From the NCBI GenBank assembly GCA_028713655.1, contig JAQTNW010000001.1:68465-132464 (forward strand): a stretch of 64,000 nt of DNA, in the 5' to 3' direction. Positions within the stretch are counted from its first letter, which is position 1; each line of letters begins with the position of its first letter. The notes under the pieces were generated by a model. The model was not told the origin of the DNA. It made no database searches and was given only the letters and a program-made list of their open reading frames with translations. The stretch is from Candidatus Methylacidiphilales bacterium. GTDB lineage: Bacteria; Verrucomicrobiota; Verrucomicrobiia; Methylacidiphilales; JAAUTS01. Positions 1 through 64,000 of the stretch are shown here, piece after piece. Both the position numbers and the translations under genes were made by a program.

Positions 1-674
1 GAGAAGAGCAAATGATGCCGGCTGTTTAAATCAACGACGGTACCGATGTTGAACGCCGTATTGTCGCTCCCACTGGTTTGCATGGCCGTCTGGTGATAGA
101 TTTCCGCGCCAACGAGAACGTTGGTCAAAACCTGTTTTTGTAACACTGCACCGGCAAATTTCCAATTTTGATTGCCGGCGCCGGAATTGATGCCGTAGCC
201 ACCGCCACCATAAGCCGTCCATGAACCCCAGCTTTTTTGCAGCCATAGCGGAAGGAATTCCTGCGGGCTGCCGTTACCAAGATTGTCTTTGGCGCTGCCG
301 GTGGAAACTTCCAGCAAAGGGCAAAACCCAACCTGCGGCATATACTTTGTTTCCTGGATAAAACGATACTTCACGCCCAACTCCGTATCGCCATAACCGT
401 AATGTGCGCTGCCCTGCCTCGGCGCGTTGTAAGCCAGAGGCGCGCCCAGATGAAGTTGCAGGTTGGGAATGGCGCCATAATTTAATTCCATGCGCGGTGC
501 AGTGCCGAACCAATCACCGGCAGTACTGAAGTTTTGGGATGCCAGATAAAATTCCCAATGTTGATATTCTCCAGGCTCCGGATCGTCCGTGACAAAAGGA
601 GACCCCGCCAGCACTTCCATCGTGCAGAGGCTTAACAGCAGAACCATGAGAAATCCCGTCTGGATTCTTGGCAT
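1..674 (-). CDS. putative outer-membrane beta-barrel protein with signal peptide (3' end outside window)
   Basis: Manual minus-strand translation from the ATG at 674..672 stays open to the window edge; it is missing from the ORF track because there is no stop in the window. N-terminus MPRIQTGFLMVLLLSLCTMEVLAGSPFVTDDPEP looks like a signal peptide, followed by G/Y/W-rich segments typical of beta-barrel OMPs. Family assignment (MetA-pathway/transporter-like OMP) is unverified. Confidence 0.5.
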   Translation of the reverse strand, partial: MPRIQTGFLMVLLLSLCTMEVLAGSPFVTDDPEPGEYQHWEFYLASQNFSTAGDWFGTAPRMELNYGAIPNLQLHLGAPLAYNAPRQGSAHYGYGDTELGVKYRFIQETKYMPQVGFCPLLEVSTGSAKDNLGNGSPQEFLPLWLQKSWGSWTAYGGGGYGINSGAGNQNWKFAGAVLQKQVLTNVLVGAEIYHQTAMQTSGSDNTAFNIGTVVDLNSRHHLLF

Positions 675-778
675 GGCTCTAATCATCAGAAAATTTTTCA
701 GTAAAACAAGGCTTCACCCTTCACTTATATCCATGCAAGCCATGTGCTCCTCGGGTGATCAAACAACCACCTAGGCCA

Positions 779-852
779 TGCGCCCGTGCAGAGTCGAACT
801 GCAAACCTTCTGATCCGTAGTCAGATGCTCTATCCAATTGAGCTACGGGCGC
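779..852 (-). tRNA. tRNA-Arg (anticodon ACG)
   Basis: Minus-strand cloverleaf: GCGCCCG TA GCTC AATTGGATA GAGC A TCTGA CTACGGA TCAGA AGGTT TGCAG TTCGACT CTGCA CGGGCGC A. All four stems pair; anticodon loop CT-ACG-GA; CCA not encoded. Confidence 0.9.
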
Positions 853-1001
853 GTGAAAGAGTGAAGATCATAGGCAAAGCCGCCCCCTCCGCGCAACCCT
901 CAAAATCAAGGTTTTTACCACTAGCCCGGATGCCTCACGCGCTTCTGCAAATCCTTGCGGAGTGTTTAGTCAAAAGGCGGGGCAAAATGGCGGGATGACA
1001 A

Positions 1002-1175
1002 GATCCGGGCTACAAGCAAAACCGCTTGAATTGAAAATTCGTTTTGAAATGGAACTTCCTTATTTTGAAGCGGTTTTGCAAGAGCCTGCTTATCTCCGGC
1101 CTTTTTCCTTCCACCCATGAATGAAAAGACTAGAGGGTGAATTTTCATGACGCATGTGAGATAAGCAGGCTGGGA
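1002..1175 (+). repeat. dispersed intergenic hairpin repeat, family A copy (with a fragment of family B at its 5' edge)
   Basis: Shares aaaaccgc.tgaat...ttttgaa.tggaac..ccttat.ttga.gcggttttgcaagagcctgcttatc with 49001-49153, 58181-58255 and (reverse complement) 7171-7252. Internal inverted arms agcctgcttatctc / gagataagcaggct. Confidence 0.75.
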
Positions 1176-1179
1176 AAAT

Positions 1180-2670
1180 TTAGACGGATGCCGCCTTCAA
1201 TTCTTCCACGAGCACTTCAAGCCGGCTGGAGGAGGCCTGCAAATCCACGGTTCCGCCTGCTGCCCGGATTGCTTCGCTGGTCGCGGGACCGATGCTTGCC
1301 GCGCGCAACCCTTTCGGCCAGGCGTTCCCGGCCAGCTTTGAAAAATGGTTCACAGCCGAAGCGCTGCAAAACAAAATCCAATCCGGCAAGCCGGGTTCAA
1401 AAATTTCCCGGAACCGTTCCCGGGCGTTTGCGGCTTCAACCGTGCGATACACCACCAGTCGTCCGGCCTTCCAGCCTGCGCCAGCCGATTCAGGAAAGGG
1501 CAGGGGTTCCGCCTTGTCGCCGCAAACATGCAATACGGTCCCCGCGTCTTGCCGGTTCGGCCATTCTTTTACCAGAGCCTGCGCCGTATGCGTCCAGGGC
1601 ACGAAATCAGTCTTGAGGCCATATCGGCCGAGGGCTTGCGCGGTCGCCGGTCCGACTGCTGCGATTTTGACCGGGCCGAGGCTGCGGATATCGTGACTCT
1701 CAAGCCAGAGGCGCAAAAAATGTTCGACTCCGTTTGCGCTTGTAAAAACCAGCCAGTCGAATTTTCCCGGCAGGCCATCGGGAATCCGCGCGCCGGGCAT
1801 TTCCCGAATTTCAATCAAGGGCAACTCCGCCACCTCCGCGCCTTGGGCCTGCAATAATCCGCGCAGCCGGCTGTTTTGTTCCCGGGTCCGGGTCACGACG
1901 CAGCGTTTGCCCGCCAGGGGGCCCGGGCGGAACCATTGCAGTTTGTCGCCCATCGCCGCCACGGCGCCGACGACGATAATCGCGGGCGCGCCGAGTTTCT
2001 GCTTCGCTACCGCTTCCGGGAGGGTTTCCAGAGTAGCCACGATGCTGCGTTGCTTTGCCGTGGCGCCCCATTGGACGAAGGCCGCCGGGGTTTTCGGATC
2101 TTTCCCGAATCCGATCAGATTTTTTGAAATGTTAGGCAGGTTGCGTACCCCCATGTAAATCACGAGCGTGCCGTCGATTTGCGCGAGCAGTTTCCAGTCC
2201 GCCTCGCCGGATTCCTTGGGGCATTCGTGACCCGTGACAAAAACAACCAGGCCTGAATAATCGCGGTGGGTGAGGGGAATGCCGGCATAGGCGGGCGCCG
2301 CGATGCCCGAAGTGATGCCGGGAACCACTTCAAACCTGAGCCCTGCCTCGGTCAGGGCTTCCGCTTCCTCGCCGCCGCGGCCGAACGTGAAGGGGTCGCC
2401 GCCCTTTAAGCGCAGGACGGTTTTGCCCGCCCGGACCTGTTCGAGGATCAGCCGGTTGATGTCGGGCTGTTTCATCTCGTGGCGGCCCGCGCGTTTGCCG
2501 GCATAGATTTTTTGGGCGCAGGACGGCGCCAGGGAGAGCACGCTCCCGCTGATCAGGTTGTCATAGATGATGGTGTCGGCGGATTGCAGTATTTCCAGGG
2601 CCCGCAGTGTCATCAAGGCGGGGTCTCCGGGTCCGGCGCCGGTGAGATAGCAGATGCCGCCGCTGTTCAT
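1180..2670 (-). CDS. cobA: uroporphyrinogen-III C-methyltransferase fused to uroporphyrinogen-III synthase (CobA/HemD)
   Basis: The 632-aa track ORF is trimmed to the internal ATG at 2670 (MNSGGICYLTGAGPGDPALMTL...). SUMT motifs GAGPGDP and LKGGDPFTFGRGGEE are present. The C-terminal ~240 aa is HemD-like. The start overlaps the hemC stop by 4 nt. Confidence 0.85.
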   Translation of the reverse strand: MNSGGICYLTGAGPGDPALMTLRALEILQSADTIIYDNLISGSVLSLAPSCAQKIYAGKRAGRHEMKQPDINRLILEQVRAGKTVLRLKGGDPFTFGRGGEEAEALTEAGLRFEVVPGITSGIAAPAYAGIPLTHRDYSGLVVFVTGHECPKESGEADWKLLAQIDGTLVIYMGVRNLPNISKNLIGFGKDPKTPAAFVQWGATAKQRSIVATLETLPEAVAKQKLGAPAIIVVGAVAAMGDKLQWFRPGPLAGKRCVVTRTREQNSRLRGLLQAQGAEVAELPLIEIREMPGARIPDGLPGKFDWLVFTSANGVEHFLRLWLESHDIRSLGPVKIAAVGPATAQALGRYGLKTDFVPWTHTAQALVKEWPNRQDAGTVLHVCGDKAEPLPFPESAGAGWKAGRLVVYRTVEAANARERFREIFEPGLPDWILFCSASAVNHFSKLAGNAWPKGLRAASIGPATSEAIRAAGGTVDLQASSSRLEVLVEELKAASV

Positions 2671-3569
2671 GATAAAATCTGATCGGCCAGCCGTTTTCCG
2701 AGGTCTGCGGCCATCAGGGCGCTGCCGCTGGTTGTTTTTCGGATGCCGGGGCTTCCCTCGGCCTTGTAAAAGACAGCGCTCAGGTGCAGGCAAACCCCGT
2801 CGTAAATCCGCGCCAGGGCGCCGACGGGAGCGTGGCAGCCGGCCCCGAGTTTTTCCAAAAAAGCCCGTTCCGCCAGGACGCGGACCATGCTTGGGCGGTG
2901 GGAAATCCGCTCGATAAGGCGGCGGGTTTCGGAATCCGAATTGCGCGCCTGTAAAGCGATAGCGCCTTGACAGGGCGCCGGCAATATGAAGGAAGTGTCG
3001 AGCGGGGACACCAGGAGGCCCTTGACATCGGGCCGCAGCCGTTCCAGTCCGGCATGGGCCAGCAGAATGCCGTCCCAATCATGATTTTCCCGCAGCTTGC
3101 GGATCCGCGTGTCGATGTTCCCGCGCACGGGCACGAAGCGGGCCTTGGGGTGGCGTTCCTGCCACTGGTAACGTCGCCGCAGGCTGCCGGTGGCCAGCAG
3201 GGGTTCCGGTTTTTTGAGCAGGACATCCAGCGGCTCGCGCGAGATCACGACATCATGCACGGGCGCCCGGGTGAGAACTCCGGACAAACCGAGGCCGTCC
3301 GGCATTTCCACTCCCAAATCCTTCGCGCTATGCACCGCCAGATCGACCCGGTTTTCCAAAAGGGCTTCTTCGATTTCCTTGGTAAAGATGGCCTTGGTTG
3401 ATTCCGCGGGTTTGTCGTCCGACACCTGCATGCGGTCCCCGGAGGTGGTGATCACCACCGTCTCAACGCGCAAGTCCGGCCAGGCTTCCGTTAGCAATCT
3501 GCTAGTCATCGCCGCCTGTGTCAGCGCCAATGCGCTTCCTCTTGTCCCAATTCTTATTGTTTTGTTCAA
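2667..3569 (-). CDS. hemC: hydroxymethylbilane synthase (porphobilinogen deaminase)
   Basis: 300-aa ORF with N-terminus IRIGTRGSALALTQA and the cofactor-Cys region LGAGCHAPVGALA, both typical of HemC. Sits in an operon with cobA/hemD. Confidence 0.9.
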   Translation of the reverse strand: MNKTIRIGTRGSALALTQAAMTSRLLTEAWPDLRVETVVITTSGDRMQVSDDKPAESTKAIFTKEIEEALLENRVDLAVHSAKDLGVEMPDGLGLSGVLTRAPVHDVVISREPLDVLLKKPEPLLATGSLRRRYQWQERHPKARFVPVRGNIDTRIRKLRENHDWDGILLAHAGLERLRPDVKGLLVSPLDTSFILPAPCQGAIALQARNSDSETRRLIERISHRPSMVRVLAERAFLEKLGAGCHAPVGALARIYDGVCLHLSAVFYKAEGSPGIRKTTSGSALMAADLGKRLADQILS

Positions 3570-3600
3570 TGGGTGGTCTTGTTGTTATTTCGATTCCATC

Positions 3601-4161
3601 CTATCGGGGATCGATTTTCTTTCCAAGCAGGGTGCCGACCAATTCTTGCAGAGGACGATAATCCTTCAAGTCTTCCCATCGGCCCGCTTCCGCGCCGTTC
3701 AAATCAAAAACAAGGACCCGCATCGTTTTGGTTGGTTTTTCCCAGCCCAGTTGGTGGCAGATATCCCCTTTGAAATCCGCAACCGCGCTCACATCGAGCC
3801 TTGAGTCGCGGCGGCTTCCATTTTTCAAATAAAACGGATGGATGCGCTCCGCCTCCCGGTCCAGGTCCCGAATCATTCGCCGCTGGGCGTAGCCGGGCGC
3901 CCAGTTGGCAAGCGAGCTCCGAAGATCCACCAGCACCACGGACCTGAAATTCTCCAGGCCCTGGAAGGAATCGACACTTTTGCCAGCCGCGCGTGTCTGG
4001 TCCTGGACGGACTGGTTGCTGTACAAAATGACCGTGACCTGATTTTTTGCGTTCAAGACCCGGACTCTGCCGTCCACATCCGTCGCCTGGATGGGTGTCC
4101 CGGCCCGGAGCATGCCGTGCATGGACAGAAGGCAGAATCCTATTATTAAAAATCGTTTCAA
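3601..4161 (-). CDS. hypothetical secreted protein
   Basis: 186-aa ORF with signal-peptide-like N-terminus MKRFLIIGFCLLSMHGMLRAG. Its start overlaps the rlmI stop by 4 nt. No family recognised. Confidence 0.6.
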   Translation of the reverse strand: MKRFLIIGFCLLSMHGMLRAGTPIQATDVDGRVRVLNAKNQVTVILYSNQSVQDQTRAAGKSVDSFQGLENFRSVVLVDLRSSLANWAPGYAQRRMIRDLDREAERIHPFYLKNGSRRDSRLDVSAVADFKGDICHQLGWEKPTKTMRVLVFDLNGAEAGRWEDLKDYRPLQELVGTLLGKKIDPR

Positions 4162-5309
4162 CCCAGCACCTCCATAATAAATCCCCGCAGATATTCGCTT
4201 TCAGGCACATTTAATAAAACCGGATGATCGTCCGGTTGTCGGCATAATTCCAGCATCCGCACGGTGCGGCCGGCGTCGGCTGCCGCCTCGGCCAGCATTT
4301 GAAAATAGTGGTCGTGCGAGACATGGTGGGAACAGGAATAGGAGGCCAGGATGCCTCCCGGTGACAAGCGCTGGAAGGCGCGCAAATTCAGTTCCTTGTA
4401 ACCCCGCATCGCTTCCGGCAATTTTTCGCGGCTTTTTGCAAACGCGGGCGGGTCCAGAATGATCACGTCCCATGTTTTTTTTCGTTCGCGCTTGAAATAA
4501 TCGAAGACATTTTCCGCCAGGAATTTCGCATTCAAATTGTTATGGGCCGCGTTCTTTTCCGCCAGTGCGACGGCGTCGGAGGAAGCGTCGATCCCCAGCG
4601 CCTCCGAAGCGCCGGCTTTGGCGGCGTGGAGCGCAAAGCCGCCCTGGTTGCAGAAGGCATCCAGCACGCGTTTCCCGGCGCAATACCCGGCCACTTTGGA
4701 ATATTCCTTGCGCTGGTCGAGGTAGAAGCCCGTCTTTTGGCCGCCTGCCAGGTCCAGCCAGAACTCAATCTCGCCGATCCGCGTCCAGCCGGCTTCCACC
4801 GGGCCGCCTGAAAGCATCCTCACTTCCAGTCCGAGGCCTTCCTTGCTGCGGACCGGAGCGTCATTTTTCAAGAGGATGGTTCCGGCGCCTGTCGCCTTGC
4901 GCAGAATTTCGCCGATTTGATCCGTCATCCGGTCCACTGCCAGTGTGAGGGCCTGTACCACCAGCACATTGTTATATTTGTCCACCACCAGGCCCGGAAT
5001 GAAATCGGACTCGGACCAGACCAGGCGCTGGACGGGTTCCGCGTTGCGGCGTTGAATGGCGGCCTGGATGGCCTGGGAAAGGCAGGCCCGGTCGAAATCG
5101 GTTTTTCCCGAAGAGAATTTTCTCCAGAGAATCTGTGAGGTTTGATTGTAGATTCCTGAGCCCAACAAGCGCCCGCGGGCGTCACGGCACTCGACCGCCC
5201 GCCCGTTCCAATCCGGCCCGAGCAATTCCTGTATCTCATTGGCATAGACCCAGGGATGACCCCGCAGCACCCTTGGGCGGTCGCCCGGTTTTAATTTCAA
5301 GGAAGGCAT
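4158..5309 (-). CDS. rlmI: class I SAM-dependent rRNA (cytosine-C5) methyltransferase, RlmI-like (PUA + MTase)
   Basis: 383 aa. N-terminus LKPGDRPRVLRGHPWVYANEI (PUA-like), SAM-binding region VLDAFCNQGGFALHAA, and motif IILDPPAFAKS. Confidence 0.8.
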   Translation of the reverse strand: MPSLKLKPGDRPRVLRGHPWVYANEIQELLGPDWNGRAVECRDARGRLLGSGIYNQTSQILWRKFSSGKTDFDRACLSQAIQAAIQRRNAEPVQRLVWSESDFIPGLVVDKYNNVLVVQALTLAVDRMTDQIGEILRKATGAGTILLKNDAPVRSKEGLGLEVRMLSGGPVEAGWTRIGEIEFWLDLAGGQKTGFYLDQRKEYSKVAGYCAGKRVLDAFCNQGGFALHAAKAGASEALGIDASSDAVALAEKNAAHNNLNAKFLAENVFDYFKRERKKTWDVIILDPPAFAKSREKLPEAMRGYKELNLRAFQRLSPGGILASYSCSHHVSHDHYFQMLAEAAADAGRTVRMLELCRQPDDHPVLLNVPESEYLRGFIMEVLG

Positions 5310-5639
5310 TGAACTACGGATAGATTACCCGGCCCAACCCGTCGATGGAAAATCAAAGGGATTGTTCAGATGAATCGGTTGAGACGACTCGTCATCGCGA
5401 GGAGTCTTCGACGTGGCGATCCATGCCTTTCTCACCGGCCTATGCAGCTTCTGGATTGCCGCGTCGTCCCTGCGGGACTTCTCGCAATGACGCGGTTCAC
5501 AGGCGATGCCTATCGGAGTTGCGTGTTGTAAAAAGCCCAAAGCGGTGTCGCGCCTCCAGCTTGCCACCGCACTCCATATGCCGCGGTGCAATGAGAGATC
5601 TGGCTCGATTCCGACGGCGGGGTCCGTTAATTTTCGTCC

Positions 5640-6107
5640 ATGTGGAATCTATCTGTCGCGTGGTGGGAACTCATCGTTCGTGCGGTCATTATCTATGCCT
5701 TCCTGATTGTCTTGCTGCGCCTCAGCGGCAAGCGCCAGATCGGTCAGTTGGCCCCGTTTGACCTGGTGCTGCTGCTGGTTCTGAGCAATGCCGTGCAAAA
5801 TGCCATGAACGGCGGCGATAACTCGGTCCTCGGAGGGATTATTTCCGCCGGGACGCTGATTGCCCTGAATTATGGGGTCGGACGCATGACATTCAAAAAC
5901 AAAAAACTGGAAGAACTCATTGAGGGCCGCCCCGATGTATTGATTCACAACGGCGTATTGTTCAAGGAAGTGCTTGAAAAGGAGCAATTGACCCACCACG
6001 AACTGAACGCGGCTCTGCGCTCGGCAGGCTGTGCGGGTATCGAGGATGTCCATTTTGCATTCCTTGAAAACAACGGCCATATCACCGTCCAGCCCCGTCG
6101 GAAGTGA
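5640..6107 (+). CDS. DUF421 (YetF-like) membrane protein
   Basis: 155 aa with N-terminal TM helices and a conserved LSGKRQIGQLAPFDLVLLLVLSNAVQNA stretch typical of the DUF421 family. Confidence 0.7.
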   Translation: MWNLSVAWWELIVRAVIIYAFLIVLLRLSGKRQIGQLAPFDLVLLLVLSNAVQNAMNGGDNSVLGGIISAGTLIALNYGVGRMTFKNKKLEELIEGRPDVLIHNGVLFKEVLEKEQLTHHELNAALRSAGCAGIEDVHFAFLENNGHITVQPRRK

Positions 6108-6305
6108 GGTGGCTTTGCTTATCCCCTTGATCAGGGGAAAGCGTTCTTCCTGTAAAGTGCGTTTTGCTTTCCTTCGGGGCGCATTCAAATCAGGGAAAAG
6201 GGGGCAAAAGGCCGGAAGGAATAAGTTATTAACACATTTTTTGCCTCGACAGGCAGTTTTGGGTTGATAATTTCTTAGATTGGAGGGTTTCCATCACAGC
6301 ACAGC

Positions 6306-6905
6306 TTGGGAACCATTGTTATGTCGGCTGAAGGAAAAGGGATCTTTCTATTACGGAACGGCTTACAGACCGGGCCATTTGCCGAGTCTGAAATCCGCAG
6401 GTACTGGGGTTATGGGTCGGTTACTTCCGAGGATTTGATCTGGGTGCAGGGCATGGCGGATTACATCACGGTGGGCGAATACTTTGCATTCCACAACCAG
6501 CGGCTGGCTACCCAGGCGCCGACGAAGCTGGTGATCCACGCCAACAGCCCGGATTGGCAGCCTGACGACGAGCTTCCCGAGGGATCGGGTTGGCAGATGC
6601 CGCCCTGGATTTTTCAACTGGTTTGCTGGATTTTATTATTGTTGGCGACAGCGATTTGGCTTTCATTTCCCACGGCGGGCTGGGTGGCGGTCGGTGTTTA
6701 CGCCCTTTCCCTGATTTTGGCAATCACCCGTCTTTTTATCCAGCGTTCCGCGGGTGGTTGGATTGCGTTGACGGCGCATGTGGCTGTTGCGGTGTTTTTG
6801 TGGTTTTATGTGCTGCCCGGGCGCGGGGCGGAAAAATCGGACGTGCGCACTCCGGTTTCAAGCAGCCACTGGAGCGATTCCGCGAACGGCGGATCGAAGT
6901 CCTAG
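6306..6905 (+). CDS. GYF_2 (DUF4339)-like domain membrane protein
   Basis: 199 aa. N-terminus IFLLRNGLQTGPFAESEIRRYWGYGSVTSEDLIWVQGMADYITVGEYF resembles GYF_2 domains, followed by 3-4 TM helices. Alternative ATG at 6321. Confidence 0.6.
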   Translation: MGTIVMSAEGKGIFLLRNGLQTGPFAESEIRRYWGYGSVTSEDLIWVQGMADYITVGEYFAFHNQRLATQAPTKLVIHANSPDWQPDDELPEGSGWQMPPWIFQLVCWILLLLATAIWLSFPTAGWVAVGVYALSLILAITRLFIQRSAGGWIALTAHVAVAVFLWFYVLPGRGAEKSDVRTPVSSSHWSDSANGGSKS

Positions 6906-7345
6906 CCTGCATATTTCATACTCATTTCAATGGTCAACCCGTTAGCGCCGGGACGTAACAGCGGAAAGACACGCGCCGGGTCTATGCAGGCTATGTAACC
7001 CGGATGTCGCCGCACCCTCGGTTCCTGCCACACTTTGGAGCAGGACACTTTGCTGAGGTTTTCAGAAGCGTGTGAATCATCCGGGCTAGCCTGCATATTT
7101 CATACTCATTTCAATGGTCAACCTGTTAGCGCCGGGACGTAACAGCGGAAAGATACGTACTGGGCATATGCAGGTTATTGCAAAACCGCCTCCAAATAAG
7201 GCAGTTCCAATTCAAAAATCAAAACAAAATACCCATTCAGGCGGTTTTGCTTGTAACCCGGATGTTCCTGCACCCCAGTTCCTGCCACACTTTGGAGCAG
7301 GACACTTTGCTGAGGTTTTCAGAAGCGTGTGAAACATCCGGGCTA
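6903..7345. repeat. tandem duplication (unit about 183 bp; the second unit carries an inserted family A copy) containing two family B hairpin elements
   Basis: 6903-6975 is repeated at 7086-7160 (ctagcctgcatatttcatactcatttcaatggtcaacc.gttagcgccgggacgtaacagcggaaaga). 6997-7090 is repeated at 7253-7345 (cccggatg...cctgccacactttggagcaggacactttgctgaggttttcagaagcgtgtgaa.catccgggctagc). 7171-7252 is family A in reverse orientation. Confidence 0.85.
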
Positions 7346-7409
7346 GCATCCCGTTTGCCCGCGAAAAACGCGGAAAAATCAACGACGGATAACACGGATG
7401 GATACGGAT

Positions 7410-7520
7410 GAGCCGCTTGCTCTTGCTCAAACTCCATCTCCAACTTTCCGAAAGCAGCACGTTTTATACAGGAAGATCGCGAAGATCACAAAGTGAAGGC
7501 ATTTTTAACCGCAGATCACG
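7410..7520. repeat. dispersed repeat family C, copy 1
   Basis: gagccgcttgctcttgctcaaactccatctccaactttccgaaagcagcacgttttatacaggaagatcgcgaagatcacaaagtgaaggc matches the reverse complement of 13071-13168 with few mismatches. Confidence 0.8.
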
Positions 7521-7577
7521 CAGATTTCCGAGCTTAAAACTTTAAACTTAAGACCTAAAACTCTGCGCCGCATAAAG

Positions 7578-8219
7578 TCATTGCGGCCCGGCCTGTTCAA
7601 TCCTGTGAAGCCGGGGGCCGACTGTTTTTTCGGCGAACTTCATCGATTTGAACAGCAGCCAGTAAAATCCAACGACGGCAACGAGCGTGACGCCTGCGGT
7701 GGCCCAATGATGCGAGCGCATCCGATCCGACTTCGGGGCAAATGCAATCACGCCAAAGAGGCTGAGAACCACTATCGCGGCGTCAAAACTTGCCCGCTGC
7801 CAATAGCTTCCACCGAGATGCAGCCACATGCCAAATTCATCAAAGGTCAACGCCATGCCGACTCCATAGACGAAGCCGCAAAGGTTGCGTTCCCTATCGG
7901 TCAAATTCCCGGCGAAAAGCAAAAGTGCGCCTATGGCTGAAAGCAGAAAGATACCGTAGTTCAGGTGGTGGACGTGGGTGCCGCCCAGATGCAGGAACAG
8001 ATCAGGCGCCTTCCTGGCCATGATCAGAATGACCAACATGCGGGAAGCGATAAAAGTCAGGAGGAATGACGTGAACACGATCCGGGCAATCCTCCTTTTG
8101 GGAGAGGCCGGTGCTGAGGGGGAGGGGATGCTCATCCAGGTGATTCTAGGAGAGTGAGCACGGCTGGCAATGACAGTATGAAGCCCCCAAGAGGCGTACC
8201 AACCCTGTTCCTGTTTCAA
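7578..8219 (-). CDS. hypothetical integral membrane protein
   Basis: 213-aa ORF with 4-5 hydrophobic helices. A more likely start is the ATG at 8135 (MSIPSPSAPASPKRR...). No family recognised. Confidence 0.6.
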   Translation of the reverse strand: MKQEQGWYASWGLHTVIASRAHSPRITWMSIPSPSAPASPKRRIARIVFTSFLLTFIASRMLVILIMARKAPDLFLHLGGTHVHHLNYGIFLLSAIGALLLFAGNLTDRERNLCGFVYGVGMALTFDEFGMWLHLGGSYWQRASFDAAIVVLSLFGVIAFAPKSDRMRSHHWATAGVTLVAVVGFYWLLFKSMKFAEKTVGPRLHRIEQAGPQ

Positions 8220-8228
8220 AAGGGAGCT

Positions 8229-9473
8229 TCAGCGGCTGAATTCCCGCACAGCTTCAAACATGGCCACGATGTTTTGTGGCGGGACATCGGGCAGGATGTT
8301 GTGGACCGTGTTGAATACAAAACCGCCGCCGGGCATGAAGATTTCCATCTGGCGTTTGACGTGATCCTTGACTTCAGCGGGCGTGCCGTTCGGCAGTACA
8401 TTCCGGGTGTCGCAGCCGCCACCCCAAAAGCAGATGTCCTTTCCGAAATCGGCCTTCAGTCCCCTGGGCTCCATTCCCATGCATATCGTTTGTACCGGGT
8501 TGATCACATCAAAACCCGCTTCGATCAGGTCGGGCATGACGGCGCGGATCGAACCGCACGAGTGCAGAAATGTTTTCATCCCGGAATGTTTATGAACATA
8601 ATCACACAGCATTTTGTGCCGGGGCTTGAACAACTTGCGGTAGGTGACGGGTGACATGAAAGGGCCTTCATTCGTGCCCAGATCATCGCCAAACCTGATA
8701 ACATCCGCCACATCGCCAACCGCATGGCACGCTTTCTCCAAAACCGCCATGTGGCGCTCCATGAGCGCGTCAAGCAACGCTTCCACCTTTTCCGGTTCCG
8801 CGACCAGATCCATGAGAAAGTTGTCCATGCGGCGCAAAAATGTCCCCCACTCGAAGAGATTGCAGCCGATGACAAGCATGAGCGCCCGGTCGCTGGTTCG
8901 ACGGAGTTCAAGCGCATTGGCCCTCAGGGTATCCCAAAATCCGGGGTCGTTTGCATGATCCCATGGACTGTGAGCGAGCGCAGCCCAGAGAATTCTGCTC
9001 ATTTCCGCGGGCAAATCGCGAAAATCCTCCGGGTAATCGTCGAGATAGGGAAAATAGGTCTGGTCAAAGAAGGTGCCGCGAGCAGGCATGCAGGCGATCT
9101 CGAGGCCGTCCTTCATCCGCACAATGAGTGAACCGTCCGCCTGCCGCTCAGGATGAAACCATCCGGGATACTGGGCCGTCTGGCCATCGGCGAGAGTTGT
9201 TGGCAGCCATGCGGCATCTTCCGTGTTGAAAGCGCGGCCGATGTCAACCACGTCCACGCCAAAGCGGTCGAGGATGAAATCCTCCGGTTGGGCGAGTTGC
9301 TGGACGACATCATAGACGCGCGTGTGCCCTTGTGTTAGGCCGAGATGGTTCTTGAGGTTGCCATAGGCGATGGCCGAGATGCCGGAACTCGGCGTTGCCC
9401 CCAGATCGACCGGCACGCGGTCGGGCTCCCGGTGCCCAATCGCCGCCATAATCCGTTCTTGTGAAGTCATCAA
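8229..9473 (-). CDS. uroporphyrinogen decarboxylase (URO-D) family protein (MtaA/CmuA-like methyltransferase/decarboxylase fold)
   Basis: 414 aa. N-terminus ERIMAAIGHREPDRVPVDLG and overall length resemble non-HemE URO-D-family enzymes. 4-nt overlap with the upstream gene. Confidence 0.65.
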   Translation of the reverse strand: MMTSQERIMAAIGHREPDRVPVDLGATPSSGISAIAYGNLKNHLGLTQGHTRVYDVVQQLAQPEDFILDRFGVDVVDIGRAFNTEDAAWLPTTLADGQTAQYPGWFHPERQADGSLIVRMKDGLEIACMPARGTFFDQTYFPYLDDYPEDFRDLPAEMSRILWAALAHSPWDHANDPGFWDTLRANALELRRTSDRALMLVIGCNLFEWGTFLRRMDNFLMDLVAEPEKVEALLDALMERHMAVLEKACHAVGDVADVIRFGDDLGTNEGPFMSPVTYRKLFKPRHKMLCDYVHKHSGMKTFLHSCGSIRAVMPDLIEAGFDVINPVQTICMGMEPRGLKADFGKDICFWGGGCDTRNVLPNGTPAEVKDHVKRQMEIFMPGGGFVFNTVHNILPDVPPQNIVAMFEAVREFSR

Positions 9474-10471
9474 ATCTTCTGTTGTTCTTGCAATTTGGAA
9501 CCGACCCCATTGGGCAATCCGTCGCGAAAGGTGCCGAACACTTGATCGAGCGGCAGGGTGGCCTCGCCATAATTACATTCAAAGTAGCGATGATGCAGGT
9601 AATGAAAGTAGGATCCGGTGGGCAGCTTGCCTTCCAGAAGGGGCCCCTCGAACCCGTGATGTCCGGCGGCAGGCGTGAGCGCCGTGTGTTGGGAATTGAA
9701 GAGCAGATGGATGGGGTGCGACGGAATCACGAGGTGAATCAGCACGACGCTGAAATACAAAATATGCTCGATCGGATGCATGGCCAAACCGGACCAGGGC
9801 CCCGGGTTGACATTTTTGTGATGGAGATAATGCACCATCTTGTACAGCGGCTTCCAGTGGATTGCGCGGTGAATCCAATAAAAATGGAACTCGCGCCAAA
9901 ATGGAATGGCACACAACCATACGGCGAAGTAAGCGGGATGTGCCGACCAGTTTATGTACGGGATCCATTTGTTGGCCCATGCCCACATGAAAAACACCTC
10001 GTAGGCCGTCCACACGGTGCAACCGCTGACACAACTCCAAAAGATGTTGTCATAGACCTGATTGCGAAAAAGGAACGAGGGGTTGCCCACGCCGGGCCAG
10101 CGGGGGTCATACTTGCGCTTTGTGCCCTGCACTTTCAGGATATAGAGCAACAAGTGCCAGCCGCCCGCGGTCAGCCACAACAGCCCGAGATTGCGCACGT
10201 ACATCAATCCGATCCAATCCGGCCTTAAATGGACACAGCGCGACAGCGGGGGCTGCAGAAAAAACCAGGTGCACAATGTGATGAGAAGATAAACGGAATT
10301 CCACGGCCACAGGAAACCGGGATAAGAGAGCAGCCATTTGAGGGCATCGCGCGGGCGTGGAGGCCAGGTGAAGATCGGTGCGAATTTAACCGGGTAAGGC
10401 GGACGCCATTCACCCTTGGTATTGCGAAATCCGGATTGGTTTGCTTCGGCCTGGAAATTGTCACCCGCCAT
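9470..10471 (-). CDS. fatty acid hydroxylase / sterol desaturase family membrane protein
   Basis: 333 aa with TM helices and histidine boxes HRAIH, HYLHHKNV and HYLHHRYFECNYG. Confidence 0.75.
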   Translation of the reverse strand: MAGDNFQAEANQSGFRNTKGEWRPPYPVKFAPIFTWPPRPRDALKWLLSYPGFLWPWNSVYLLITLCTWFFLQPPLSRCVHLRPDWIGLMYVRNLGLLWLTAGGWHLLLYILKVQGTKRKYDPRWPGVGNPSFLFRNQVYDNIFWSCVSGCTVWTAYEVFFMWAWANKWIPYINWSAHPAYFAVWLCAIPFWREFHFYWIHRAIHWKPLYKMVHYLHHKNVNPGPWSGLAMHPIEHILYFSVVLIHLVIPSHPIHLLFNSQHTALTPAAGHHGFEGPLLEGKLPTGSYFHYLHHRYFECNYGEATLPLDQVFGTFRDGLPNGVGSKLQEQQKI

Positions 10472-10575
10472 GTCTCGGTCCTTTCGTTATGACGCCATTT
10501 TCTAAGCTCATATAGGGCAGGCTACGATGCGGGGATGCGCCTGAAAATGGACAATCCGCCCAAAAAGATGGACTT

Positions 10576-11607
10576 TTGTTTCACACACAGGCTGCTAAAA
10601 AATCCGATGTGAAGAAGACCCGGCGGGCCAAGGAACTTGTTTTGTCCCAGTTGCTGAAGGAACTGAAGAAGTCGAAGCAACGCCTGGAAGACGTACCGGC
10701 CGCTGTTTTACGGGAGGCGCAAAAGCGCGGGTTTCCCGACATGCGTGCGGCTTTCCTGCCGCCGCCGGGCATCCGCAGGTCCTTGCGGCAACCCCTCCTG
10801 CGCGATCTTCTCGTAACGCGCATCGGCTATTGCAGCCGGGCGGCGGGCCATTATATCCCACGGCCCGAAGGCAGCATGGATCACATCCTGCACTATTGCG
10901 TCGGGGGCAGGGGTTGGCTGAGCCTCTCGGGGCGGCGCTGGGATGTTGCCGCGGGCACGGCGTTCCTCCTCCCGCGTGGAGTGCCGCACATCTACGGTGC
11001 GGATACTAACGACCCGTGGTCCATCTACTGGATTCACTTTACCGGCCGGCAGGCGGACGAATTTTTTGAGATCCTGCAGGTCTCCGCCGAACGGCCCTTG
11101 TTGAATCTGCCCTGCACCGAGGAGATATTGTCCGCATTGCGGCTGGTCGAAACTCACATGGCCGGTGGACATGAGCGATTCAACCTCATTGCGGCCAGCA
11201 CGGCGCTGGCTGGTTTTTTGGGGTTGATCCATCTGCGACAGTCTGTCATGAAGCAGCGGGAGCGAACGACGGAGGAAAACATCCAGGAAACCATCGACTT
11301 CATGCGCGCGAACCTCGCCCGGCCGATTTCATTGCGTGAACTGGCGCAACTGGCGCATATGTCGGTAAGCCGTTATGAGACGGCCTTTACCCGGAGCACG
11401 GGTTGCTCATCCATTCATTATTTCAACCGGATGAAAATCGAGAAAGCCTGCCGTCTGCTGAGCGAGACCCAACTGCCTGCCAAAACGATCTGCGCTGAAA
11501 TCGGCTATGAGGATCCGTATTATTTTTCGAGGCTGTTCAAGAAAATGGTCGGTGTTTCCCCGGCGTATTATCGAAATCCGGCCCGATCCCGATTGTCTGT
11601 GAAGTAG
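10576..11607 (+). CDS. AraC family transcriptional regulator (cupin-like sensor + HTH)
   Basis: C-terminal AraC HTH (ISLRELAQLAHMSVSRYETAF ... YEDPYYFSRLFKKMVGVSPAYYR). Divergent from the 8229-10471 operon. Start codon uncertain. Confidence 0.8.
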   Translation: MFHTQAAKKSDVKKTRRAKELVLSQLLKELKKSKQRLEDVPAAVLREAQKRGFPDMRAAFLPPPGIRRSLRQPLLRDLLVTRIGYCSRAAGHYIPRPEGSMDHILHYCVGGRGWLSLSGRRWDVAAGTAFLLPRGVPHIYGADTNDPWSIYWIHFTGRQADEFFEILQVSAERPLLNLPCTEEILSALRLVETHMAGGHERFNLIAASTALAGFLGLIHLRQSVMKQRERTTEENIQETIDFMRANLARPISLRELAQLAHMSVSRYETAFTRSTGCSSIHYFNRMKIEKACRLLSETQLPAKTICAEIGYEDPYYFSRLFKKMVGVSPAYYRNPARSRLSVK

Positions 11608-11941
11608 TCGGAACATGGGTGCGAGCGGGAGACGCGGAAGAAAGGAGAAGCCAGGAGTCAGAAGTCAGAATCCGGCTTAAAACATTTTAGCAGGAAGATC
11701 GCAAAAGCCGTGGAGGAATGATGATTGCTGATCTATGATTGCTGAAGGCTGAGAGCTGACAGCCGAAAGCCGCTCTGATCTGAGTTCGTGTTTGATTTGC
11801 TTGCCAGAAACTTTGGAAATGGCCTACTATCGCACCCCTGTGAGGACGGCAACGGTGGACCTGTTGGGTTACCTTTTGGCGGTTGCGTCGAATCACAGAT
11901 TTGGGATTTTAATGCGCAAGCCCATTGAAATCAAGCACTTG

Positions 11942-12013
11942 GCCGAAGTAGCTCAGCGGTAGAGCAACGGTTTCGTAAACCGTGGGTCACGGGTTCGATC
12001 CCCGTCTTCGGCT
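11942..12013 (+). tRNA. tRNA-Thr (anticodon CGT)
   Basis: Cloverleaf: GCCGAAG TA GCTC AGCGGTA GAGC A ACGGT TTCGTAA ACCGT GGGTC ACGGG TTCGATC CCCGT CTTCGGC T. Confidence 0.9.
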
Positions 12014-12105
12014 CTCTCCTGGCGGATTCCGCGCTGTGACGCACTTGAGTCATGGGGGAACATTGAAATTGAGAATCGCCCTCCAGTATGCGTCAATAGC
12101 AGCCA

Positions 12106-12849
12106 TTGATTCCAATTTTCAACAAGGTGACCGGCTTTTCATTTAAACGAGTCTCGAAGGGTGTGTGGTTGATATTGCTTCCACTCTTGTTGTTATTATT
12201 TTGGTATTTTCCAATCGTCAATGTTCCCGTAAGAATCGCCACATTGGTCACAGCAGCGCTTGTTGTGGGCGAATCCATTTTTCTTGCCTGGCGGTTTAGA
12301 TTGTTTCGGTGGCTTTTGGTTGTCTGTTACATTCTGTTCGCGGCGTTTATTCTTTTGCCGTCGCGACCCATTCAAAATCGTCCTGATTTGCGAGCCGCGT
12401 ACTGCAACGAATTGGAATCCTATCTGGGTAGTCCGTATTTCTGGGGTGGCGAAGGGCGTTTTGGCATTGATTGCTCCGGGTTGGTGCGTCGCGGAATGGA
12501 AGACGCGCTGGTTTCCAGCGGCTTCCATTGTCTGGATTCGAGTCTGCTGCGCCAAGGGATTTTATTATGGTGGCAAGACACAAATGCAAAGGGAATTGGC
12601 GAAGGATACTCAGGGAAGACCCATCTTATTACAACATGCCGAAGCCTGAACGAACTTGATTACTCGTTGCTGTTGCCCGGCGATTTGGCGGTTACAGCGT
12701 CAGATACGCATGTCATGGCCTATCTGGGTAAAAAGACCTGGATTGCTGCAGATCCAAGCGAGATGCGGGTCACTAAATTCAGTATTCCAGAAAAGAATCT
12801 GTATTTTAATTCTCCAGCGCGAATCGTGCGGTGGAGCATGTTGGAATAA
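12106..12849 (+). CDS. NlpC/P60 (C40) family peptidase with N-terminal TM helices
   Basis: Catalytic-Cys context YFWGGEGRFGIDCSGLVRRG and downstream His (GDLAVTASDTHVMAYLG). Three N-terminal hydrophobic helices. Confidence 0.75.
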   Translation: MIPIFNKVTGFSFKRVSKGVWLILLPLLLLLFWYFPIVNVPVRIATLVTAALVVGESIFLAWRFRLFRWLLVVCYILFAAFILLPSRPIQNRPDLRAAYCNELESYLGSPYFWGGEGRFGIDCSGLVRRGMEDALVSSGFHCLDSSLLRQGILLWWQDTNAKGIGEGYSGKTHLITTCRSLNELDYSLLLPGDLAVTASDTHVMAYLGKKTWIAADPSEMRVTKFSIPEKNLYFNSPARIVRWSMLE

Positions 12850-13033
12850 TAACAACGCTCGTATGCGGCGTGGTATTTCGCAGTAAACCGAGAATTTCAT
12901 TTACCCTCTGTTTGCTCCTGTTAAAAAGTTTCCCGCCTTCGTCCGGCGAGACGGACGTTTTGCATTTGTATTAACGACATGTCGCGCGCGGGGAAAGCGT
13001 CGTCGTGCCGCCGCAGTCCAAAAATCTGGGGTT

Positions 13034-13168
13034 ATCTGCGGTTAAAAAAGGTATTTCTAGCGTCTTTGCGTTAAAAGGCCTTCACTTTGTGATCTTTGCG
13101 ATCTTCCTGTATAAAACGTGCGGCTTTCGGAGAGTTGGAGATGGAGTTTGAGCAAGACTAAGCGGCTC
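13034..13168. repeat. dispersed repeat family C, copy 2 (inverted relative to 7410-7520)
   Basis: The reverse complement of 13071-13168 aligns to 7410-7505. atctgcggttaaaaa (13034-13048) is the reverse complement of tttttaaccgcagat at 7502-7516. Confidence 0.8.
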
Positions 13169-13323
13169 AAACACGTTGCAGGCGATTTGTGTAAAAGCAT
13201 CTATTTTACGCTGTTTCCAAGCAGGTTAGGGGGTTTAGCTCAAATTCATTGAATCAGGCGCCCGGTATTTTCGTGTAATAAGTGAGGCCAATTTAAAACA
13301 GTGCCTCGGATTGTGAGGATAAA

Positions 13324-14097
13324 ATGAAGCAGCCCGAACACGAAGAAGACCCTCTCGACGTCCAATTGTTGGTTGTTATTACAGAAAATGGGATCACGAC
13401 CCTTCCCGAATTAATCGAAGCCATCACCCCGGGGATGCAGCCGAAAATCGCGCAGTTGATCCACGACTTGTGCGAGAGTTCCTGCGGCAATTTCAAATCC
13501 CCGGGGTATCCCGGCTGGTTTCATACGCTCAACCGCAACGTGCTCAGCCTCTTTATTTCCAAAAACCTTGATGGAAACAAAATTGAACATTTTCAGATTG
13601 GCTATGTGCTCGGGTTGATGGCGGCCCTATACCCAGGTTTGAGGACGGACGACCTGCTCGGCGCAAACAAAAAAATGGCGCCGGGTTTGTTAAAACCGTT
13701 TGATATCTTCAAGCAAATAACCGGAGTGCTGGACAATCATTATCGGCTGTCGGATTCCGTGGAAAAATCCGGAAAGTATTTTGAAGGCCGCGGGGCCGGG
13801 CTAAAAGCGGGCCTGCGATTTGAAAGGCCGCTTCACGACGGGCCCGCAACCTTTGCGCTGCAGGTTATGATCCTGATTTTATGGAGGAGGATCTCCAAAA
13901 TGTCGTCCATTTCGGAGCTGTACGAATTTCTTGCCGGCGCCCTGCCGCAAAATCTCGCGGGGTGTGAGGTTGGAAGGCTTGCGAAATTTTCCCGCCGCAA
14001 TGGGATCAAGCCGAGGCAAAGAGCGCCGCAAAACAGAAATTTGGGAGATCGTTTGTGGGCATGCCGGTCATTGGAACAGCCGTTCAAGTCCGAGTGA
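13324..14097 (+). CDS. hypothetical protein
   Basis: 257-aa ORF with coding-like composition and no recognisable motif. Confidence 0.45.
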   Translation: MKQPEHEEDPLDVQLLVVITENGITTLPELIEAITPGMQPKIAQLIHDLCESSCGNFKSPGYPGWFHTLNRNVLSLFISKNLDGNKIEHFQIGYVLGLMAALYPGLRTDDLLGANKKMAPGLLKPFDIFKQITGVLDNHYRLSDSVEKSGKYFEGRGAGLKAGLRFERPLHDGPATFALQVMILILWRRISKMSSISELYEFLAGALPQNLAGCEVGRLAKFSRRNGIKPRQRAPQNRNLGDRLWACRSLEQPFKSE

Positions 14098-14108
14098 ATT
14101 TTACGCGC

Positions 14109-14279
14109 TATGTTTGGGATTAGGGCGCCCTTACAGGGCTTGATGAGATTTATTATGTCGTGGTTCCCAGGGTGGTTACCCTGGGCTGGTGTTGGGTTGC
14201 CCCGTTGGGGCTTTTAGTGCGGGAAGGTTAAACGGATTGCAACGGCAATACCGCTGGTGTTGGATTGCCCCGTTGGGGC
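14109..14279 (+). repeat. REP-bearing segment, left copy of a 171-bp direct repeat flanking the RAYT gene
   Basis: ctatgtttgggattagggcgcccttacagggcttgatgagatttattatgtcgtggttcccagggtg.ttaccctgggctggtgttgggttgccccgttggggcttttagtgcgggaaggttaaacggattgcaacggcaataccgctggtgttgg.ttgccccgttgggg recurs at 14918-15088. Contains hairpins cccaggg/ccctggg and gcccc-gtt-ggggc. Confidence 0.85.
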
Positions 14280-14479
14280 GGGCGAGTGTCGTCGTATTAT
14301 TACATTTCTGAAGCGGCCAATGTCATGTTCTTGCTTTAAACCAAGACCATGAAGCTGGCTTATTGATATGAGCATACCGTTTTCAGCCCCAACGGGGCAT
14401 CCTAATTTCAGCCCAGGGCAACGCCCTGGGAAAAGCAGGCACACAAAAATAGCCAAGCCCTGAAAGGGCGCTCCAATCC

Positions 14480-14932
14480 ATGTCACAATCCCTCGCGCGA
14501 TTGCATGTTCATCTCATCTTTAGCACCAAAAACCGTGAACCTGTACTGCATGACACCGTCCGCAATTCTCTGCACCGTTATATGGCAACGATTCTGCAAA
14601 ATTTTGATTGCCCGCCCGTTCTCATTAATTCAGTTGAGGATCATGTTCACGTTCTCTTTGAGCTTGGCCGTGCGGTTGCGGTCAGTGATGCGGTTAAAGA
14701 AGTCAAAAGGGCTTCCTCGAAATGGATTAAAACCCAGGGCGGAGAGTTTGCAGAGTTTGCGTGGCAGGCTGGATATGGGGCGTTTGGAGTTTCAGAATCA
14801 AATGTCGTGCCCGTGCGTGAGTACATTGCCCGCCAACGGGAACACCACCATAAAAAAACATTTCAGGAAGAATATCGGGATTTTCTTAAACGGTATCGTG
14901 TGGTTTTTGACGAAAGGTATGTTTGGGATTAG
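14480..14932 (+). CDS. IS200/IS605-type Y1 (HUH) transposase, REP-associated tyrosine transposase (RAYT)-like
   Basis: 150 aa. HUH motif DHVHVLFEL (also HVHLIFSTKNR) and the FAWQAGYGAFGVS tyrosine region typical of Y1_Tnp proteins. Flanked by palindromic REP-like repeats. Confidence 0.85.
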   Translation: MSQSLARLHVHLIFSTKNREPVLHDTVRNSLHRYMATILQNFDCPPVLINSVEDHVHVLFELGRAVAVSDAVKEVKRASSKWIKTQGGEFAEFAWQAGYGAFGVSESNVVPVREYIARQREHHHKKTFQEEYRDFLKRYRVVFDERYVWD

Positions 14933-15299
14933 GGCGCCCTTACAGGGCTTGATGAGATTTATTATGTCGTGGTTCCCAGGGTGTTTACCCTGGGCTGGTG
15001 TTGGGTTGCCCCGTTGGGGCTTTTAGTGCGGGAAGGTTAAACGGATTGCAACGGCAATACCGCTGGTGTTGGGTTGCCCCGTTGGGGCTTGGAGAGCGGG
15101 AAGGTTAAACGGATTGCAACGGCAATACCGCTGGTGTTGGGTTGCCCCGTTGGGGCTTTTAGTGCGGGAAGGTTAAACGGATTGCAACGGCAATACCGCT
15201 GGTGTTGGGTTGCCCCGTTGGGGCTTGGAGAGCGGGAAGGTTAAACGGATTGCAACGGCAATACCGCTGGTGTTGGGTTGCCCCTTTGGGGCTTTGGGA
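14918..15299 (+). repeat. right copy of the 171-bp repeat, extended into a tandem array of four 68-bp REP units
   Basis: Units start at 15028, 15096, 15164 and 15232 (gcgggaaggttaaacggattgcaacggcaataccgctggtgttgggttgccccgttggggctt + alternating ttagt/ggaga spacers). Each unit holds hairpins attgc-aacg-gcaat and gcccc-gtt-ggggc. No unique spacers, so this is not CRISPR. Confidence 0.9.
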
Positions 15300-15330
15300 G
15301 CATGACTGGCAAAACCCAAATACAAGGCTG

Positions 15331-15831
15331 TTAGGCCGCACTTTTGGGGCCGGGGTTAGCCGCGCCCAGCCTGCGTGAACAGGTTCCCGTGGTTTGAAGT
15401 TCCTCGCAGTTGCCCTCGATCCGGAGGCGGACCGCGCCGGGCCGGAAGCCGAGCCCCTTGGCCAGCACGCTTTCCCGCACGTCCAGGCAATAGTCCTCGA
15501 ACTCGACGATCTTGTCGCAATCCAGGCAGATGATGTGGTTGTGGTTTGGATGCGTGGCGTAGTTGGGATCGTAGTAGGTCTGGCCTTTCCCAAGATCCAA
15601 TTCCCGCAGAAGCCCGCTTTTGACCAGCACCGGAAGGGTGCGGTAGATCGTGGCGCGGGAAACGGAGGAGTCGATGCCCCGGGCGCGGCTCAGCAATTCC
15701 TCCGCCGTGTAGTGTTCGGAAGTGTTGAATGCGGCCTCAATGATGGCCTTGCGCTGGGAAGTCAGGCGCAGGCCGTTGCTTTCCATGAAGCCGATAATTT
15801 TTTCTTTAATCTCGGGTCCGGGCTCGGTCAT
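15331..15831 (-). CDS. fur: Fur family transcriptional repressor
   Basis: 166 aa. wHTH region RLTSQRKAIIEAAFNTSEHYTAEELL...SRATIYRTL and metal-site motif HNHIICLDCDKIVEF. Confidence 0.85.
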   Translation of the reverse strand: MTEPGPEIKEKIIGFMESNGLRLTSQRKAIIEAAFNTSEHYTAEELLSRARGIDSSVSRATIYRTLPVLVKSGLLRELDLGKGQTYYDPNYATHPNHNHIICLDCDKIVEFEDYCLDVRESVLAKGLGFRPGAVRLRIEGNCEELQTTGTCSRRLGAANPGPKSAA

Positions 15832-15883
15832 GGGATGAACTTAGCATGACCTTGGCGGCTGTGACAAAAGATTTCCGCAGAGG

Positions 15884-16822
15884 TCAATTCGCAGGGAACT
15901 GGCCGTTGGTTTCGCCCGTTGTATCCTTCAAGGTTTTCAGGAATCGTTTCATGGCGGGCGAGAGAACGCGTCCGCTCTTGTAGATGATGCCCAGCGGGCG
16001 ATGGTAGGGTTTGCCTTTGAATTCAATACAGGAGAGGCTCTTGCCCTTGACTTCCTGCTCGATTGTTGCGCGCGGCACAATTGAAATCCCGGCGTCAATT
16101 TCAACGGCGCGTTTGACGGTTTCAATGTTGTCAAATTCCATCACCGGTTTGGGTTCGTATCCGGCTTCGCGGAACATTTTATCAACCGCGCGGCGGGTCG
16201 GGATGTCGGGCTCAAAACCGATCAATTTGTAGGGGGCCAGTTCGGTGATCTCGATTTCGCTCTTGCTGCTCAGGGGATGAGTCGGAGCGCAAATGACAAC
16301 CAGGCGGTCCTTTTTGAACGACTCGGTTTTCAGGTTTTTCTTTTGCGCGGGGAACGCAACCATGCCGAGGTCGCAGGTGCCGGTTTGCACATCTTCGTAC
16401 ACCTGGTTCGAGCGGCGGTATTCGACATGCACGTTGACATTCGGGAATTCCTTGAGGAAGGATTTGAGATACGGGGGCAGCTCGTGCAGTCCAATGCTGT
16501 AAACCGTGGCGATGCGGATATTGCCGGAGACAATATTGCGCATTTCGTTGAACTGGTGCTGGAGGGAATCGAATTGGGTGATGATTTCCTTGCTGGCTTG
16601 GTAGAGCAAATCGCCTTCCCGGGTGAGGGCAAAGCGTTTGCTGCTGCGTTCGATGAGCGGAATCCGAAAGCGCTCTTCCATCGCTCGAATCTGCTGGCTG
16701 ACAGCGGACTGGGTGATATTATTGAGTTGCGCGGCTTTGCTGAAACTTTGAGATTCAACCAAGTCACGGAAAACGCGGAAAGATTCTACCTGCATGGATG
16801 TAAAATAAGCCGCTCTAATCAT
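15884..16822 (-). CDS. LysR family transcriptional regulator
   Basis: N-terminal HTH FRVFRDLVESQSFSKAAQLNNITQSAVSQQIRAMEE plus a LysR substrate-binding domain. Alternative start at 16795. Confidence 0.85.
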   Translation of the reverse strand: MIRAAYFTSMQVESFRVFRDLVESQSFSKAAQLNNITQSAVSQQIRAMEERFRIPLIERSSKRFALTREGDLLYQASKEIITQFDSLQHQFNEMRNIVSGNIRIATVYSIGLHELPPYLKSFLKEFPNVNVHVEYRRSNQVYEDVQTGTCDLGMVAFPAQKKNLKTESFKKDRLVVICAPTHPLSSKSEIEITELAPYKLIGFEPDIPTRRAVDKMFREAGYEPKPVMEFDNIETVKRAVEIDAGISIVPRATIEQEVKGKSLSCIEFKGKPYHRPLGIIYKSGRVLSPAMKRFLKTLKDTTGETNGQFPAN

Positions 16823-16866
16823 TAGTCAAGCTTTTAGGCGAAATAATCTTAACAATACGAATAATA

Positions 16867-17571
16867 GTGGGAGGAGTCATTAATTTGAAAGAGAGGTTGG
16901 AGGTCCTAAAGGGCGAGATTTTAGCTTGTTGTCAGAAGGCTGGCCGGAAATCCACAGAGGTTCGACTGGTACCCGCCTCCAAAGGGGTGGAGAGCGATGA
17001 CTTAAGGAAAGCTTATGATTTGGGTTTGAAAGTGTTCGGTGAAAACCGGGTGCAGGAGGCGCGTGTGAAACAGCCCCTTTTGCCGCCGGACATCGAATGG
17101 CATTTTATCGGGGGGTTGCAGCGGAACAAGGCGAAGGAGGCGGTGCGGCTTTTTGCCCTGATCCACTCGGTGGATTCGGTGGAGCTGGCCCGGGAGCTGG
17201 ACCGGAGGGCGGGGGAATCGGGGAAAGTGCAGCGGATTTTGATTGAAGTGAACATGGGAGGGGAAGCCTCAAAGCATGGCGTGGAACCCGGGATGGCAGG
17301 GCCTTTGGCGGAGGCCGCATGGGCTTGCAAGAATCTGGAACTAAGCGGCTTTATGACCGTGGCGCCCTACGAGGCGGACCTGGAGAAAGTGCGCCCGTAT
17401 TTTGCCGGGTTGCGCATGCTGCGCGATGAAATGGAGGCGTTTTCCGGCAAAAAACTGCCAGAGCTGTCGATGGGCATGAGCCATGATTACAAAGCCGCGA
17501 TCGAGGAGGGGGCGACAATCGTGCGCGTGGGCACGGCGTTGTTTGGCGCGCGGGTTGCGGCCGCGCCGTGA
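16867..17571 (+). CDS. yggS: YggS family pyridoxal-phosphate-dependent protein (PLP homeostasis)
   Basis: 234 aa from a GTG start. Motifs LVPASKGV, FGENRVQE, HFIGGLQRNKAK, SMGMSHDY and VRVGTALFG. Confidence 0.85.
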   Translation: MGGVINLKERLEVLKGEILACCQKAGRKSTEVRLVPASKGVESDDLRKAYDLGLKVFGENRVQEARVKQPLLPPDIEWHFIGGLQRNKAKEAVRLFALIHSVDSVELARELDRRAGESGKVQRILIEVNMGGEASKHGVEPGMAGPLAEAAWACKNLELSGFMTVAPYEADLEKVRPYFAGLRMLRDEMEAFSGKKLPELSMGMSHDYKAAIEEGATIVRVGTALFGARVAAAP

Positions 17572-17610
17572 AGCGGGAGGGCGGATTTGCCGGGGTTGAG
17601 GAGTTGAGGC

Positions 17611-18216
17611 ATGAAAAAAGGCGCCAAATTGGACGGGGATTTTTATCTGCGCGGCGACGTCGTCCGAATTGCCAAGGAATTGTTAGGCAAATCGCTCGTG
17701 ACGCAGTTTCAAGGGAAGCGGACGTCGGGGATGATTGTTGAGACGGAAGCCTACTGCGGGACCGACGACCGGGCCTGCCATGCGAACAACGGCCGGCGGA
17801 CGGCGCGCAACGACGTGATGTACGGCCCCGGCGGTCATGCGTATGTGTACCTGTGTTACGGGCTGCACCATTTGTTTAATGTGGTGACCAATCGCGAGGG
17901 GCGGGCCGATGCCGTGCTCATCCGGGCTTTGGTACCGCTGGAGAGGATTGATGTGATGCTGCGCCGCCGCAAGATGAAGGAATTGCAACCCCGTCTGGCT
18001 TCAGGGCCGGGGGCTCTGACTGAAGCGTTGGGCATACGCGTGAAGCACAACCGGACCGATCTGAGCGGCGCCAGCATTTGGATTGAGGATTGCGGGATTG
18101 AATTCGGGAAGAACGAGATTTGGGCCGGACCGCGTGTCGGTGTGTCGTATGCCGGCGAGCATTCCCTCCGGCCCTGGCGTTTTTGCGTGAAGACAAAGGA
18201 TGGTGTCATAAAATGA
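17611..18216 (+). CDS. DNA-3-methyladenine glycosylase (Mpg/AAG family)
   Basis: 201 aa. Motifs GMIVETEAYCG..D.ACHA and GHAYVYLCYGLHHLFNVV are typical of the AAG family. Confidence 0.85.
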   Translation: MKKGAKLDGDFYLRGDVVRIAKELLGKSLVTQFQGKRTSGMIVETEAYCGTDDRACHANNGRRTARNDVMYGPGGHAYVYLCYGLHHLFNVVTNREGRADAVLIRALVPLERIDVMLRRRKMKELQPRLASGPGALTEALGIRVKHNRTDLSGASIWIEDCGIEFGKNEIWAGPRVGVSYAGEHSLRPWRFCVKTKDGVIK

Positions 18217-18397
18217 AAACCTGAGCGCTGCGGGACTGGGCGATCAAACTCGCGCAGCCCTCAAACTTGATTGCCTTTAAGTCAAAGTTGGAGGCGTAAT
18301 GAGTCTGATAAGTACACTAACCGCGCCAGGAGAGGGTAAAATTAGGTCATAAAAGATACTTTACATATCTTTTTTAAGTCTTTAATATATCCAGATT

Positions 18398-18988
18398 ATG
18401 AATCGATTGTCATCAGAACTTCTCGATCAAGCCTTGCGCCTCACCGCAACAAGGCTCGATCAGCTTGCGGCTCCGCAGGAAGTGCTGGTCGTTTGTGGCG
18501 GTTCCGCTTTGCTCGCCCTGGGTCTCGTGGGCCGCACAACGAAGGATGTAGATGTGCTCGCCGGAGTGGATGCCACGGCAGGACTTGTTGATCCGCGACC
18601 TCTATCGCCTACGTTGCGTGCCGTCGTTGATGAGGTTGGTTCCCAGCTTGATTTGACACCCGGCTGGCTGAATGCCGGGCCAGCCGACCAAGTGCTTATG
18701 GGCTTGCCGGAGGGTTTCCTCTCCCGACTGATCCGTCGTGACTACGGAGCGAAACTCATCATCTACTACCCCGATCGTTTTGATCTCATCCATCTCAAGC
18801 TTTTCGCAGTGATTGATCAGGGGCCGGGTCGGCATGTTTCCGACCTCCTTAAGCTCACACCTTCTGACAACGAACTGCTCGCCGCCGCCCGATGGGTGCT
18901 CACTCAGGACAGCGGAGAAACCTTTCCGTTGCTCGTCAAAGATGCCCTCAACCAACTTGGATTCTCCCATGTTGCCAGCCAACTTTAA
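18398..18988 (+). CDS. nucleotidyltransferase-fold-like hypothetical protein
   Basis: 196 aa. VVCGGSALLALGLVGRTTKDVDVL resembles the minimal NTase G-[GS]-x9-12-D-x-D signature. Overlaps the next ORF by 20 nt. Confidence 0.5.
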   Translation: MNRLSSELLDQALRLTATRLDQLAAPQEVLVVCGGSALLALGLVGRTTKDVDVLAGVDATAGLVDPRPLSPTLRAVVDEVGSQLDLTPGWLNAGPADQVLMGLPEGFLSRLIRRDYGAKLIIYYPDRFDLIHLKLFAVIDQGPGRHVSDLLKLTPSDNELLAAARWVLTQDSGETFPLLVKDALNQLGFSHVASQL

Positions 18989-20033
18989 TGCGCAGCTCAT
19001 CGAAAGCCTGATTGACTGGCTATGGCGGTCGTGGAACTCCCTCGGCGTCTCCGGCCACGGCGACCCAGCCCGTACTGACCGGGTGATTGATCCTGAGAGC
19101 CTGTTGTTGGCCAGCACGGTATGGGCGCGTTACGACCCCCGCTTGTTTGATGAAATGCTCGATTGGCTTTGCCTGTATGGCTCCCTCATCAACCTCCAGC
19201 GCCTTCGCAATCTCCACCGCAACGGTCTGGGAGACAGCGCCGTGCTGTCAGCGGTTGCCGCCGTGGTGCAGGAACATTCACAGCAAACTAAATGGAAAGT
19301 TCTCATCGGCAAACATGCACCATCGCAAAAACCCCTCCCGCTCTTTCTCAGCATCAATGGCAAAAATGCCACTTGGGGCAGACCCGATCCGCTCTTTGCC
19401 GCGCAGGGCTTTCATCGCGGCAGAATAGAATTGCGCCAGATGAGCCAGGCGCCCTCTCCCCAGCGCGCGCAGAATCTCTGGCTGAAGCTTCGCGGCCTCT
19501 TCGGCACCAGTACTCGTGCCGAAATTATGTTGCAACTGCTCAGCAGCGGTCCCGCCACTGCTGGTGAGATTGCCCGTCGCAGCGGCTTCACAGCGCGTTC
19601 CATTCTCGTCACCTTGCGGGAGATGGCCCAGTCCGGCCACATTTATGAGCCGCCACGTCCGGCCCGCAACCGTCCGCAACGGGGCCAAGCTCCAGCAGCT
19701 CGCACTCGCGGTCCTTCACTCGCCTATGCCTTGCGGCCTGAGGAGTGGTGCTTCCTGCGCACATGGCCAGAGCCTCCCGGTTTCCCAACGCTCAAGTTTT
19801 CCGCCCCGTTGTTGCACCTTTGCCAGCATCTGCTACAAAGTCTCGAATCCCAGAAGCCTGAAATGTTCGCCCACATGCAATCCATACTCATCAGCGAAGC
19901 CATCTCCGGATCGCTGAAAGACATCCAACGCAATGGCCTTAGCGGTGACTATGGACTGCCCCCGCATCTTCCCGGCGACAGTTTGCTTCCTACCCTTGCC
20001 GAACGGCTTCCTGCCGCTATCGCCAGTCTTTAA
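18969..20033 (+). CDS. hypothetical protein with central winged-helix (ArsR-like) DNA-binding region
   Basis: Track ORF 18813..20033 trimmed to the ATG at 18969 (MLPANFNAQLIESL...). wHTH-like segment RAEIMLQLLSSGPATAGEIARRSGFTARSILVTLREMAQSGHI. Confidence 0.5.
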   Translation: MLPANFNAQLIESLIDWLWRSWNSLGVSGHGDPARTDRVIDPESLLLASTVWARYDPRLFDEMLDWLCLYGSLINLQRLRNLHRNGLGDSAVLSAVAAVVQEHSQQTKWKVLIGKHAPSQKPLPLFLSINGKNATWGRPDPLFAAQGFHRGRIELRQMSQAPSPQRAQNLWLKLRGLFGTSTRAEIMLQLLSSGPATAGEIARRSGFTARSILVTLREMAQSGHIYEPPRPARNRPQRGQAPAARTRGPSLAYALRPEEWCFLRTWPEPPGFPTLKFSAPLLHLCQHLLQSLESQKPEMFAHMQSILISEAISGSLKDIQRNGLSGDYGLPPHLPGDSLLPTLAERLPAAIASL

Positions 20034-20285
20034 TGCCATAGGACTGGTTGCTGGTGAAGAACAGAGCATCGTGAAAATGGGCGCCATTTTCACATGGCCT
20101 AAAAGCCATCAAACGAATCCTCCGCAACGCAAGGTTGCTCCGGGTATGTTCATCGACCCCATTTGGAATCTCGGCCTCGATGTCAATGGTGACCTTAACT
20201 TTGGCCCCGAGCTTTGGCACTTGGTGGCACTTTATGACACTGCTTGGCCCAACCGATAGGACCCCCACAGGGGGAATACAGAGAT

Positions 20286-20307
20286 AAGTGGTTGCGGGGG
20301 CAGGATT
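20286..20307. repeat. 22-nt relic identical to the tRNA-Met 3' end plus flank
   Basis: aagtggttgcgggggcaggatt is identical to 47665-47686. Confidence 0.7.
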
Positions 20308-20444
20308 GATCTTTCCGCTGCGCGGAACGCTCTGCCAGATGGCTTCGCAATGGCAGAAAGTCGTTTACACGACTCGCAGTGAACCGAGGTTCAAATCAAT
20401 GTTAAAATTCGCTGTGCGAAGGGCAATCCCAAAGGATTTTGGGA

Positions 20445-20491
20445 TTGCGGGGGCAGGATTTGAACCTGCTGCCTTCAGGTTATGAGCCTGA
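20445..20491. repeat. attL-like 47-bp direct repeat (copy of the 3' part of tRNA-Met)
   Basis: ttgcgggggcaggatttgaacctgctgccttcaggttatgagcctga matches 47671-47717 with one mismatch (t at 20470 versus g). Confidence 0.85.
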
Positions 20492-20541
20492 TAATTTACT
20501 CTGTTACTTGACAATCTGGACAAAATCTGGATAATTCTGAC

Positions 20542-21837
20542 ATGGCAAAATCAGTCTCTCGAAACGGTGTAAAAATTTTTAAAGATGGCGATGGAAAGGG
20601 CACGGAATTCTGGCGCGTACGGCTTGGCAAGAAATTCACAGGTGTTGCCGCTATCCGTAAGAGCTTCCGCACCCAGGCTGAAGCCAACAAGTTTGTTCAG
20701 GATCAGGAAGCTCCAAAAATACTGCACGGTTCCTCCTATTTTACCCTGACGCCCAAGCAACTTGCCGATGCTCGGGAAGCCCTGGAAGTTCTCACTGACG
20801 AGACCTCATTAGTAGCGGCTGCCGCGTATTGGAAACGGCATGCCCGCCCTGCGGGAGGCATTAAAACGTTTGCTGAAATCAGAACGGAATTCTATCGCAG
20901 CCGTGAGGCCAGTGGCTGCAAGAAAACCACCCTTCGGCAGTATAAGTCTTCACTCAACATCATTTGTGAGACCTTTGGAGAAAAGAAGCTCAGTGAATTG
21001 AGGCCTGAAACTATTGAGGAATGGTTGGCAGAATCAGAATGGGAACCTAAGACCAGACGCAATTATCTCACGGATATGAATGCAGTCCTAAACTGGGCTG
21101 TCAGCCGAAAATATTGTGCAGAAAATCCTGCCGCCTCGATTCCAAAACCAAAACTTACAGACATCACTCCGGGTATACTGACTCCCGAACAGGCAAAGAC
21201 ACTCTTGCAGGCAGCAGCATCGTGCATGCCCGAAATGATTCCCGGCATTGCTCTTGGGCTATTTGCTGGCCTACGCCGATCAGAAATTTGCGCCCTAAAT
21301 TGGGGTAATATACGTTTCCGCTACGTCATTAAAAACGCTGAGTTCCCCAACGGACAGACTCTGGAAAAACTGCCGTCCACAGGAACGCATTCCGTTGTTT
21401 CGTATGGAAGTATTGAAATTTCTGGAGTAGTGGCAAAAAATCGGCAGCGTCGAACCGTTCCGATGTGTCCCAATTTACGGACTTGGCTTATGCCTTTTAG
21501 AAAAGAAACAGGCCAAGTAGCACCAGACCTTGATGCGTATGGGGAAAAATTAAAGCATTTGGTGCGGGGAAGGCCTGCAACCCCAAATGACCCCGGAAGG
21601 CCTGCTGTGGTTGAGCCGTGGCCGCATAACGCCCTGCGGCATAGCTTTGGGAGTTATCGGTTGGCACTGACCCAGGACCAAAATCTGGTCGCATTGGAAA
21701 TGGGGAATTCGCCTGCCATGATCCATTCTCATTACAAAGATTTGGTTGAGGAACCCGCCCTGAGTCAGTACTGGGCCATAGTTCCTCCTGCAGGGGCGAA
21801 AAGCTCCCGTCGTGGGCAAAAGGCAAGCCAGCCATAA
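20542..21837 (+). CDS. tyrosine-type site-specific integrase
   Basis: 431 aa. C-terminal catalytic region with GLRRSEICAL, HNALRHSFGSY and MIHSHYKDL (R..HxxR..Y pattern). Starts 50 nt from attL. Confidence 0.85.
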   Translation: MAKSVSRNGVKIFKDGDGKGTEFWRVRLGKKFTGVAAIRKSFRTQAEANKFVQDQEAPKILHGSSYFTLTPKQLADAREALEVLTDETSLVAAAAYWKRHARPAGGIKTFAEIRTEFYRSREASGCKKTTLRQYKSSLNIICETFGEKKLSELRPETIEEWLAESEWEPKTRRNYLTDMNAVLNWAVSRKYCAENPAASIPKPKLTDITPGILTPEQAKTLLQAAASCMPEMIPGIALGLFAGLRRSEICALNWGNIRFRYVIKNAEFPNGQTLEKLPSTGTHSVVSYGSIEISGVVAKNRQRRTVPMCPNLRTWLMPFRKETGQVAPDLDAYGEKLKHLVRGRPATPNDPGRPAVVEPWPHNALRHSFGSYRLALTQDQNLVALEMGNSPAMIHSHYKDLVEEPALSQYWAIVPPAGAKSSRRGQKASQP

Positions 21838-22175
21838 GGGAAACCCGGCTTAGCCGGGGATAGCTTGCCTTTTGCCACGTTATATCCAATCACGACGATA
21901 CCGTGTTGCCGCAGGCAAGCCCGGTATGGTCGTGGTTATTTTGAGGCAACCCAGACACGATGCCGAGGACGCATAGCGAAGGGCTCGCTTTGGAGCCGCA
22001 GCGTAGCGCCGGAGGCTTGGTGTCGGTTGCAGGGGTATCCATGTCCTCTCATTTCTGTGAGGTAACACGCCTCCCTTGACCTGTTCCTCGTTTTTCTCCA
22101 ATCTAACGAAAAGAAGTAATTACTTTGAGGAATTCGTTCCATTCATTAGTAAGAGCCTCTTAACAGGCATATAAT

Positions 22176-24344
22176 ATGAGACTTAGATCATTTCGCGTAT
22201 GTGGGTTTCGCTGCATCAAGGATTCCGGATGGATCGAAGTTAGGAATTTGGTTGCCCTTGTTGGTCGAAACGAAAGCGGGAAAACTGCCCTCCTGCAATC
22301 CTTATTGCTATTGAATAAGGACACTAAAATTCAACCGGAAGACCTTACAGATGGGTTAGAGCCGGATCAATTTGAAGAAAATGAGTTTCCAAATGTAATT
22401 GATGCCAAATTTGTTTTTTCCGACCAAGAAAAGGATGAGATCAAAAAAGCATTTCCAGAATTTCCTGCGCTAGCAGAAATTAATATCTACAGGTCACATG
22501 ACGACGCAAAACCGCAATATGGACAGCTATCGCAAGAATTACCTGATGTTGTTTCTATAAACACGGAAACTGTTGCAGCAATAAAACCGCATATTGAAGC
22601 GGCTAAACAGCTTCTTGCTGCACCTACTGCAGATTTGGCTCTATCTACCTCAAAATTGCAAGGAACAGATAGCCAAAAACTGGATGCCTTAAAAAAGGGA
22701 TTGAAGAGTTTGTCTGAGTTACAAACAAAACCCAATTTAAAATTACAAGAAGATGTGACCTCCGGCCTGACATGGCTACTTTCACTGGAAGGACTTATTC
22801 CTGCAACCCTGACAATCATTCAAACTCTATCTGATGGATTAAATTCTCTACATAAGAAGGAAAGGGGTGAAGAAGCGTTCTTCAATTTCATCGAAGCCAA
22901 ATTTCACCCCAGTTTCGTTTACTTCTCCTCTTACAAAGCAATCCATGGGAATGTCAGGCTCTCAGATTACACCACAGATGTAGCTGATGGGACGACACTC
23001 AAATTGGATACAGGAGAATCATTAGATCGCAAAGAGACTGTCGATAACCTTTTTTACCTGGCCGATCTTGATCCCAAAAAATTGTCTGATGTAGCCCCAA
23101 GTCCTACGAAGCGAAGTAAATATTTAGGTGATTGCGCAAGAAATCTTACCAAAGAAATTCAGCGTGGATGGATTGGTGAAGGCGCAAAAATTGAATGCGA
23201 CCTTGACTACAGTGATGATATTTTAACAGTCAAAATTATCAATGTTAACGACGATGGAACTAGAAGCAACCAACAGCTTTTACAAAGACGTAGTGAGGGA
23301 TTTCGTTGGCAGTTTTCCTTTCAAGTCAACTTCAAAGCAGAAACAAAAAAATCTGCTTTAAAAGAAGCCATTATTCTTTTGGACGAGCCCGGTCTGCATT
23401 TGCACCCCGCCCAACAAGAAGGACTTCTCAAAATCATTCAAGAATTGGCGAATGACAACCAAATTATCTACACCACACATTCGCCGTTTATGATTTTTGA
23501 TTACACAGCAGGCAGCCTGCTGTTGGTTGAGATAGACCGGGCAACCAAGTTGAGTAAAGTTACCTCCGAATTTTGGAATGGGTCAACAGACGCCTTGCTT
23601 CCTGTGTTACATTCTTTGGGCGCAAAATTCGTTAGGGGATTGACTGAAAAGAGTGATTTTGCCCAATTATTGCCGCCAGTACTAGTGGTTGAAGGAACGA
23701 CAGACTACAAATATATCAAGGCCGTAAATTACCTGTTTAAATTGCAACAAGTGGATGGGACTGCGGATCGAAATGTTTTGGATCTAGATATCATTCCTGC
23801 AAACGGCTCTTCGGCAATACGTCCAACCGCGTTGTTTCACCAGAGGCTAGGTCATCGCGTGATTGCACTGTTTGATAAAGAGCCAGATGCCGAAAAGCAG
23901 GCTGAAGAGTTGAAGAAAGAAGGATTTCCAGCGGAAAATATTGTTTTTATACCGGTCGCCGACCACAAATCTGAGGCTGATATAGAAGATTTATTTCCCG
24001 AAGGAGATTATCTTAAGCATCTGAATGAGTTTTATAAAAACACGCTTCTACATGCGCGTTACCAAATTTTAGGAAAAGATGATCTAAAAAAAGTGCGTAA
24101 TTCGGATGTAAAACTTATACGAACTGTCTTAGCTGTTGAGGCTGCTTGGAAAGTCAAAGGCACACCTCAATGGGGAACGTTTTCAAAAGCGGATGTCTGT
24201 GACAAAATTTGCACAGATATTTTGCAAAACAAGTCTTTAACTGAAAATCCGTTGAAGGCCTTTAATGACCTATTCGGACATATCCGCAAGGCTTTAGGAC
24301 TATCTGTTTTTGAAATCACCTCACCCAAGGACAAGGCAAAATAA
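22176..24344 (+). CDS. ABC-type ATPase fused to a TOPRIM-like nuclease domain (OLD family / fused PARIS AriA-AriB-like)
   Basis: 722 aa. Walker A GRNESGKT, a ~280-aa helical insertion, signature-like RRSEGFRWQFSF, Walker B ILLDEPGLHLHP and TTHSP. C-terminal TOPRIM-like VLVVEGTTDYKY and ALFDKEPD. Confidence 0.7.
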   Translation: MRLRSFRVCGFRCIKDSGWIEVRNLVALVGRNESGKTALLQSLLLLNKDTKIQPEDLTDGLEPDQFEENEFPNVIDAKFVFSDQEKDEIKKAFPEFPALAEINIYRSHDDAKPQYGQLSQELPDVVSINTETVAAIKPHIEAAKQLLAAPTADLALSTSKLQGTDSQKLDALKKGLKSLSELQTKPNLKLQEDVTSGLTWLLSLEGLIPATLTIIQTLSDGLNSLHKKERGEEAFFNFIEAKFHPSFVYFSSYKAIHGNVRLSDYTTDVADGTTLKLDTGESLDRKETVDNLFYLADLDPKKLSDVAPSPTKRSKYLGDCARNLTKEIQRGWIGEGAKIECDLDYSDDILTVKIINVNDDGTRSNQQLLQRRSEGFRWQFSFQVNFKAETKKSALKEAIILLDEPGLHLHPAQQEGLLKIIQELANDNQIIYTTHSPFMIFDYTAGSLLLVEIDRATKLSKVTSEFWNGSTDALLPVLHSLGAKFVRGLTEKSDFAQLLPPVLVVEGTTDYKYIKAVNYLFKLQQVDGTADRNVLDLDIIPANGSSAIRPTALFHQRLGHRVIALFDKEPDAEKQAEELKKEGFPAENIVFIPVADHKSEADIEDLFPEGDYLKHLNEFYKNTLLHARYQILGKDDLKKVRNSDVKLIRTVLAVEAAWKVKGTPQWGTFSKADVCDKICTDILQNKSLTENPLKAFNDLFGHIRKALGLSVFEITSPKDKAK

Positions 24345-24445
24345 TGCCTACGTTGAATTGGATTGGCAGAAAAAAGACTGTGTTAAATAGCCTATAAGCC
24401 CCAAGGCTGTTTATGTCTCTCATGGCCATTTCTGGATATCTGCAA

Positions 24446-25171
24446 TTACAAATAAACCTCGCGCAACTTTGCTTCGTCTTGAAGGTCTGAGGCAAGCCCG
24501 GTGAAAGAGACTGAGCCGTTACGTAGAACGTAAACACGATTTGCGATTTTCAGGACTTCGCGAACTTTCTGCTCTACGATTAATACGGTGACGCCTTGTT
24601 CTTGGCTGATTGTTTTAATGTGCTCCAATGCTTCGGAGACCAGTGGCGGGGCTAGTCCCAGCGAAGGCTCATCCAGAAGCAACAGTCGAGGCGAAGTTAC
24701 AAGTCCGCTGGCCAGGGCGAGCATTTGCTTTTCGCCTCCGGAGAGAGTCCCTGCCCGCTGGTTAAAAAGCTCGCGCAGAGACGGGAACCAAGCAAGTGCC
24801 TTCTCCATCCCTTCACTTCTCTCATTTTTGCTTGGTAACGTGTTGCCAGCTACTTCGATATTTTCTTTAACCGTCAGGTCTGTGAAGACGCGATTGCCTT
24901 GGGGAACATAGGCAATGCCTTGCAAAAGTAGTTCGCGAGGATTAGGCGACAGTATTGTTTTACCTTCAAAACTAAACTGCCCTCTCCACATTGGAATGAT
25001 TCCGAAAACTGCTTTTAGCAAAGTAGATTTCCCCGCACCATTGTGACCAATCAATGTGACGATTTCCGCCGTAGCAACTTCCAACGAAATCCCGTTGAGA
25101 ATTTGTTTCTTCCCATAACCGGCTACCAGGTCCTTGACGCCTAAAATGATATTGTTGCTTTCAGCTGACAT
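24446..25171 (-). CDS. ABC transporter ATP-binding protein (LivF-like)
   Basis: Track ORF trimmed to the ATG at 25171 (MSAESNNIILGVKDL...). Walker A GHNGAGKST, signature LSGGEKQML, Walker B LLLLDEPS. Overlaps the upstream ATPase gene. Confidence 0.85.
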   Translation of the reverse strand: MSAESNNIILGVKDLVAGYGKKQILNGISLEVATAEIVTLIGHNGAGKSTLLKAVFGIIPMWRGQFSFEGKTILSPNPRELLLQGIAYVPQGNRVFTDLTVKENIEVAGNTLPSKNERSEGMEKALAWFPSLRELFNQRAGTLSGGEKQMLALASGLVTSPRLLLLDEPSLGLAPPLVSEALEHIKTISQEQGVTVLIVEQKVREVLKIANRVYVLRNGSVSFTGLASDLQDEAKLREVYL

Positions 25172-25907
25172 AGGCTTCGATGATTTCGGGTAGCTCAAGG
25201 ACTTCAGACGGCTTTCCTTGGGCGATGATCTTGCCTTCGTCCATGACAATGACATGGTCTGCCAGTTTGCGTACAAAGGCGATGTCGTGCTCAATAAAAA
25301 TGATTTGCTTACCCATATCGCGAAGCTGGCTGAGTAAATTCAGGATTTTTGAAATCATCTCCGGGTGAACGCCTGCAATCGGTTCATCCAATAGAAGAAT
25401 TTGTGCATCCGTTGCCAGACAACAGGTCAGAGTTAAAAGCTTTTGCTGCCCGTACGAAAGCTCGCCAGCCAATTCTTCAGCCTTGTCCTTTAGACCCACA
25501 AAATCTAGTAGCTTGAAAGCCGCTTCACGGTTAGACTCCTCCTCCTCGGCAACACCGAAGCGAAATAAAGCAGATAGCAATCGTTCACCTTTCTGTTTCG
25601 GCCGGGCCAGAAGCACATTCTCCAACACGGAGACTTGGGAAATCAGCCGAAGGTCTTGAAACGTGCGGACAATGCCAAGACGCGCGATCCTGTGCGGGGC
25701 CAGCCTGGTTAGATTCTGTTCACCGAGAAAGAATTGACCTGACTCAGCACGAAGAAACCCAGTGAGCACGTTAATGAGGGTTGTTTTCCCCGCGCCGTTT
25801 GGTCCTATGATCGCAACGATACCACTCGATGGGAATTCAACGCTGAGCTTTGCCAGCGCTTGAGTTCCGTCAAATGATTTTTTCAAGTTTTCGCAACGCA
25901 GAATCAT
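25161..25907 (-). CDS. ABC transporter ATP-binding protein (LivG-like)
   Basis: 248 aa. Walker A GPNGAGKTT, signature LSYGQQKLL, Walker B ILLLDEPIAG. Confidence 0.85.
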   Translation of the reverse strand: MILRCENLKKSFDGTQALAKLSVEFPSSGIVAIIGPNGAGKTTLINVLTGFLRAESGQFFLGEQNLTRLAPHRIARLGIVRTFQDLRLISQVSVLENVLLARPKQKGERLLSALFRFGVAEEEESNREAAFKLLDFVGLKDKAEELAGELSYGQQKLLTLTCCLATDAQILLLDEPIAGVHPEMISKILNLLSQLRDMGKQIIFIEHDIAFVRKLADHVIVMDEGKIIAQGKPSEVLELPEIIEAYVS

Positions 25908-26782
25908 TTGCTAAATCCATATTTTCCGACAAGTCCGCGTGGGCGAAACATCATCATGATGACCAGCAGACTGCCGTAAATTATCTGGCGCAAATTGGCG
26001 GCTAAGGCGCTTGGCAATCCAATGAAGCGTAACGCTTCCGGCAACGTAACCAAAATGATCGCCCCGACCAACGGCCCCCACAAACTGCCTGCACCGCCGA
26101 TGATTACCATTGAGATAATCAGGATGGAATCCATTACCGTGAAACTAGTGGGATCGATGTAAGTGATGTAATGCGCGTAAAGACTGCCAGCAGAAGCTGC
26201 CAATGCCGCACATACCGCAAAGGCAGTGACTTTGAAGTAGAGCGTGTTCTTGCCATGTGCTTGGGCGAAAACTTCATCCTGCCGAATAGCGTGAAGCACC
26301 CGGCCAAACGGACTGCTCGTGATGCGCCAAACAATAAAATAGGCAATGAATGCAAAGGCAACAGACAGAATCAGGAAGTCCAGATGTGAAGTTACATGCC
26401 AGCCGAAGATAACCGGTTGTGGGATACCCGGAATGCCTAGTGGCCCGTGCGTCACATTCATCCAGTTGTTAAAAATACTGAAAAGAATCATCTGAAACCC
26501 GAACGTCGCGATGACGAAATAATCGTCATGTAACCGCAATGAAGGCAGCGAAACAATGAGTGAAATCAGAACCGCTACCGCCATACCTGCCAGAACTCCA
26601 ACCAAGAATGGGGCTGCAAGTTGTACAGCAAGCAATGCTGAAGTGTACGCTCCCAAACCGTAAAAAGCTGCCTGAGAAAGAGAAAGCAGCCCGGAGTTTC
26701 CTGCCAAAAGATCGAGCGAAATGGCCAGCACAGTGAAGATGGAGGCAAGGACAAGAATGTGAAGGAGGTAATCCATTAACAA
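25904..26782 (-). CDS. branched-chain-amino-acid-type ABC transporter permease (LivM-like)
   Basis: 292-aa polytopic membrane protein. LivM/BPD_transp_2-like composition and operon context. Confidence 0.8.
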   Translation of the reverse strand: MLMDYLLHILVLASIFTVLAISLDLLAGNSGLLSLSQAAFYGLGAYTSALLAVQLAAPFLVGVLAGMAVAVLISLIVSLPSLRLHDDYFVIATFGFQMILFSIFNNWMNVTHGPLGIPGIPQPVIFGWHVTSHLDFLILSVAFAFIAYFIVWRITSSPFGRVLHAIRQDEVFAQAHGKNTLYFKVTAFAVCAALAASAGSLYAHYITYIDPTSFTVMDSILIISMVIIGGAGSLWGPLVGAIILVTLPEALRFIGLPSALAANLRQIIYGSLLVIMMMFRPRGLVGKYGFSK

Positions 26783-26797
26783 GGTTTCCTTGCCATT

Positions 26798-27595
26798 TTA
26801 GGAGTTGCCTTGCTTTCGTGCAACAACGACTAGGTATTTCCAATCTAATACTTTTGGATAAATTAATTCAACGTTATGGCCAAACTTTGTCGAGGAAAGC
26901 CATGTCTGAACGTCATGTTGATCAAATAGTGAATACTCTAAAGTGGAACGGGAAATGACGGCTCTTGGCTCAGGCGCCATACGCTTAATCCGATAGTTAA
27001 CATGTTGTTTGCCCTTAGTATAACAATACGAACAGAAATCTTCCAACGCCAACCTCTCTCCGGCTTGCTCGAATTCCCCCAACCATCGCCATATCTCGGC
27101 AGGACGTCCGGTTTCATACAGACGGTTTTGTGAGTCCCGTTCCCAGAATCGCATATCAAAGCAGAAAACTCCATTTGGAGTTAATATATTATAGATTTGT
27201 GTAAACACTGCAGGAATATCAATGGGTTCCAGGTGAGGTAATGCGTGCCCCAAAATAAAGACAAAATCAAATTTTTTTACTCCAAAACTGCTAAACTCTT
27301 GCCATTGGCATGGAGCATGAAGATTATCTTTGTTAATGTTTGGATCGTTTAAAGCGATCTCCATCATTTTGTGCGAACCATCGACTCCGGTGGCATCAAC
27401 TTTCGCTTCGTTTAGCAGCATTTTTAGCACGTCACCTGTACCACAAGCCGCATCAAGAATCTTTGGATTTTCGGTCTGGTTGAAACGTCTTAGAAGCTCC
27501 TTAATAAGCATAAACTGCTTTGAAAAGTGATCCCTTCCTCCAGCCAGTTTTCGATAATACACAGCTATTTCTGCATAGGCATCGTCGTTACGCAT
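26798..27595 (-). CDS. class I SAM-dependent methyltransferase
   Basis: 265 aa. Motif I ILDAACGTGDV and post-I/II segments (VDGSHKMM, FDFVFILGHALPHL). Lies between the two permease genes. Confidence 0.75.
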   Translation of the reverse strand: MRNDDAYAEIAVYYRKLAGGRDHFSKQFMLIKELLRRFNQTENPKILDAACGTGDVLKMLLNEAKVDATGVDGSHKMMEIALNDPNINKDNLHAPCQWQEFSSFGVKKFDFVFILGHALPHLEPIDIPAVFTQIYNILTPNGVFCFDMRFWERDSQNRLYETGRPAEIWRWLGEFEQAGERLALEDFCSYCYTKGKQHVNYRIKRMAPEPRAVISRSTLEYSLFDQHDVQTWLSSTKFGHNVELIYPKVLDWKYLVVVARKQGNS

Positions 27596-27602
27596 GGGAA
27601 TA

Positions 27603-28478
27603 CTAAATTGTTGCTTGTCTTAGACTGTGTCCCCAGAGGCCACAAGGGCGCACAAGGAGAAAGAACACAAGTATTACAAAAACGACCGCATCCTGCCACG
27701 CTAGCGGAAGCCAGATAGCGCACATGTTCTGGGCAACTCCGACAATGATTCCTCCTGCCGCCGCCCCCAATATACTTGTCCGCCCACCAACAATCATCGC
27801 AACCACTCCGTTGAGGAGGAGTTTCATTCCCATCGTCGGAACAATGTCTTGGTCCAACGCTAATAGAATTCCCGCCAAACCAGCGAGTCCTGAACCTACA
27901 GCCATTACGATGTATCGTACGTTTTCTACTCTCATGCCACAGAGGATTGCAAGGTGTTTGTCATTTGCAAGGGCTCGGACATGTCTTCCAAATCGAGTCA
28001 GCTCTAGCCATAATGCCATCGTCACTACCATCAGAGCGGTGAGTAGTAGAATTGCAATCTGATTTGCCGTAATTCTCGCTTCGAATACCTGGAACCCAGT
28101 GCTGATTTTGCCTGAACTAAGGGTTTTTAAATCGTCTCCGAACATCATAGAAATCAAATTTTGACCGATGAGATAAGCTCCTATCGAAGCAAGCAAAAGG
28201 ACGAGCGCCGAGCCGTTGCGCTTCATCACTGGATGGATTATGCAAATATCAAGCAGTACGCCGAGTGTTCCTGCGGTACATACACCGACAAAAGCAGCGA
28301 TTAAGATTGGCGAGCCAATTCGGCAGAGAGCAAACATAACGTAAGCCCCGGCAGAACATGCCAAACCATGAGTAAAATGAAAAAAACCTTGAGCTTGGTA
28401 AATCAGTGAAAAACCGATGCCTACTAGAGCATAGATGCTGCCAGCAATAAGCGCATTTACACAGAGTTGGCTAAACAT
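27603..28478 (-). CDS. branched-chain-amino-acid-type ABC transporter permease (LivH-like)
   Basis: 291 aa. N-terminus MFSQLCVNALIAGSIYALVGIGFSLIY is typical of LivH-family permeases. Confidence 0.8.
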   Translation of the reverse strand: MFSQLCVNALIAGSIYALVGIGFSLIYQAQGFFHFTHGLACSAGAYVMFALCRIGSPILIAAFVGVCTAGTLGVLLDICIIHPVMKRNGSALVLLLASIGAYLIGQNLISMMFGDDLKTLSSGKISTGFQVFEARITANQIAILLLTALMVVTMALWLELTRFGRHVRALANDKHLAILCGMRVENVRYIVMAVGSGLAGLAGILLALDQDIVPTMGMKLLLNGVVAMIVGGRTSILGAAAGGIIVGVAQNMCAIWLPLAWQDAVVFVILVFFLLVRPCGLWGHSLRQATI

Positions 28479-30067
28479 GAGGCTTCCTCTGTAGTCGGTA
28501 ACTCTGTTTTGCTGAGAGCTTCATCATCTCTCCAATGGCCTACCACACGGTACAGAGGATGAAGCAAGCGCGGCACTTTCTCCCAAAGAATCTCCTGGCA
28601 CTCTGCTTCCAATTCATTTACCGCTTCCTGTGTGAGTCCCCCAGGTGTGGCTGGTTCATACTGTAGCGACATTGACCACTCATTCATCGGAGGCAAAGGA
28701 TTCACCCCTGGAACTACAGTACCCCTGTCGAGTCTAAATCCGACCAAGTCAGCCGTGTCTACAAGCTCTTGATTGGCCAACAAGAACGCAACGGTTGCAT
28801 CTGCGTCATCTTTTGTTGTGCCGGGATGACCAACCATACAGAATAGATGAACTTTGATCCCAGTGCGTGCGCATGCCTTGAGAATACGCATGGGATTTCC
28901 AGAATCGTTTTTTCCGAAAAGAACTCTCGAAGCGGTTGGAGCTTGTTCGAGGCCAAAATATAATTTCCGCAAACCTCCAGCATAAGCACGCTCCAAAAAC
29001 CCTGTGTCTTCCCAAGCTGGCTCAAGCCGCGCGTAACCTTCCCACTCAATATTTACATTTGACTGAATCAACGATTTTGAAAGCTCTTTTGCCTTACTAG
29101 GCGCAACGGCTTCATCAACAAATTTTATGCACCCAACGCCTGTTTTAGAACGCATTTCTTCGAGTTGACTGACGATGAAATCAGCAGGAGATGAACCCGC
29201 ATATCCCGTTTTTGACCATCCTGCTGGTATGGCGCAGAAGTGACATTTCCCCCAATAACAACCCCGTGTGGAAACGTATGGGATAGCGGGAACACCGATG
29301 TAGTTGTCAAGCGCAATGCCGTCGAATGACGGAATAGCCCAAGACTCGTAAGGGACATTCTCGGTTGAAATAACGTGTGGTAAAACCTCCCGGGCCTTAA
29401 CTGAACCAAGCTCGGCGACGGTTTGCGTCGTTTGCCTAATAGCCAAATCGCCCTGATAGAGTACAACTTGATCGACGAGTGTACACAAAAACGGAAATGC
29501 ACTTGTATCTCTTAGGCGTGTGATGATGTTCCCTCCAAGAACGAGGAATGTATCTGGGAATTCCTCCCGGATGAGTTCCAGCAACTCCAACGCGGGCAAC
29601 AGTTGTTCTTGCGACGAGACGGTTATTCCAATCAATGCTGGCTTTTCGGCAGCAAGCCTAGGTAGAACTCGATCTCGATAAAATCGAGAATATGGAGAGT
29701 TGTTGCGCAAGAGCACAATTGCATCTGCGAGTGGCAGGGACCGAAAATGGCCGAAGGAAAATCCTGAAAGTAGGCCGGAAGTCTTTGGTTCTACCATGTG
29801 CCCAGAAAGGTTAATAAACTGATCTTCCCACTTAAAATAAAGACTATCGAGTGCTGCGTAATCAGACAGTCTGCATGCCTGAACAATTTCATTTCTGCTG
29901 GGCGGCGTGGTAAAATTCCTCACAAACTCCTGAGTTAAGTCCCAAACAGAACACTCCAAACCAAGCGTCTGTATCCCACCGGACAATAAAGGAAGAGCCA
30001 AATGCGGGCCATATACGCACGAGGTCCAATTCGGAGGAAATATTAAAACTGCCGAGCGTAAATTCAT
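28457..30067 (-). CDS. B12-binding-domain-like radical SAM protein
   Basis: 536 aa. Radical SAM cluster motif RGCYWGKCHFC (CxxxxCxxC variant) preceded by a Rossmann-like N-terminal region as in class B radical SAM enzymes. Overlaps both neighbouring genes. Confidence 0.7.
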   Translation of the reverse strand: MNLRSAVLIFPPNWTSCVYGPHLALPLLSGGIQTLGLECSVWDLTQEFVRNFTTPPSRNEIVQACRLSDYAALDSLYFKWEDQFINLSGHMVEPKTSGLLSGFSFGHFRSLPLADAIVLLRNNSPYSRFYRDRVLPRLAAEKPALIGITVSSQEQLLPALELLELIREEFPDTFLVLGGNIITRLRDTSAFPFLCTLVDQVVLYQGDLAIRQTTQTVAELGSVKAREVLPHVISTENVPYESWAIPSFDGIALDNYIGVPAIPYVSTRGCYWGKCHFCAIPAGWSKTGYAGSSPADFIVSQLEEMRSKTGVGCIKFVDEAVAPSKAKELSKSLIQSNVNIEWEGYARLEPAWEDTGFLERAYAGGLRKLYFGLEQAPTASRVLFGKNDSGNPMRILKACARTGIKVHLFCMVGHPGTTKDDADATVAFLLANQELVDTADLVGFRLDRGTVVPGVNPLPPMNEWSMSLQYEPATPGGLTQEAVNELEAECQEILWEKVPRLLHPLYRVVGHWRDDEALSKTELPTTEEASCLANSV

Positions 30068-31494
30068 GCAGGGGTCCTTTCCGCTCTATCCCAGATGTCC
30101 TGCAACTCCTTCATCTCCTTGTTTATTTCCTCGTCTGTTAGGAAGACAATTCCACTAAGGTTGTTAACCTTATCCCTGTAAAACGCAATGCCGAACAAAC
30201 TTCCTCCAACAGGCTCCATATTAACTAAGAAAACGTCTTCGTATTCATACTGATCCGCTGGTTGATCATCATAAACACAGTAAACACCTTTAGTTTCGGA
30301 GCCGCACACAAATCCCGATTGAGGAATAACCGCATCGTGATATTCGTCATTAAAGTGTTCTCCAAGACTTACCCATTGAGGGTAGTGGTGTTGGTGAGCG
30401 CAATTGCATTTACCGATAAGGTATAAAGGGTACGTAGCGTGGGCCGCCTTCAATCTAATAGCCTCATTCACTTCGCTTAGTAATTTAGGACACCTTCCGT
30501 TAAATGATATCTTTGCCGCATCATTGACTGTCAACACAGCACTATTGTTTATGTTGTAAAGAAACTCGCGCTTAGTTTCACCATTATCACCACACGAAAC
30601 TATTCGCCGCATTTGTATTATTTTTTTTTGATCCCGTTTATCTTTAAGGCGAAGTTTCTGAACACTCTGTTTATATTCTTCCCACCAAGGGTATGAATGG
30701 GCATAGACGAAGAGAGTTCCATCATTTCTTGAGGAGACGCTTTCCGACAAGTTATACCATCGCCTTATGGGCTTGCATAAGTGGGTCCATACACGAATAG
30801 TTCCTGGATGTCTGGGATTACAGGCAGTAACTATTTCTAAAATACTTTTAACACATTCGGCGTAAACCTCGAAATTCGCTGGAAGAAGAAGGCGTCTCGA
30901 AGAGGGGTTAATTTGTTCAGGCAGTTGACGTAAGTAGTTTTGTAAAACTTGGGCAGCAAGATGCAATTCTTCAATCAGATTGTTCTGTTTGGAATCAGCT
31001 TCTACGACAAGCTTGTTCCACGCATAAATAACTGCCGCGTAACCCGATATGATTTTCTGAAAGTCTGTAGATAGCTGTCCAGTCGCCAGCTTGTTTGCCA
31101 ATTCCGAAAAAGCAAGACGCAGTGGCTCATAATGTGGGAATTGACGAAGCTTTTGTTCCTGCTGGATACCAAGAGTTATGCCCGACTTAATGCCCTCCTC
31201 GTGACCAGTGGTTGAGCCTGCTGCTTGGCCTCTTTTGAAACCTACATTATCACCAGACCGATATGCACTTCGGGAAAACAAAATTACTGCTACCGTCCCG
31301 ATAATAAAGAATATCCCGGTGAGACAAATATGTTCTTTGTCTGAAATAGCTAAAGCTAGCGATTTGCCTATGTAAGTAACAGCTTCTGATGCGTAGTGAA
31401 TGGTTGCAGCCCATGTTGCAAACACTACCAGAAGCCCTAGGAGAAGAGTAAACCATCGCGGCAGGCCCAGCAATTTTAGTTTTGGTGGTTCCAT
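30064..31494 (-). CDS. hypothetical membrane-anchored protein (2 N-terminal TM helices + ~380-aa unknown domain)
   Basis: 476-aa ORF. TM segments WFTLLLGLLVVFATWAATI and ICLTGIFFIIGTVAVILF. No recognised domain. 4-nt overlap with the radical SAM gene. Confidence 0.55.
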   Translation of the reverse strand: MEPPKLKLLGLPRWFTLLLGLLVVFATWAATIHYASEAVTYIGKSLALAISDKEHICLTGIFFIIGTVAVILFSRSAYRSGDNVGFKRGQAAGSTTGHEEGIKSGITLGIQQEQKLRQFPHYEPLRLAFSELANKLATGQLSTDFQKIISGYAAVIYAWNKLVVEADSKQNNLIEELHLAAQVLQNYLRQLPEQINPSSRRLLLPANFEVYAECVKSILEIVTACNPRHPGTIRVWTHLCKPIRRWYNLSESVSSRNDGTLFVYAHSYPWWEEYKQSVQKLRLKDKRDQKKIIQMRRIVSCGDNGETKREFLYNINNSAVLTVNDAAKISFNGRCPKLLSEVNEAIRLKAAHATYPLYLIGKCNCAHQHHYPQWVSLGEHFNDEYHDAVIPQSGFVCGSETKGVYCVYDDQPADQYEYEDVFLVNMEPVGGSLFGIAFYRDKVNNLSGIVFLTDEEINKEMKELQDIWDRAERTPA

Positions 31495-31738
31495 TCTATA
31501 TCGGCATCTAATAGAGAAATGTCACAATGGGTGGTATTAGTCGCAATAGTTAAATCGCTAATCAAAGCTCTCGTGCTGCTTGCGGACGGCGTTTTCGCGG
31601 CGATGCCTGCAGCTTTATCTGTGCGACCTCAATTGAGTTATTCAGTGGATACCTCAGCCTAGATGAGTTGGTCGTAATATCGCTTTTTGCCGGAGCCTTC
31701 TTCATGCTCATAATATGTGCTTTCATGTGATAAGTGGG

Positions 31739-32893
31739 TTATTTTTTCAATACGACGGGAACAAATTTGCCATTCTCAACGCGATAGATTGTATATGGTT
31801 TAAATACGTCTCCGTTGGAATCAAATTTAGTTAGGCCGGTCGGTCCTTCATACTGCGTATTCAGCAATGCCTTTTGTATTGCCGGTCCGTCAATCTGGCC
31901 TGAAATACTGTTGATAGCCTTCGCTAAAACCTGAGTCGCATCGTAGAAGAGACCGGAGTAAATACCTGGTTCTTCATCGTAACGAGCCTGGTATGTTTCT
32001 ATGAATTTTTTAACTGCTGGATTCGTGTTAGGATCGCCCCAGCCAACCGTAACCCAATACGAGCCATCCGCCGCGTCACCAGATGTCTCCAATAATTGCG
32101 GATCATAGCCGCCGTCCGTTCCAATCACTATACTGGAAATAGCAAGCTCTTTTGATTGTCGCAGGATTGCGCCGCCTTCGGGATAATGAACCGCTGCAAA
32201 TATGAAGGCAGGAGAGGACGCCCGCACTTTAGTTAACTGTGCGCGCACATCCGTTGTATCTGCTGGTACAGCCTCCACGCCAACGACTGTACCGCCTAAA
32301 TCCTTGTACGCTTTTACAAAGGCGTCGCGAAGTGTCACTCCGTAGTCTGCGTTCCGATAAAGAACGAAGCTGCTTTTCAAGCCCAGCTTATTGAAGGCAA
32401 AATCAGCGATTGTACGTGCTTGCTCAAGGTTTTTTGGGCAAGTACGAAAAATGTACTCTCCCGCGTCTGTTATGTTGTCGCTAGTAGCGCTGCCGGTTAA
32501 GAGAACTACCCGCTGACGATTGGCTTCGGGAGCACAGGCCAGAACAATTCCGGAATAGAAGGGACCGAGTACTGCTTGAACTTTGTCAACTGAGGCAAGC
32601 TTTTGAAAGGCTAACAGACCATCCTTGGGATTTCCTTTGTCATCTTCATAAATGACAGTGAGCTTTTTGCCGTGAACTCCGCCTTGTATGTTGATTTCAT
32701 CAACCGCCATGTCTATGGCAGTTTTTGCTGCCTTGCCATAATTTGCTCCCTCGCCCGAAAACGGTGAAATCGCCCCGATACGAATTACCTTGTTACTTAA
32801 CTGATCGGTCTTGGTTTTGCATGAAACAAAACCGAGTGCAAGGACTCCGAATAGGCCCGCCAAAACGAAACATAATTTGATCCGCATTTTCAC
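31739..32893 (-). CDS. ABC transporter substrate-binding protein (LivJ/K-type, Peripla_BP_6-like lipoprotein)
   Basis: 384 aa. Lipoprotein-like signal LALGFVSCKT. IRIGAISPFSGEGANYG and the overall pattern are typical of type I periplasmic binding proteins for amino acids or amides. Confidence 0.8.
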   Translation of the reverse strand: MKMRIKLCFVLAGLFGVLALGFVSCKTKTDQLSNKVIRIGAISPFSGEGANYGKAAKTAIDMAVDEINIQGGVHGKKLTVIYEDDKGNPKDGLLAFQKLASVDKVQAVLGPFYSGIVLACAPEANRQRVVLLTGSATSDNITDAGEYIFRTCPKNLEQARTIADFAFNKLGLKSSFVLYRNADYGVTLRDAFVKAYKDLGGTVVGVEAVPADTTDVRAQLTKVRASSPAFIFAAVHYPEGGAILRQSKELAISSIVIGTDGGYDPQLLETSGDAADGSYWVTVGWGDPNTNPAVKKFIETYQARYDEEPGIYSGLFYDATQVLAKAINSISGQIDGPAIQKALLNTQYEGPTGLTKFDSNGDVFKPYTIYRVENGKFVPVVLKK

Positions 32894-33091
32894 ACCTTTG
32901 GTTGTGGTGGGTGAGTCTCTTTAGTTAATTTACATTAGATAAGATGATTTGGCTGTAAAGAGGGAAACGTTGGTGCTCACAATCGCACGAGCAAGGCCCC
33001 TGATATTAACGACTTGGCGAAATGGATTTTAGAAGCCAGTCTGATGCGGATGCGTTTTTACAAATCAAGGTTTCTTCCCCGAAAGTAGGGT

Positions 33092-36000
33092 ATGTCTTCA
33101 AAGTTTTTTACAAACGCAGAAGGCAATACACTGCTCCAAAAAATCCAAGGGGTTTTTGAGCACAAAAAAGTCCACTTTCTGGATGTCCTTGTGGGTTTCC
33201 TTCATGCCTCGGGTTACTTCCGGGTTCGCCCCTTTATAGCCAAAGCGCAAAAGATACGCCTCCTTGTTGGCATTTCCGTTGACCACCTGATTGCAGAAGC
33301 AACCACGCAGGGACTTCAACTCACTGCCAGCGACGATCAAATTCGCGGGGAACTGCTCAAGGCACTGATTGAGGATGTTCAAAAAGCCGATTACAAACCA
33401 GAGATTGAACAGGGAATGGTTGGATTGCTTGAAGATATTTCAAGCGAAAAAGTCCAGCTTCGCGTTCACCCCAATAGAAATCTTCACGCTAAAATTTACA
33501 TTTTCCGGGAAGAGCACAAGCACGCACACGGCTATGGAGCAGTAATTACAGGCTCCAGCAATTTAACGGCTGCCGGCCTGGAAAAGAATTTTGAATTCAA
33601 CGTTGAGCTTCGTGATGACGAAGAAATCGAATTCGCGGCCAACACCTTTGAAAAACTTTGGGGTGAAGGCGTTCCCGTCACCTCTGCATTTGCCCAGGAA
33701 TTAAAGCAACAGACTTACCTCAACGACGCATTCACACCCTTTGATCTTTACGTGAAGTTTCTCTTGGAATATTTCGGATCAGCTATCGAATTTGACCCTG
33801 ATTCCATTCTGGATTTACCCAAGGGTTTCAAAAAGCTTTCTTATCAGGTGGATGCAGTCAACGACGGTTTCACCAAACTGCAACAGCACAATGGCTTTTT
33901 CTTGGCTGACGTGGTGGGGCTTGGAAAAACCATTATTGCCACCCTGATTGCCCGCAAATTTTATTACAGCAATGGCTTCCCATCCTATCAATCACATACG
34001 CTTATTGTGGTTCCTCCCGCCTTGGAAGAAGGGTGGCGACAGACGGTGGACAAATTCAATCTGAACAACGTTCATTTTGAAACGGTTGGCAGCCTTCACA
34101 AGATCACGAATGCCCGCAAGTATGATCTTATCTTAGTGGATGAAGCACATAAATTCCGTTCCGACACGGCGGATATGTATCGCGAACTCCAACGCATTTG
34201 TAAAACACCGACCCGGCAGGGTTTGGATAAAAAAGTCATTTTGATTTCGGCCACACCTCTCAACAATAGGCCGCAGGATATTGCCAATCTGGTTTACCTT
34301 TTTCAGGACAGCAAAGATTCCACTTTGGACGTGGCCAATTTGCAGCATTTCTTCGCTCCCTTAATCAAAGAATACGAACGTTTGAAGCGGGATGGAACTC
34401 CCAAAGAAGTGCAAGAAGGCGTCCGCAAAATTTACGAAAGCATCCGCGAAACGGTCATCGTCCCCTTGACTGTCAGACGCACCCGCAAAGACATTGAAGC
34501 ACATCCCATATACCGGGATGATATAAAACGACAGGGCATCAGCTTCCCTAAAGTCCGTCCTCCACACCGGATTTACTACCCCTTGGATGTCAAGTTGGAG
34601 GAATTATATGACCGGACATTTCAAGCCATCAGTGGAGTCAACGGCGGTTTGACCTATTACCGTTATCAAGCCATTGCCTACCTCAAGCCAGAAAAACGGG
34701 CGCGGTATCAGTCTGCTCTTTTAATCTCCCAACAACTGGCCCGCATCATGAAAACGATGCTAATCAAGCGGTTGGATTCCAGCTTCCATGCCTTCCGCTC
34801 CAGCTTAAAACGGTTCCAGGATGCCACGCAAGTTATGGTCAACATGTTTGACAAGGGTGCGGTTTACATTGCTCCTAATCTGCCCGTGAATGAATTTCTG
34901 TTGGAAGACAAGGAAGACGAACTTATCAAATTGATAGAAGAAGCCTCGTTGACCGACCCAACCATACAGGTTGTTCAACCCTCGGATTTTGAAGACGCTT
35001 TTCTCCCCGGTTTAAAAGCGGATTTGCAGCTCTTGAGTGATCTCTATGCCGAATGGGAAGCCGTTGATTCTGACCCCAAACTGGACGCCTTTTTACTGTG
35101 CCTGAAAGACGATTTGCGCCAAAAAACAATCAATCCCTCGGGCAAGTTGATCGTCTTCTCCGAATCCAAGGAAACGTCTGAATACCTCGCCAAGCAACTG
35201 GAAGAACGGGGCTTTGGCAAGCTGCTCAATGTTTCCAGTCATAACCGTAAAGAACGGCTGCCGCTCGTTAAAGCCAATTTTGACGCCAATCTATCTCTTG
35301 ACCAACAGGCCAATGACTATGACATCCTTATCTCCACCGAAGTTTTGGCTGAAGGCATCAATCTGCACAGGGCCAATGTCATCATTAATTATGACACCCC
35401 CTGGAACTCCACCCGGTTGATGCAACGCATTGGGCGGGTAAACCGTATTGGAACTACGGCAGATGCCATTCACATCTTTAACTTTTTCCCCACCGCCAAA
35501 GTGGAAGAAGACATTGAATTGGAGCGTAAAGCCAAACTCAAACTTCATGCCTTCCACGTTGCTTTGGGCGAAGATAGCCAGATTTATTCAGAAGAAGAGG
35601 CTCCGGCCACATTCGGACTGTTCGATAAACTGCTGGAAGAAGAACAAGATCGGCGCTTGGACTATCTTATGTGGCTGCGCGAATTCCGCGAAAAGAACCC
35701 CAACCGTTTCAAACAAGTCAAAAACCTTCCGCGCCGCGCCCGCACCGGGAGGCAGCACAAAGGCTTTGTGGGCTCCTCCTATGTTTACGTTCGTTCCCAG
35801 CGTCGGGATGGCTTTTATTTCGTTTCACCGGATGAAACGGTCCAAGAGGCCACCTTTCTGGCCATGGCGGATGCGCTCAAAGCTACCCCCGAAGAGGTTT
35901 CCCATCCCTTACCCCCGGAACATCACCTGCATGTCAGCTCATCGGTGGAACATTTCCACTCCACCTGGCAGCAACAAATGGCCTTGGATAAAAAGGTCGA

Positions 36001-36337
36001 AGTACAGCCGGGGCCTACAGAAAGTAATGCCCTGTATTTCCTCAGTGCTTTGTTGCGCTTCCCATTGAGCAGCCCTGTGGAACAGCAACAATTTGCAGCA
36101 GCTCAAACCGCAATTAAAGCGGGGCGATTCCAGAATCTGGCCCGTGACCTAAACAAATTGCGCAAAAGCAACGACAAAGCCCCGGTTGCCATGGCCTTGC
36201 TCATCGAAAAGGCTTACAAACTGTGCCAAGGGTTCCCCTTGTTGGAAGAGGTGGAAGTAACTCCATCTACTCCCTCCCACCCTGCGGCGGTAGCTCAACC
36301 CCCTGAAATCATTCTTTCTGAATCCTTTGTTGGTTAA
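33092..36337 (+). CDS. HKD (PLD-family) nuclease domain fused to an SNF2-family helicase
   Basis: 1081 aa. Single HKD motif NLHAKIYIF...VITGSSNLTAAGL. SNF2 motifs LADVVGLGKTIIA (I), LILVDEAHKFRS (II, DEAH) and ISATPLNN (III). C-terminal helicase motifs ILISTEVLAEGINL and TPWNSTRLMQRIGRVNRIG. Confidence 0.85.
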   Translation: MSSKFFTNAEGNTLLQKIQGVFEHKKVHFLDVLVGFLHASGYFRVRPFIAKAQKIRLLVGISVDHLIAEATTQGLQLTASDDQIRGELLKALIEDVQKADYKPEIEQGMVGLLEDISSEKVQLRVHPNRNLHAKIYIFREEHKHAHGYGAVITGSSNLTAAGLEKNFEFNVELRDDEEIEFAANTFEKLWGEGVPVTSAFAQELKQQTYLNDAFTPFDLYVKFLLEYFGSAIEFDPDSILDLPKGFKKLSYQVDAVNDGFTKLQQHNGFFLADVVGLGKTIIATLIARKFYYSNGFPSYQSHTLIVVPPALEEGWRQTVDKFNLNNVHFETVGSLHKITNARKYDLILVDEAHKFRSDTADMYRELQRICKTPTRQGLDKKVILISATPLNNRPQDIANLVYLFQDSKDSTLDVANLQHFFAPLIKEYERLKRDGTPKEVQEGVRKIYESIRETVIVPLTVRRTRKDIEAHPIYRDDIKRQGISFPKVRPPHRIYYPLDVKLEELYDRTFQAISGVNGGLTYYRYQAIAYLKPEKRARYQSALLISQQLARIMKTMLIKRLDSSFHAFRSSLKRFQDATQVMVNMFDKGAVYIAPNLPVNEFLLEDKEDELIKLIEEASLTDPTIQVVQPSDFEDAFLPGLKADLQLLSDLYAEWEAVDSDPKLDAFLLCLKDDLRQKTINPSGKLIVFSESKETSEYLAKQLEERGFGKLLNVSSHNRKERLPLVKANFDANLSLDQQANDYDILISTEVLAEGINLHRANVIINYDTPWNSTRLMQRIGRVNRIGTTADAIHIFNFFPTAKVEEDIELERKAKLKLHAFHVALGEDSQIYSEEEAPATFGLFDKLLEEEQDRRLDYLMWLREFREKNPNRFKQVKNLPRRARTGRQHKGFVGSSYVYVRSQRRDGFYFVSPDETVQEATFLAMADALKATPEEVSHPLPPEHHLHVSSSVEHFHSTWQQQMALDKKVEVQPGPTESNALYFLSALLRFPLSSPVEQQQFAAAQTAIKAGRFQNLARDLNKLRKSNDKAPVAMALLIEKAYKLCQGFPLLEEVEVTPSTPSHPAAVAQPPEIILSESFVG

Positions 36338-36342
36338 GTATC

Positions 36343-39300
36343 ATGACACGCACTGAACTACGCGAAAAACTCCGCCAAAAATTTTCCTCGGAAACGTGGA
36401 AGGATATTCTGCCCCGGCTATTTCCCGGCACGGCCTTCTTTCAAGCTCCGCAGGAAGTCATTGCAGATGGAGAAGTGGCTAAAAGTATCCGTCAAACGGG
36501 ATTCCTCCCGCTGGCCGATGACAGTCGCTTGGGATTATTTGAAGTGGAGATAGCCAGCGAACACACGGTCATTGCCCGCAATCGCGTTGGCCTTCGTGCA
36601 CTTGTAGCCAAGCTGGTAGATCAGGCCGCCATTCACGGGGCCTTGGTGCTGTTTTATCGCCCCAGCAGCCAGGAATACCGACTTTCCTTCATCACAAAGC
36701 AATCAAGTTTTACCGTAGACGGGAAACTTCAGACAACCGAGACGGCCCCCAAGCGTTACACCTATGTCCTTGGCCCAGAGGAGCCCTGTACAACGGCCAC
36801 CCAACGCTTGGGTGAATTGCTGGAACGGGATGCCCGTCCCACTTTGGATTCGGTCACCCAAGCTTTCTCGGTCGCACGTGTAACCCGTGAATTTTACAAA
36901 GCCATTGAACAACATCATGCCGATCTAAAAGAGCACTTGGAAAAGATCAAGCGCATCAAAGGGTTTGAAGAACCGCGTATTCGCGCTCAGTTTGCCACCC
37001 GTCTTCTGGGACGATTAGTATTCCTCCGATTTTTGGCCAAGAAAGGCATTGTCCCCATTGCCCTGTTCGATCCAGAGAATGAACGGGACGTCACTTTTTA
37101 TCAGAAAACTCTTGGGGCTCTTTTCTTTCAGACCTTAAACAAGCCAAAGGAAGACCGTCCGGCCAACTTGCCACCGGAGTTTTCCAAGGTTCCTTATCTC
37201 AATGGCGGTTTGTTTGAACCGCATGACCCCCATGACGGTTGGCCCAATCCTTCGTTTTATATTCCCCCGGAGTGGTTCAAGAATCTGTTTGAAACCTTCC
37301 AAGCATACAACTTCACCGTCGATGAAAACTCGCTTCAGGATGTCGAAATCGCCGTTGACCCGGAAATGTTGGGGCAAATCTTTGAAAATTTGCTTGCCAC
37401 AGTCAACACTGAGACAGGCCAGAGCGCCCGTGATGCACACGGCACGTTTTATACTCCGCGTGAAGTAGTAGATTATCTTTGTCGCCAAGGTGTACGCCTC
37501 AGGCTTCAGAACCTGTTCCCTGAAGTAAAAGAAGACCAGTGGGAAGCATTGTTTGCGCAATCTTCTGGAACCGCCTTGGCGGAGTTCTCCGTGGACAAAG
37601 GAAGACTGCTTGACTCCCTGGACAAACTAAAAATCTTTGACCCTGCGGTTGGCTCCGGGGCTTTCCCCATAGGTATTCTGCACGTTCTGGCGGAACTTTA
37701 CGAAAAACTGGATGACCACTTTGACGCCTACAAAATTAAACTGAGGATCATTAAAAATAACCTCTACGGAGCGGACATTGAACCAATGGCAATTGAATTG
37801 GCAAAGCTCCGCTGCTGGCTGTCGCTTATGGTTGAATCCGACAGAATAAAAGTCCTGCCCTTGCCCAATTTGGATCTCAAATTTTTCTGCCTAAATACTT
37901 TATTTGATCCGCCGCCTTTGGATCGGGAAGATCTATTCTTACGGGATGGATTGATTGAACTGTACGATTTAGAACAGGATTTCTTCGGCTGCAACGCCAA
38001 GGAAAAGCCAGCCCGCCGTCTGGCCATTGGAAAGAAACTCGATGAGCTTTATCAAGGTGTCCGCAGCCAGTATGTCCGCACCGCTTTAAAAAAGGGAACC
38101 GAGTCCAAAAAACGAAAGAGCGCCTTGGACGCCGCCAGCCTTTATCCCGAAAACAAAACCTTGTTCCAAGACTGGCTTAATCAGGGCACTCACGCCCTGC
38201 CGTTCTTCCCGAAGGAATTGCTCTGTCCGGATGTCTTCCCGCTCCAATCCGTCACGGGCGGCACGGTTCTGAACAACCTACTTTTGGTCAACCAGATTAA
38301 GGGCCAGCAGGAGCTGGTGACCAAAAAACAACCGCCCCGCAGTGGGTTTGATGTGGTTGTGGCCAATCCTCCATATGTGAGGCAGGAAGACATCAAAGAG
38401 CTCAAGCCTCGGCTAGAACACTACGAATGCTTCAAGGGTACCGCAGATTTGTATGTCTATTTTTACGAGCGTTCTGTGCAGTTGTTGACTAGAGGTGGAT
38501 CGCTGGCCTTCATCACATCGAATAAATATTTCCGCGCGGGTTATGGCGATAAATTGCGTGGTTTTCTGGCGGAAAGGCATACCCTGCATCAGGTCATTGA
38601 TTTCGGGGATGCTCCGGTCTTCACCGCCGTTGCCTATCCCAGCATCGTGCTGCTTACGAAGGAACAGCCCGATTCCGGGGAGGTGAAAGCCATGACGTGG
38701 GAACCGGGGTCACCAGTGGAGGATTTTGCCCGCATCTTTTCGGCCCAAAGCTTCTTTATTCAACAAAATCTATTCACGGCAGAAAGCTGGAGGATTGAGC
38801 GGCCCGACGTGCTAGCCCTGCTGAAACGGCTAAAAGAATACGGTACGCCTCTGGGCGAATATATCAATCGGCGGCTCTATCGCGGCATTTTAACCGGTAT
38901 GAATGATGCATTCGTAGTGGATAGGGAAACAAGAGATGCCTTGATTGCAAAGCACCCCTCCTCAGAAGTGGTGCTGAAACCGTTTTTGCGAGGACGAGAT
39001 GTGAAACGTTGGCGCACAGAATTTGACGCTCAGTTTCTGATTAAAATCGAATCATCTGAAAATGCCACACACCCTTGGACTGGGGAGAAAGATTCGGAAG
39101 CTTGGAAGACTTTTGGTGAAATCTATCCAGCGATTAAGTGCTTTATGGAGGGCCTGGAAGACATAAAGCTTGAAGAGCCTGATAAACGCGGCTGCAAAAA
39201 TAAGTTTGAACAACTAAAAAGTCGTGACGATCAAGGGAAATATTTCTGGGAGTTGCGTTCGTGCGCCTACTGGAAAGAGTTCGAAAATCCTAAAATTATC

Positions 39301-39825
39301 ATTCCGGCAATCGAAAAAGATTGCGCATATGCTCCAGAACTTAACGGTTTTTATTCAAACGACAAAACCTCAATTTGCGTCACATCTGAAATCGACTTTT
39401 TACTAGCTCAACTAAATTCATCGGTTCTGTTTTGGCTTATCCGTAAAACGGCAGCCACAAAACAAGGCGGTTTTTATGAATTTAAGCCAATGTATGTGGA
39501 GGCTCTGCCTATTGTATCAGCCACAGAAATTCAAAAGAGATTGGTGGAACGCATTGTTTCAATTTTAATTTCGGGTGGAACAACTCCACTACTTGAATCC
39601 ATCCTAAACGCCTTGATTTACGAACTCTATTTTCCAGAGGAATTACACATTGCAAATCTTCGCTTCTTTGATCTCGTAGACAAAACTGGCTTACCAGAAG
39701 CCGGTGATGCCAAGGCCATTACTGCTTTCACACAAGTCATGACCGACCCAAACCACGTTCTACGCCGCGCCCTATTTACTTTGGGTTCATTGCCAATTGT
39801 CCGTCTGATTGAATCGAAACAATGA
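36343..39825 (+). CDS. large gamma-class N6-adenine DNA methyltransferase (Eco57I/PglX-like)
   Basis: 1160 aa. SAM motif I IFDPAVGSGAFPIG, NNLYGADIEPMAIELAKLR, catalytic motif IV VVANPPYVRQEDI, and a long C-terminal region (putative target recognition). Starts 5 nt after the helicase stop. Confidence 0.85.
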   Translation: MTRTELREKLRQKFSSETWKDILPRLFPGTAFFQAPQEVIADGEVAKSIRQTGFLPLADDSRLGLFEVEIASEHTVIARNRVGLRALVAKLVDQAAIHGALVLFYRPSSQEYRLSFITKQSSFTVDGKLQTTETAPKRYTYVLGPEEPCTTATQRLGELLERDARPTLDSVTQAFSVARVTREFYKAIEQHHADLKEHLEKIKRIKGFEEPRIRAQFATRLLGRLVFLRFLAKKGIVPIALFDPENERDVTFYQKTLGALFFQTLNKPKEDRPANLPPEFSKVPYLNGGLFEPHDPHDGWPNPSFYIPPEWFKNLFETFQAYNFTVDENSLQDVEIAVDPEMLGQIFENLLATVNTETGQSARDAHGTFYTPREVVDYLCRQGVRLRLQNLFPEVKEDQWEALFAQSSGTALAEFSVDKGRLLDSLDKLKIFDPAVGSGAFPIGILHVLAELYEKLDDHFDAYKIKLRIIKNNLYGADIEPMAIELAKLRCWLSLMVESDRIKVLPLPNLDLKFFCLNTLFDPPPLDREDLFLRDGLIELYDLEQDFFGCNAKEKPARRLAIGKKLDELYQGVRSQYVRTALKKGTESKKRKSALDAASLYPENKTLFQDWLNQGTHALPFFPKELLCPDVFPLQSVTGGTVLNNLLLVNQIKGQQELVTKKQPPRSGFDVVVANPPYVRQEDIKELKPRLEHYECFKGTADLYVYFYERSVQLLTRGGSLAFITSNKYFRAGYGDKLRGFLAERHTLHQVIDFGDAPVFTAVAYPSIVLLTKEQPDSGEVKAMTWEPGSPVEDFARIFSAQSFFIQQNLFTAESWRIERPDVLALLKRLKEYGTPLGEYINRRLYRGILTGMNDAFVVDRETRDALIAKHPSSEVVLKPFLRGRDVKRWRTEFDAQFLIKIESSENATHPWTGEKDSEAWKTFGEIYPAIKCFMEGLEDIKLEEPDKRGCKNKFEQLKSRDDQGKYFWELRSCAYWKEFENPKIIIPAIEKDCAYAPELNGFYSNDKTSICVTSEIDFLLAQLNSSVLFWLIRKTAATKQGGFYEFKPMYVEALPIVSATEIQKRLVERIVSILISGGTTPLLESILNALIYELYFPEELHIANLRFFDLVDKTGLPEAGDAKAITAFTQVMTDPNHVLRRALFTLGSLPIVRLIESKQ

Positions 39826-41489
39826 AAATCCAGAAGATCATTCTGAACAACTTTCGTGGGTTTCCCGGTCCACTGGATTACGAATTTAAACTAAATGGAA
39901 ATAATCTGCTTTTATTCGGAGAAAATGGGAGCGGTAAATCCAGTCTTTATCGTGCTCTGGTTGAGTTGTTTCAGCCGGATAATCTACTTACAAAATCAGG
40001 TGCTAAAAAACCATTTTCTTCGTTTCGCAATGCCTTTGCCAGAGACAATAACAACCAACTGCTGGCCACGGGAAAAGTCAGAATTGAATTTGATCGACCT
40101 GAACTGACTGCGGAATGGTCAGAGACTCAAGAGCGTTCACCGCACATGCAGGATGCTCCAACAGAGTTAAATCTGACAGCAAGAAGTATTGGCTGCCTCG
40201 ACTACCGAGCCATGCTTGAAACTAACTTCGTTCATCGCCATGGCAGGGTTAATTTGTTCTCGCTAATCGTGGAGCATCTCCTTGCTCACATACCTATTTC
40301 AAGCCACAGGAAAAGTGATGAAACTTTGGGAATTGCTTGGAAGCGTGTGCTTGCAGTCAAGCCTTCCAGTCATCGCGGAAGCCGTTGGAGAAACCGAGTT
40401 AAAAATGCGGAGGCCTTTTGGAACAACACTTTGCCTCCATTGTTAGGTTTATTGACTGATGAAGTTAACAAGCTTTTAGGTGACTTCAAAGCCACCGGAC
40501 TAACCGTCAAACTCACTCCAGGCACATTAAAATACAGCGAAACCGCCAGAAAATTTTACGGGATGGATGTGTGGCTAGATGCAACTCTGAACACTGAAAC
40601 TCCGGAGGAACCACAACACTTCTTGAATGAAGCTCGTCTTTCAGCCCTTGCTTTATCCTTGTTTTTGGCAGGGTACAAAATGAGCATCCATGAGCCTAGT
40701 CCCGGAGAAATAGAAAGTGCGCGAGTACTTGTTCTGGATGATGTATTAATTGGATTAGATATGGATAATCGAGTTCCTGTTTTAGACATCTTGCGCAATT
40801 TATTCGCTACCTGGCAGATATTACTGTTAACACATGATCGGCCTTGGTTTGAGATCGCTAAACAGCGATTACGTCCAGGAGGAAACTGGCAGGCATTTGA
40901 GGCCTATTCTCGACGTGTAGGAGACCATGAACAACCCATAGTTTTGGACGACTCCGATTTACTTCTTAGGGCGCTTGAATATTTTGAAGTTGGCCATGTT
41001 AAGTCTGCAGCAGTTTATGCTAGAGAACAGTTTGAAGTCACACTTAAATGGGCCTGTGAAACTTTCGCCATTCCTGTTCGCTTCCGTACATCTTTTCGTG
41101 ATGTAAAAGCAAACGATTTGTGGACAGCTTTGAAGGACGCGCAAAGAAAGATTCCTTTGCCTGCCGAGTATTGCACTATTGCCGCTGGCAAAACCATTAG
41201 ACTGCCAGTTAAATCCCAGAGTGTTCGGATCATTCCTGAAAAATTGGTTGAAAGAGTTGGATACGCACTGAGTTGGGTGTTAAATCCCCTTAGCCATTCC
41301 GAGCCTGTTAGCCGTTATAGTCGAGAGATTGAAGATGCCATTTTCGCAGTGGACGAACTTGATCGAACAGTGCGTCAATCCGCGCTTGATGCTCACAACG
41401 AACTCATTCTACAACGCAGATTTCTTGTTGGTTTGTTAAAAAGAAAGCCAGTATCATCTGAAGTCGAAAACCCAGTAGACTTGGCTTGA
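39822..41489 (+). CDS. SMC/ABC-like (RecF/RecN-type) ATPase with a ~200-aa unknown C-terminal helical domain
   Basis: 555 aa. N-terminus IILNNFRGF, Walker A GENGSGKSS, signature-like NEARLSALALSLFLA, Walker B VLVLDDVLIGLD, and LLLTHD. ATGA start/stop overlap with the methyltransferase gene. Confidence 0.75.
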   Translation: MKIQKIILNNFRGFPGPLDYEFKLNGNNLLLFGENGSGKSSLYRALVELFQPDNLLTKSGAKKPFSSFRNAFARDNNNQLLATGKVRIEFDRPELTAEWSETQERSPHMQDAPTELNLTARSIGCLDYRAMLETNFVHRHGRVNLFSLIVEHLLAHIPISSHRKSDETLGIAWKRVLAVKPSSHRGSRWRNRVKNAEAFWNNTLPPLLGLLTDEVNKLLGDFKATGLTVKLTPGTLKYSETARKFYGMDVWLDATLNTETPEEPQHFLNEARLSALALSLFLAGYKMSIHEPSPGEIESARVLVLDDVLIGLDMDNRVPVLDILRNLFATWQILLLTHDRPWFEIAKQRLRPGGNWQAFEAYSRRVGDHEQPIVLDDSDLLLRALEYFEVGHVKSAAVYAREQFEVTLKWACETFAIPVRFRTSFRDVKANDLWTALKDAQRKIPLPAEYCTIAAGKTIRLPVKSQSVRIIPEKLVERVGYALSWVLNPLSHSEPVSRYSREIEDAIFAVDELDRTVRQSALDAHNELILQRRFLVGLLKRKPVSSEVENPVDLA

Positions 41490-41523
41490 GCAATAGAACG
41501 CAATCAGTCAAAATAGACCCTTA

Positions 41524-41997
41524 ATGCCAGTTCAGTTTACAGACAGTGAAATCCAAGCGCTTCTTCTTGAGGGAAAGCCGCTGCCTGCTGACTACGCACT
41601 CAGGGTTGTGACCAAAGCCAAGCGCGGACATCGAGAGCGGGAATTGGCCGTAGAGGGTGAGGCAGGCAGTGATTTTGTCCTAAAGTTGCGCCAATCCTCC
41701 ATTAACCCACTGGATTTTTCCGTGATTTTGTGTGTTGTTCCCAAAGGGAAAAATGAGGAATTTCGCCTAAGACGGCATAACGGAAAAAGTCACGAACACA
41801 CGAATAAATTGGAGCGGGTCAAGATGTATGATTACCACATACACATGGCCACAGAACGTTATCAGCGAACAGGTTGGGAAGAGGACTCTTACGCTGAACC
41901 TACGAACCGATATCAGGACTTTCAAGGAGCCTTGCAGTCTATGCTGCAAGATGCCAACTTTATCCTGCCAGCTAATGCTCAGATTGAGCTCATTTGA
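41524..41997 (+). CDS. hypothetical protein (157 aa, His-rich core)
   Basis: ORF with segment FRLRRHNGKSHEHTNKLERVKMYDYHIHMATERYQ. No family recognised. Lies 34 nt after the ATPase gene. Confidence 0.55.
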   Translation: MPVQFTDSEIQALLLEGKPLPADYALRVVTKAKRGHRERELAVEGEAGSDFVLKLRQSSINPLDFSVILCVVPKGKNEEFRLRRHNGKSHEHTNKLERVKMYDYHIHMATERYQRTGWEEDSYAEPTNRYQDFQGALQSMLQDANFILPANAQIELI

Positions 41998-42007
41998 TTA
42001 AACTGCG

Positions 42008-42784
42008 ATGACAACAGACACAATCATACAAGACTTTAAACGCAAAGTATGCGAGGAAGTGCGCGTAGAACCGGAGGGCATGAATCGCTACCGGGTTTTT
42101 ACCCCCTTCATGTTCCAAGACGGTGATCATCTGGCTGTGGTTTTGCGCCATGAAGATGGCAAGTGGATTCTTGCCGATGAAGGCCATACTTACATGCATT
42201 TGACCTACGAGATTGACGAAGCATCCCTTCAAAAAGGAACGCGTCAGCAAATTATTAGCAATGCCCTGGATGCTTTCCAAGTAGAAGATAAGGACGGAGA
42301 ACTCCTAATGCGGATTGAGAAAGATCGCTACGGTGATGCTCTGTTTAGTTTTGTCCAGGCATTGATCAAAATATCTGATGTTACCTACCTTTCACGGGAA
42401 CGAGTACGGTCAACTTTCATGGAGGATTTTGAAGGCTTTATGACGCAGACAATTCCGGCCAGCCGAAGAGCTTTCAACTGGCACGATCCTCAAAATGACT
42501 CTGAAGGTAAATATCTGGTCGATTGTAAACTTAATGGTATGGAAAAACCGATTTACATATTTGCATTGCCAAATGACGACAAGGTAAGGGATTCAACTAT
42601 TTCATTGCTTAACTTTGAGCGGTGGGGACACAAGTTCCGCTCGCTGGCCATTTTTGAAGAGCAGGAGTCAATCAACCGCAAGGTTTTGTCCCGATTTAGT
42701 GATGTTTGCGAAAAACAATATTCCAGCCTTGGAGCTAACAAAGAGCGCATCTCTAAATTCTTGGGTGAAGCCCTCGCTGCATGA
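42008..42784 (+). CDS. DUF1828/DUF1829-like two-domain hypothetical protein
   Basis: 258 aa. N-terminal pattern (RYRVFTPFMFQDGDHLAVVL..EDGKWILADEGHT) recalls DUF1828 and the C-terminal half recalls DUF1829. This rests on memory only and needs an HMM check. Confidence 0.5.
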   Translation: MTTDTIIQDFKRKVCEEVRVEPEGMNRYRVFTPFMFQDGDHLAVVLRHEDGKWILADEGHTYMHLTYEIDEASLQKGTRQQIISNALDAFQVEDKDGELLMRIEKDRYGDALFSFVQALIKISDVTYLSRERVRSTFMEDFEGFMTQTIPASRRAFNWHDPQNDSEGKYLVDCKLNGMEKPIYIFALPNDDKVRDSTISLLNFERWGHKFRSLAIFEEQESINRKVLSRFSDVCEKQYSSLGANKERISKFLGEALAA

Positions 42785-42817
42785 TTGCTTTTGCAGCAAA
42801 GCCTGAACTAAGAAAGT

Positions 42818-43852
42818 ATGGCATTAATAACAAATAAAAACGGGCAATTTTTCCGCTCTGTTGTTTGGGAAAGTGAGAAGGATTTTGAAGGTCACATTGG
42901 CCAATTGGCGGACCGTCTTTTTGGTGAAACGTCGATTTATATTTCCATCAAACGGAAAGTCAGTAAGGGCGATATTAGCTGCATCCCGGATGCCTACGTT
43001 CTGGACTTGGCTGACCCCATTTCACCAAAACTTTACGTAATAGAAATCGAAATCCATTCACACGATTTGTATAAACACATTACTGAGCAACTCATCCGAT
43101 TCGCAGTCAGTTTTTCAAAAGACCAGTTGCCAGTACGCAGATTTTTAGGAGTTCACGTTTTCAATGACTCGGCTTTCCGAAAGAAATTGTTATGCGCTCA
43201 GAAGCAATCCAAAGCAGAAAACTTGGATGCTTACCTCGACCTGGCCGTCCTTAATCAGCCCTTCAACGGCCTTGTTGTCATCGACAACAGGACGGAGGAC
43301 TTGGACAACGTTTGTAAAGTATTCGCGAAACCGATTAGCGTTCTTGAGGTGCAGGCCTTCAAAAGCGATAAGGGCGAAATGCTTTATGAAATTGAAACCC
43401 TATACGGGGAAGAAGAGGACATTAATTTTGCCGCATCAGGTTCAAAGGGCACAGTAAACAAAAACTCCAAAAAAGCTGAGTTACATCGGCAACGACGTTT
43501 GACCTGTGACACCCTGGTTGTGCCTGCGCGGCCAGAAGGCTTTAAAGACACTTTTTTAGGCAGAAATCGTTGGTGGGCGGTTCGTATTAGTCCCGGTATG
43601 CTGGATCGCATCAAATATCTAGCGGCCTATCAAGTGCGCCCCATTAGTGCAGTCACACATATTGCGGAAGTGCAGCAAATCCGCCCATACGGAAACGAGG
43701 GTAAATATGAACTTGTGTTTTCCGGCCCAGCTAAAAAGATCAAACAAATCAGGCTAAAGAAATCAACTAAAGCACCCTACGGCCCCGTTTATGTTCGTAG
43801 GACCGACCTGCTCAAGGCTCGTTCCTTTGAAGATGCGCTACGTGCCCATTAA
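42818..43852 (+). CDS. hypothetical protein with an N-terminal restriction-endonuclease-like (PD-(D/E)xK-like) region and a conserved-looking C-terminal domain
   Basis: 344 aa. WESEKDFE ... IPDAYVLDL ... LYVIEIEIHSH resembles an E/D...ExK nuclease core, but Glu occupies the usual Lys position. C-terminal RWWAVRISPGMLDRIKYLAAYQVRPISAVTHIAEVQQIRPY..GKYELVF is of unknown fold. Confidence 0.5.
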   Translation: MALITNKNGQFFRSVVWESEKDFEGHIGQLADRLFGETSIYISIKRKVSKGDISCIPDAYVLDLADPISPKLYVIEIEIHSHDLYKHITEQLIRFAVSFSKDQLPVRRFLGVHVFNDSAFRKKLLCAQKQSKAENLDAYLDLAVLNQPFNGLVVIDNRTEDLDNVCKVFAKPISVLEVQAFKSDKGEMLYEIETLYGEEEDINFAASGSKGTVNKNSKKAELHRQRRLTCDTLVVPARPEGFKDTFLGRNRWWAVRISPGMLDRIKYLAAYQVRPISAVTHIAEVQQIRPYGNEGKYELVFSGPAKKIKQIRLKKSTKAPYGPVYVRRTDLLKARSFEDALRAH

Positions 43853-43854
43853 GG

Positions 43855-45120
43855 TCAGAGGCTTGGCCCGGAGATGTCTCTGGTTTTGGCTACGGGACGT
43901 TTGACTGTGATATCTAAGGTTAGTTCTCCAACTGCGAGCTCAAATCTTCCAATCTTTCGCACAAGATGCTCACAACAGATGTCAACTGCTGCACTGAGGC
44001 CGCCAAGGCCGCTTGCTCCTGCTGCTGCAACTGCTTGCGCTCGGAACAGGCCTGCAAGGCTGCGGACAAGAGTTTGAACTGCTCGGCCAAACCAGTTACT
44101 TGTCCTTGATGCGAAGCTTCCAGACTCTCCAAGGATTGTTGAAAATGGGTTAGTATTTCGCTCGGTTTCATAAGTCGGTTTCTGTTGTTGGGTTGGTAAA
44201 AAAGTCGGTGGACTCTGCGGAGGAGTTATGGAAATTTCAGCGGAAGTTTTAGGTAGGTCTTTTTGATGCCTTAGTTGCCGTTTTTTTTCAGCTCGGATTG
44301 CCATTTCATGACGAGCTGACTGGCGGATTGCCCGCCGTTCTTTCTCAACTTTGAGCCGTTCCATTGCCTCCTCTAATTCCTGCCTTTTGGTAATAGAGGG
44401 CTGTGTATTTTGATTACATATTTCGGTGCAAAAATCAGCTCTGTAATATGCTCCACGAAGGCCCGTGAACTTTTCGTCAGAGTGTTTTTTTATTTTTAAA
44501 TATTCAGCCGGAAGTTTGCCCTTTTTACTGCGCTTAATTTCATAGCCTTGGGCTTCCAAATAGAGCACAACATCATCCCGTTTGGTAATCGTTCCGGCGG
44601 CAATTTCATGCTGAATAAGTGCGTCAATTTCACTGATAAAATCCTTACTGGCTTTTGCAATCCGTAACGGAATGGATGTCATTTTTTTGCGGCTTGGATC
44701 GTCGGGCCGGGTGTAACCTTCCCGCAAATTTATGGTGTCTCTCAGTGCGTTCATTAAACGCCGGTCACGTGCGTCCAGATAAATTGTCAATTGCCTTCCT
44801 GATAATAGATTTATTTGGGGCATCAAAAAATGAAGCTCTGTCCGGCCTTTGTCGGTATGCCTAACCCAAAGCTTGTTTATCGCATTGCTAGGAAGACCAG
44901 AAGAAATTGCCTCTTCAAATTCTTCAATATGCTGGGTGACTTTTTCAGGCGTTATCGCCTCATTGAATGATAAACACCCCGAGCAAAAACGTTGTGAAAA
45001 ATCCAAAGTCGAGATCAGTTCTTCAGTTATAACTGGATCACCACGAAGCACCATCGCCGTAGGATTTCTGACGAGGTAAGCCACATTTGCACGCTCGCCA
45101 CCAAAAAAACTGATTACCAT
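43855..45120 (-). CDS. relaxase/mobilization nuclease domain protein (MobA/VirD2-type)
   Basis: 421 aa. The N-terminal ~200 aa carries the histidine-triad-like WVRHTDKGRTELHFLMP and is followed by a Q/A-rich tail. Preceded by a MobC-like gene. Confidence 0.7.
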   Translation of the reverse strand: MVISFFGGERANVAYLVRNPTAMVLRGDPVITEELISTLDFSQRFCSGCLSFNEAITPEKVTQHIEEFEEAISSGLPSNAINKLWVRHTDKGRTELHFLMPQINLLSGRQLTIYLDARDRRLMNALRDTINLREGYTRPDDPSRKKMTSIPLRIAKASKDFISEIDALIQHEIAAGTITKRDDVVLYLEAQGYEIKRSKKGKLPAEYLKIKKHSDEKFTGLRGAYYRADFCTEICNQNTQPSITKRQELEEAMERLKVEKERRAIRQSARHEMAIRAEKKRQLRHQKDLPKTSAEISITPPQSPPTFLPTQQQKPTYETERNTNPFSTILGESGSFASRTSNWFGRAVQTLVRSLAGLFRAQAVAAAGASGLGGLSAAVDICCEHLVRKIGRFELAVGELTLDITVKRPVAKTRDISGPSL

Positions 45121-45536
45121 AGTTCACCCTCTAACTTGTTCAGGATTGCCAGCAGTGCCGCTTGTAATTTTACGCAGTAGATAGCTGAAATTGATGGGTG
45201 TTCATTCACGGCTCGGGAAATGCTTTGTAGTTGGCTCAAAATCTGTGCCTTCCAAAGTATTTCAGTGGAATCAATCGGTGCGTTGGGCATGCCCTCTGGT
45301 TGCTTTGTGCCAAGCAATAGTGCCCGCACCAACGCGGGAACTTTCCGGCGCTGGTAACGTGCAAAGATGGCGGCTTCTTCCGCGTCATTCAGTCTGACGC
45401 GGAGCCATCGGTTACGCTTTTCCTGGGGGTTCATGGGGGCTTTATGCAGGGGTTCCAAGGGGGCGGAACGCCCCCTTGGCGAGGTAGGCGTGAGCACTCC
45501 AAGTGATACACGCCTAACCTCGCCGTAGTTATTCAT
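45114..45536 (-). CDS. MobC-like relaxosome accessory protein (ribbon-helix-helix)
   Basis: RWLRVRLNDAEEAAIFARYQR is typical of MobC/RHH mobilization proteins. The start is either the ATG at 45536 (ATGA overlap with the upstream stop) or the ATG at 45434. Confidence 0.65.
   Translation of the reverse strand: MNNYGEVRRVSLGVLTPTSPRGRSAPLEPLHKAPMNPQEKRNRWLRVRLNDAEEAAIFARYQRRKVPALVRALLLGTKQPEGMPNAPIDSTEILWKAQILSQLQSISRAVNEHPSISAIYCVKLQAALLAILNKLEGELW
45455..45523. other. two adjacent inverted repeats, candidate oriT
   Basis: ccaagggggcg-gaa-cgcccccttgg (45455-45479) and cgaggtaggcgtg ... cacgcctaacctcg (45480-45492 / 45509-45523), located at the 5' end of or just upstream of mobC. Confidence 0.35.
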
Positions 45537-46354
45537 AGCATGTGCTTGGTGTATAGAGTGATTGCCCAAAGTGCCGCACAAAGTGCCGCACAAAGTACAA
45601 ACCCCGAGCCAAATCCTATGAGTGCCCATTTCCAGTCTTTAGCTTTGTCTCTTTTATACAGTATCTCAATCGTGATCCGGGCTTCGTGAAGTTGTTCGCT
45701 CAGTGCTACATTTTCGTTCTCCAAATGGTTAATCCTACTGTCCTTCTGTTTGTCTGACTTCTGTAGGTCTTTGATCTTTTTCTTGTCCTGCACTCCTTCC
45801 GCTTCCATTTTTGCCCAATCCTTAGTGGGTATTTTATCGTAATCGGGGTAGTCCTCATAGGATTCCTCTGAAAGCTTCCTGCGAATAACGCCGACAAGAA
45901 TGAACGGCACACGGCTGGATTTAATAGCCTGACCAATAAGCCAAGCGGTCTCTTTGGTGCTAGCCTTCTCCGTGAGCTTGAGTTCAACTGTTTCCCACGA
46001 ATCGGTCTCGCAGTAGTGAAAAACAACGGCCGCATATCCGCCTGCTTCAGTCGGTCGTAGGTTACGAATTCGGCCAGAATCAAAATGTTCCCTGCGGCCT
46101 GCTGACAACCAAATTCCAGGGCTGCTTTTGCTTTCAATTTTAAACCCTTTGGACTCCAGTTCCGTTTGATCTTCAGGGGTTAAAGATCCATTCGATAGAT
46201 TACGCTGCAAAGCAAGAGGAGGAGTCGGTGGATTTCTTAAAATGCGCTCCATTCGTTCCGCCAAACTCTCTAGCTTTTTCGGTGCTTCATTCTTTGGATT
46301 TTCTGGGGGGTTGGGTTCTGATGAATCAGGGTCTTCGGGGTCGAAACCAATCAT
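45533..46354 (-). CDS. hypothetical protein (coiled-coil, C-terminal TM anchor)
   Basis: 273-aa ORF with a K/E-rich coiled-coil-like segment and terminal hydrophobic helix WALIGFGSGFVLCAALCAALWAI. 4-nt overlap with the upstream ORF. Confidence 0.5.
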   Translation of the reverse strand: MIGFDPEDPDSSEPNPPENPKNEAPKKLESLAERMERILRNPPTPPLALQRNLSNGSLTPEDQTELESKGFKIESKSSPGIWLSAGRREHFDSGRIRNLRPTEAGGYAAVVFHYCETDSWETVELKLTEKASTKETAWLIGQAIKSSRVPFILVGVIRRKLSEESYEDYPDYDKIPTKDWAKMEAEGVQDKKKIKDLQKSDKQKDSRINHLENENVALSEQLHEARITIEILYKRDKAKDWKWALIGFGSGFVLCAALCAALWAITLYTKHML

Positions 46355-46554
46355 ACATTTTCCTCCGTTTTTCTGGTGTATTTTTTTCTGCTTTTTCCGT
46401 CCAGTGCTTCCACAAAGGACATTAACTCTGTCTTGTCTTCATCCAGAACTTTTGTGGCTCTGGTTCGTGCCAATTCCAAGGCCTTCGGGGGTGGGTTAGT
46501 GATCCCGATAGCCTTGAAACGCTCCTCAAGATCAATTATATAGTTTGGGTTCAT
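46351..46554 (-). CDS. hypothetical small protein
   Basis: 67-aa ORF translationally coupled (ATGA) to the downstream gene. No motif recognised. Confidence 0.4.
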   Translation of the reverse strand: MNPNYIIDLEERFKAIGITNPPPKALELARTRATKVLDEDKTELMSFVEALDGKSRKKYTRKTEENV

Positions 46555-46576
46555 TGTGTTGTCCTTTTTGGTTTAT

Positions 46577-46900
46577 TTATGGAAAAAATGGGTTTGCGCA
46601 CCATGCGGCATACGCTTTCCTGTTATCATCATCCCAGTGGCAAACGGCATAAGTGCTATCGAATGGCCACTTCCGAAGGCACCAAACATGAAGCAAGAAC
46701 TGCCCAACAAGCTGTTCGCCGCTACTCCAGTTGGGCATTCTGGAATTGATGTCGCTAGGGCTGAAGCGCTGTTTAGAAAAAACCAGATGCAACTTCGACC
46801 GGAAACAAGGGAATGTACACGCGAGGCGGTACAAATTCGCTGTCGGCGGGTCAAAGTTAACAGGTGGATGAGTTGGAGATACGGTAGATTTATAGTTCAT
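46577..46900 (-). CDS. hypothetical protein
   Basis: 107-aa ORF. Its start overlaps the upstream stop by 4 nt (46897-46900), which favours this frame over the competing 93-aa ORF. Confidence 0.35.
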   Translation of the reverse strand: MNYKSTVSPTHPPVNFDPPTANLYRLACTFPCFRSKLHLVFSKQRFSPSDINSRMPNWSSGEQLVGQFLLHVWCLRKWPFDSTYAVCHWDDDNRKAYAAWCANPFFP

Positions 46901-47370
46901 GGGTTCTTTTTAGTTGGATTTCCGCCTCCCGCACTTCCGCTGGGAAGGCGTCTTTTTTTAAGATGCGAAATTTCAGACGGTAGGGGCGGAGGTAGTTCGC
47001 CTCTGACAAAGATCCTCTGTAATGCCCGTTCAGCAGAATCGGTCCAAATAAGCGTTTCCCGTCCGGGGCCACCAATGCGGTAAAATTCAAGCCAGCCAGT
47101 CTCAGTTTTAGAAACTCTTAGCAGCCGGTCTATTAATTTTGATTGCCCACCTGAAGCAAGTTTTAATGTGCGAACTGTGGTCACGAAGGGGCGCACTCCC
47201 TCAACAAGTAAACTTGGGAGACTGGCCCGGCTACTTATTTTACCACATGGCCGTGAAGTATAATTGTGGATCGAGTCAGGACTGACTTCGTCACAAATAC
47301 CTGAGGTCCCAACCGTCACAGACGACTGAGTTGCACTGCCTAAAGTGGGTGCTTTTAGTGGCGTCTGCAT
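46897..47370 (-). CDS. hypothetical protein (first gene of the Mob-proximal operon)
   Basis: 157-aa ORF preceded by a 10-bp-stem hairpin (47373-47396). No confident domain. Confidence 0.4.
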   Translation of the reverse strand: MQTPLKAPTLGSATQSSVTVGTSGICDEVSPDSIHNYTSRPCGKISSRASLPSLLVEGVRPFVTTVRTLKLASGGQSKLIDRLLRVSKTETGWLEFYRIGGPGRETLIWTDSAERALQRIFVRGELPPPLPSEISHLKKRRLPSGSAGGGNPTKKNP

Positions 47371-47667
47371 GACCGCTTCAGCCCTTGCTGAAGCGGAGTG
47401 GACTGGTTACCACTCGTGCTTCCATCCGGTTCCTGCGCGGACCATAGCAGGCAATTAATGTCCTTTAGTAACCCCAACAACAGCATCTTACGCTACAATG
47501 AAATCAAAGTCAAATCGTCCAAGGTGGTAAACAATGCAAAATCTGGACAATTTTCTGGACAAAAATAACAGCTTTGCCAAACGTTGCTTAACTTTGCCAA
47601 TGAAAATCTGTCAGGCAGAGAAATACCCCTAAGAATCTCAAAACAAGATACTTAGGGGTATTTAAAG

Positions 47668-47744
47668 TGGTTGCGGGGGCAGGATTTGAACCTGCGGCCT
47701 TCAGGTTATGAGCCTGACGAGCTACCTGGCTGCTCCACCCCGCG
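47668..47744 (-). tRNA. tRNA-Met (anticodon CAT), initiator-like, with encoded CCA
   Basis: Cloverleaf: CGCGGGG TG GAGC AGCCAGGTA GCTC G TCAGG CTCATAA CCTGA AGGCC GCAGG TTCAAAT CCTGC CCCCGCA A CCA. The C1:A72 mismatch is characteristic of bacterial initiator tRNA, and the sequence is very close to the E. coli tRNA-fMet layout. Confidence 0.9.
47671..47717. repeat. attR-like 47-bp repeat inside tRNA-Met
   Basis: Partner of 20445-20491. Covers the tRNA from the anticodon arm to position 73. Confidence 0.85.
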
Positions 47745-47828
47745 ATTGAGGAAATGTAAGGATAGTGATTCGGCCGGTGTTGTCAACCTCTTGCTCGAAG
47801 CGAAGCACGGCTTTCGCCGGGGAGGGGC

Positions 47829-48953
47829 TTATTTCAGGCGGCCTCGCCCTCCCGATTTCAACTTCTCGAACTCCTCAAGCGCCATGCCCACCACCTGGTC
47901 CATATTGTAATAGCGGTACGTCGCAAGCCGGCCGACAAAACTGACCTTTTTCTCCGCCTCGGTTTGTAGCCGGTATTTTTCATACAGCGCCCGGGCATCG
48001 GGCGCAGGTACGGGGTAATACGGCTCCATGCCGGGCCCGAAATCTTCAGGATATTCCCGCACAATCGTCGTCACCGGCAGTTTCTGGCCGGTCGCGTGTT
48101 TCATTTCCACGATCCGTGTGAAATCGTAGTCGTTCGGATAATTCACCTGCAGCGCAGGTTGGTAATATTCCTGGGGCAGGGTTTCGGGTTCGAAACGCAG
48201 GGAGCGGTACGGCAAGACGCCGTGGCAGCAGTCGTAAAAGGCATCCACCGGCCCTGTATAAATCATGTGCCCGTATTCCACCTGCGGCAGGATTTCGCGA
48301 TAATCCGTGTTGAGGAGAATCCGGATCTTCGGATGCGCCGTCATGCGCTCAAACATCCGGGTGTATCCTTCCTTGGGCAGCGCCTGGAATTTTTCAGATA
48401 AATAACGGTCATCCCGGTTGGTGCGGATCGGAATGCGCCCGCAGACGCCGGCATCGAGCTCCCTGGGGTCGCGGCGCCATTGTTTGCGGGTGTAATTTTT
48501 GAAAAACATCTCATACAACTTCCATCCCACCTGGGAAACAATGACCTCTTCCGAATTCGCCGGACTTGATATCGGCACGCGCCACTGCGCCAGGGTTTTT
48601 TCCATTTCCTCCGTCGTGGAAGGTTTTCCCAGCAACTGCTCGAATGTGTTCAGGTTGATAGGGAACTGCCAGTAACGGCCCTGGGTCCACGACAGGATTT
48701 TGTATTCGACCGGGTGCCAGTCCGTAAACTGGCTGAGGTATTTGACGATACGGTCCGAGTTGCTGCGGAAATAATGCGGGCCGTAGGCATGGAGCAAAAC
48801 GCCTGCGCTGTCCGTGTGATCATACGCATTTCCCCCGATGTGGTTGCGCTTTTCAACGATCAGGCAGGATTTGCCTGACTGGGAAGCCAGCCGCTCGGCC
48901 AGGACAGATCCGGCAAAGCCGGCGCCCACGATCAGATAATCAAATTTATTCAC
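47829..48953 (-). CDS. glf: UDP-galactopyranose mutase
   Basis: 374 aa. FAD motif YLIVGAGFAGSVLAERLA, VEKRNHIGGNAYD and GPHYFRSN are typical of Glf. Confidence 0.85.
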   Translation of the reverse strand: MNKFDYLIVGAGFAGSVLAERLASQSGKSCLIVEKRNHIGGNAYDHTDSAGVLLHAYGPHYFRSNSDRIVKYLSQFTDWHPVEYKILSWTQGRYWQFPINLNTFEQLLGKPSTTEEMEKTLAQWRVPISSPANSEEVIVSQVGWKLYEMFFKNYTRKQWRRDPRELDAGVCGRIPIRTNRDDRYLSEKFQALPKEGYTRMFERMTAHPKIRILLNTDYREILPQVEYGHMIYTGPVDAFYDCCHGVLPYRSLRFEPETLPQEYYQPALQVNYPNDYDFTRIVEMKHATGQKLPVTTIVREYPEDFGPGMEPYYPVPAPDARALYEKYRLQTEAEKKVSFVGRLATYRYYNMDQVVGMALEEFEKLKSGGRGRLK

Positions 48954-49000
48954 GTATTCCTCAAACCGCGTTTATACCTGCCTGCCGGTTGATTCCAAGC

Positions 49001-49153
49001 TCCGCCTGAATGAGAATTATTTTGAATTGGAACTGCCTTATCTTGAGTCGGTTTTGCAAGAGCCTGCTTATCCCCGGCGTTTTACTTCCCGCCAACGGGT
49101 GAAAATATCTGAGGGGAAATTTTCGTGACGCGCGTGAGATAGGCAGGCTGGGG
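49001..49153 (+). repeat. dispersed hairpin repeat family A copy
   Basis: tccgcctgaatgagaattattttgaattggaactgccttatcttgagtcggttttgcaagagcctgcttatcccc...gagataggcaggctgggg aligns with 1020-1175. Confidence 0.75.
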
Positions 49154-49207
49154 TCTTAAATTCAGTTTCACATTTGTAATCGGGCCGGTTACGCTTTCGC
49201 AACAGTT

Positions 49208-51154
49208 ATGGAGGACGATGCTCTTATTCAGGACTCTGCCCACAAAACGTCGCTTTTGACGCGTTTTTTGTCGATTGCGACTATCATCCTGGCCGGAATC
49301 CTGGCCTCAGCCACGACACTGGTATGGGGAGGCATGTCTCATGATTTTGCCGTCTGGCTTTTTCCATTGGGCGCGCTGCTCTGGCTGCTGATTGTGGTGG
49401 CCGTTATCCGCAATATCAGGCGCAAGGCCCTAACGGGAAGCTGGCTTGAAATCGTAGTGATGGCTTGGCTGGCCTATGCCGTTTTTTCGCATTACCGGAC
49501 CCCGGCGGAGTATCCGGCCCGTTTTGAACTGCTCTGGATTTTCACATATGCGGCGGTTTTTATCGCCGTGCGCAATGTGGTCCACAACCAGAAATGGTAT
49601 ATTGGATTGCTGGCTCTGTTGATTGTGGCGGCAACAGTATCCTGCATTTACGGCCTCGGTAACAAAGGCGATGCCCAATATCTCATCTGGGACCAACCCC
49701 GTCCGGACTATGGGCAGAGAATTTCAGGAACGTTCGGCTGTCCGAATCATTTCGGCAATCTCATGGCCATGACGGGATTTGCCATACTGGGGCTTTGTTT
49801 CTACAGCCGGGTCAACTGGCCTGCCCGCATTTTCTTTCTTTATCTTTTTGCGATGCTTACGGCAGGAATTTATTTCTCCTATTCACGCGGTTCCTATATC
49901 GGCTGGACAACCGGGCTCTTCGTGACGTTTCTGCTCGCGTCCAAGGATCCGCAAAAGCCTTTGCGATTGAAACTGGCGGCCTTTGCCGTTCTGATCCTTG
50001 TATTGGGGGGCTGCGTTTTCGCCGTGATAAAAAATGATTTTGCGCTTTCCCGCATCCATCAAACATTGAGCGGGGATGTCCGGGTGCTGCTTGCCCAGGA
50101 TGCCATCCGGATATGGCTTAACAACAAACTGCTCGGCAGCGGCATGGCCACCTTTGACTTTGTCCATCAACGCATCCACCCGGTCAATTTCAGCGGGCGC
50201 GCGGTTTACACGCACGATGATTATCTCAACCTGCTGGCGGATTACGGCCTTGTGGGATTTGTCCTGGTTTTTGCCTTCATGGCCCTGCTGGCCTGGCGTC
50301 TCTGGCATAAACAAGCACAGTCCGACGGCACGGAACTCGAGCAGGTACTGGCACGCATCGGCTGCACGGTGCTGGCCATCATGGCCGTTCATTCTTTCGT
50401 TGATTTCAACTTTCACGTCCCGGCCTGCGCGCTGGCTTTTTTTATTTTGACAGCCTGCGGCGGCTTCCAGTTGCGGCGTAAAAGCATCCGTTCTTTTGCC
50501 GGCCAGATCCCCAACTTCGCCCTACTGGGCGCCGGCGCGGCTTCCGCAGCCCTCATGCTCTATCTGACGCTTAAAACCTCCAATGGAATGGGTTTTTTCA
50601 ACCAGTCCGACAGCAGCATCATGGATATGAGCGTGGAAGATATCACAACCGCAGCCGATCAGCTTTATGATGCGGATCCCAATGCCACGGAATTGCTGGA
50701 AAAAGCGGGCGATGCTTTCAGGGTCAAAGCGGCAAATTTCAACCCCAGCATCAGCCAGGCCCGACAAGAGGGGGACAAGCCGGGCATCGAATCCTTCATC
50801 CGCGAGCGTGAACGGATTGGGTTGTTGGCGTTGAAATATTATGCCTTGGCAGGCGATTCCAATCCCCTCTATGACAACCTGCTCATCAAGCAGGGCATGA
50901 CGCTGGATGTTTTGCAGCGCTACGATGAAGCCTATCTTTTTTACGCCAAGGCCATCCAAAACCAGCCTTATAATGTCTTTTTCAAATATCACTACGGCTT
51001 CCATCTGGTGGCGGCGCAAGAATATGACCTCGCGCGACAGCAATTTGAAGCCGCCCTTCAAGTCAGCGTTCTAAAAGATACCGACAAGCAAATCCGCGCT
51101 CTGGCCCGACAGGCCCTGCAATCTTTGCCCAAGCCGGGCGCGCCCGCGCCGTAA
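49208..51154 (+). CDS. O-antigen ligase (Wzy_C)-like polytopic membrane protein with a C-terminal TPR-like region
   Basis: 648 aa with 10 or more TM helices, an FSYSRGSYIG-type loop and an HDDYLNLLADYG motif seen in O-antigen ligase/polymerase families. Helical-repeat C-terminus. Confidence 0.7.
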   Translation: MEDDALIQDSAHKTSLLTRFLSIATIILAGILASATTLVWGGMSHDFAVWLFPLGALLWLLIVVAVIRNIRRKALTGSWLEIVVMAWLAYAVFSHYRTPAEYPARFELLWIFTYAAVFIAVRNVVHNQKWYIGLLALLIVAATVSCIYGLGNKGDAQYLIWDQPRPDYGQRISGTFGCPNHFGNLMAMTGFAILGLCFYSRVNWPARIFFLYLFAMLTAGIYFSYSRGSYIGWTTGLFVTFLLASKDPQKPLRLKLAAFAVLILVLGGCVFAVIKNDFALSRIHQTLSGDVRVLLAQDAIRIWLNNKLLGSGMATFDFVHQRIHPVNFSGRAVYTHDDYLNLLADYGLVGFVLVFAFMALLAWRLWHKQAQSDGTELEQVLARIGCTVLAIMAVHSFVDFNFHVPACALAFFILTACGGFQLRRKSIRSFAGQIPNFALLGAGAASAALMLYLTLKTSNGMGFFNQSDSSIMDMSVEDITTAADQLYDADPNATELLEKAGDAFRVKAANFNPSISQARQEGDKPGIESFIRERERIGLLALKYYALAGDSNPLYDNLLIKQGMTLDVLQRYDEAYLFYAKAIQNQPYNVFFKYHYGFHLVAAQEYDLARQQFEAALQVSVLKDTDKQIRALARQALQSLPKPGAPAP

Positions 51155-51270
51155 GCGGCTTTGTTGTTCAATCCCCCGAGCCGATCAAAAGGATTGCCAG
51201 ACGGGCCGGTACCGTCATTTAATGAACCTTTGACAACAGCAAATAAAACGGCAAAACACACACCCAAAGT

Positions 51271-52437
51271 ATGAGCGAAACAAAAGCTGCGGCCCCCGCC
51301 TATAATAAAAACAATCCATTTCTGGCAAAGATCACGGACAACTTCCTGCTAACCAAGGACGGCTCTGAAAAAGAGACCCGGCATCTTGTTGTCAATATCT
51401 CCGGCAGCAATCTCCAATATCAGCCGGGATATTCCCTCGGGGTTTTTCCGAAAAATCCTCCCAGCCTGGCTGCCGAAATTCTGGAAAGGCTCCACCTGGA
51501 TCCCTCCCATCCCGTGCCGCAAAAGGACGGCAGCACGAAACCCCTCCTGCAAACTCTGATGGAAGACCACACCCTGAACCGTGCCGGCAAGAAATTTGTG
51601 CGGGCCGTGGCGGAAAAAATCCAGGCGGGAGCGGCAAAGGACGGGCTTTCGGCTCTTGTGGCCAATGAGGAGGAGCTTGAAACCTATGTCCACACGCGGG
51701 ATTACATCGACATCCTGAATGAATTTCCTGAAGTGCGTTTCACCGCGGAAGAACTGCTTGAAAACATCGGGCGCCTGGTGCCGCGCCTGTATTCCATCGC
51801 CTCCAGCCAGGCCAAACATCCCGATGAAATCCATCTCACGGTCGCGATTGTCCGCTACACCACGCATCACCGGGAAAAGAAGGGCCTCTGTTCCGGTTTT
51901 CTGGCCGATCATACCGAACTCAACCTGGGCAACCTGCCGGTCTTTCTTGCCCCTAACAAGCATTTCAAGCTGCCGGACGACAAACAAACCCCGATCATCA
52001 TGGTCGGACCCGGCACCGGCATCGCCCCCTTCCGGGCCTTCCTCGAGCAGCGCGAGGCCGAGGGCGCAACCGGCCGGAATTGGCTGTTTTTCGGGGACCA
52101 GCGCAAGGCCTCAGACTTTCTGTACGAGGACGAATTTAATAACTGGCTCAGGAAGGGGCTGCTCACGCGGTTTGACACCGCCTTTTCACGCGACCAGGCC
52201 CACAAGGTTTATGTCCAGGATCGCATGCGCGAAAACGGCGCCGAGCTGTGGAAATGGCTGCAGGAAGGCGCGTATCTTTATGTTTGCGGCGACGCCAAAC
52301 GCATGGCCAAGGACGTGCACGAAACCCTCATTCAAATCGCATCACAGCACGGCGAACTCGCCTACGAAAAGGCGGAGGAATATATAGGCAAGACGCTGAT
52401 GAAGGACGAAAAGCGTTACCTGCGGGACGTTTATTAA
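51271..52437 (+). CDS. FAD/NADPH-binding oxidoreductase (sulfite reductase flavoprotein CysJ C-terminal-like / FNR family)
   Basis: 388 aa. Motifs RLYSIASS, GPGTGIAPFRAF and YVCGDAKRMAKDV, ending in YLRDVY. Confidence 0.8.
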   Translation: MSETKAAAPAYNKNNPFLAKITDNFLLTKDGSEKETRHLVVNISGSNLQYQPGYSLGVFPKNPPSLAAEILERLHLDPSHPVPQKDGSTKPLLQTLMEDHTLNRAGKKFVRAVAEKIQAGAAKDGLSALVANEEELETYVHTRDYIDILNEFPEVRFTAEELLENIGRLVPRLYSIASSQAKHPDEIHLTVAIVRYTTHHREKKGLCSGFLADHTELNLGNLPVFLAPNKHFKLPDDKQTPIIMVGPGTGIAPFRAFLEQREAEGATGRNWLFFGDQRKASDFLYEDEFNNWLRKGLLTRFDTAFSRDQAHKVYVQDRMRENGAELWKWLQEGAYLYVCGDAKRMAKDVHETLIQIASQHGELAYEKAEEYIGKTLMKDEKRYLRDVY

Positions 52438-52543
52438 AAAGGTGATTGTACCCTCAAGCGCATCGCAAAAAAATCATGAGATAATCATGCAAGTTCACGG
52501 TTTGACTCGTCGGCCATTCGTGCCTTAAACTATCGCGCATTCC

Positions 52544-54009
52544 ATGGCCCGACGTCGATTCACAAGCAGAGCATCCTCAGGCAGCCGCCCCCGCGGCAGG
52601 CAGCCGGCATTTTGGATCTTCATGACGGTGGTTTCCCTGCTCTTCGCGGGAGGCTGTTTGTATATGCTGTTCCAGGAAACAAACAAACCGTCCCGATCCA
52701 CCAGTTTAAAAACCAGGGTGCAGGAACTGGCCCAGAAAAATCCGGAAGCGGAAGCGCTCCAGCCCGACAACGAAACTCCCAAGGTAAAAAAAAAGCCCTG
52801 ACCCAGGCGCCGAAGCCGCCGAGTCCCAAGCCCTCCCTTCCATCTGTGCCGGATGAAAAAAAATCCGCCACCGTTTCTGCCGCAGTGACGCCGGAAACTC
52901 CAGCCGCAGCACCTGCGGTTGCGGCGCCAATCATTCCTTCCGCAGCTCCCGTAACCGCTTCAGCGGCGCCTCCGGTTCTCCCGCTGCCTCCCACTCCACC
53001 CGAGGCCCAACCTCAAACTCATGCCCCGGCCCCGGAGCCGCCACCTTCAACTTCCACTCCCGCGCCTCCTGAAAAATTCGGGATTCTGCCTGAAGCGCAG
53101 GCGCCGCAACTCTCGAACGAGCCTCCCAAACGCGCCGAACTTGTTGAAGCGCCTGAGCCCAAAACCGAAATGGACTACGCCGGGTGGCAGGTGCAACTCG
53201 AACGCAATCATTTTTGTTGCGGTACCATCGACGGCGATTTCGGCATGCGCAGCAAACGGGCTGTCACCCAATTCCAAAAAAACCGGGGCTTGCCGCCGAC
53301 CGGTATCTTGGATGAGACGACACGCGCCGCGATCGGAATGCCTGGCAATCCGTTTACCACCTATGTGGTGACTGACGCGGATATTGCGATGATCCAGCCC
53401 GCCCCGGCGCTTTGGCGGGACAAGGCAAAGGCAACCTATCTCGGCTACAAAGACGCATGGGACATGCTTGCCGAAAAATTCCATTCCAGTCCGCAGTTTA
53501 TCCAAACATTGAATCCCGGCGTCACGTCGGTGGTTTCCGGCGCCACCCTGACGGTTCCGAATCTGGAGCCCAATGTACCGCTGCCCAAGGCTGGAAAGAT
53601 CACCATACTCCTCAGCGAAACCACCCTGCTTGTTTATGACAAGACTGGAAAGGTGATCGCCTGTTTTCCGTGCTCAATCGCCGCGGACAAAAACAAGCGG
53701 CCCAACGGGCAGCTGACGGTTGTCACCGGCGCCTTGAACCCAAATTATACTTTCAATCCCGATGTGTTGAAAGAGGCTGCCGCGAGGGAGGGGATCACGA
53801 ACAGGATGATCATCCCGCCCGGTCCGAGAAATCCTGTCGGGCTGGCCTGGATCACGCTTTCGCTGCCGGGCTACGGAATCCACGGTACGCCCGATCCCAT
53901 GGACATCTCGCGAACCGGCTCACACGGCTGCTTCCGCCTGGCCAACTGGAACGCGCTGAAACTTTTCAAGATCGTCAGCAAGGGCGTGCCGGTGGATGTG
54001 GAGGAATAG
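52544..54009 (+). CDS. L,D-transpeptidase (YkuD) with peptidoglycan-binding domain; reading frame broken at an A9 tract (frameshift, pseudogene or sequencing error)
   Basis: The TM anchor (AFWIFMTVVSLLFAGGCLYML) is encoded in ORF 52544..52801. The Pro-rich linker, PG_binding_1-like DGDFGMRSKRAVTQFQKNRGLPPTG, and the YkuD catalytic site GIHGTPDP...SHGCFRL lie in the -1 frame (track ORF 52612..54009). The frames meet at A9 (52786-52794). Confidence 0.7.
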
Positions 54010-54273
54010 GCTGGGGCAAACGGCCCAGCACATTTCTCGCGCAAAGTACGCCATGGACGCAAAGGAAGAAAAAACAGGTTAGGGTTAGTTCAAGCCGTGT
54101 CTATCCCCCTGAAAAGGGGGAAGACAAGGGGGTTTGGCGGCAAGAGTGGATCGCCACGGCCCAGAAGACCACACACCCCGAAGCGGTCGCCGCGGCGACC
54201 TTTCTGCCCCTCTTGATAGAGGGGACTGGGTCTCGCGATGACGAAGCGCGCGGCCGTTCCTGCTCGTTTGGAA

Positions 54274-56091
54274 TCACAGCCGGCTGATCAGCAACTGGCG
54301 TTCGAAGACCAGTTCCTTCGGCAGGTGTGTGTCGAGTTTGAGAAACAATTCCTCGTGCTGGAGCGTGAGCAGTTTCCAGCGGGCGCGGTCAATCGTCATG
54401 ACTTCGTCCCACTTTTCCCGGGAATAATCCAGCCCGGTCCAGTCGATGTCCTCATAGTTCGGAATCCAACCGATGGGGCATTCCTTGGAAACAGCCCGGC
54501 CGTGAACGCGGTCCACAATCCATTTGAGGACCCGCATGTTCTCGCCGTAGCCCGGCCAAAGAAACTTGCCGTCCTTGTTTTTCCGAAACCAGTTGACGTG
54601 GAAAATTCGCGGCGTTTCGGACAAATATTTGCCCATCGTGATCCAGTGGCGGAAATAATCGCCCATGTGATATCCGCAGAACGGCAGCATCGCAAACGGA
54701 TCACTGCGCAACTGCCCGATGGCGCCCGCAGCCGCGGCCGTCATTTCCGAACCCATGGTCGCACCGATATAGACGCCGTTGCTCCAATTGTACGCCTGGA
54801 AGACCAGCGGCACGTCGGACATGCGGCGGCCGCCGAAAACTATCGCGCTCAGCGGCACACCATTGGGATCTTCCCAAGCGGAGTCGATCGTCGGGCATTG
54901 GCTCGCGGGTGCCGTAAACCGCGCATTGGGGTGGGCGGCCTTGCGCCCGCAATCCGGAGTCCAATCCTGGCCGGTCCAGTCCTTGAGTTTCGCCGGCGCC
55001 TGTTCCGTCATCTCCTCCCACCAGACATCACCATCCGGGGTCAGGGCGCAATTGGTGAAAATCGTATTCCGGGACGCCGAGAGCATGGCGTTGGGATTTG
55101 ACTTCATCGAAGTGCCGGGCGCAACTCCGAAATAGCCGTACTCCGGATTGATGGCATGGAGGCGGCCATCGGGTCCGGGTTTGATCCAGGCAATGTCATC
55201 CCCCACGGTCCAGACTTTCCAACCCTTGTCCAGAAACGGTTTCGGCGGGATGATCATGGCAAAATTGGTCTTGCCGCAGGCGGAGGGGAATGCGGCGGCC
55301 ACATAGGTCTTTTCCCCCTTGGGATCTTCCACGCCGAGGATGAGCATGTGCTCGGCCATCCAGCCTTCATCCCTCGCCATGTTGGAGGCGATGCGAAGCG
55401 CAAAACATTTCTTGCCTAACAAAGCGTTACCGCCGTATCCGCTGCCGTACGACCAGATCTCGCGGGTCTCGGGAAAGTGGACGATGTATTTCGTTTCCTT
55501 GTTGCAGGGCCAGGATACGTCTTTCCGGCCTTTTTCCAGCGGCATGCCCACGGAATGCAGGCAGGGCACGATGAATTTTTCCGTCGTGTCCATGAAATCG
55601 AACACGCTCTGGCCCATGCGGGTCATGATGCGCATGTTCACCACGACATAGGGCGAGTCGCTCAGTTCCACGCCCACATGGCTGATTGGAGAGCCCAGCG
55701 GGCCCATGCTGAAGGGAATGACATACATCGTGCGCCCGTGCATGCAGCCTTTGAACACGCCCTTCAACAGGGTTCGCATTTCATGCGGCTCCATCCAGTT
55801 GTTGGTCGGCCCGGCGTCTTCCTTGCTCCTGCTGCAGATAAAGGTGCGGTCTTCCACTCGGGCGACATCGCTTGGGTCTGAAAAAGCGGCAAAACTGTTC
55901 GGGCGTTTCTCTGCGTTCAATTTGGTAAAGGTCCCGCTTTTGACCATCATCGCGCAAAGCTGATCGTATTCCGCCTGCGAGCCGTCGCAGAAATGAACCT
56001 GTTCCGGTTCGCATAATTCCGCCATTTTGCCGATCCATTTGAGGAGGATTTCGTTCCTGGTTTTTCCGTTGCCGACTGCTTTATAGTTCAT
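54274..56091 (-). CDS. pckG: phosphoenolpyruvate carboxykinase (GTP)
   Basis: 605 aa with kinase-1a motif FPSACGKTN and overall GTP-PEPCK sequence pattern. Confidence 0.9.
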
Positions 56092-56384
56092 GGGATATCT
56101 CGTTGGAGCTTGAAGCGTGTTTTATCAATAATTGTCTTGTGCCGGATGCTGCGTCCCGGTTGATTCCGAAACAGAAGCCCTCGGCGGACGAAGATTAAAT
56201 ATGAAGGCAGCCCGGCGATCAACTCTTTTATTAGTTTTTTTAATAATTAACTTTGATATTGGGTCTCATATTTATAAACTCATGTCTTACAGTGTATTAA
56301 CCCATCAGAGATGATCTCGGTTATCCATGCCAAATTCCTGCGCAAAAGGCTTGATCGTTTTGCATCCTTCCACACTGTTTCCTG

Positions 56385-57272
56385 ATGCCCGTTCTCTCTG
56401 TAACAAACCTGGCCAAGAACTATGGCTCGTTGGCAGCGCTCGATGGCTTGGATCTTAGCGTTGAAGCCGGACAGGTGTTCGGCTTGCTGGGCCCCAATGG
56501 CAGCGGCAAAACCACCCTGTTGGCCATCCTCCTCGATGTCATTCATTCCTCCCGCGGCAGCTTTGCGTGGTTTGACGGCCAGGAAGGACAAAATGCCCGA
56601 AAGCGCATCGGGGGACTGTTGGAAACACCGAACTTTTACCCCTACCTCAATGCCGACCAGAACCTTTCCATTGTTGCTTCGATCAAACGAGCGCCGAATC
56701 CTCAGATCGATTCGTTGCTGGAGCTGGTGCAGTTGAAGGAGCGCCGCGGTTCCGCCTACAAAACCTATTCTCTTGGAATGAAACAGCGCCTGGCGCTGGC
56801 GGCCTGTTTGGTCGGCGACCCGGATGTGTTGATACTCGACGAACCCACCAACGGCCTGGACCCCGAAGGCATGATCGAAGTGCGGCACATCATCCAAAAA
56901 ATAGCCGCGCAGGGCAAAACCATCATCCTCGCCAGCCATATCCTGGATGAAGTCGAAAAAATCTGTTCCCATGTGGCCATCATCAAAAAAGGGAAACTTC
57001 TGGCGTCGGGCGCCGTCGGCTCGATCCTCAGCGACCAACCCACGGTCGAGGCCGGCGCGTCAGACATTGAAAAACTTTTCCAGCTCCTTTCCAAGACCCC
57101 CTTTGTCAAAAAAATCACCCGCAAGGACCAGCGCCTGTATCTGGAGTTGGAACCGGGGCGGCAGCCCGGCGAATTGAACCGGCTGGCCTTTGAACAGGGC
57201 ATTGTCCTCGACCACCTGGTCTCGAAGCGCCAAAGCCTGGAAGTTGAATTTCTGGAGATCACACGAAAATGA
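56385..57272 (+). CDS. ABC transporter ATP-binding protein (ABC-2 exporter type)
   Basis: 295 aa. Walker A GPNGSGKTT, signature YSLGMKQRL, Walker B LILDEPTNGLD. Confidence 0.85.
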   Translation: MPVLSVTNLAKNYGSLAALDGLDLSVEAGQVFGLLGPNGSGKTTLLAILLDVIHSSRGSFAWFDGQEGQNARKRIGGLLETPNFYPYLNADQNLSIVASIKRAPNPQIDSLLELVQLKERRGSAYKTYSLGMKQRLALAACLVGDPDVLILDEPTNGLDPEGMIEVRHIIQKIAAQGKTIILASHILDEVEKICSHVAIIKKGKLLASGAVGSILSDQPTVEAGASDIEKLFQLLSKTPFVKKITRKDQRLYLELEPGRQPGELNRLAFEQGIVLDHLVSKRQSLEVEFLEITRK

Positions 57273-58087
57273 ACCCGCTGCACTTGTTAGAGCTCGAGTG
57301 GAAAAAATATTTTCCAAACGGAACGTTCCGCGTCATCGCCGCCCTCTATGCCGGTTCTTTTGTCCTGGTCTTGTGTTTGGCGCGTCTCATTGGCCGCAGC
57401 ATGACGTTCACTTCAAACGGCGCCAGCTATAATCCCACCGCCGATCTTTTTGTTTATCCGCACAATTGGGAACTGGTGGCATGGATCGGGAGTTGGATGA
57501 ATGTCTTTCTGCTCGGATTTCTGGGGGTTTTCATGATTACCCTGGAGTTCGGCAACCGGACCCTGCGGCAGAGCGTTATTTTCGGCATGACCCGGCTGGA
57601 AGTGGCCGCGTCGAAACTGGTCTGGGCCGTTGCGCTGGCTTTGGCGGCGACCGGATTCTATGTCCTCCTGGTTTTTGCCGGGGAAGTTCTGGACGGTGGG
57701 GGACTGGGTCTGCCGCAGGCGGGCTGTGTCCTGCGTTATTTCCTGCAGGCGCTGGGCTATCTTTTCCTGGGAACTTTGCTGGGTTTTTTAATCCGTCAGA
57801 CGGCCCTGGCCGCATTGGCTTATCTGGCCTATGTGCTCGTTTTGGAATCGGCCTGCCGTTGGATCTTTTATTTTGCCGTGGCCAAGACCCGGCTGCTTTT
57901 GCTGCTTCCCGGCCAGGTGCTGGGCGCTTTGGCGCCGCTGCCCGTTCCGGAGTCGGTCAATCACATGGTCAACTCGAATGCAGCAACCCAGCCGCTTTCC
58001 TCCGCTGCAGTTGTGCTGGCCGCATTGCTTTACCTCGGCCTGTTTGCGGCAGTGTTTTGCCGGAGAATCGTCAAATCCGACCTCTGA
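57269..58087 (+). CDS. ABC-2 type transporter permease
   Basis: 272 aa with six hydrophobic helices. ATGA overlap with the ATPase gene. Confidence 0.7.
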   Translation: MNPLHLLELEWKKYFPNGTFRVIAALYAGSFVLVLCLARLIGRSMTFTSNGASYNPTADLFVYPHNWELVAWIGSWMNVFLLGFLGVFMITLEFGNRTLRQSVIFGMTRLEVAASKLVWAVALALAATGFYVLLVFAGEVLDGGGLGLPQAGCVLRYFLQALGYLFLGTLLGFLIRQTALAALAYLAYVLVLESACRWIFYFAVAKTRLLLLLPGQVLGALAPLPVPESVNHMVNSNAATQPLSSAAVVLAALLYLGLFAAVFCRRIVKSDL

Positions 58088-58255
58088 CCCGGATGCGTCA
58101 CACGGTTCTGAAAACCCCTGCAAAGTGTCCTGCTCCAAAGTGTGGCAGGAGCAGGGGTGCGGCAACATCCGGGTTATAAGCAAAACCGCCTGAATGGGAT
58201 TTTTTTGAAATGGAGCCGCCTTATTTTGAGGAGGTTCTGCAGCAGTCTTCCTGCC
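58088..58255. repeat. composite dispersed repeat: family B (reverse) + family A (forward)
   Basis: 58088-58180 is the reverse complement of 7253-7345. 58181-58255 (aaaaccgcctgaatggg...ccgccttattttgagg) matches family A. The whole block is the reverse complement of 7171-7345. Confidence 0.8.
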
Positions 58256-58603
58256 GGGTTTGCGCCTACGGCTTTACTTCAAGCCCGGTGCGCCGTGCAA
58301 ATTTCGATTGCTGGCTGTCAAAAGTCAAAAACACGTGGATACCCAAAATCTGGACGCTTGCCACATGAAGCAAAACATCAGCGCTCGTTTTCCCGTTGTT
58401 TCAAAATAGATGCGACTGGGTTGAAAACCTTTTTGCCATGCGCTGCCTGGAGGCGCTTTTTGATGTCTGGCCAGCGGGCGCGCCTTTTGTGCGCATTGCC
58501 AGGGATCAGGATTTTTTACCGCCGGGGACAGGCTTGGGCTTGTCTTGTTTTGGTTTTTTGACTTCTTTTCGACGACTGTTGTTGCCTTTGCCCATAAACA
58601 CTC

Positions 58604-58729
58604 CTATTTTTTCTTTTCCGCGTTCTGTCTGCTGGCAATCGCGTTTTGCTTTTGCTGGTTTGCGCCGGCCTTTTTGGCTGCCTGCTGGGATTTCTGCTTC
58701 TGATTCGATTTCGGGGATCTGTCGCCCAT
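58604..58729 (-). CDS. small Lys/Gln-rich protein (41 aa)
   Basis: ATG at 58729. MGDRSPKSNQKQKSQQAAKKAGANQQKQNAIASRQNAEKKK. The MGD[KR]SPK N-terminus resembles a widespread family of tiny basic proteins (from memory, unverified). Confidence 0.4.
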   Translation of the reverse strand: MGDRSPKSNQKQKSQQAAKKAGANQQKQNAIASRQNAEKKK

Positions 58730-58891
58730 ATGGATTTCCTTTCCTTCGGATTTAAGTTGACCCGCGGAAAAATGAAAATTCCGAAGGAAAGGACAATCTG
58801 CGCTTCTTTGCGGGGAATAGCAATCGGGATATGCCTGTGCCAGCGAGAATGGCACATTTCATGCGTGCGACTCCGCCGCCAAGTGTTCGGG

Positions 58892-60883
58892 ATGCTCGAC
58901 AATAACCTGGCGGGCGGTATTCTTAATTACGGGCAAATCATGCAGACTTGGCCTATAGAACAAACCCCGTTTCTCATCTTTGCCGCGATATGCGCCGCCG
59001 CTTTGGCGGTCCAGTATGCGTGGCTTCGGAATGTAAAATACGCGCGGTTGCCCTGGCTGGTCTGGGTTTTGGCAATCCTGTTGCTGTGCCTGGGTTGGAA
59101 TATGTCGGAACAGGCCGGCCAGAGGGAACTCAATCGTATTCAAAGTCTCACGCTGGATTTTGCGCAACTCTACGCCGACGAGATGGAGAAGCGTGGACAC
59201 TGGAAATTATCAAGCACTGCCGCGGCAAATGATCCGCTTTACCTGAACCTGATTCAAACCGAGATCAACTGGGAAAAATTGAACCCGGATGTCAGCGATA
59301 TTTATACGCTTCGCAAACTGCCCAATGGGAAAAATGTTTTCATCGTTGATTCTGAAACGGACTACAACCACAACGGCGTGTATGACGGGGAGCGCGAGGA
59401 ACGCACGCCCATCGGTGAAGTTTACGACAAGGCGGACGAAGGATTGGAACGCGCTTTTCGCGGGGAGGCCAACTTCGCCCTCGTTCCGATTACTGATCGT
59501 TGGGGCACCTGGGTCAGCGCGTATGTGCCGCTGCACGATCCTTGGGGACGGGTGGAGGGCGCACTGGGCGTGGATTTTGACGCCCACGAATTCATGAGCG
59601 CCATTCTCAACGCGAAATTACGTGTCATCAGTTTGGTGGCGTTGTTACAGCTTGTGCTGCTGGGTGCGAGCACGTTGAATTCGGTGCTGCGGGCGCAGAT
59701 CGTTGAGCGCAAAAGAAATGAGGCCCAGTTATTGCAATCCCAGAAACTCGAAACCGTCGGCAAACTGGCGGGCGGTGTGGCCCACGAATTTAACAGCATC
59801 CTGACCGCCATCATCTGCCGCAGCGAATTGCTGCACGGCGATCTTCCGGCTGGGAGCCCCCTGTCCGAAAGCACGGCCGAAATCAAAAAAGCCGCCGCGC
59901 GCGCCGCGACGCTGACCCGGCAACTCCTGGCCTATGGGCGCAGACAATTCCTGCAACCGGAAGCCCTTGATCTGAACGCCGTCCTGGCCGGGATGGAAAA
60001 CACCCTGCGCCATTTGATGGGCGAGGGCACGGACCTGCGCATTGTTCCGACTGCCGGACTCAAGGCGGTGAATGCGGACCTCGGACAGATAGAAGAGGTC
60101 ATCATCAACCTCGCAATGAACGCTGCGGATGCCATGCCCAACGGCGGCAAACTCACGCTCGAAACCGCCAACATAACGTTCGGCGAGGAAAGCATGGGCC
60201 GTGATGCGGAATTGAAGCCGGGTGGCTATGTGATGCTGGCGATCACCGACACCGGTACAGGCATGAGCGAGGAGCTAAGGTCGCGCGTGTTCGAGCCGTT
60301 CTTTACGACCAAGGACATCGGCCAGGGCACGGGTTTGGGATTATCCAGTTGTTATGGCATCATCAAGCAAAGCGGCGGGCATATCAGCGTCTATAGCGAG
60401 CCCGGCCGGGGCACGACCTTCAAAATTTATCTACCACAAGTTGAACCGCAGACGAAGACCCCGATCCAAAGTCCCGCTCCGCCTGATTTGCCGGGCGGGA
60501 CGGAAGCCGTTCTGGTGGTTGAGGACGATTCCGCCCTGCGCGAGATGGCCGCAGTCTTGTTGGCGCGACTGGGTTACACTGTATTTACAGCAGCCGATGG
60601 CAATGAAGCCCTAAAGCTGATGCAAAGGCGGGACATTAAGCGCATTGACTTGCTGTTCACCGATGTGGTCATGCCCCACATGACAGGCCAGGAATTGTCC
60701 GAACGTGTCGTTGCGTTATATCCTGGAGTGAAGATTCTCTTCACCTCCGCCTACACGGAGAATGCCATTGTGCATCAGGGCGTGCTAGACAAGGGCGCGG
60801 TGCTTCTGCAAAAACCGTTCACGCCATCCGATCTGGCCCGCAAACTGAGGGAAGTGCTGGATCAGCCGGGTGCCCCAAGTTGA
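58892..60883 (+). CDS. hybrid sensor histidine kinase / response regulator
   Basis: Track ORF trimmed to the ATG at 58892 (alternative 58940). Two TM helices flank a periplasmic-like domain. H-box GGVAHEFNSILTAI, HATPase motifs (NLAMNAADAM, DTGTGM, GTGLGLS), and a C-terminal receiver (VLVVEDD...LLFTDVVMP...LFTSAY). Confidence 0.85.
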   Translation: MLDNNLAGGILNYGQIMQTWPIEQTPFLIFAAICAAALAVQYAWLRNVKYARLPWLVWVLAILLLCLGWNMSEQAGQRELNRIQSLTLDFAQLYADEMEKRGHWKLSSTAAANDPLYLNLIQTEINWEKLNPDVSDIYTLRKLPNGKNVFIVDSETDYNHNGVYDGEREERTPIGEVYDKADEGLERAFRGEANFALVPITDRWGTWVSAYVPLHDPWGRVEGALGVDFDAHEFMSAILNAKLRVISLVALLQLVLLGASTLNSVLRAQIVERKRNEAQLLQSQKLETVGKLAGGVAHEFNSILTAIICRSELLHGDLPAGSPLSESTAEIKKAAARAATLTRQLLAYGRRQFLQPEALDLNAVLAGMENTLRHLMGEGTDLRIVPTAGLKAVNADLGQIEEVIINLAMNAADAMPNGGKLTLETANITFGEESMGRDAELKPGGYVMLAITDTGTGMSEELRSRVFEPFFTTKDIGQGTGLGLSSCYGIIKQSGGHISVYSEPGRGTTFKIYLPQVEPQTKTPIQSPAPPDLPGGTEAVLVVEDDSALREMAAVLLARLGYTVFTAADGNEALKLMQRRDIKRIDLLFTDVVMPHMTGQELSERVVALYPGVKILFTSAYTENAIVHQGVLDKGAVLLQKPFTPSDLARKLREVLDQPGAPS

Positions 60884-61009
60884 CATGGGCGGGTCCGCAT
60901 TTTTTCTGGAATCTGGGCTTCAGCAACTTGACATTTAAGGCCGTTTGCAGGCAGAATCCGGCGTGGTGGCGGATCCTGCCGAAGTGATAAATTAACAATT
61001 CAAAAAAGA

Positions 61010-61909
61010 ATGCCCATGAACCTCGTCATTAAAAACCTGCTGGCCCTGTCATTCATTGCAACCGCTGGAACCTGTTTCGGCCAGGACAAGCCTGAGAGCC
61101 GTGAAGATTTGGAAAAAATAGCGAAGGGCCTGAAATACCAGCAGGGGGAAATTAATCTGCAATCCGGTCTGGCGAAGCTCAACGTCCCGTCCGGGTTTCG
61201 TTATTTGGGACCCGAGGACGCGGAGACAGTCCTTGTGAAACTGTGGCGCAATCCTCCCGGCGGGAAGTCCCTGGGCATGCTGCTCCCTGAGAACACAGGA
61301 CCTCTGCAGGAGGATTGCTGGGCCGTTACCATTTCCTACAACGATGACGGCTACGTCAAGGACAACGATGCCAGCAAGATCAATTACACGGATTTGCTCA
61401 AAAAGATGCAGGAAGGCGCCCGTGAAGACAACAAAGAGAGAGTCAAGGCCGGTTATCCGGAAATTGAGCTGATCGGGTGGGCGGCACCACCTCGTTATGA
61501 TTCGGCCACGCACAAGCTCTACTGGGCCAAGGAAATACAATTCGGTGGGGAAAAGGCCAGGACCCTCAATTACAACATCCGGATCCTGGGCAGGCGCGGT
61601 GTGTTGGTATTGAATGTCATATCAGGCATGAACCAGCTCGCCGAGATTGAGGGCAAGACGCCTGAAATCCTGGCCATGGTCGATTTCAACGAGGGCAACC
61701 GTTATGCGGATTTCGATCCCAAGGTAGACCGGATTGCCACGTACGGGCTTGCGGCCTTGGTTGCGGGCGGGGTTGCGGCCAAGCTTGGCCTTTTCAAAAT
61801 GCTTTGGGTTTTTATCCTGGCTGCAAAAAAGTTCATCATTCTGGGCGCCATTGCGGTCGTGGTCTGGGTTAAAAAGCTGTTTGGCAAAGGCACGCAAAAC
61901 AACGCCTGA
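61010..61909 (+). CDS. DUF2167-like membrane-anchored protein
   Basis: 299 aa with a signal peptide, then GEINLQSGLAKLNVPSGFRYLGPEDAETVL and two C-terminal TM helices, as in the DUF2167 family. Confidence 0.65.
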   Translation: MPMNLVIKNLLALSFIATAGTCFGQDKPESREDLEKIAKGLKYQQGEINLQSGLAKLNVPSGFRYLGPEDAETVLVKLWRNPPGGKSLGMLLPENTGPLQEDCWAVTISYNDDGYVKDNDASKINYTDLLKKMQEGAREDNKERVKAGYPEIELIGWAAPPRYDSATHKLYWAKEIQFGGEKARTLNYNIRILGRRGVLVLNVISGMNQLAEIEGKTPEILAMVDFNEGNRYADFDPKVDRIATYGLAALVAGGVAAKLGLFKMLWVFILAAKKFIILGAIAVVVWVKKLFGKGTQNNA

Positions 61910-61973
61910 AATTGAGCGCCTGAATTGTTGAAATCCGCCAGGCGTTTGTAAATTCAGGCTGCCTCAGGCTGCC

Positions 61974-62357
61974 TCAGGCTGCAATAGGCAGCCTGATGTT
62001 CAGGATTCTGCTCAGATTATTTTCAACCCTGCGGTATTCCTTTGACAGCTCTCCAAGAATCTGGCGGCAGGGGGGTATTTCACCGTCACAGGCGTATTGT
62101 TCCATCGCCCAGGCCAGCCACAACAGCCGGGTGGCGCCGATATAAGCGCTGCTGCCCTTGATTTCATGCGCAGTCTCTCGAATCCTTTCATTTTCCTCCA
62201 GCACGACACCCGTGGCCAGTTCCTTGAGGAGCGTTGGCATTTGTTCCAGGAAAATACCCAGAAACGACAGCATGGAGTCTTCGTCCAAATCTTCCACAAG
62301 CTGGGCCACGTTGACTGTGCCGGGTTCCATTTGTTCAGGTTCAAATAATGGGTTCAT
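61974..62357 (-). CDS. Hpt (histidine phosphotransfer) domain protein
   Basis: Track ORF trimmed to the ATG at 62357 (MNPLFEPEQ...). Phospho-His motif TAHEIKGSSAYIGA. Confidence 0.7.
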   Translation of the reverse strand: MNPLFEPEQMEPGTVNVAQLVEDLDEDSMLSFLGIFLEQMPTLLKELATGVVLEENERIRETAHEIKGSSAYIGATRLLWLAWAMEQYACDGEIPPCRQILGELSKEYRRVENNLSRILNIRLPIAA

Positions 62358-62709
62358 ATCATGATCCTTCCGTAGAGTTGATTTCCGAATAGGTACTGTT
62401 CCTGTGGAAGAGTGGCATGGGCTGTGCCACAAATCCGCCAAAGACGATTTCCCTCTGTAACGGGAAGCAGACAGGCATTTAAAGCGCGCCTGGGGCCTTG
62501 AAATCTTGAAAATCTTTTTCCAATCTGAAATTTTGTTTTCAAGTCGCTGGGTGAGAAAAATCAGGAGTAGGGGCAAGTGGCAGGCGGGCTATTTGTTTTT
62601 CTAATGACTATATCAGTATATAAATAATGCCCTTAGGGTAAGGATATTCTCTTTACCTGTGTGAACCTATTCCATAATTTGGGTTGTCTCTTGCATTGGG
62701 AGAACAGCC

Positions 62710-64000
62710 ATGAAACTCAAATGGGTAGCTGCTGCAGTTGTTTTAGCTTCCATGCTCATTGGCTGGGAAATTTGGCATTTCCCACATACATCTGCCGATA
62801 AGGCCGCAGTAGATCCCCGTATTGCGGCTCGCGCCCATTTAAGCCATGCCAGTTTTCCGGGTTTAACCGGAGCGGGCCAGCCGGCTGCAAGCAGCTTGGC
62901 TCAAGCGCTAGGGCAGATTAATTCCTTTCGAGTTGTTCCAGCGAAACAGAACCTCAAGATGGCTGACATGGGGAGCCAGGATTTCCTGAAGAACGCGCAA
63001 AGACTGGCTTATCGTGATGATCTACCCAACGCAGCGGGCGAATTCCGCCGCGTGAGTTTGTATCGGACCGACATGAAATATCCGCTGGTTCGAGTTGAAG
63101 AAACCCGGATTCAAGAGCCCAATGGCAACTCAGTCCTTCTGGCGCAAGATGCTGCCGTTGCGGATCATGTGGTGGTGGAGCTTCAACCCGGGGCCACGGT
63201 GGCTGATGTTAGCCAAATTGCGGCACAAAATGGAGCGACAGTACTCAAGCCGATGCATACTCCGGGTTTTTATCTTTTGCAGTTACCCAATCCGAACCTC
63301 GACAGTCTTCCGCTTGCGATTCAAACCTTTGGCAAATCGGCGAAGGTGCTGAAGTACGTTGAAGCTGATTCGATCCTGCATGCGACCCTTGTGCCGAATG
63401 ATCCGAATTTTTCGGGTGAATGGGGTCTGAATAACACAGGCCAAACTTCCGGCAAACCGCATGCGGACATTGATGCGACCGATGCGTGGGGCATCATTAA
63501 CAGCAGTCCCAATGTAGTCGTGGCCGTACTCGATACGGGCATTGATTTTAATCACCCGGATCTGGCCGCAAATATCTGGACCAATCCTAATCCGGGCAGC
63601 GACCCGGGCTACATCAATGACACGCACGGCTGGAATTTTTATGCGGACAATAACAATCCGCAGGACGATCACTTCCACGGCACCCATGTTTCCGGCACGA
63701 TTGGAGCCCTTGGCAACAACGGCCAGGGTGTCGCAGGCGTCACCTGGCATGTCAAAATCATGCCGCTGAAGTTTCTTTCCTCGAATGGCAGCGGTTATAC
63801 GAGCGACGCGGTGGACGGCATTAATTACGCAACCTACATGGGTGCGAAGATCATCTCCAACTCATGGGGCGGTGGCGCTTACTCGCAGGCGCTGAAGAAT
63901 GCCATTGATGCGGCCAATACGGCGGGCGTTTTATTCGTGGTGGCTGCCGGCAATAATGGCGCCAATACAGATCTCACGCCGTCTTATCCCTCCTGTTACG
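62710..64000 (+). CDS. S8 family (subtilisin-like) serine peptidase, 3' end outside window
   Basis: Manual translation from the ATG at 62710 stays open to the window end. N-terminal TM/signal, propeptide-like region, catalytic Asp VAVLDTGID and His HGTHVSGTIGA, and NSWGG. The catalytic Ser lies beyond the window. Confidence 0.8.
   Translation, partial: MKLKWVAAAVVLASMLIGWEIWHFPHTSADKAAVDPRIAARAHLSHASFPGLTGAGQPAASSLAQALGQINSFRVVPAKQNLKMADMGSQDFLKNAQRLAYRDDLPNAAGEFRRVSLYRTDMKYPLVRVEETRIQEPNGNSVLLAQDAAVADHVVVELQPGATVADVSQIAAQNGATVLKPMHTPGFYLLQLPNPNLDSLPLAIQTFGKSAKVLKYVEADSILHATLVPNDPNFSGEWGLNNTGQTSGKPHADIDATDAWGIINSSPNVVVAVLDTGIDFNHPDLAANIWTNPNPGSDPGYINDTHGWNFYADNNNPQDDHFHGTHVSGTIGALGNNGQGVAGVTWHVKIMPLKFLSSNGSGYTSDAVDGINYATYMGAKIISNSWGGGAYSQALKNAIDAANTAGVLFVVAAGNNGANTDLTPSYPSCY

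Follow-up and report, generated by a model that had tools for sequence, protein, structure and literature searches.

A probable composite defence operon containing an apparently unnamed nuclease-methylase-ABC ATPase trio on a mobile island of a Candidatus Methylacidiphilales bacterium

MANTIS, also designated Gao_RL, Gao_29 or DUF499-centred BREX-related (BR) type 2, is encoded by the genes MtsA-MtsB-MtsC-MtsD (bioRxiv 10.64898/2026.09.23.753747; PMC12839542) and comprises an HKD-SF2 nuclease, an N6-methylase, a DUF499 AAA+ ATPase and DUF3780 (bioRxiv 10.64898/2026.09.23.753747). The system has been studied by genetics, biochemistry and structure, but DNA cleavage has not been reconstituted in vitro, and the model in which MtsD translocates along DNA and cuts it is proposed, not yet shown in vitro (bioRxiv 10.64898/2026.09.23.753747). 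Among other related systems, class 1 DISARM consists of DrmA, DrmB, DrmC, DrmD and DrmMI, Hma and BR type 1 pair a TUDOR-SNF2-REase helicase with a DUF499 ATPase, and BREX needs PglZ, BrxC and BrxA/B together with either BrxL or BrxH. The embedding of defence genes has been described for Hma, BREX, DISARM and type I restriction-modification (R-M) loci.

The window analysed here, a 64,000-nt stretch in which all coordinates are counted, contains six plus-strand genes (g1 to g6) that form a genuine operon, with intergenic gaps of 5, -4, 34, 10 and 33 nt in the ORF list. We consider it probable that this is a composite defence operon with three modules, g1-g2-g3, g4-g5 and g6, the first of which would be a three-gene, R-M-like system. 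The operon resides on an island that is a ~27-kb integrative mobilisable element inserted in tRNA-Met. The tRNA-Met (CAT) gene, predicted by ARAGORN at 47668-47744 on the minus strand, contains the attR copy (47671-47717) of a 47-nt direct repeat (98%) whose attL-type copy (repeat D3, 20445-20491) duplicates the 3' part of the tRNA; the repeat search also found a further 22-nt copy (D4) at 20286-20307. The tyrosine integrase of the island (20542-21837, plus strand) matches Phage_int_M and SAM-like families in Pfam and is XerC/XerD-like by NCBIfam, and the GC content is ~0.42-0.50 over 22-48 kb vs 0.53-0.60 in the flanks. An OLD/AriA-like gene is also aboard. The convergent ORF that begins 2 nt past g6 (43855-45120, minus strand) encodes an MbeA-like (MOB_HEN) relaxase homolog, which matches NCBIfam relax_MbeA_E1 over residues 20-286 with an E-value of 9e-32, under the family cut-off, and has no match in the Pfam search or the PDB sequence search; it is an island mobilisation gene outside the defence operon. 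The tight packing of the six genes, the tRNA-derived bounds of the island and the position of the operon end next to a relaxase gene had all been recognised in the initial sequence-only reading, and the ORF list, repeats, integrase and GC drop agree with it, with the relaxase assignment resting on a sub-cut-off match.

The first gene, g1 (33092-36337, plus strand), encodes a 1081-aa protein in which an HKD/PLD nuclease is fused to an SNF2-type SF2 ATPase. A single HKD motif (H132-A-K134 IYIF ... G154SSN) and the full SNF2 set (GLGKT, DEAH, SAT, QRIGRVNR), both noted previously, can be read in the translation, and Pfam detects a single PLDc_2 domain (103-190) along with SNF2-rel_dom, ResIII and Helicase_C. 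The best PADLOC model is 'HKD+Snf2' C3a139 (E 1e-49, residues 11-833), followed by DrmD (E 1e-37), and all scores against NCBIfam equivalogs are far under the cut-offs. We predict that g1 is the restriction effector of the core triad. Because each chain has one HKD motif, the protein should dimerise into a single PLD active site and, by analogy with MtsD and SauUSI, would translocate via its SNF2 motor and cut DNA bearing unmethylated sites.

The 1160-aa product of g2 (36343-39825, plus strand) is an N6-adenine DNA methyltransferase of the gamma class, as proposed earlier, and has a target recognition domain (TRD) of the TaqI_C type; the motifs DPAVGSGAFP (433-442) and N675PPY are present, and Pfam matches Eco57I (2e-36), N6_Mtase, TaqI_C and MmeI_Mtase. 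Its best PADLOC matches are Type IIG enzymes (REase_MTase_IIG, 8e-113), with the alignment starting only at residue 167, and no conserved ExK lysine was found in the N-terminal 170 aa, so that cleavage is likely to be delegated from g2 to g1. Identity to the ortholog in locus L001 is 70-83% over residues 1-700 and 35-61% in the TRD part; this faster divergence of the TRD matches the expectation for a specificity subunit. The predicted role of g2 is self-marking and specificity: it would read a short DNA motif via the TRD, N6-methylate an adenine and thus mark self DNA.

The start of g3 (39822-41489, plus strand) overlaps the end of g2 in an ATGA, which suggests translational coupling. The 555-aa product is a coiled-coil-less ABC ATPase with a Rad50/SMC/RecF-like head, consistent with its original description as a Walker A/B SMC-like ATPase: the translation has an LLTHD H-loop besides the Walker motifs A (GENGSGKS, 33-40) and B (VLVLDD, 302-307), Pfam reports SMC_N/AAA_15/AAA_23, and the AF2 model (mean pLDDT 85) retrieves Rad50/SMC heads in Foldseek (E 1e-12). 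In the g3 family (287 clusters at E<=1e-30), which includes named members of Verrucomicrobiota, Deltaproteobacteria and an archaeon of the Thorarchaeota, the C-terminal helical domain, ~180 aa in g3, varies from 122 to 285 aa and retains the invariant residues R401, E405, C412, N488, H492 and E502. Most likely, g3 would take the regulatory part played by the AAA+ ATPases MtsA in MANTIS and BrxC in BREX: gated by ATP, it would load or license the methylase on DNA and then hand over to the nuclease. The C-terminal domain might serve as a sensor or as a second effector. This is the weakest step of the scheme, and the loader role is pure analogy because g3 has no homology to MtsA/BrxC (ABC vs AAA+).

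PrrC (PrrC/EcoprrI) is an anticodon nuclease with an ABC ATPase, encoded within a type Ic R-M locus, and its catalytic residues are Arg320/Glu324/His356. For g3, a different role can be envisaged, that of a PrrC/RloC-like guardian with a latent HEPN-type RNase as its C-terminal domain, kept inactive by the R-M partners and freed by phage anti-restriction proteins, with abortive infection as the outcome. As in PrrC, an ABC head with a C-terminal effector-like domain is strictly linked to an R-M-like methylase, the invariant R401-x3-E405 and N488-x3-H492, which the model places in the C-terminal helical region, are similar in pattern to the PrrC catalytic residues, and the only weak Pfam hints in this domain are two HEPN-type families. 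These hints, however, are single-member and not significant (HEPN_AbiA_CTD, E 0.055; DUF4145, E 0.1), the PDB profile search returned nothing relevant, no similarity to PrrC has emerged at the sequence level, the canonical Rx4-6H motif is absent and the domain length varies across the family, so that an RNase is putative here and we judge the guardian role unlikely, if still the most serious competitor of methylase loading.

The closest analogue of g1-g2-g3 is Gao_RL/MANTIS. Both have an effector in which an N-terminal HKD/PLD nuclease is joined to an SF2/SNF2 ATPase (g1 and MtsD, respectively), an N6-adenine methylase with a TRD for specificity and self-marking, and a second ATPase in the operon. 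The differences are that g3 is an ABC protein with its own C-terminal domain whereas MANTIS has a DUF499 ATPase of the ORC/Cdc6 clade of AAA+, that DUF3780 (MtsB) is missing, that the order here is nuclease-methylase-ATPase, and that g1 is only a modest match (167 bits) to the HKD+Snf2 profile. The earlier statement that such an architecture has no mechanistic characterisation accordingly holds in part: the analogue has been studied, but its ATPase is of another kind and its cleavage step awaits reconstitution. With class 1 DISARM, the triad shares a DrmD-like SNF2 helicase, a DrmMI-like N6-adenine methylase and a DrmC-like PLD nuclease, here fused to the helicase; however, an ABC ATPase takes the place of DrmA and DrmB, and the DrmD model scores 156 bits vs a cut-off of 610. 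The helicase-methylase-ATPase logic and the hosting of embedded defence genes are also common to Hma/BR type 1 and BREX, but neither the ATPase nor the helicase of the former was found here, nor were the required BREX components, and g2 scores 60-85 bits against NCBIfam PglX models with cut-offs of 400-900 (PglX, 85 vs 500). In none of the island ORFs scanned did we find DUF499, DUF3780, PglZ or DrmA/B domains, in line with the absence of DrmA/DrmB and the BREX partners that had been noted at the outset.

The triad is a conserved unit. It was examined in the best 80 of >255 ATPase-seeded metagenome loci, for which all frequencies are estimates. Of the 48 loci that extend 4.2 kb or more upstream, 45 have a g2-type methylase immediately before g3. 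Among the 31 that extend 8 kb or more upstream, ORF clustering finds the complete g1-g2-g3 set in 25, or ~27/31 when tblastn hits in L092 and L133 are added, which upholds the helicase-methylase-ATPase triad of the sequence-only reading. The order, kept in L001 and L002, is fixed across distant relatives at 25-55% identity, with stops and starts overlapping or abutting. Some loci (L003, L159) contain g2-g3 without g1, which is therefore not obligatory. A variable slot, after g3 or between g2 and g3, hosts GmrSD/HEC-05, McrBC, HNH, AIPR, SLFN, pAgo modules, SIR2, HEC-01A and PDC-S05, mirroring the embedding known from Hma, BREX, DISARM and type I R-M loci. The possibility that the triad is no single machine but a mere defence-island cluster of a Type IIG/IIL enzyme (g2), a SauUSI-like Type IV enzyme (g1) and a separate g3 is suggested by the IIG matches of g2, the SauUSI-like architecture noted for MtsD-type proteins and the g2-g3 pairs that lack g1. 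We find it improbable given the fixed order, the foreign insertions that leave the set intact, the N-terminus of g2 that neither aligns to the IIG nuclease part nor conserves the catalytic lysine, and the failure of Pfam to detect a DUF3427-type modified-base reader in g1.

The next two genes, g4 (41524-41997, plus strand; 157 aa) and g5 (42008-42784, plus strand; 258 aa), form an independent mobile two-gene cassette of the PDC-M24 type. DUF6978 matches g4 exactly at the Pfam cut-off (29.6 bits), and g5 matches DUF1828 (4e-25) in Pfam and PDC-M24B (2e-21) in PADLOC. In every neighbourhood read, the g4 homologs (>650 at 55-64% identity) are directly followed by a DUF1828 gene, and these neighbourhoods include BREX-like, Hma/BR-type and other methylase loci. 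The pair sits between BrxC/PglY and an SLFN gene, a methylase and an SNF2 helicase in L164-166, is flanked by an SNF2-NOV_C helicase and a DUF1156 methylase with HEPN-DUF499 in L167, and adjoins a TnsA-like gene and an N6_N4 methylase in L169. PDC-M24 is a two-gene candidate from cassettes embedded in BREX, DISARM and type I R-M systems, and in the cassette table the DUF1828 family is preceded by differing partner genes (Payne et al. 2024, bioRxiv 10.1101/2024.01.29.577857). Both PDC-M24 and g4-g5 are cassettes within methylation-based systems, but g4 matched no PDC-M24A model at E<=0.01. The pair would insert into such systems, where it probably provides back-up defence.

The last gene, g6 (42818-43852, plus strand), is an accessory gene encoding a 344-aa protein. 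Pfam, PADLOC and NCBIfam searches gave no match for g6; of the three additional genes, which the earlier reading could place in no described system, g5 is already covered by PADLOC as candidate PDC-M24B. The AF2 model (mean pLDDT 88) has two domains. In Foldseek, the C-domain matches ZmASCH (E 6e-4, prob 1.0) and, weakly, YTH, predicting an ASCH/PUA-like fold, and the N-domain matches EndoMS/NucS (E 0.08-0.12) and EcoRV (E about 1), pointing weakly to a PD-(D/E)xK-like nuclease. Residues E20, K45, D63 and H82 are invariant and D58, E76, E78 and D83 nearly so; a glutamate replaces the canonical (D/E)xK lysine. We predict a modification-reading nuclease, probably Type IV-like, that, judging from fold and position, would hit modified phage DNA evading g1-g2-g3. 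Restriction enzymes that combine a nuclease with a PUA-superfamily domain (Lutz et al. 2019, PMC6765204) likewise pair a PUA-like pseudobarrel of the ASCH/EVE/YTH/SRA class with a nuclease-like domain, but g6 has E-x-E where they have E-x-K, places the nuclease N-terminally and the reader C-terminally, and shows no sequence-level membership in any family tested. The 108 relatives of g6 come from several phyla and sit in varied contexts, of which only a minority are R-M loci, with many housekeeping genes as neighbours. In the best 80 of these 108 (frequencies again being estimates), g1- or g2-like genes are nearby in only a handful of loci and g3 in none.

That all six genes belong to a single integrated system in which g4-g6 are indispensable, as was first supposed, is very unlikely. 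The co-directional genes are tightly spaced throughout (34, 10 and 33 nt after g3), the block is not enriched in terminator-like sites relative to shuffled sequence, and g6 comes straight after g3 in L001 and L002. The co-occurrence data nevertheless largely refute this reading: g4 and g5 are found in 0 of the best 80 of >255 ATPase-seeded loci and g6 relatives in only 4 others, two of them fragments, and, elsewhere, g4-g5 is a unit within unrelated systems and g6 relatives mostly lie away from g1, g2 and g3. Least probable of all is an epigenetic-regulation or DNA-repair module of the island. SNF2 and ABC (Rad50/SMC-like) ATPases do also serve repair and chromatin-like functions, but the island bears the OLD/AriA-like gene, homologous loci embed GmrSD, McrBC, pAgo, AIPR and SLFN, the TRD is variable, and the triad recurs in unrelated metagenome loci, with g3 homologs from two bacterial groups and an archaeon.

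The composite reading thus supports the original proposal of a self/non-self DNA-modification defence locus, to which no profile assigns a canonical Hma, DISARM, BREX or Type ISP/III identity. Its gene order, domains, co-occurrence frequencies and modularity are observed, and we infer all biochemical activities from them and from related systems. Lacking DUF499/DUF3780, DrmA/B and the BREX partners, g1-g2-g3 with its ABC ATPase nonetheless resembles MANTIS and DISARM, and is apparently an unnamed trio.

The six plus-strand ORFs that the sequence-only reading had assembled into one operon are present in the ORF list as claimed: g1 (33092-36337, 1081 aa), g2 (36343-39825, 1160 aa), g3 (39822-41489, 555 aa), g4 (41524-41997, 157 aa), g5 (42008-42784, 258 aa) and g6 (42818-43852, 344 aa), with intergenic gaps of 5, -4, 34, 10 and 33 nt; the motifs quoted for g1, g2 and g3 were all found in the translations. 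The convergent gene located 2 nt past g6 (43855-45120) encodes a relaxase homolog, as proposed, and this is of the MbeA-like type (E = 9e-32 in NCBIfam, below the cut-off). The placement of the operon on an island is borne out as well by a 47-nt copy of the 3' part of tRNA-Met at 20445-20491, which repeats 47671-47717, by an integrase gene (20542-21837) and by low GC content across about 22-48 kb of the window. A promoter and terminator scan of the operon performed no better than on shuffled sequence and is therefore uninformative on sub-operon structure. A near-identity nucleotide search with the entire block against E. coli genomes gave no match. At the protein level, g3, g4 and g6 match NCBI entries of the source, a Methylacidiphilales MAG, at 100% identity.

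Other features of the island and its surroundings are as follows. An extra 22-nt copy of the tRNA-Met end (20286-20307), 100% identical to 47665-47686, lies 153 nt upstream of 20439-20460, which points to the remains of a previous or tandem integration at this site. Adjoining the integrase gene, on the plus strand, is a gene for a 722-aa OLD-family ABC ATPase (22176-24344; PADLOC AriA 1.5e-27, Old 6e-23 and GajA ~1e-17; Pfam AAA_15/AAA_21/DUF2813), a second defence-type gene on the island that is separate from the operon; no obvious AriB or GajB partner gene was identified for it. The minus-strand cargo at 24446-32893 is unrelated to defence and includes the parts of a branched-chain-type ABC transporter (two ATPases and two permeases along with a periplasmic binding protein), interleaved with genes for a SAM methyltransferase, a 536-aa B12-binding radical SAM protein and a 476-aa protein without a clear family. 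Between the relaxase gene and tRNA-Met (45114-47370, minus strand) lie ORFs of 171, 273 and 157 aa, with an overlap between the first two in the ORF list; these have no Pfam, NCBIfam or PADLOC matches and may serve as accessory genes of mobilisation or in excision. Outside the island, a 68-nt tandem repeat (14994-15301; 4.5 copies, 95% identity) and two near-identical 171-nt copies (14109-14279 and 14918-15088, 809 nt apart) overlap short predicted ORFs; a CRISPR array at 14109-15301 was rejected because the repeat copies are too alike.

The sequence-only reading treated the six genes as one system, and this view is refuted by their co-occurrence. With g3, which encodes an ABC ATPase, as the seed, we analyzed three neighbourhoods obtained by exact-protein look-ups and the best 80 of more than 255 metagenome loci, which were compared by tblastn and ORF clustering. 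Among these best 80 loci, a g2-type methylase gene is directly upstream of g3 in 45 of the 48 with enough sequence, and the complete g1-g2-g3 set in the same order was detected by ORF clustering in 25 of 31, or 27 of 31 once tblastn matches in L092 and L133 are added. The order is retained at protein identities as low as 25-35%. In the same g3-seeded set, g4 and g5 are absent throughout by tblastn, and relatives of g6 follow g3 in two loci only (L001 and L002), in addition to two fragments (L123 and L153). The helicase-methylase-ATPase part of the earlier reading is supported by these counts and sharpened to g1-g2-g3. A search of 1.84 billion 50%-identity representatives places 287 clusters in the g3 family (E <= 1e-30), and among the sources named for g3 homologs are a Thorarchaeota archaeon and a Deltaproteobacteria bacterium. 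The core triad is conserved and moderately widespread.

Some loci, such as L003 (6048-11449) and L159, contain the methylase-ATPase pair only, without the HKD-SNF2 gene (the L003 methylase has 1318 aa); these pairs represent either a variant form with two genes or a system in decay. In the closest ortholog locus (L001 2744-12525, aligned with 33092-43852 of the window), identity drops steadily along the operon, from 83% for g1 through 65% for g2 (with a drop in the TRD) and 48% for g3 to 35% for g6, and the C-terminal domain of g3 also differs in length, a trend that points to recombination in the distal part or to its faster evolution. Two candidate Rosetta-stone fusions were rejected given that pairwise alignments identified both as internal-deletion chimeras: P0072 (methylase and ATPase) joins g2 residues 213-552 to the central part of g3 (~81-358), and P0080 (PLD and ATPase) joins the PLD part of g1 to g3 from about residue 65-120, in both cases without Walker A.

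The g1 protein consists of a single PLDc_2 domain (residues 103-190) and SNF2/Helicase_C domains according to Pfam. Its top PADLOC model is 'HKD+Snf2' C3a139 (E = 1e-49; residues 11-833 aligned with positions 8-774 of the 948-position profile), and the next models, DrmD, BrxH, DpdE and HmaA, match through the common helicase core. Given that each g1 chain carries one HKD motif, g1 probably needs to dimerise. The g2 protein matches Eco57I, N6_Mtase, MmeI_Mtase and TaqI_C in Pfam and, with its fused methylase and TRD, is similar to the single-chain Type IIG/IIL enzymes of the MmeI/Eco57I kind. The top PADLOC model for g2 is Type IIG (REase_MTase_IIG, 8e-113), with the alignment starting only at residue 167 (profile position 194) such that the N-terminal 170 aa fall outside the coverage of the nuclease part of the profile; the DrmMI and PglX models of PADLOC yield partial matches only. 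Across 49 homologs, the position after 'E-V' in this N-terminus can hold E, K or L, or is gapped, so that there is no conserved ExK lysine. Because the N-terminus of g2 has neither the IIG nuclease alignment nor this lysine, DNA cleavage is probably delegated to g1. In comparison with the L001 ortholog, the catalytic part of g2 is 70-83% identical and the TRD part only 35-61%, a rapid divergence that would be typical of a specificity subunit.

The third component, g3, contains an ABC head (Pfam SMC_N/AAA_15/AAA_23), predicted to be Rad50/SMC-like without a long coiled coil and followed by a helical domain (mean pLDDT 85). PADLOC yields only weak, mainly N-terminal matches to mad3, LmuB, PbeC, AriA and PtuA. 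The C-terminal helical domain, with invariant R401, E405, C412, N488, H492 and E502, has no significant family match; Pfam at lenient thresholds (15 domains) gave no consistent family, and a PDB sequence-profile search produced chance-level matches only, none of them relevant. The hints available for this domain, HEPN_AbiA_CTD (0.055) and DUF4145 (0.1), both HEPN-type, are sub-threshold Pfam matches of single members, and an HEPN-like RNase is put forward here purely as a hypothesis. Across the family (including P0095, P0113 and P0114), the domain comes in a short form of ~122-127 aa, a long form of ~170-190 aa that has a beta insert, and an apparently duplicated form of 259-285 aa.

In other loci, the slot after g3 is filled with other genes, as is the g2-g3 gap in seven loci. 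Analysis of 41 slot proteins with Pfam and PADLOC identified GmrSD/HEC-05, McrBC, HNH, AIPR, Schlafen/AlbA_2 and SIR2, together with pAgo and its partners, HEC-01A, PDC-S05 and PDC-M41A. This variable slot explains g4-g6 as cargo in the same position. Hosting of this kind has been described as 'embedding' in Hma, BREX, DISARM and type I R-M, and it favours a role of the triad in defence.

Within this cargo, g4 and g5 are an already-known candidate cassette, a module separate from the triad. The g4 protein is at the Pfam cut-off for DUF6978 and has more than 650 close homologs, and in every neighbourhood read, a DUF1828 gene of roughly 258 aa starts 0-4 nt after the g4 homolog; g5 itself is a DUF1828 protein in Pfam and matches PDC-M24B in PADLOC (2e-21). 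PDC-M24 is a two-gene candidate cassette from among those embedded in BREX, DISARM and type I R-M (bioRxiv 10.1101/2024.01.29.577857), and g4-g5 share its two-gene layout, its DUF1828 B component and its embedding in DNA-modification systems. Similar pairs are located between BrxC/PglY and the SLFN-methylase-SNF2 helicase genes in L164-166, in an Hma/BR type 1 locus (L167: SNF2-NOV_C helicase, DUF1156 methylase and HEPN-DUF499), and next to a TnsA-like gene and an N6_N4 methylase gene in L169. The PDC-M24A model did not match g4 (PADLOC, E <= 0.01), and the only PADLOC match of g4 at this threshold, to DrmMII (0.0035), was judged spurious. A tblastn search against plasmids gave no matches for g4 and two weak ones for g5, and literature searches brought up no relevant paper on either DUF6978 or DUF1828.

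The relatives of g6 number 108 in one-genome-per-species data and come from many bacterial phyla as well as ANME-1 archaea. The family has no Pfam match even at E <= 1, with no consistent family among the 30 members scanned, and the PDB sequence-profile search with g6 gave chance-level matches only. Among the best 80 of the 108, almost none adjoin homologs of g1, g2 or g3; the operonic neighbours (n = 64) include N6_Mtase/Eco57I in 7 cases, ResIII in 7, and HSDR_N, Type ISP and Mrr, such that R-M genes are a minority and the remainder is varied. The AlphaFold model of g6 (mean pLDDT 88) comprises two domains. The C-terminal one resembles ASCH, of the PUA superfamily (Foldseek match to ZmASCH: E = 6e-4, probability 1.0, target TM 0.50), with weaker matches to YTH; the N-terminal one weakly matches EndoMS/NucS (E = 0.08-0.12) and EcoRV (E ~1). 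E20, K45, D63 and H82 are invariant in the family and D58, E76, E78 and D83 nearly so, and the putative nuclease motif is ExE rather than ExK. The PUA-type reader feature is present at the fold level only, and the layout, by predicted fold alone, is like that of the 'PUA reader + nuclease' modification-dependent restriction enzymes (PMC6765204). Thus modelled, g6 would belong to an uncharacterised family whose architecture, with a putative nuclease and a putative reader, is of a known kind.

No profile in PADLOC, NCBIfam or Pfam assigns the operon to a described system such as DISARM, BREX or Hma: DUF499, DUF3780, PglZ, BrxC and DrmA/B are not among the island ORFs scanned, and every NCBIfam equivalog is well below its cut-off for the operon proteins. 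The closest system is MANTIS, also known as Gao_RL and classified by Rakesh and Krishnan as BR type 2 (PMC12839542). MANTIS consists of the DUF499 AAA+ ATPase MtsA, the DUF3780 protein MtsB, the N6-methylase MtsC and the HKD-SF2 nuclease MtsD; MtsA acts as the loader of MtsC onto DNA and MtsB as a stimulator of hemimethylation, and all four are needed for restriction (bioRxiv 10.64898/2026.09.23.753747). MtsD is a dimer with a single PLD site, as in SauUSI, and its DNA cleavage has not been reconstituted in vitro (bioRxiv 10.64898/2026.09.23.753747). The methylase hemimethylates an asymmetric 6-bp site at N6-adenine, and 98% of the BR type 2 loci have DUF3780 (bioRxiv 10.64898/2026.09.23.753747; PMC12839542). 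The triad shares with MANTIS the methylase logic and the effector architecture, with HKD/PLD N-terminal to SF2 in g1, although the orthology of g1 to MtsD is uncertain because the 'HKD+Snf2' score is modest. Unlike MANTIS, the operon has no DUF499 AAA+ ATPase of the ORC/Cdc6 clade, its only ATPase besides g1 being the ABC protein, and no match to DUF3780, g4 being DUF6978-like and g5 a DUF1828 protein. By analogy, the triad would work like MANTIS; given the lack of DUF499 and DUF3780, we do not file it as a member.

The other named systems are more distant. Hma (BR type 1) combines the SNF2 helicase HmaA, with a C-terminal REase, the methylase HmaB and the DUF499 ATPase HmaC, whereas here HmaA is matched only through the helicase core (4e-29), DUF499 is missing and the methylase is Eco57I/IIG-like. 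Class 1 DISARM differs in DUF1998/DrmB, which is absent, in the partial match of g1 to DrmA (E = 1e-19, through the common helicase core) and in the score of g1 against DrmD NF038317 (155.9 bits, cut-off 610). BREX (types 1-6) differs in that PglZ and BrxC are absent and the PglX models reach no more than 60-85 bits, their cut-offs being 400-900 (85 against 500 for the highest). MADS does not fit either, with the methylase MAD2 at E = 0.0047 (15 bits, cut-off 720), the ATPase model mad3 of PADLOC at 1e-11 (best stretch N-terminal, residues 2-65) and none of the other mad genes (kinase, phosphatase etc.) found.

We infer mechanisms throughout, for g4-g5 and g6 as for the triad, which by analogy would perform methylation-based, ATPase-assisted restriction. 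We found no name for the triad in the literature searched; the ABC-ATPase classification of Krishnan et al. 2020 may mention ABC-anchored R-M-like systems. A more elaborate scheme, which we regard as improbable, would cast the triad as an unnamed and widespread sibling of the MANTIS/BREX-related systems in bacteria and archaea, in which one ABC ATPase replaces the AAA+ loader and DUF3780 and the C-terminal domain with the invariant R-x3-E ... N-x3-H signature is an HEPN-like effector; the same protein would then license both the methylase and the nuclease on DNA and, in the manner of PrrC, stand guard and fire once phage anti-restriction proteins disable the complex.

The triad is compact (three genes, ~8.4 kb) and present in many lineages, and escapes the PADLOC v2 and NCBIfam 2026 models tested, so that defence censuses would overlook it or class it as 'other'. 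The locus adds another clean case of a host system with embedded defence genes and directs attention to two uncharacterised accessory families that merit testing, one being the pair of DUF6978-like and DUF1828 proteins and the other the g6 family, which has an ASCH-like domain. A current puzzle is posed by the extra ATPases on which the methylation-based defences BREX, DISARM, MANTIS and MADS depend: the reason why modification and cleavage should require ATP-driven partners is unclear. The triad retains a MANTIS-like nuclease-motor and methylase with the AAA+/DUF3780 pair swapped for an unrelated ABC ATPase, and this swap makes it a natural experiment on the job of the second ATPase.

Follow-up and report, generated by a model that had tools for sequence, protein, structure and literature searches.

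Organization of the operon

The window, which is the whole 64 000-nucleotide stretch of bacterial DNA analysed here, carries an apparent operon of six genes that all lie on the plus strand. Gene 1 (33092..36337) encodes a PLD (HKD) nuclease combined with an SNF2 helicase (Pfam PLDc_2, SNF2-rel_dom and Helicase_C) and belongs to the core of the host operon. Gene 2 (36343..39825) encodes an Eco57I/type IIG-like N6-adenine methyltransferase with a TaqI_C specificity domain (Pfam Eco57I, E = 2e-36, together with N6_Mtase and TaqI_C), which matches the PADLOC family REase_MTase_IIG with an E-value of 8e-113. The third core gene, gene 3 (39822..41489), encodes an SMC/ABC-type ATPase (Pfam SMC_N, AAA_15 and AAA_23). 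In the ORF listing, three further ORFs of 157, 258 and 344 aa (genes 4, 5 and 6) lie 3' of the ATPase ORF, and the gaps after the ATPase, gene 4 and gene 5 are 34, 10 and 33 nt, respectively; the sizes and spacing given in the first-pass annotation of this DNA were all recovered. The three ORFs are judged to be real genes rather than chance ORFs because of their many homologues: at least 655 cluster-level homologues for gene 4 (54–64% identity), 82 homologous loci for gene 5, and for gene 6 45 clusters by word-indexed search and 1919 clusters at 50% identity by exhaustive search. A terminator-like hairpin followed by a T run (43868..43883, plus strand; found by consensus scan only) lies 16 nt past the gene 6 stop and may mark the end of the operon, although it counts for little because such sites are no commoner in the region than expected from shuffled sequence.

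Genes 1–3 form a recurrent unit. Homologues of the ATPase follow an SNF2 helicase and an Eco57I-like methylase in all seven loci sampled, with stop and start overlapping as in the window; a PLD domain is recorded for six of the seven helicases. What stands 3' of the ATPase varies among the seven, and two of the systems finish at the ATPase. No ATPase homologue occurs in 80 genome loci with homologues of genes 4 and 5 or in 80 metagenome loci with homologues of gene 6. The ATPase is part of the PLD-SNF2/methylase core and not a partner of genes 4–6. The earlier suggestion that genes 3–6 might be a separate ATPase-plus-effector system is therefore refuted. The other suggestion, that the genes are accessories carried at the far end of an operon with helicase and methylase, was borne out for all three. 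The PLD-SNF2 protein, the Eco57I-like methylase and the SMC-type ATPase can thus be defined as a system that recurs and in which the position behind the ATPase accommodates variable cargo.

The closest known arrangements are Hma (Payne et al., 2021) and the predicted COG1743(methylase)-DUF499(ATPase)-SNF2-nuclease-EVE system, which likewise have a core of helicase-nuclease, N6-methylase and ATPase. Operons of this kind readily host embedded defence cassettes, as the window operon does, and the predicted system, again like the window operon, ends in a gene for a PUA-like reader. Nevertheless, there are distinguishable differences. The first is in the core subunits: the window ATPase is of the SMC/ABC type rather than DUF499/HmaC, and the window methylase is Eco57I/type IIG-like rather than DUF1156/HmaB. 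The second is that the reader in the window is joined to its own nuclease (gene 6), unlike that of the predicted system. Membership of genes 1–3 in Hma was considered and rejected. The best PADLOC match of gene 1 is the 'HKD+Snf2' family C3a139 (E = 1e-49), whereas its match to HmaA (E = 4e-29) is only partial, and HmaB and HmaC are absent among the best 25 of the 79 and 92 PADLOC families matched by genes 2 and 3, respectively; the arrangement is analogous to Hma only.

The DUF6978–DUF1828 cassette

Gene 4 (41524..41997, plus strand) encodes the 157-aa protein that opens an embedded two-gene cassette. It matches Pfam DUF6978 (PF22398) over profile positions 1–130 of 133, a full-length match that is borderline in score (29.6 bits against a cut-off of 29.6); PF22398 also appears in the precomputed annotation of the protein, and phrog_27326 is matched with an E-value of 1e-24. 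The dense His/Arg cluster quoted in the first-pass annotation was found at residues 80–107 (FRLRRHNGKSHEHTNKLERVKMYDYHIH; 41761..41844, plus strand, read from the sequence). Within it, F80, R81, R84, N86, G87, S89, H90, H92, N94, H105 and H107 are invariant in 32 homologues, and the invariant His/acidic cluster of the whole protein comprises H36, E38, D64, H90, H92, N94, H105, H107, E120 and D121. In the AlphaFold2 (AF2) model (pLDDT 88), which is mostly β, the His/Arg segment falls on β-strands 80–86, 92–94, 99–101 and 105–108. Foldseek gave no fold match for the model in the PDB (best E = 0.74), and neither structural nor sequence comparison matched gene 4 to any enzyme.

The first-pass annotation could not assign this cluster to HNH or HEPN, and by the mostly β model and the Foldseek search it is neither. 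An HNH/His-Me finger was rejected since the short helix at 111–115 carries no His, Foldseek against the PDB gave no His-Me nuclease and no match of any kind below E = 0.7, and there were no matches to Pfam HNH. A HEPN domain was rejected as well: the R84-x5-H90 spacing is present, but the model is mostly β with residues 80–94 on strands, and no HEPN family of Pfam or PADLOC was matched. The His/acidic cluster is the sole ground for calling the protein a catalytic effector, and it could be a structural metal site.

Gene 5 (42008..42784, plus strand) is the second gene of the cassette and encodes a 258-aa protein with a DUF1828 domain at residues 32–122 (Pfam, E = 4e-25, 88.4 bits against a cut-off of 22). 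It had been labelled DUF1828/1829-like; as DUF1829 was not matched at E ≤ 0.1 in Pfam, only the DUF1828 half of that label stands. The protein also matches phrog_5059 (E = 2e-31), and the mean column identity in an alignment of 60 homologues is 72%. For its C-terminal half the PDB offers only a weak hint, to Csx1-Crn2 (E = 0.016).

The two genes are tightly and translationally coupled. The DUF6978 gene is followed directly by the DUF1828 gene in 71 of the 72 loci that could be analysed, which come from phyla in both Bacteria and Archaea; there is one in-frame fusion in addition (L065), and the intergenic gaps in homologous loci are mostly −4 to +3 nt. The pair is present in at least 208 species genomes as well as in phages and on five IMG/VR contigs, and its identity is 52–78% across distant phyla and between Bacteria and Archaea. 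Conservation of the two proteins (55–72%) is very high, which is unusual for phage-sensing proteins. The three distal genes had been grouped as one possible module, and this did not hold: no gene 6 homologue accompanies genes 4 and 5 in the 80 genome loci, and genes 4 and 5 are absent beside gene 6 in the 80 metagenome loci.

The settings of the cassette are diverse. It lies on the same strand within BREX type 3-like operons (BrxC-[pair]-PglXI), Hma, type I R-M and PLD-SNF2/MTase operons, the methylase-helicase defence genes of which were found at 27 or more of 62 cassette loci. About half of the pair loci have no recognized defence neighbours, in an annotation that covered recurrent neighbours only. 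In the nearest relative of the window pair (L008) the cassette stands alone; in L018 and L028 it lies between grpE and dnaK, and in L077 it follows grpE, with dnaK next but one. In the temperate Pseudomonas phages 5371 and 5399, the pair is placed just 3' of cI and on the cI strand.

This arrangement recalls PDC-M24, the cassette FAM_00129>>FAM_00065 proposed as a candidate by 'guilt-by-embedding' (Payne et al., 2024, bioRxiv 10.1101/2024.01.29.577857). Like genes 4 and 5, PDC-M24 consists of two genes, A>>B, has been found within BREX, DISARM or type I R-M systems, and has a DUF1828 protein as its B; PDC-M24 is itself a prediction only, for which no mechanism has been proposed. The phage homologue pair matches PDC-M24A (E = 1e-8) and PDC-M24B (1e-13) and is homologous to gene 4 (1e-21) and gene 5 (3e-27). 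The phage 5371 protein that matches PDC-M24A is 38% identical to gene 4 and so provides a transitive link. Direct matches are more restricted: gene 4 and two close homologues have no PDC-M24A match at E ≤ 0.1, and gene 5 (residues 3–147, E = 2e-21) covers the best PDC-M24B model in its N-terminal half only, which points to the window pair being a divergent branch of this predicted anti-phage candidate.

Gene 6 combines a nuclease-like domain with a PUA-like barrel

Gene 6 (42818..43852, plus strand) encodes a 344-aa two-domain protein, a predicted nuclease with a PUA-like reader that is independent of genes 4 and 5. It belongs to no family of Pfam, NCBIfam, PADLOC or PHROG, and its AF2 model has a pLDDT of 88. 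All of the motifs singled out earlier, IPDAY, VIEIEIH, RWWAVRISPG and AVTHIAEVQQIRPY..GKYELVF, are present in the protein.

The N-terminal domain (residues 1–195; 42818..43402, plus strand) appears PD-(D/E)xK-like from its conserved columns and AF2 model. The residues kept in at least 90% of the sequences are E24, K45, P57-D58, E76-x-E78, H82-D83, H87 and Q91, and the model has the α-β-β-β-α-β order of the PD-(D/E)xK core. Foldseek returned weak matches to EcoRV and R.BspD6I (E = 0.3–0.7), hhalign placed E76xE78 in register with the ExK of HSDR_N_2-like domains but with only P = 0.03, and Pfam gave no match for this domain. The assignment is thus statistically insecure, and the canonical Lys is replaced by Glu. 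The first-pass annotation had read the protein in the same way, as nuclease-like with Glu where Lys is usual, and the conservation of D58 and E76-x-E78 is in keeping with this, with weak scores in both searches. An acidic residue instead of the canonical Lys is also found in the PD-(D/E)xK active site of BamHI, which consists of D94, E111 and E113. BamHI and gene 6 (D58, E76 and E78) share D...E-x-E as a motif-level likeness only, since no sequence similarity and no significant structural similarity is detectable between them.

The C-terminal domain (residues ~230–344; 43505..43852, plus strand) is a β-barrel that, according to Foldseek, belongs to the PUA-like superfamily fold (ASCH/EVE/YTH-like), and it is a putative reader of modified bases or nucleic acid. 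The best match is ZmASCH (5guq, E = 5e-4), of which seven chains were matched at E ≤ 1e-3, each with probability 1.0; the next are the EVE structures 2gbs and 1zce, the ASCH-like 2kku, YTHDC1 and ASC1. A small barrel of nucleic-acid- or ligand-binding type had been anticipated here, and the C-terminal ~110 aa bear this out. By sequence profile, gene 6 belongs to none of the EVE, ASCH, YTH or SRA families, and the Pfam ASCH, EVE and YTH profiles find no match at E ≤ 1 in any of 43 members of the gene 6 family. The barrel is a separate, unannotated family within the PUA-like fold class. Elsewhere the same reader domain is fused to GIY-YIG (the fusion being PDC-S14, E = 2e-55), to HSDR_N_2-like PD-(D/E)xK domains, including nucleases with the canonical D...ExK, or to a kinase-TPR protein, or it stands alone.

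Nuclease domains joined to a PUA-like barrel, as in gene 6, are also described for the EVE-HNH enzyme VcaM4I and for SRA- and PUA-PD-(D/E)xK type IV enzymes (PMC6765204; PMC7897488), and PUA-nuclease fusions are described as modification-dependent enzymes by Lutz et al. (2019, PMC6765204). Gene 6 resembles the PUA-superfamily/nuclease type IV fusions in that its reader is shuffled among nuclease types and in that it is a single gene, sometimes solitary. It differs from the EVE/SRA type IV fusions in its non-canonical D...ExE nuclease, for which the statistical support is marginal. In addition, PUA-like readers have been reported to accompany helicase-methylase-ATPase systems and type I systems as accessories, and standalone EVE/ASCH genes accompany type I R-M (Bell et al., 2020, PMC7641849).

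Some homologues of gene 6 are neighbours of R-M genes of type I, type ISP or type IIG, and others occur alone. In two of the seven sampled triad loci, L169 and L170, a homologue follows the helicase-methylase-ATPase triad directly (profile E = 1e-97). Genes 4 and 5 are missing from L169, the locus most closely related to the window operon. In L156 the order is MTase-PLD/SNF2-gene 6. Other copies follow HsdR, HsdS, type ISP methylases or the McrB-like AAA_5, and L001 is a solitary copy with no methylase. A gene 2-like methylase lies within four genes in eight of the 80 gene 6 metagenome loci. Identity between the window and the L169 operon drops from 83% for gene 1 to 35% for gene 6, so that gene 6 has been swapped independently of the core.

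Interpretation of the locus

The reading that we prefer, with a probability of about 0.6, is that the apparent six-gene operon consists of a three-gene R-M-like core and two independently mobile cargo modules, an anti-phage cassette (genes 4 and 5) and a modification-dependent nuclease (gene 6). The first module, inserted between the ATPase and gene 6, would supply a second, autonomous anti-phage layer through a complex of the DUF6978 and DUF1828 proteins. The DUF6978 protein may act in it as a metal-dependent catalytic effector through its invariant His/acidic cluster, with the DUF1828 protein as a sensor or regulator. In the second module, the PD-(D/E)xK-like domain of gene 6 would be steered by the ASCH/EVE/YTH-type reader at its C-terminus, so that the protein would bind invading DNA at a modified base or some unusual nucleic-acid feature and then cleave it. 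From the reader-plus-nuclease architecture and the solitary copies without a methylase, such as L001, we infer a type IV-like role, in which gene 6 would be a back-up against phages whose modified DNA evades the methylation-based core. A modification-dependent nuclease beside an active adenine methylase must not recognize the mark of that methylase.

Understood in this manner, the window operon is a worked example of defence genes nested inside defence operons. Both modules are tractable targets: one subunit of the DUF6978/DUF1828 pair has no structural relative in the PDB, and gene 6 stands for an unannotated nuclease-reader family whose reader also partners GIY-YIG, canonical PD-(D/E)xK and kinase domains. 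A demonstration that either module works would provide a new mechanism of defence, or a new nuclease specific for modified bases that might serve as a reagent.

Gene 6 might instead work as a subunit of the helicase-methylase-ATPase system and not as an enzyme in its own right, with its PUA-like domain reading the host m6A mark, or the absence of it, to license or recruit cleavage. Three loci agree with such a role, L169 and L170 with a copy directly behind the triad and L156 with one behind MTase-PLD/SNF2, as do the eight loci with a nearby gene 2-like methylase; Bell et al. (2020, PMC7641849) put forward the same role for EVE in the COG1743-DUF499-SNF2-EVE system, and in type-2 BREX-related systems DUF3780 carries fused reader modules, ASCH/PUA and RAMA (PMC7641849; PMC12839542). 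Nevertheless, the triad lacks gene 6 in five of the seven sampled loci, gene 6 also occurs with the mechanistically different type I, type ISP and McrB-like partners or alone among housekeeping genes, and its identity to the L169 operon falls away as described above. We regard a subunit role as unlikely.

For genes 4 and 5, a guard or back-up of methylation-based defence is a doubtful alternative, comparable to PrrC with EcoprrI or PARIS with Ocr: as long as the BREX, Hma, type I or PLD-SNF2 system beside it remains intact, the pair would be kept silent, and it would start an abortive response once a phage anti-restriction protein disables that neighbour. Same-strand nesting in four different families of methylase-helicase systems fits this well, a PrrC fail-safe embedded in type I R-M is documented (Payne et al., 2024, bioRxiv 10.1101/2024.01.29.577857), and auxiliary or back-up effectors in BREX have been discussed (PMC12839542). 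However, neither protein shows any likeness to known sensors of DNA mimics, and the pair is also found away from such systems, as a solitary cassette in L008, at grpE-dnaK and after cI in phages; therefore, it does not depend on one specific host system.

We are no more inclined to see genes 4 and 5 as a selfish cassette, addictive in the manner of toxin-antitoxin (TA) systems or self-mobilizing, with little or no role in phage defence. The translationally coupled two-gene layout would suit such an element, as would insertion into unrelated operons, including the hrcA-grpE-dnaK region, and the frequent transfer implied by the level of identity between distant phyla and between Bacteria and Archaea. 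Yet direct or inverted repeats flanking the cassette are not above shuffled expectation in 68 loci, and neither gene matches a transposase, a recombinase or a known TA family in Pfam, NCBIfam or PADLOC. Both proteins are also far more conserved than typical antitoxins, and the place after cI in temperate phages is the classic one for genes that protect the lysogen, as in λ rexAB.

A bolder version of the two-module reading is similarly improbable in our estimation. It would make genes 4 and 5 a new two-component immune module in which a DUF6978 enzyme of unseen fold, with a multi-histidine metal centre, fires when phage anti-restriction proteins disable the BREX, Hma, type I or PLD-SNF2 defences that it monitors, and it would make the barrel of gene 6 the type of a new and widespread PUA-like reader family (~1,900 50%-identity clusters) that guides nucleases of several unrelated kinds, and a kinase as well, to some modified nucleic acid.

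The least probable alternative is that gene 6 acts on RNA, as an ASCH-type ribonuclease or a reader of RNA modification in an abortive-infection response: a title cited in PMC7641849 describes ZmASCH, its best match in structure, as an RNase with specificity for single-stranded RNA rather than as a reader of DNA, and PUA, ASCH and YTH domains commonly bind RNA (PMC7641849), but the gene 6 reader is repeatedly fused to domains of the DNA-endonuclease type, GIY-YIG and HSDR_N_2-like PD-(D/E)xK, and is embedded in DNA restriction operons.

Architecture of the operon

Six ORFs on the forward strand span 33092–43852 in the ORF listing of the window. Gene 1, the first of these, encodes a fusion of a PLD (HKD) nuclease and an SNF2 helicase (best PADLOC model 'HKD+Snf2', E = 1e-49). 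It is followed by gene 2, an Eco57I/type IIG-like N6-adenine methylase with a TaqI_C specificity domain, and gene 3, an SMC/ABC-type ATPase. The distal genes 4 (41524–41997, 157 aa), 5 (42008–42784, 258 aa) and 6 (42818–43852, 344 aa) are preceded by spacers of 34, 10 and 33 nt, respectively. All three ORFs, together with the peptides quoted from them in the first-pass annotation, were found in the window, and they are real genes because each has many conserved homologues. Gene 4 matches Pfam DUF6978 at 29.6 bits, which is exactly the cut-off. For gene 5, described earlier as DUF1828/1829-like, DUF1828 was found (E = 4e-25) along with the PADLOC model PDC-M24B (E = 2e-21), but DUF1829 was not detected. 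Gene 6 has no match in Pfam, NCBIfam, PADLOC or PHROGs, and PDB sequence and profile searches returned nothing significant for genes 4, 5 and 6. A promoter scan of the operon found no internal promoters; its terminator count was not above chance, and thus the scan says little on operon structure.

The distal genes are two independent modules

The ATPase family comprises at least 1,382 loci. The order SNF2 helicase, Eco57I-like methylase and ATPase was observed in all seven inspected contigs with a gene 3 homologue, and all of their helicases but that of locus L173 (six of seven) have a recorded PLD domain. Five loci have the methylase called as one gene, and in these the start of the ATPase gene overlaps the methylase stop by 1–4 nt, as it does in the window (39822/39825); the two genes have one base in common in L174, and a 20-nt gap lies between them in L169. 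The slot after the ATPase is variable: it holds a gene 6 homologue in L169 and L170, an SF1 helicase/RNase H protein in L171, a DUF3800 protein in L172, a transposase in L173, small genes without a known family in L174 and housekeeping genes in L175. The core of genes 1–3 is therefore complete without genes 4–6, which are accessory, one of the two possibilities that had been raised from the sequence. The other, that genes 3–6 form a separate system beside a two-gene restriction–modification-like pair, fails, as gene 3 homologues are tied to the helicase and methylase in 7/7 loci.

The distal genes themselves are two independent modules, genes 4–5 and gene 6. A scan with the gene 4 profile, covering one genome per species, gave 208 genomes with a match, from which 80 loci were fetched. 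A DUF1828 gene lies directly 3' of the DUF6978 gene in 71 of the 72 analysable loci, mostly at an intergenic distance of −4 to +3 nt. In the remaining locus, L065, the two are fused in frame in one 431-aa ORF (9986–11281), with the DUF6978 part at residues 6–162, an 11-residue linker and the DUF1828 part at residues 174–430; the fusion may be genuine or may stem from a frame error in the MAG. Homologues of genes 6 and 3 are absent from all fetched gene 4-profile loci. A metagenome scan with the gene 6 profile found at least 514 relatives, and none of the 80 loci fetched from it contains a homologue of gene 3, 4 or 5. This linkage rules out the trio as one module. A unit of the ATPase plus the trio is excluded in the same way, since the fetched loci of the pair and of gene 6 lack gene 3, and the sampled gene 3 homologues follow a helicase and a methylase.

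L169, the operon most closely related to that of the window, has genes 1, 2, 3 and 6 at 83%, 65%, 48% and 35% identity, respectively, and lacks genes 4 and 5; the pair in the window is thus an insertion between genes 3 and 6. Identity drops along L169 2744–12525 relative to window 33092–43852, and this gradient suggests that the 3' genes have undergone mosaic exchange. Downstream of the gene 6 homologue of L169 come a gene for a LEM-3-type GIY-YIG protein (12553–13365) and, after it, RepB/ParB and serine-recombinase genes, so this copy lies on a mobile element.

The DUF6978–DUF1828 pair

PDC-M24 is a two-gene cassette proposed as a defence candidate from its embedding in BREX, DISARM and type I restriction–modification systems (Payne et al., bioRxiv 10.1101/2024.01.29.577857). 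The pair carried by the temperate Pseudomonas phages 5371, 5399 and phita81A bridges it to genes 4 and 5: the phage proteins share 38% and 26% identity with their products and match PDC-M24A (1e-8) and PDC-M24B (1e-13). Given this bridge and the PDC-M24B match of gene 5, the window pair, likewise a two-gene cassette, is probably a divergent branch of the PDC-M24 candidate family. Genes 4–5 are an embedded PDC-M24-like candidate defence pair. No functional study was found in the literature on DUF6978, DUF1828 or PDC-M24, and for DUF1829 the only hit, DS-6B/HipAD, is a different protein.

Annotation of the neighbours of pair loci revealed recurrent associations with HmaA, HmaB and HmaC, with BrxC and PglXI (including a BREX type 3-like order BrxC-[pair]-...-PglXI-SNF2-PglZ), with type I HsdR, HsdM and HsdS, with Hachiman-like helicases and with genes like 1 and 2. 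Such defence neighbours occur in at least 27 of the 62 pair loci with enough flank. In L043, the pair follows a PLD-SNF2 gene and a methylase without the ATPase. The closest relative of the window pair (L008; 78% and 83% identity) has opposite-strand genes on either side. The cassette can also lodge in non-defence operons, as it lies in the hrcA-grpE-dnaK heat-shock region of three Chloroflexota/Anaerolineae genomes, on the same strand and directly after grpE; grpE and dnaK flank it in L018 and L028, and dnaK is the next-but-one gene in L077. The pair is present on five IMG/VR contigs. In 5371 and 5399, the two phages inspected, cI, a small ORF and the pair follow one another on the cI strand. 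In lambda, rexAB occupies the matching position after cI. Flanking direct and inverted repeats at 68 pair loci equalled the shuffled expectation, with no transposon-like ends, and no gene 4 homologue was found in the plasmid collection. A protein of about 600 aa with SLFN_AlbA_2 and HATPase_c_4 domains lies near the pair at differing positions in nine loci (L004–L007, L025, L033, L053, L081 and L083). It is directly 3' of the pair in L004–L007 and L083, loci that carry BrxC and PglXI genes as well.

The AF2 model of the gene 4 protein (pLDDT 88) is mainly antiparallel β with few helices. Foldseek gave no significant match to the PDB (best E = 0.74), finding neither a cupin nor another enzyme fold, and in BFVD only one protein matched, from a phage and uncharacterised. 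Across 32 homologues 30 columns are invariant, including H36, E38, D64, H90, H92, N94, H105, H107, E120 and D121. The His cluster had not been assignable to HNH or HEPN from the sequence. Its R-x5-H spacing, an H-x-H on a strand and the HCHIH of the phage homologue are suggestive of HNH, HEPN or HIT, but the mostly-β predicted fold rules out HEPN, and Foldseek found no His-Me or HIT similarity. The DrmMII model PDLC02655 of PADLOC weakly matches residues 45–123 (E = 0.0035), a hit that a contaminated model or a fused relative could explain. The gene 5 protein is more conserved, with a mean column identity of 72% over 60 sequences; the hint of Csx1-Crn2 for its C-terminal half in the PDB (E = 0.016) is too weak to use. 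Because of the tight coupling, the one fusion and the joint conservation, we infer that the two proteins act as a complex, in which gene 4 would be catalytic and gene 5 a partner or sensor.

Gene 6, a putative nuclease with a PUA-like barrel

The AF2 model of the gene 6 protein (pLDDT 88) has two domains and a disordered linker. Residues ~230–344, which had been described as a small barrel, match Zymomonas ASCH (Foldseek E = 5e-4, probability 1.0), followed by EVE, an ASCH-like protein, YTH and ASC1, and this predicted domain is a PUA-like barrel. Residues 1–195 follow the αβββαβ order of PD-(D/E)xK enzymes and conserve E24, K45, P57-D58, E76-x-E78, H82-D83, H87 and Q91. A PD-(D/E)xK-like core with Glu at the Lys position had been proposed from the sequence; the structural and profile support for this predicted nuclease domain is marginal. 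BamHI provides a precedent for Glu at this position.

An exhaustive search placed the family in 1919 clusters at 50% identity, and gene 6 is predicted to be a new family combining a putative nuclease with a PUA-like reader. Elsewhere, the C-terminal domain is fused to GIY-YIG (PDC-S14), to canonical D...ExK HSDR_N_2-like domains or to a kinase-TPR protein, or stands alone, and it accounts for all gene 6 matches in the plasmid collection. Among individual relatives, P0429 joins the PUA-like domain to a Ser/Thr kinase and TPR repeats, and P0383 has an unassigned N-terminal region with a FIGDGF motif before it. In P0333, P0358 and P0425, TPR repeats are attached to an N-terminal domain that has lost the putative catalytic residues (D58 and ExE). 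Sharing of one reader by different nucleases is a hallmark of modification-dependent restriction enzymes (PMC6765204, PMC7897488).

Immediately 3' of the ATPase in L169 and L170, the gene 6 homologue has a profile E of 1e-97 and 35–36% identity. It also follows methylase and PLD-SNF2 genes (L156), HsdR (L101 and L153), HsdS (L158 and L162) or a type ISP methylase (L164). It lies ahead of a McrB-like AAA_5 protein in L136 and of an SF1 helicase-DUF559 protein in L133, and is solitary among sugar-metabolism genes in L001. Helicase-methylase-ATPase and type I systems that end in a PUA-like reader have been described (PMC7641849, PMC12839542). The most likely role of gene 6 is that of a type IV-like back-up nuclease, often found alongside restriction systems, including this triad. 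What the analysis demonstrates is architecture and linkage; for defence function, complex formation, catalysis and substrate it offers inference. Both modules fit published concepts, namely embedded candidate systems and PUA–nuclease fusions. Noteworthy features are that the gene 4 fold is unmatched and its conservation extreme, and that the unannotated reader family is large.

Flanking DNA

A relaxase-like ORF (43855–45120, reverse strand; Pfam Relaxase E = 0.003, below the cut-off) begins 3 nt past the gene 6 stop, and a tRNA-Met gene (47668–47744, reverse strand) lies 3.8 kb further on in this flank; a search for an att-like repeat of the latter found none. The stretch of ~22–48 kb has a low GC content (0.42–0.49, versus 0.53–0.60 outside). 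The same stretch contains a 722-aa AAA_15/AAA_21/DUF2813 (OLD/Gabija-type) ATPase (22176–24344, forward strand), which may be another defence gene.
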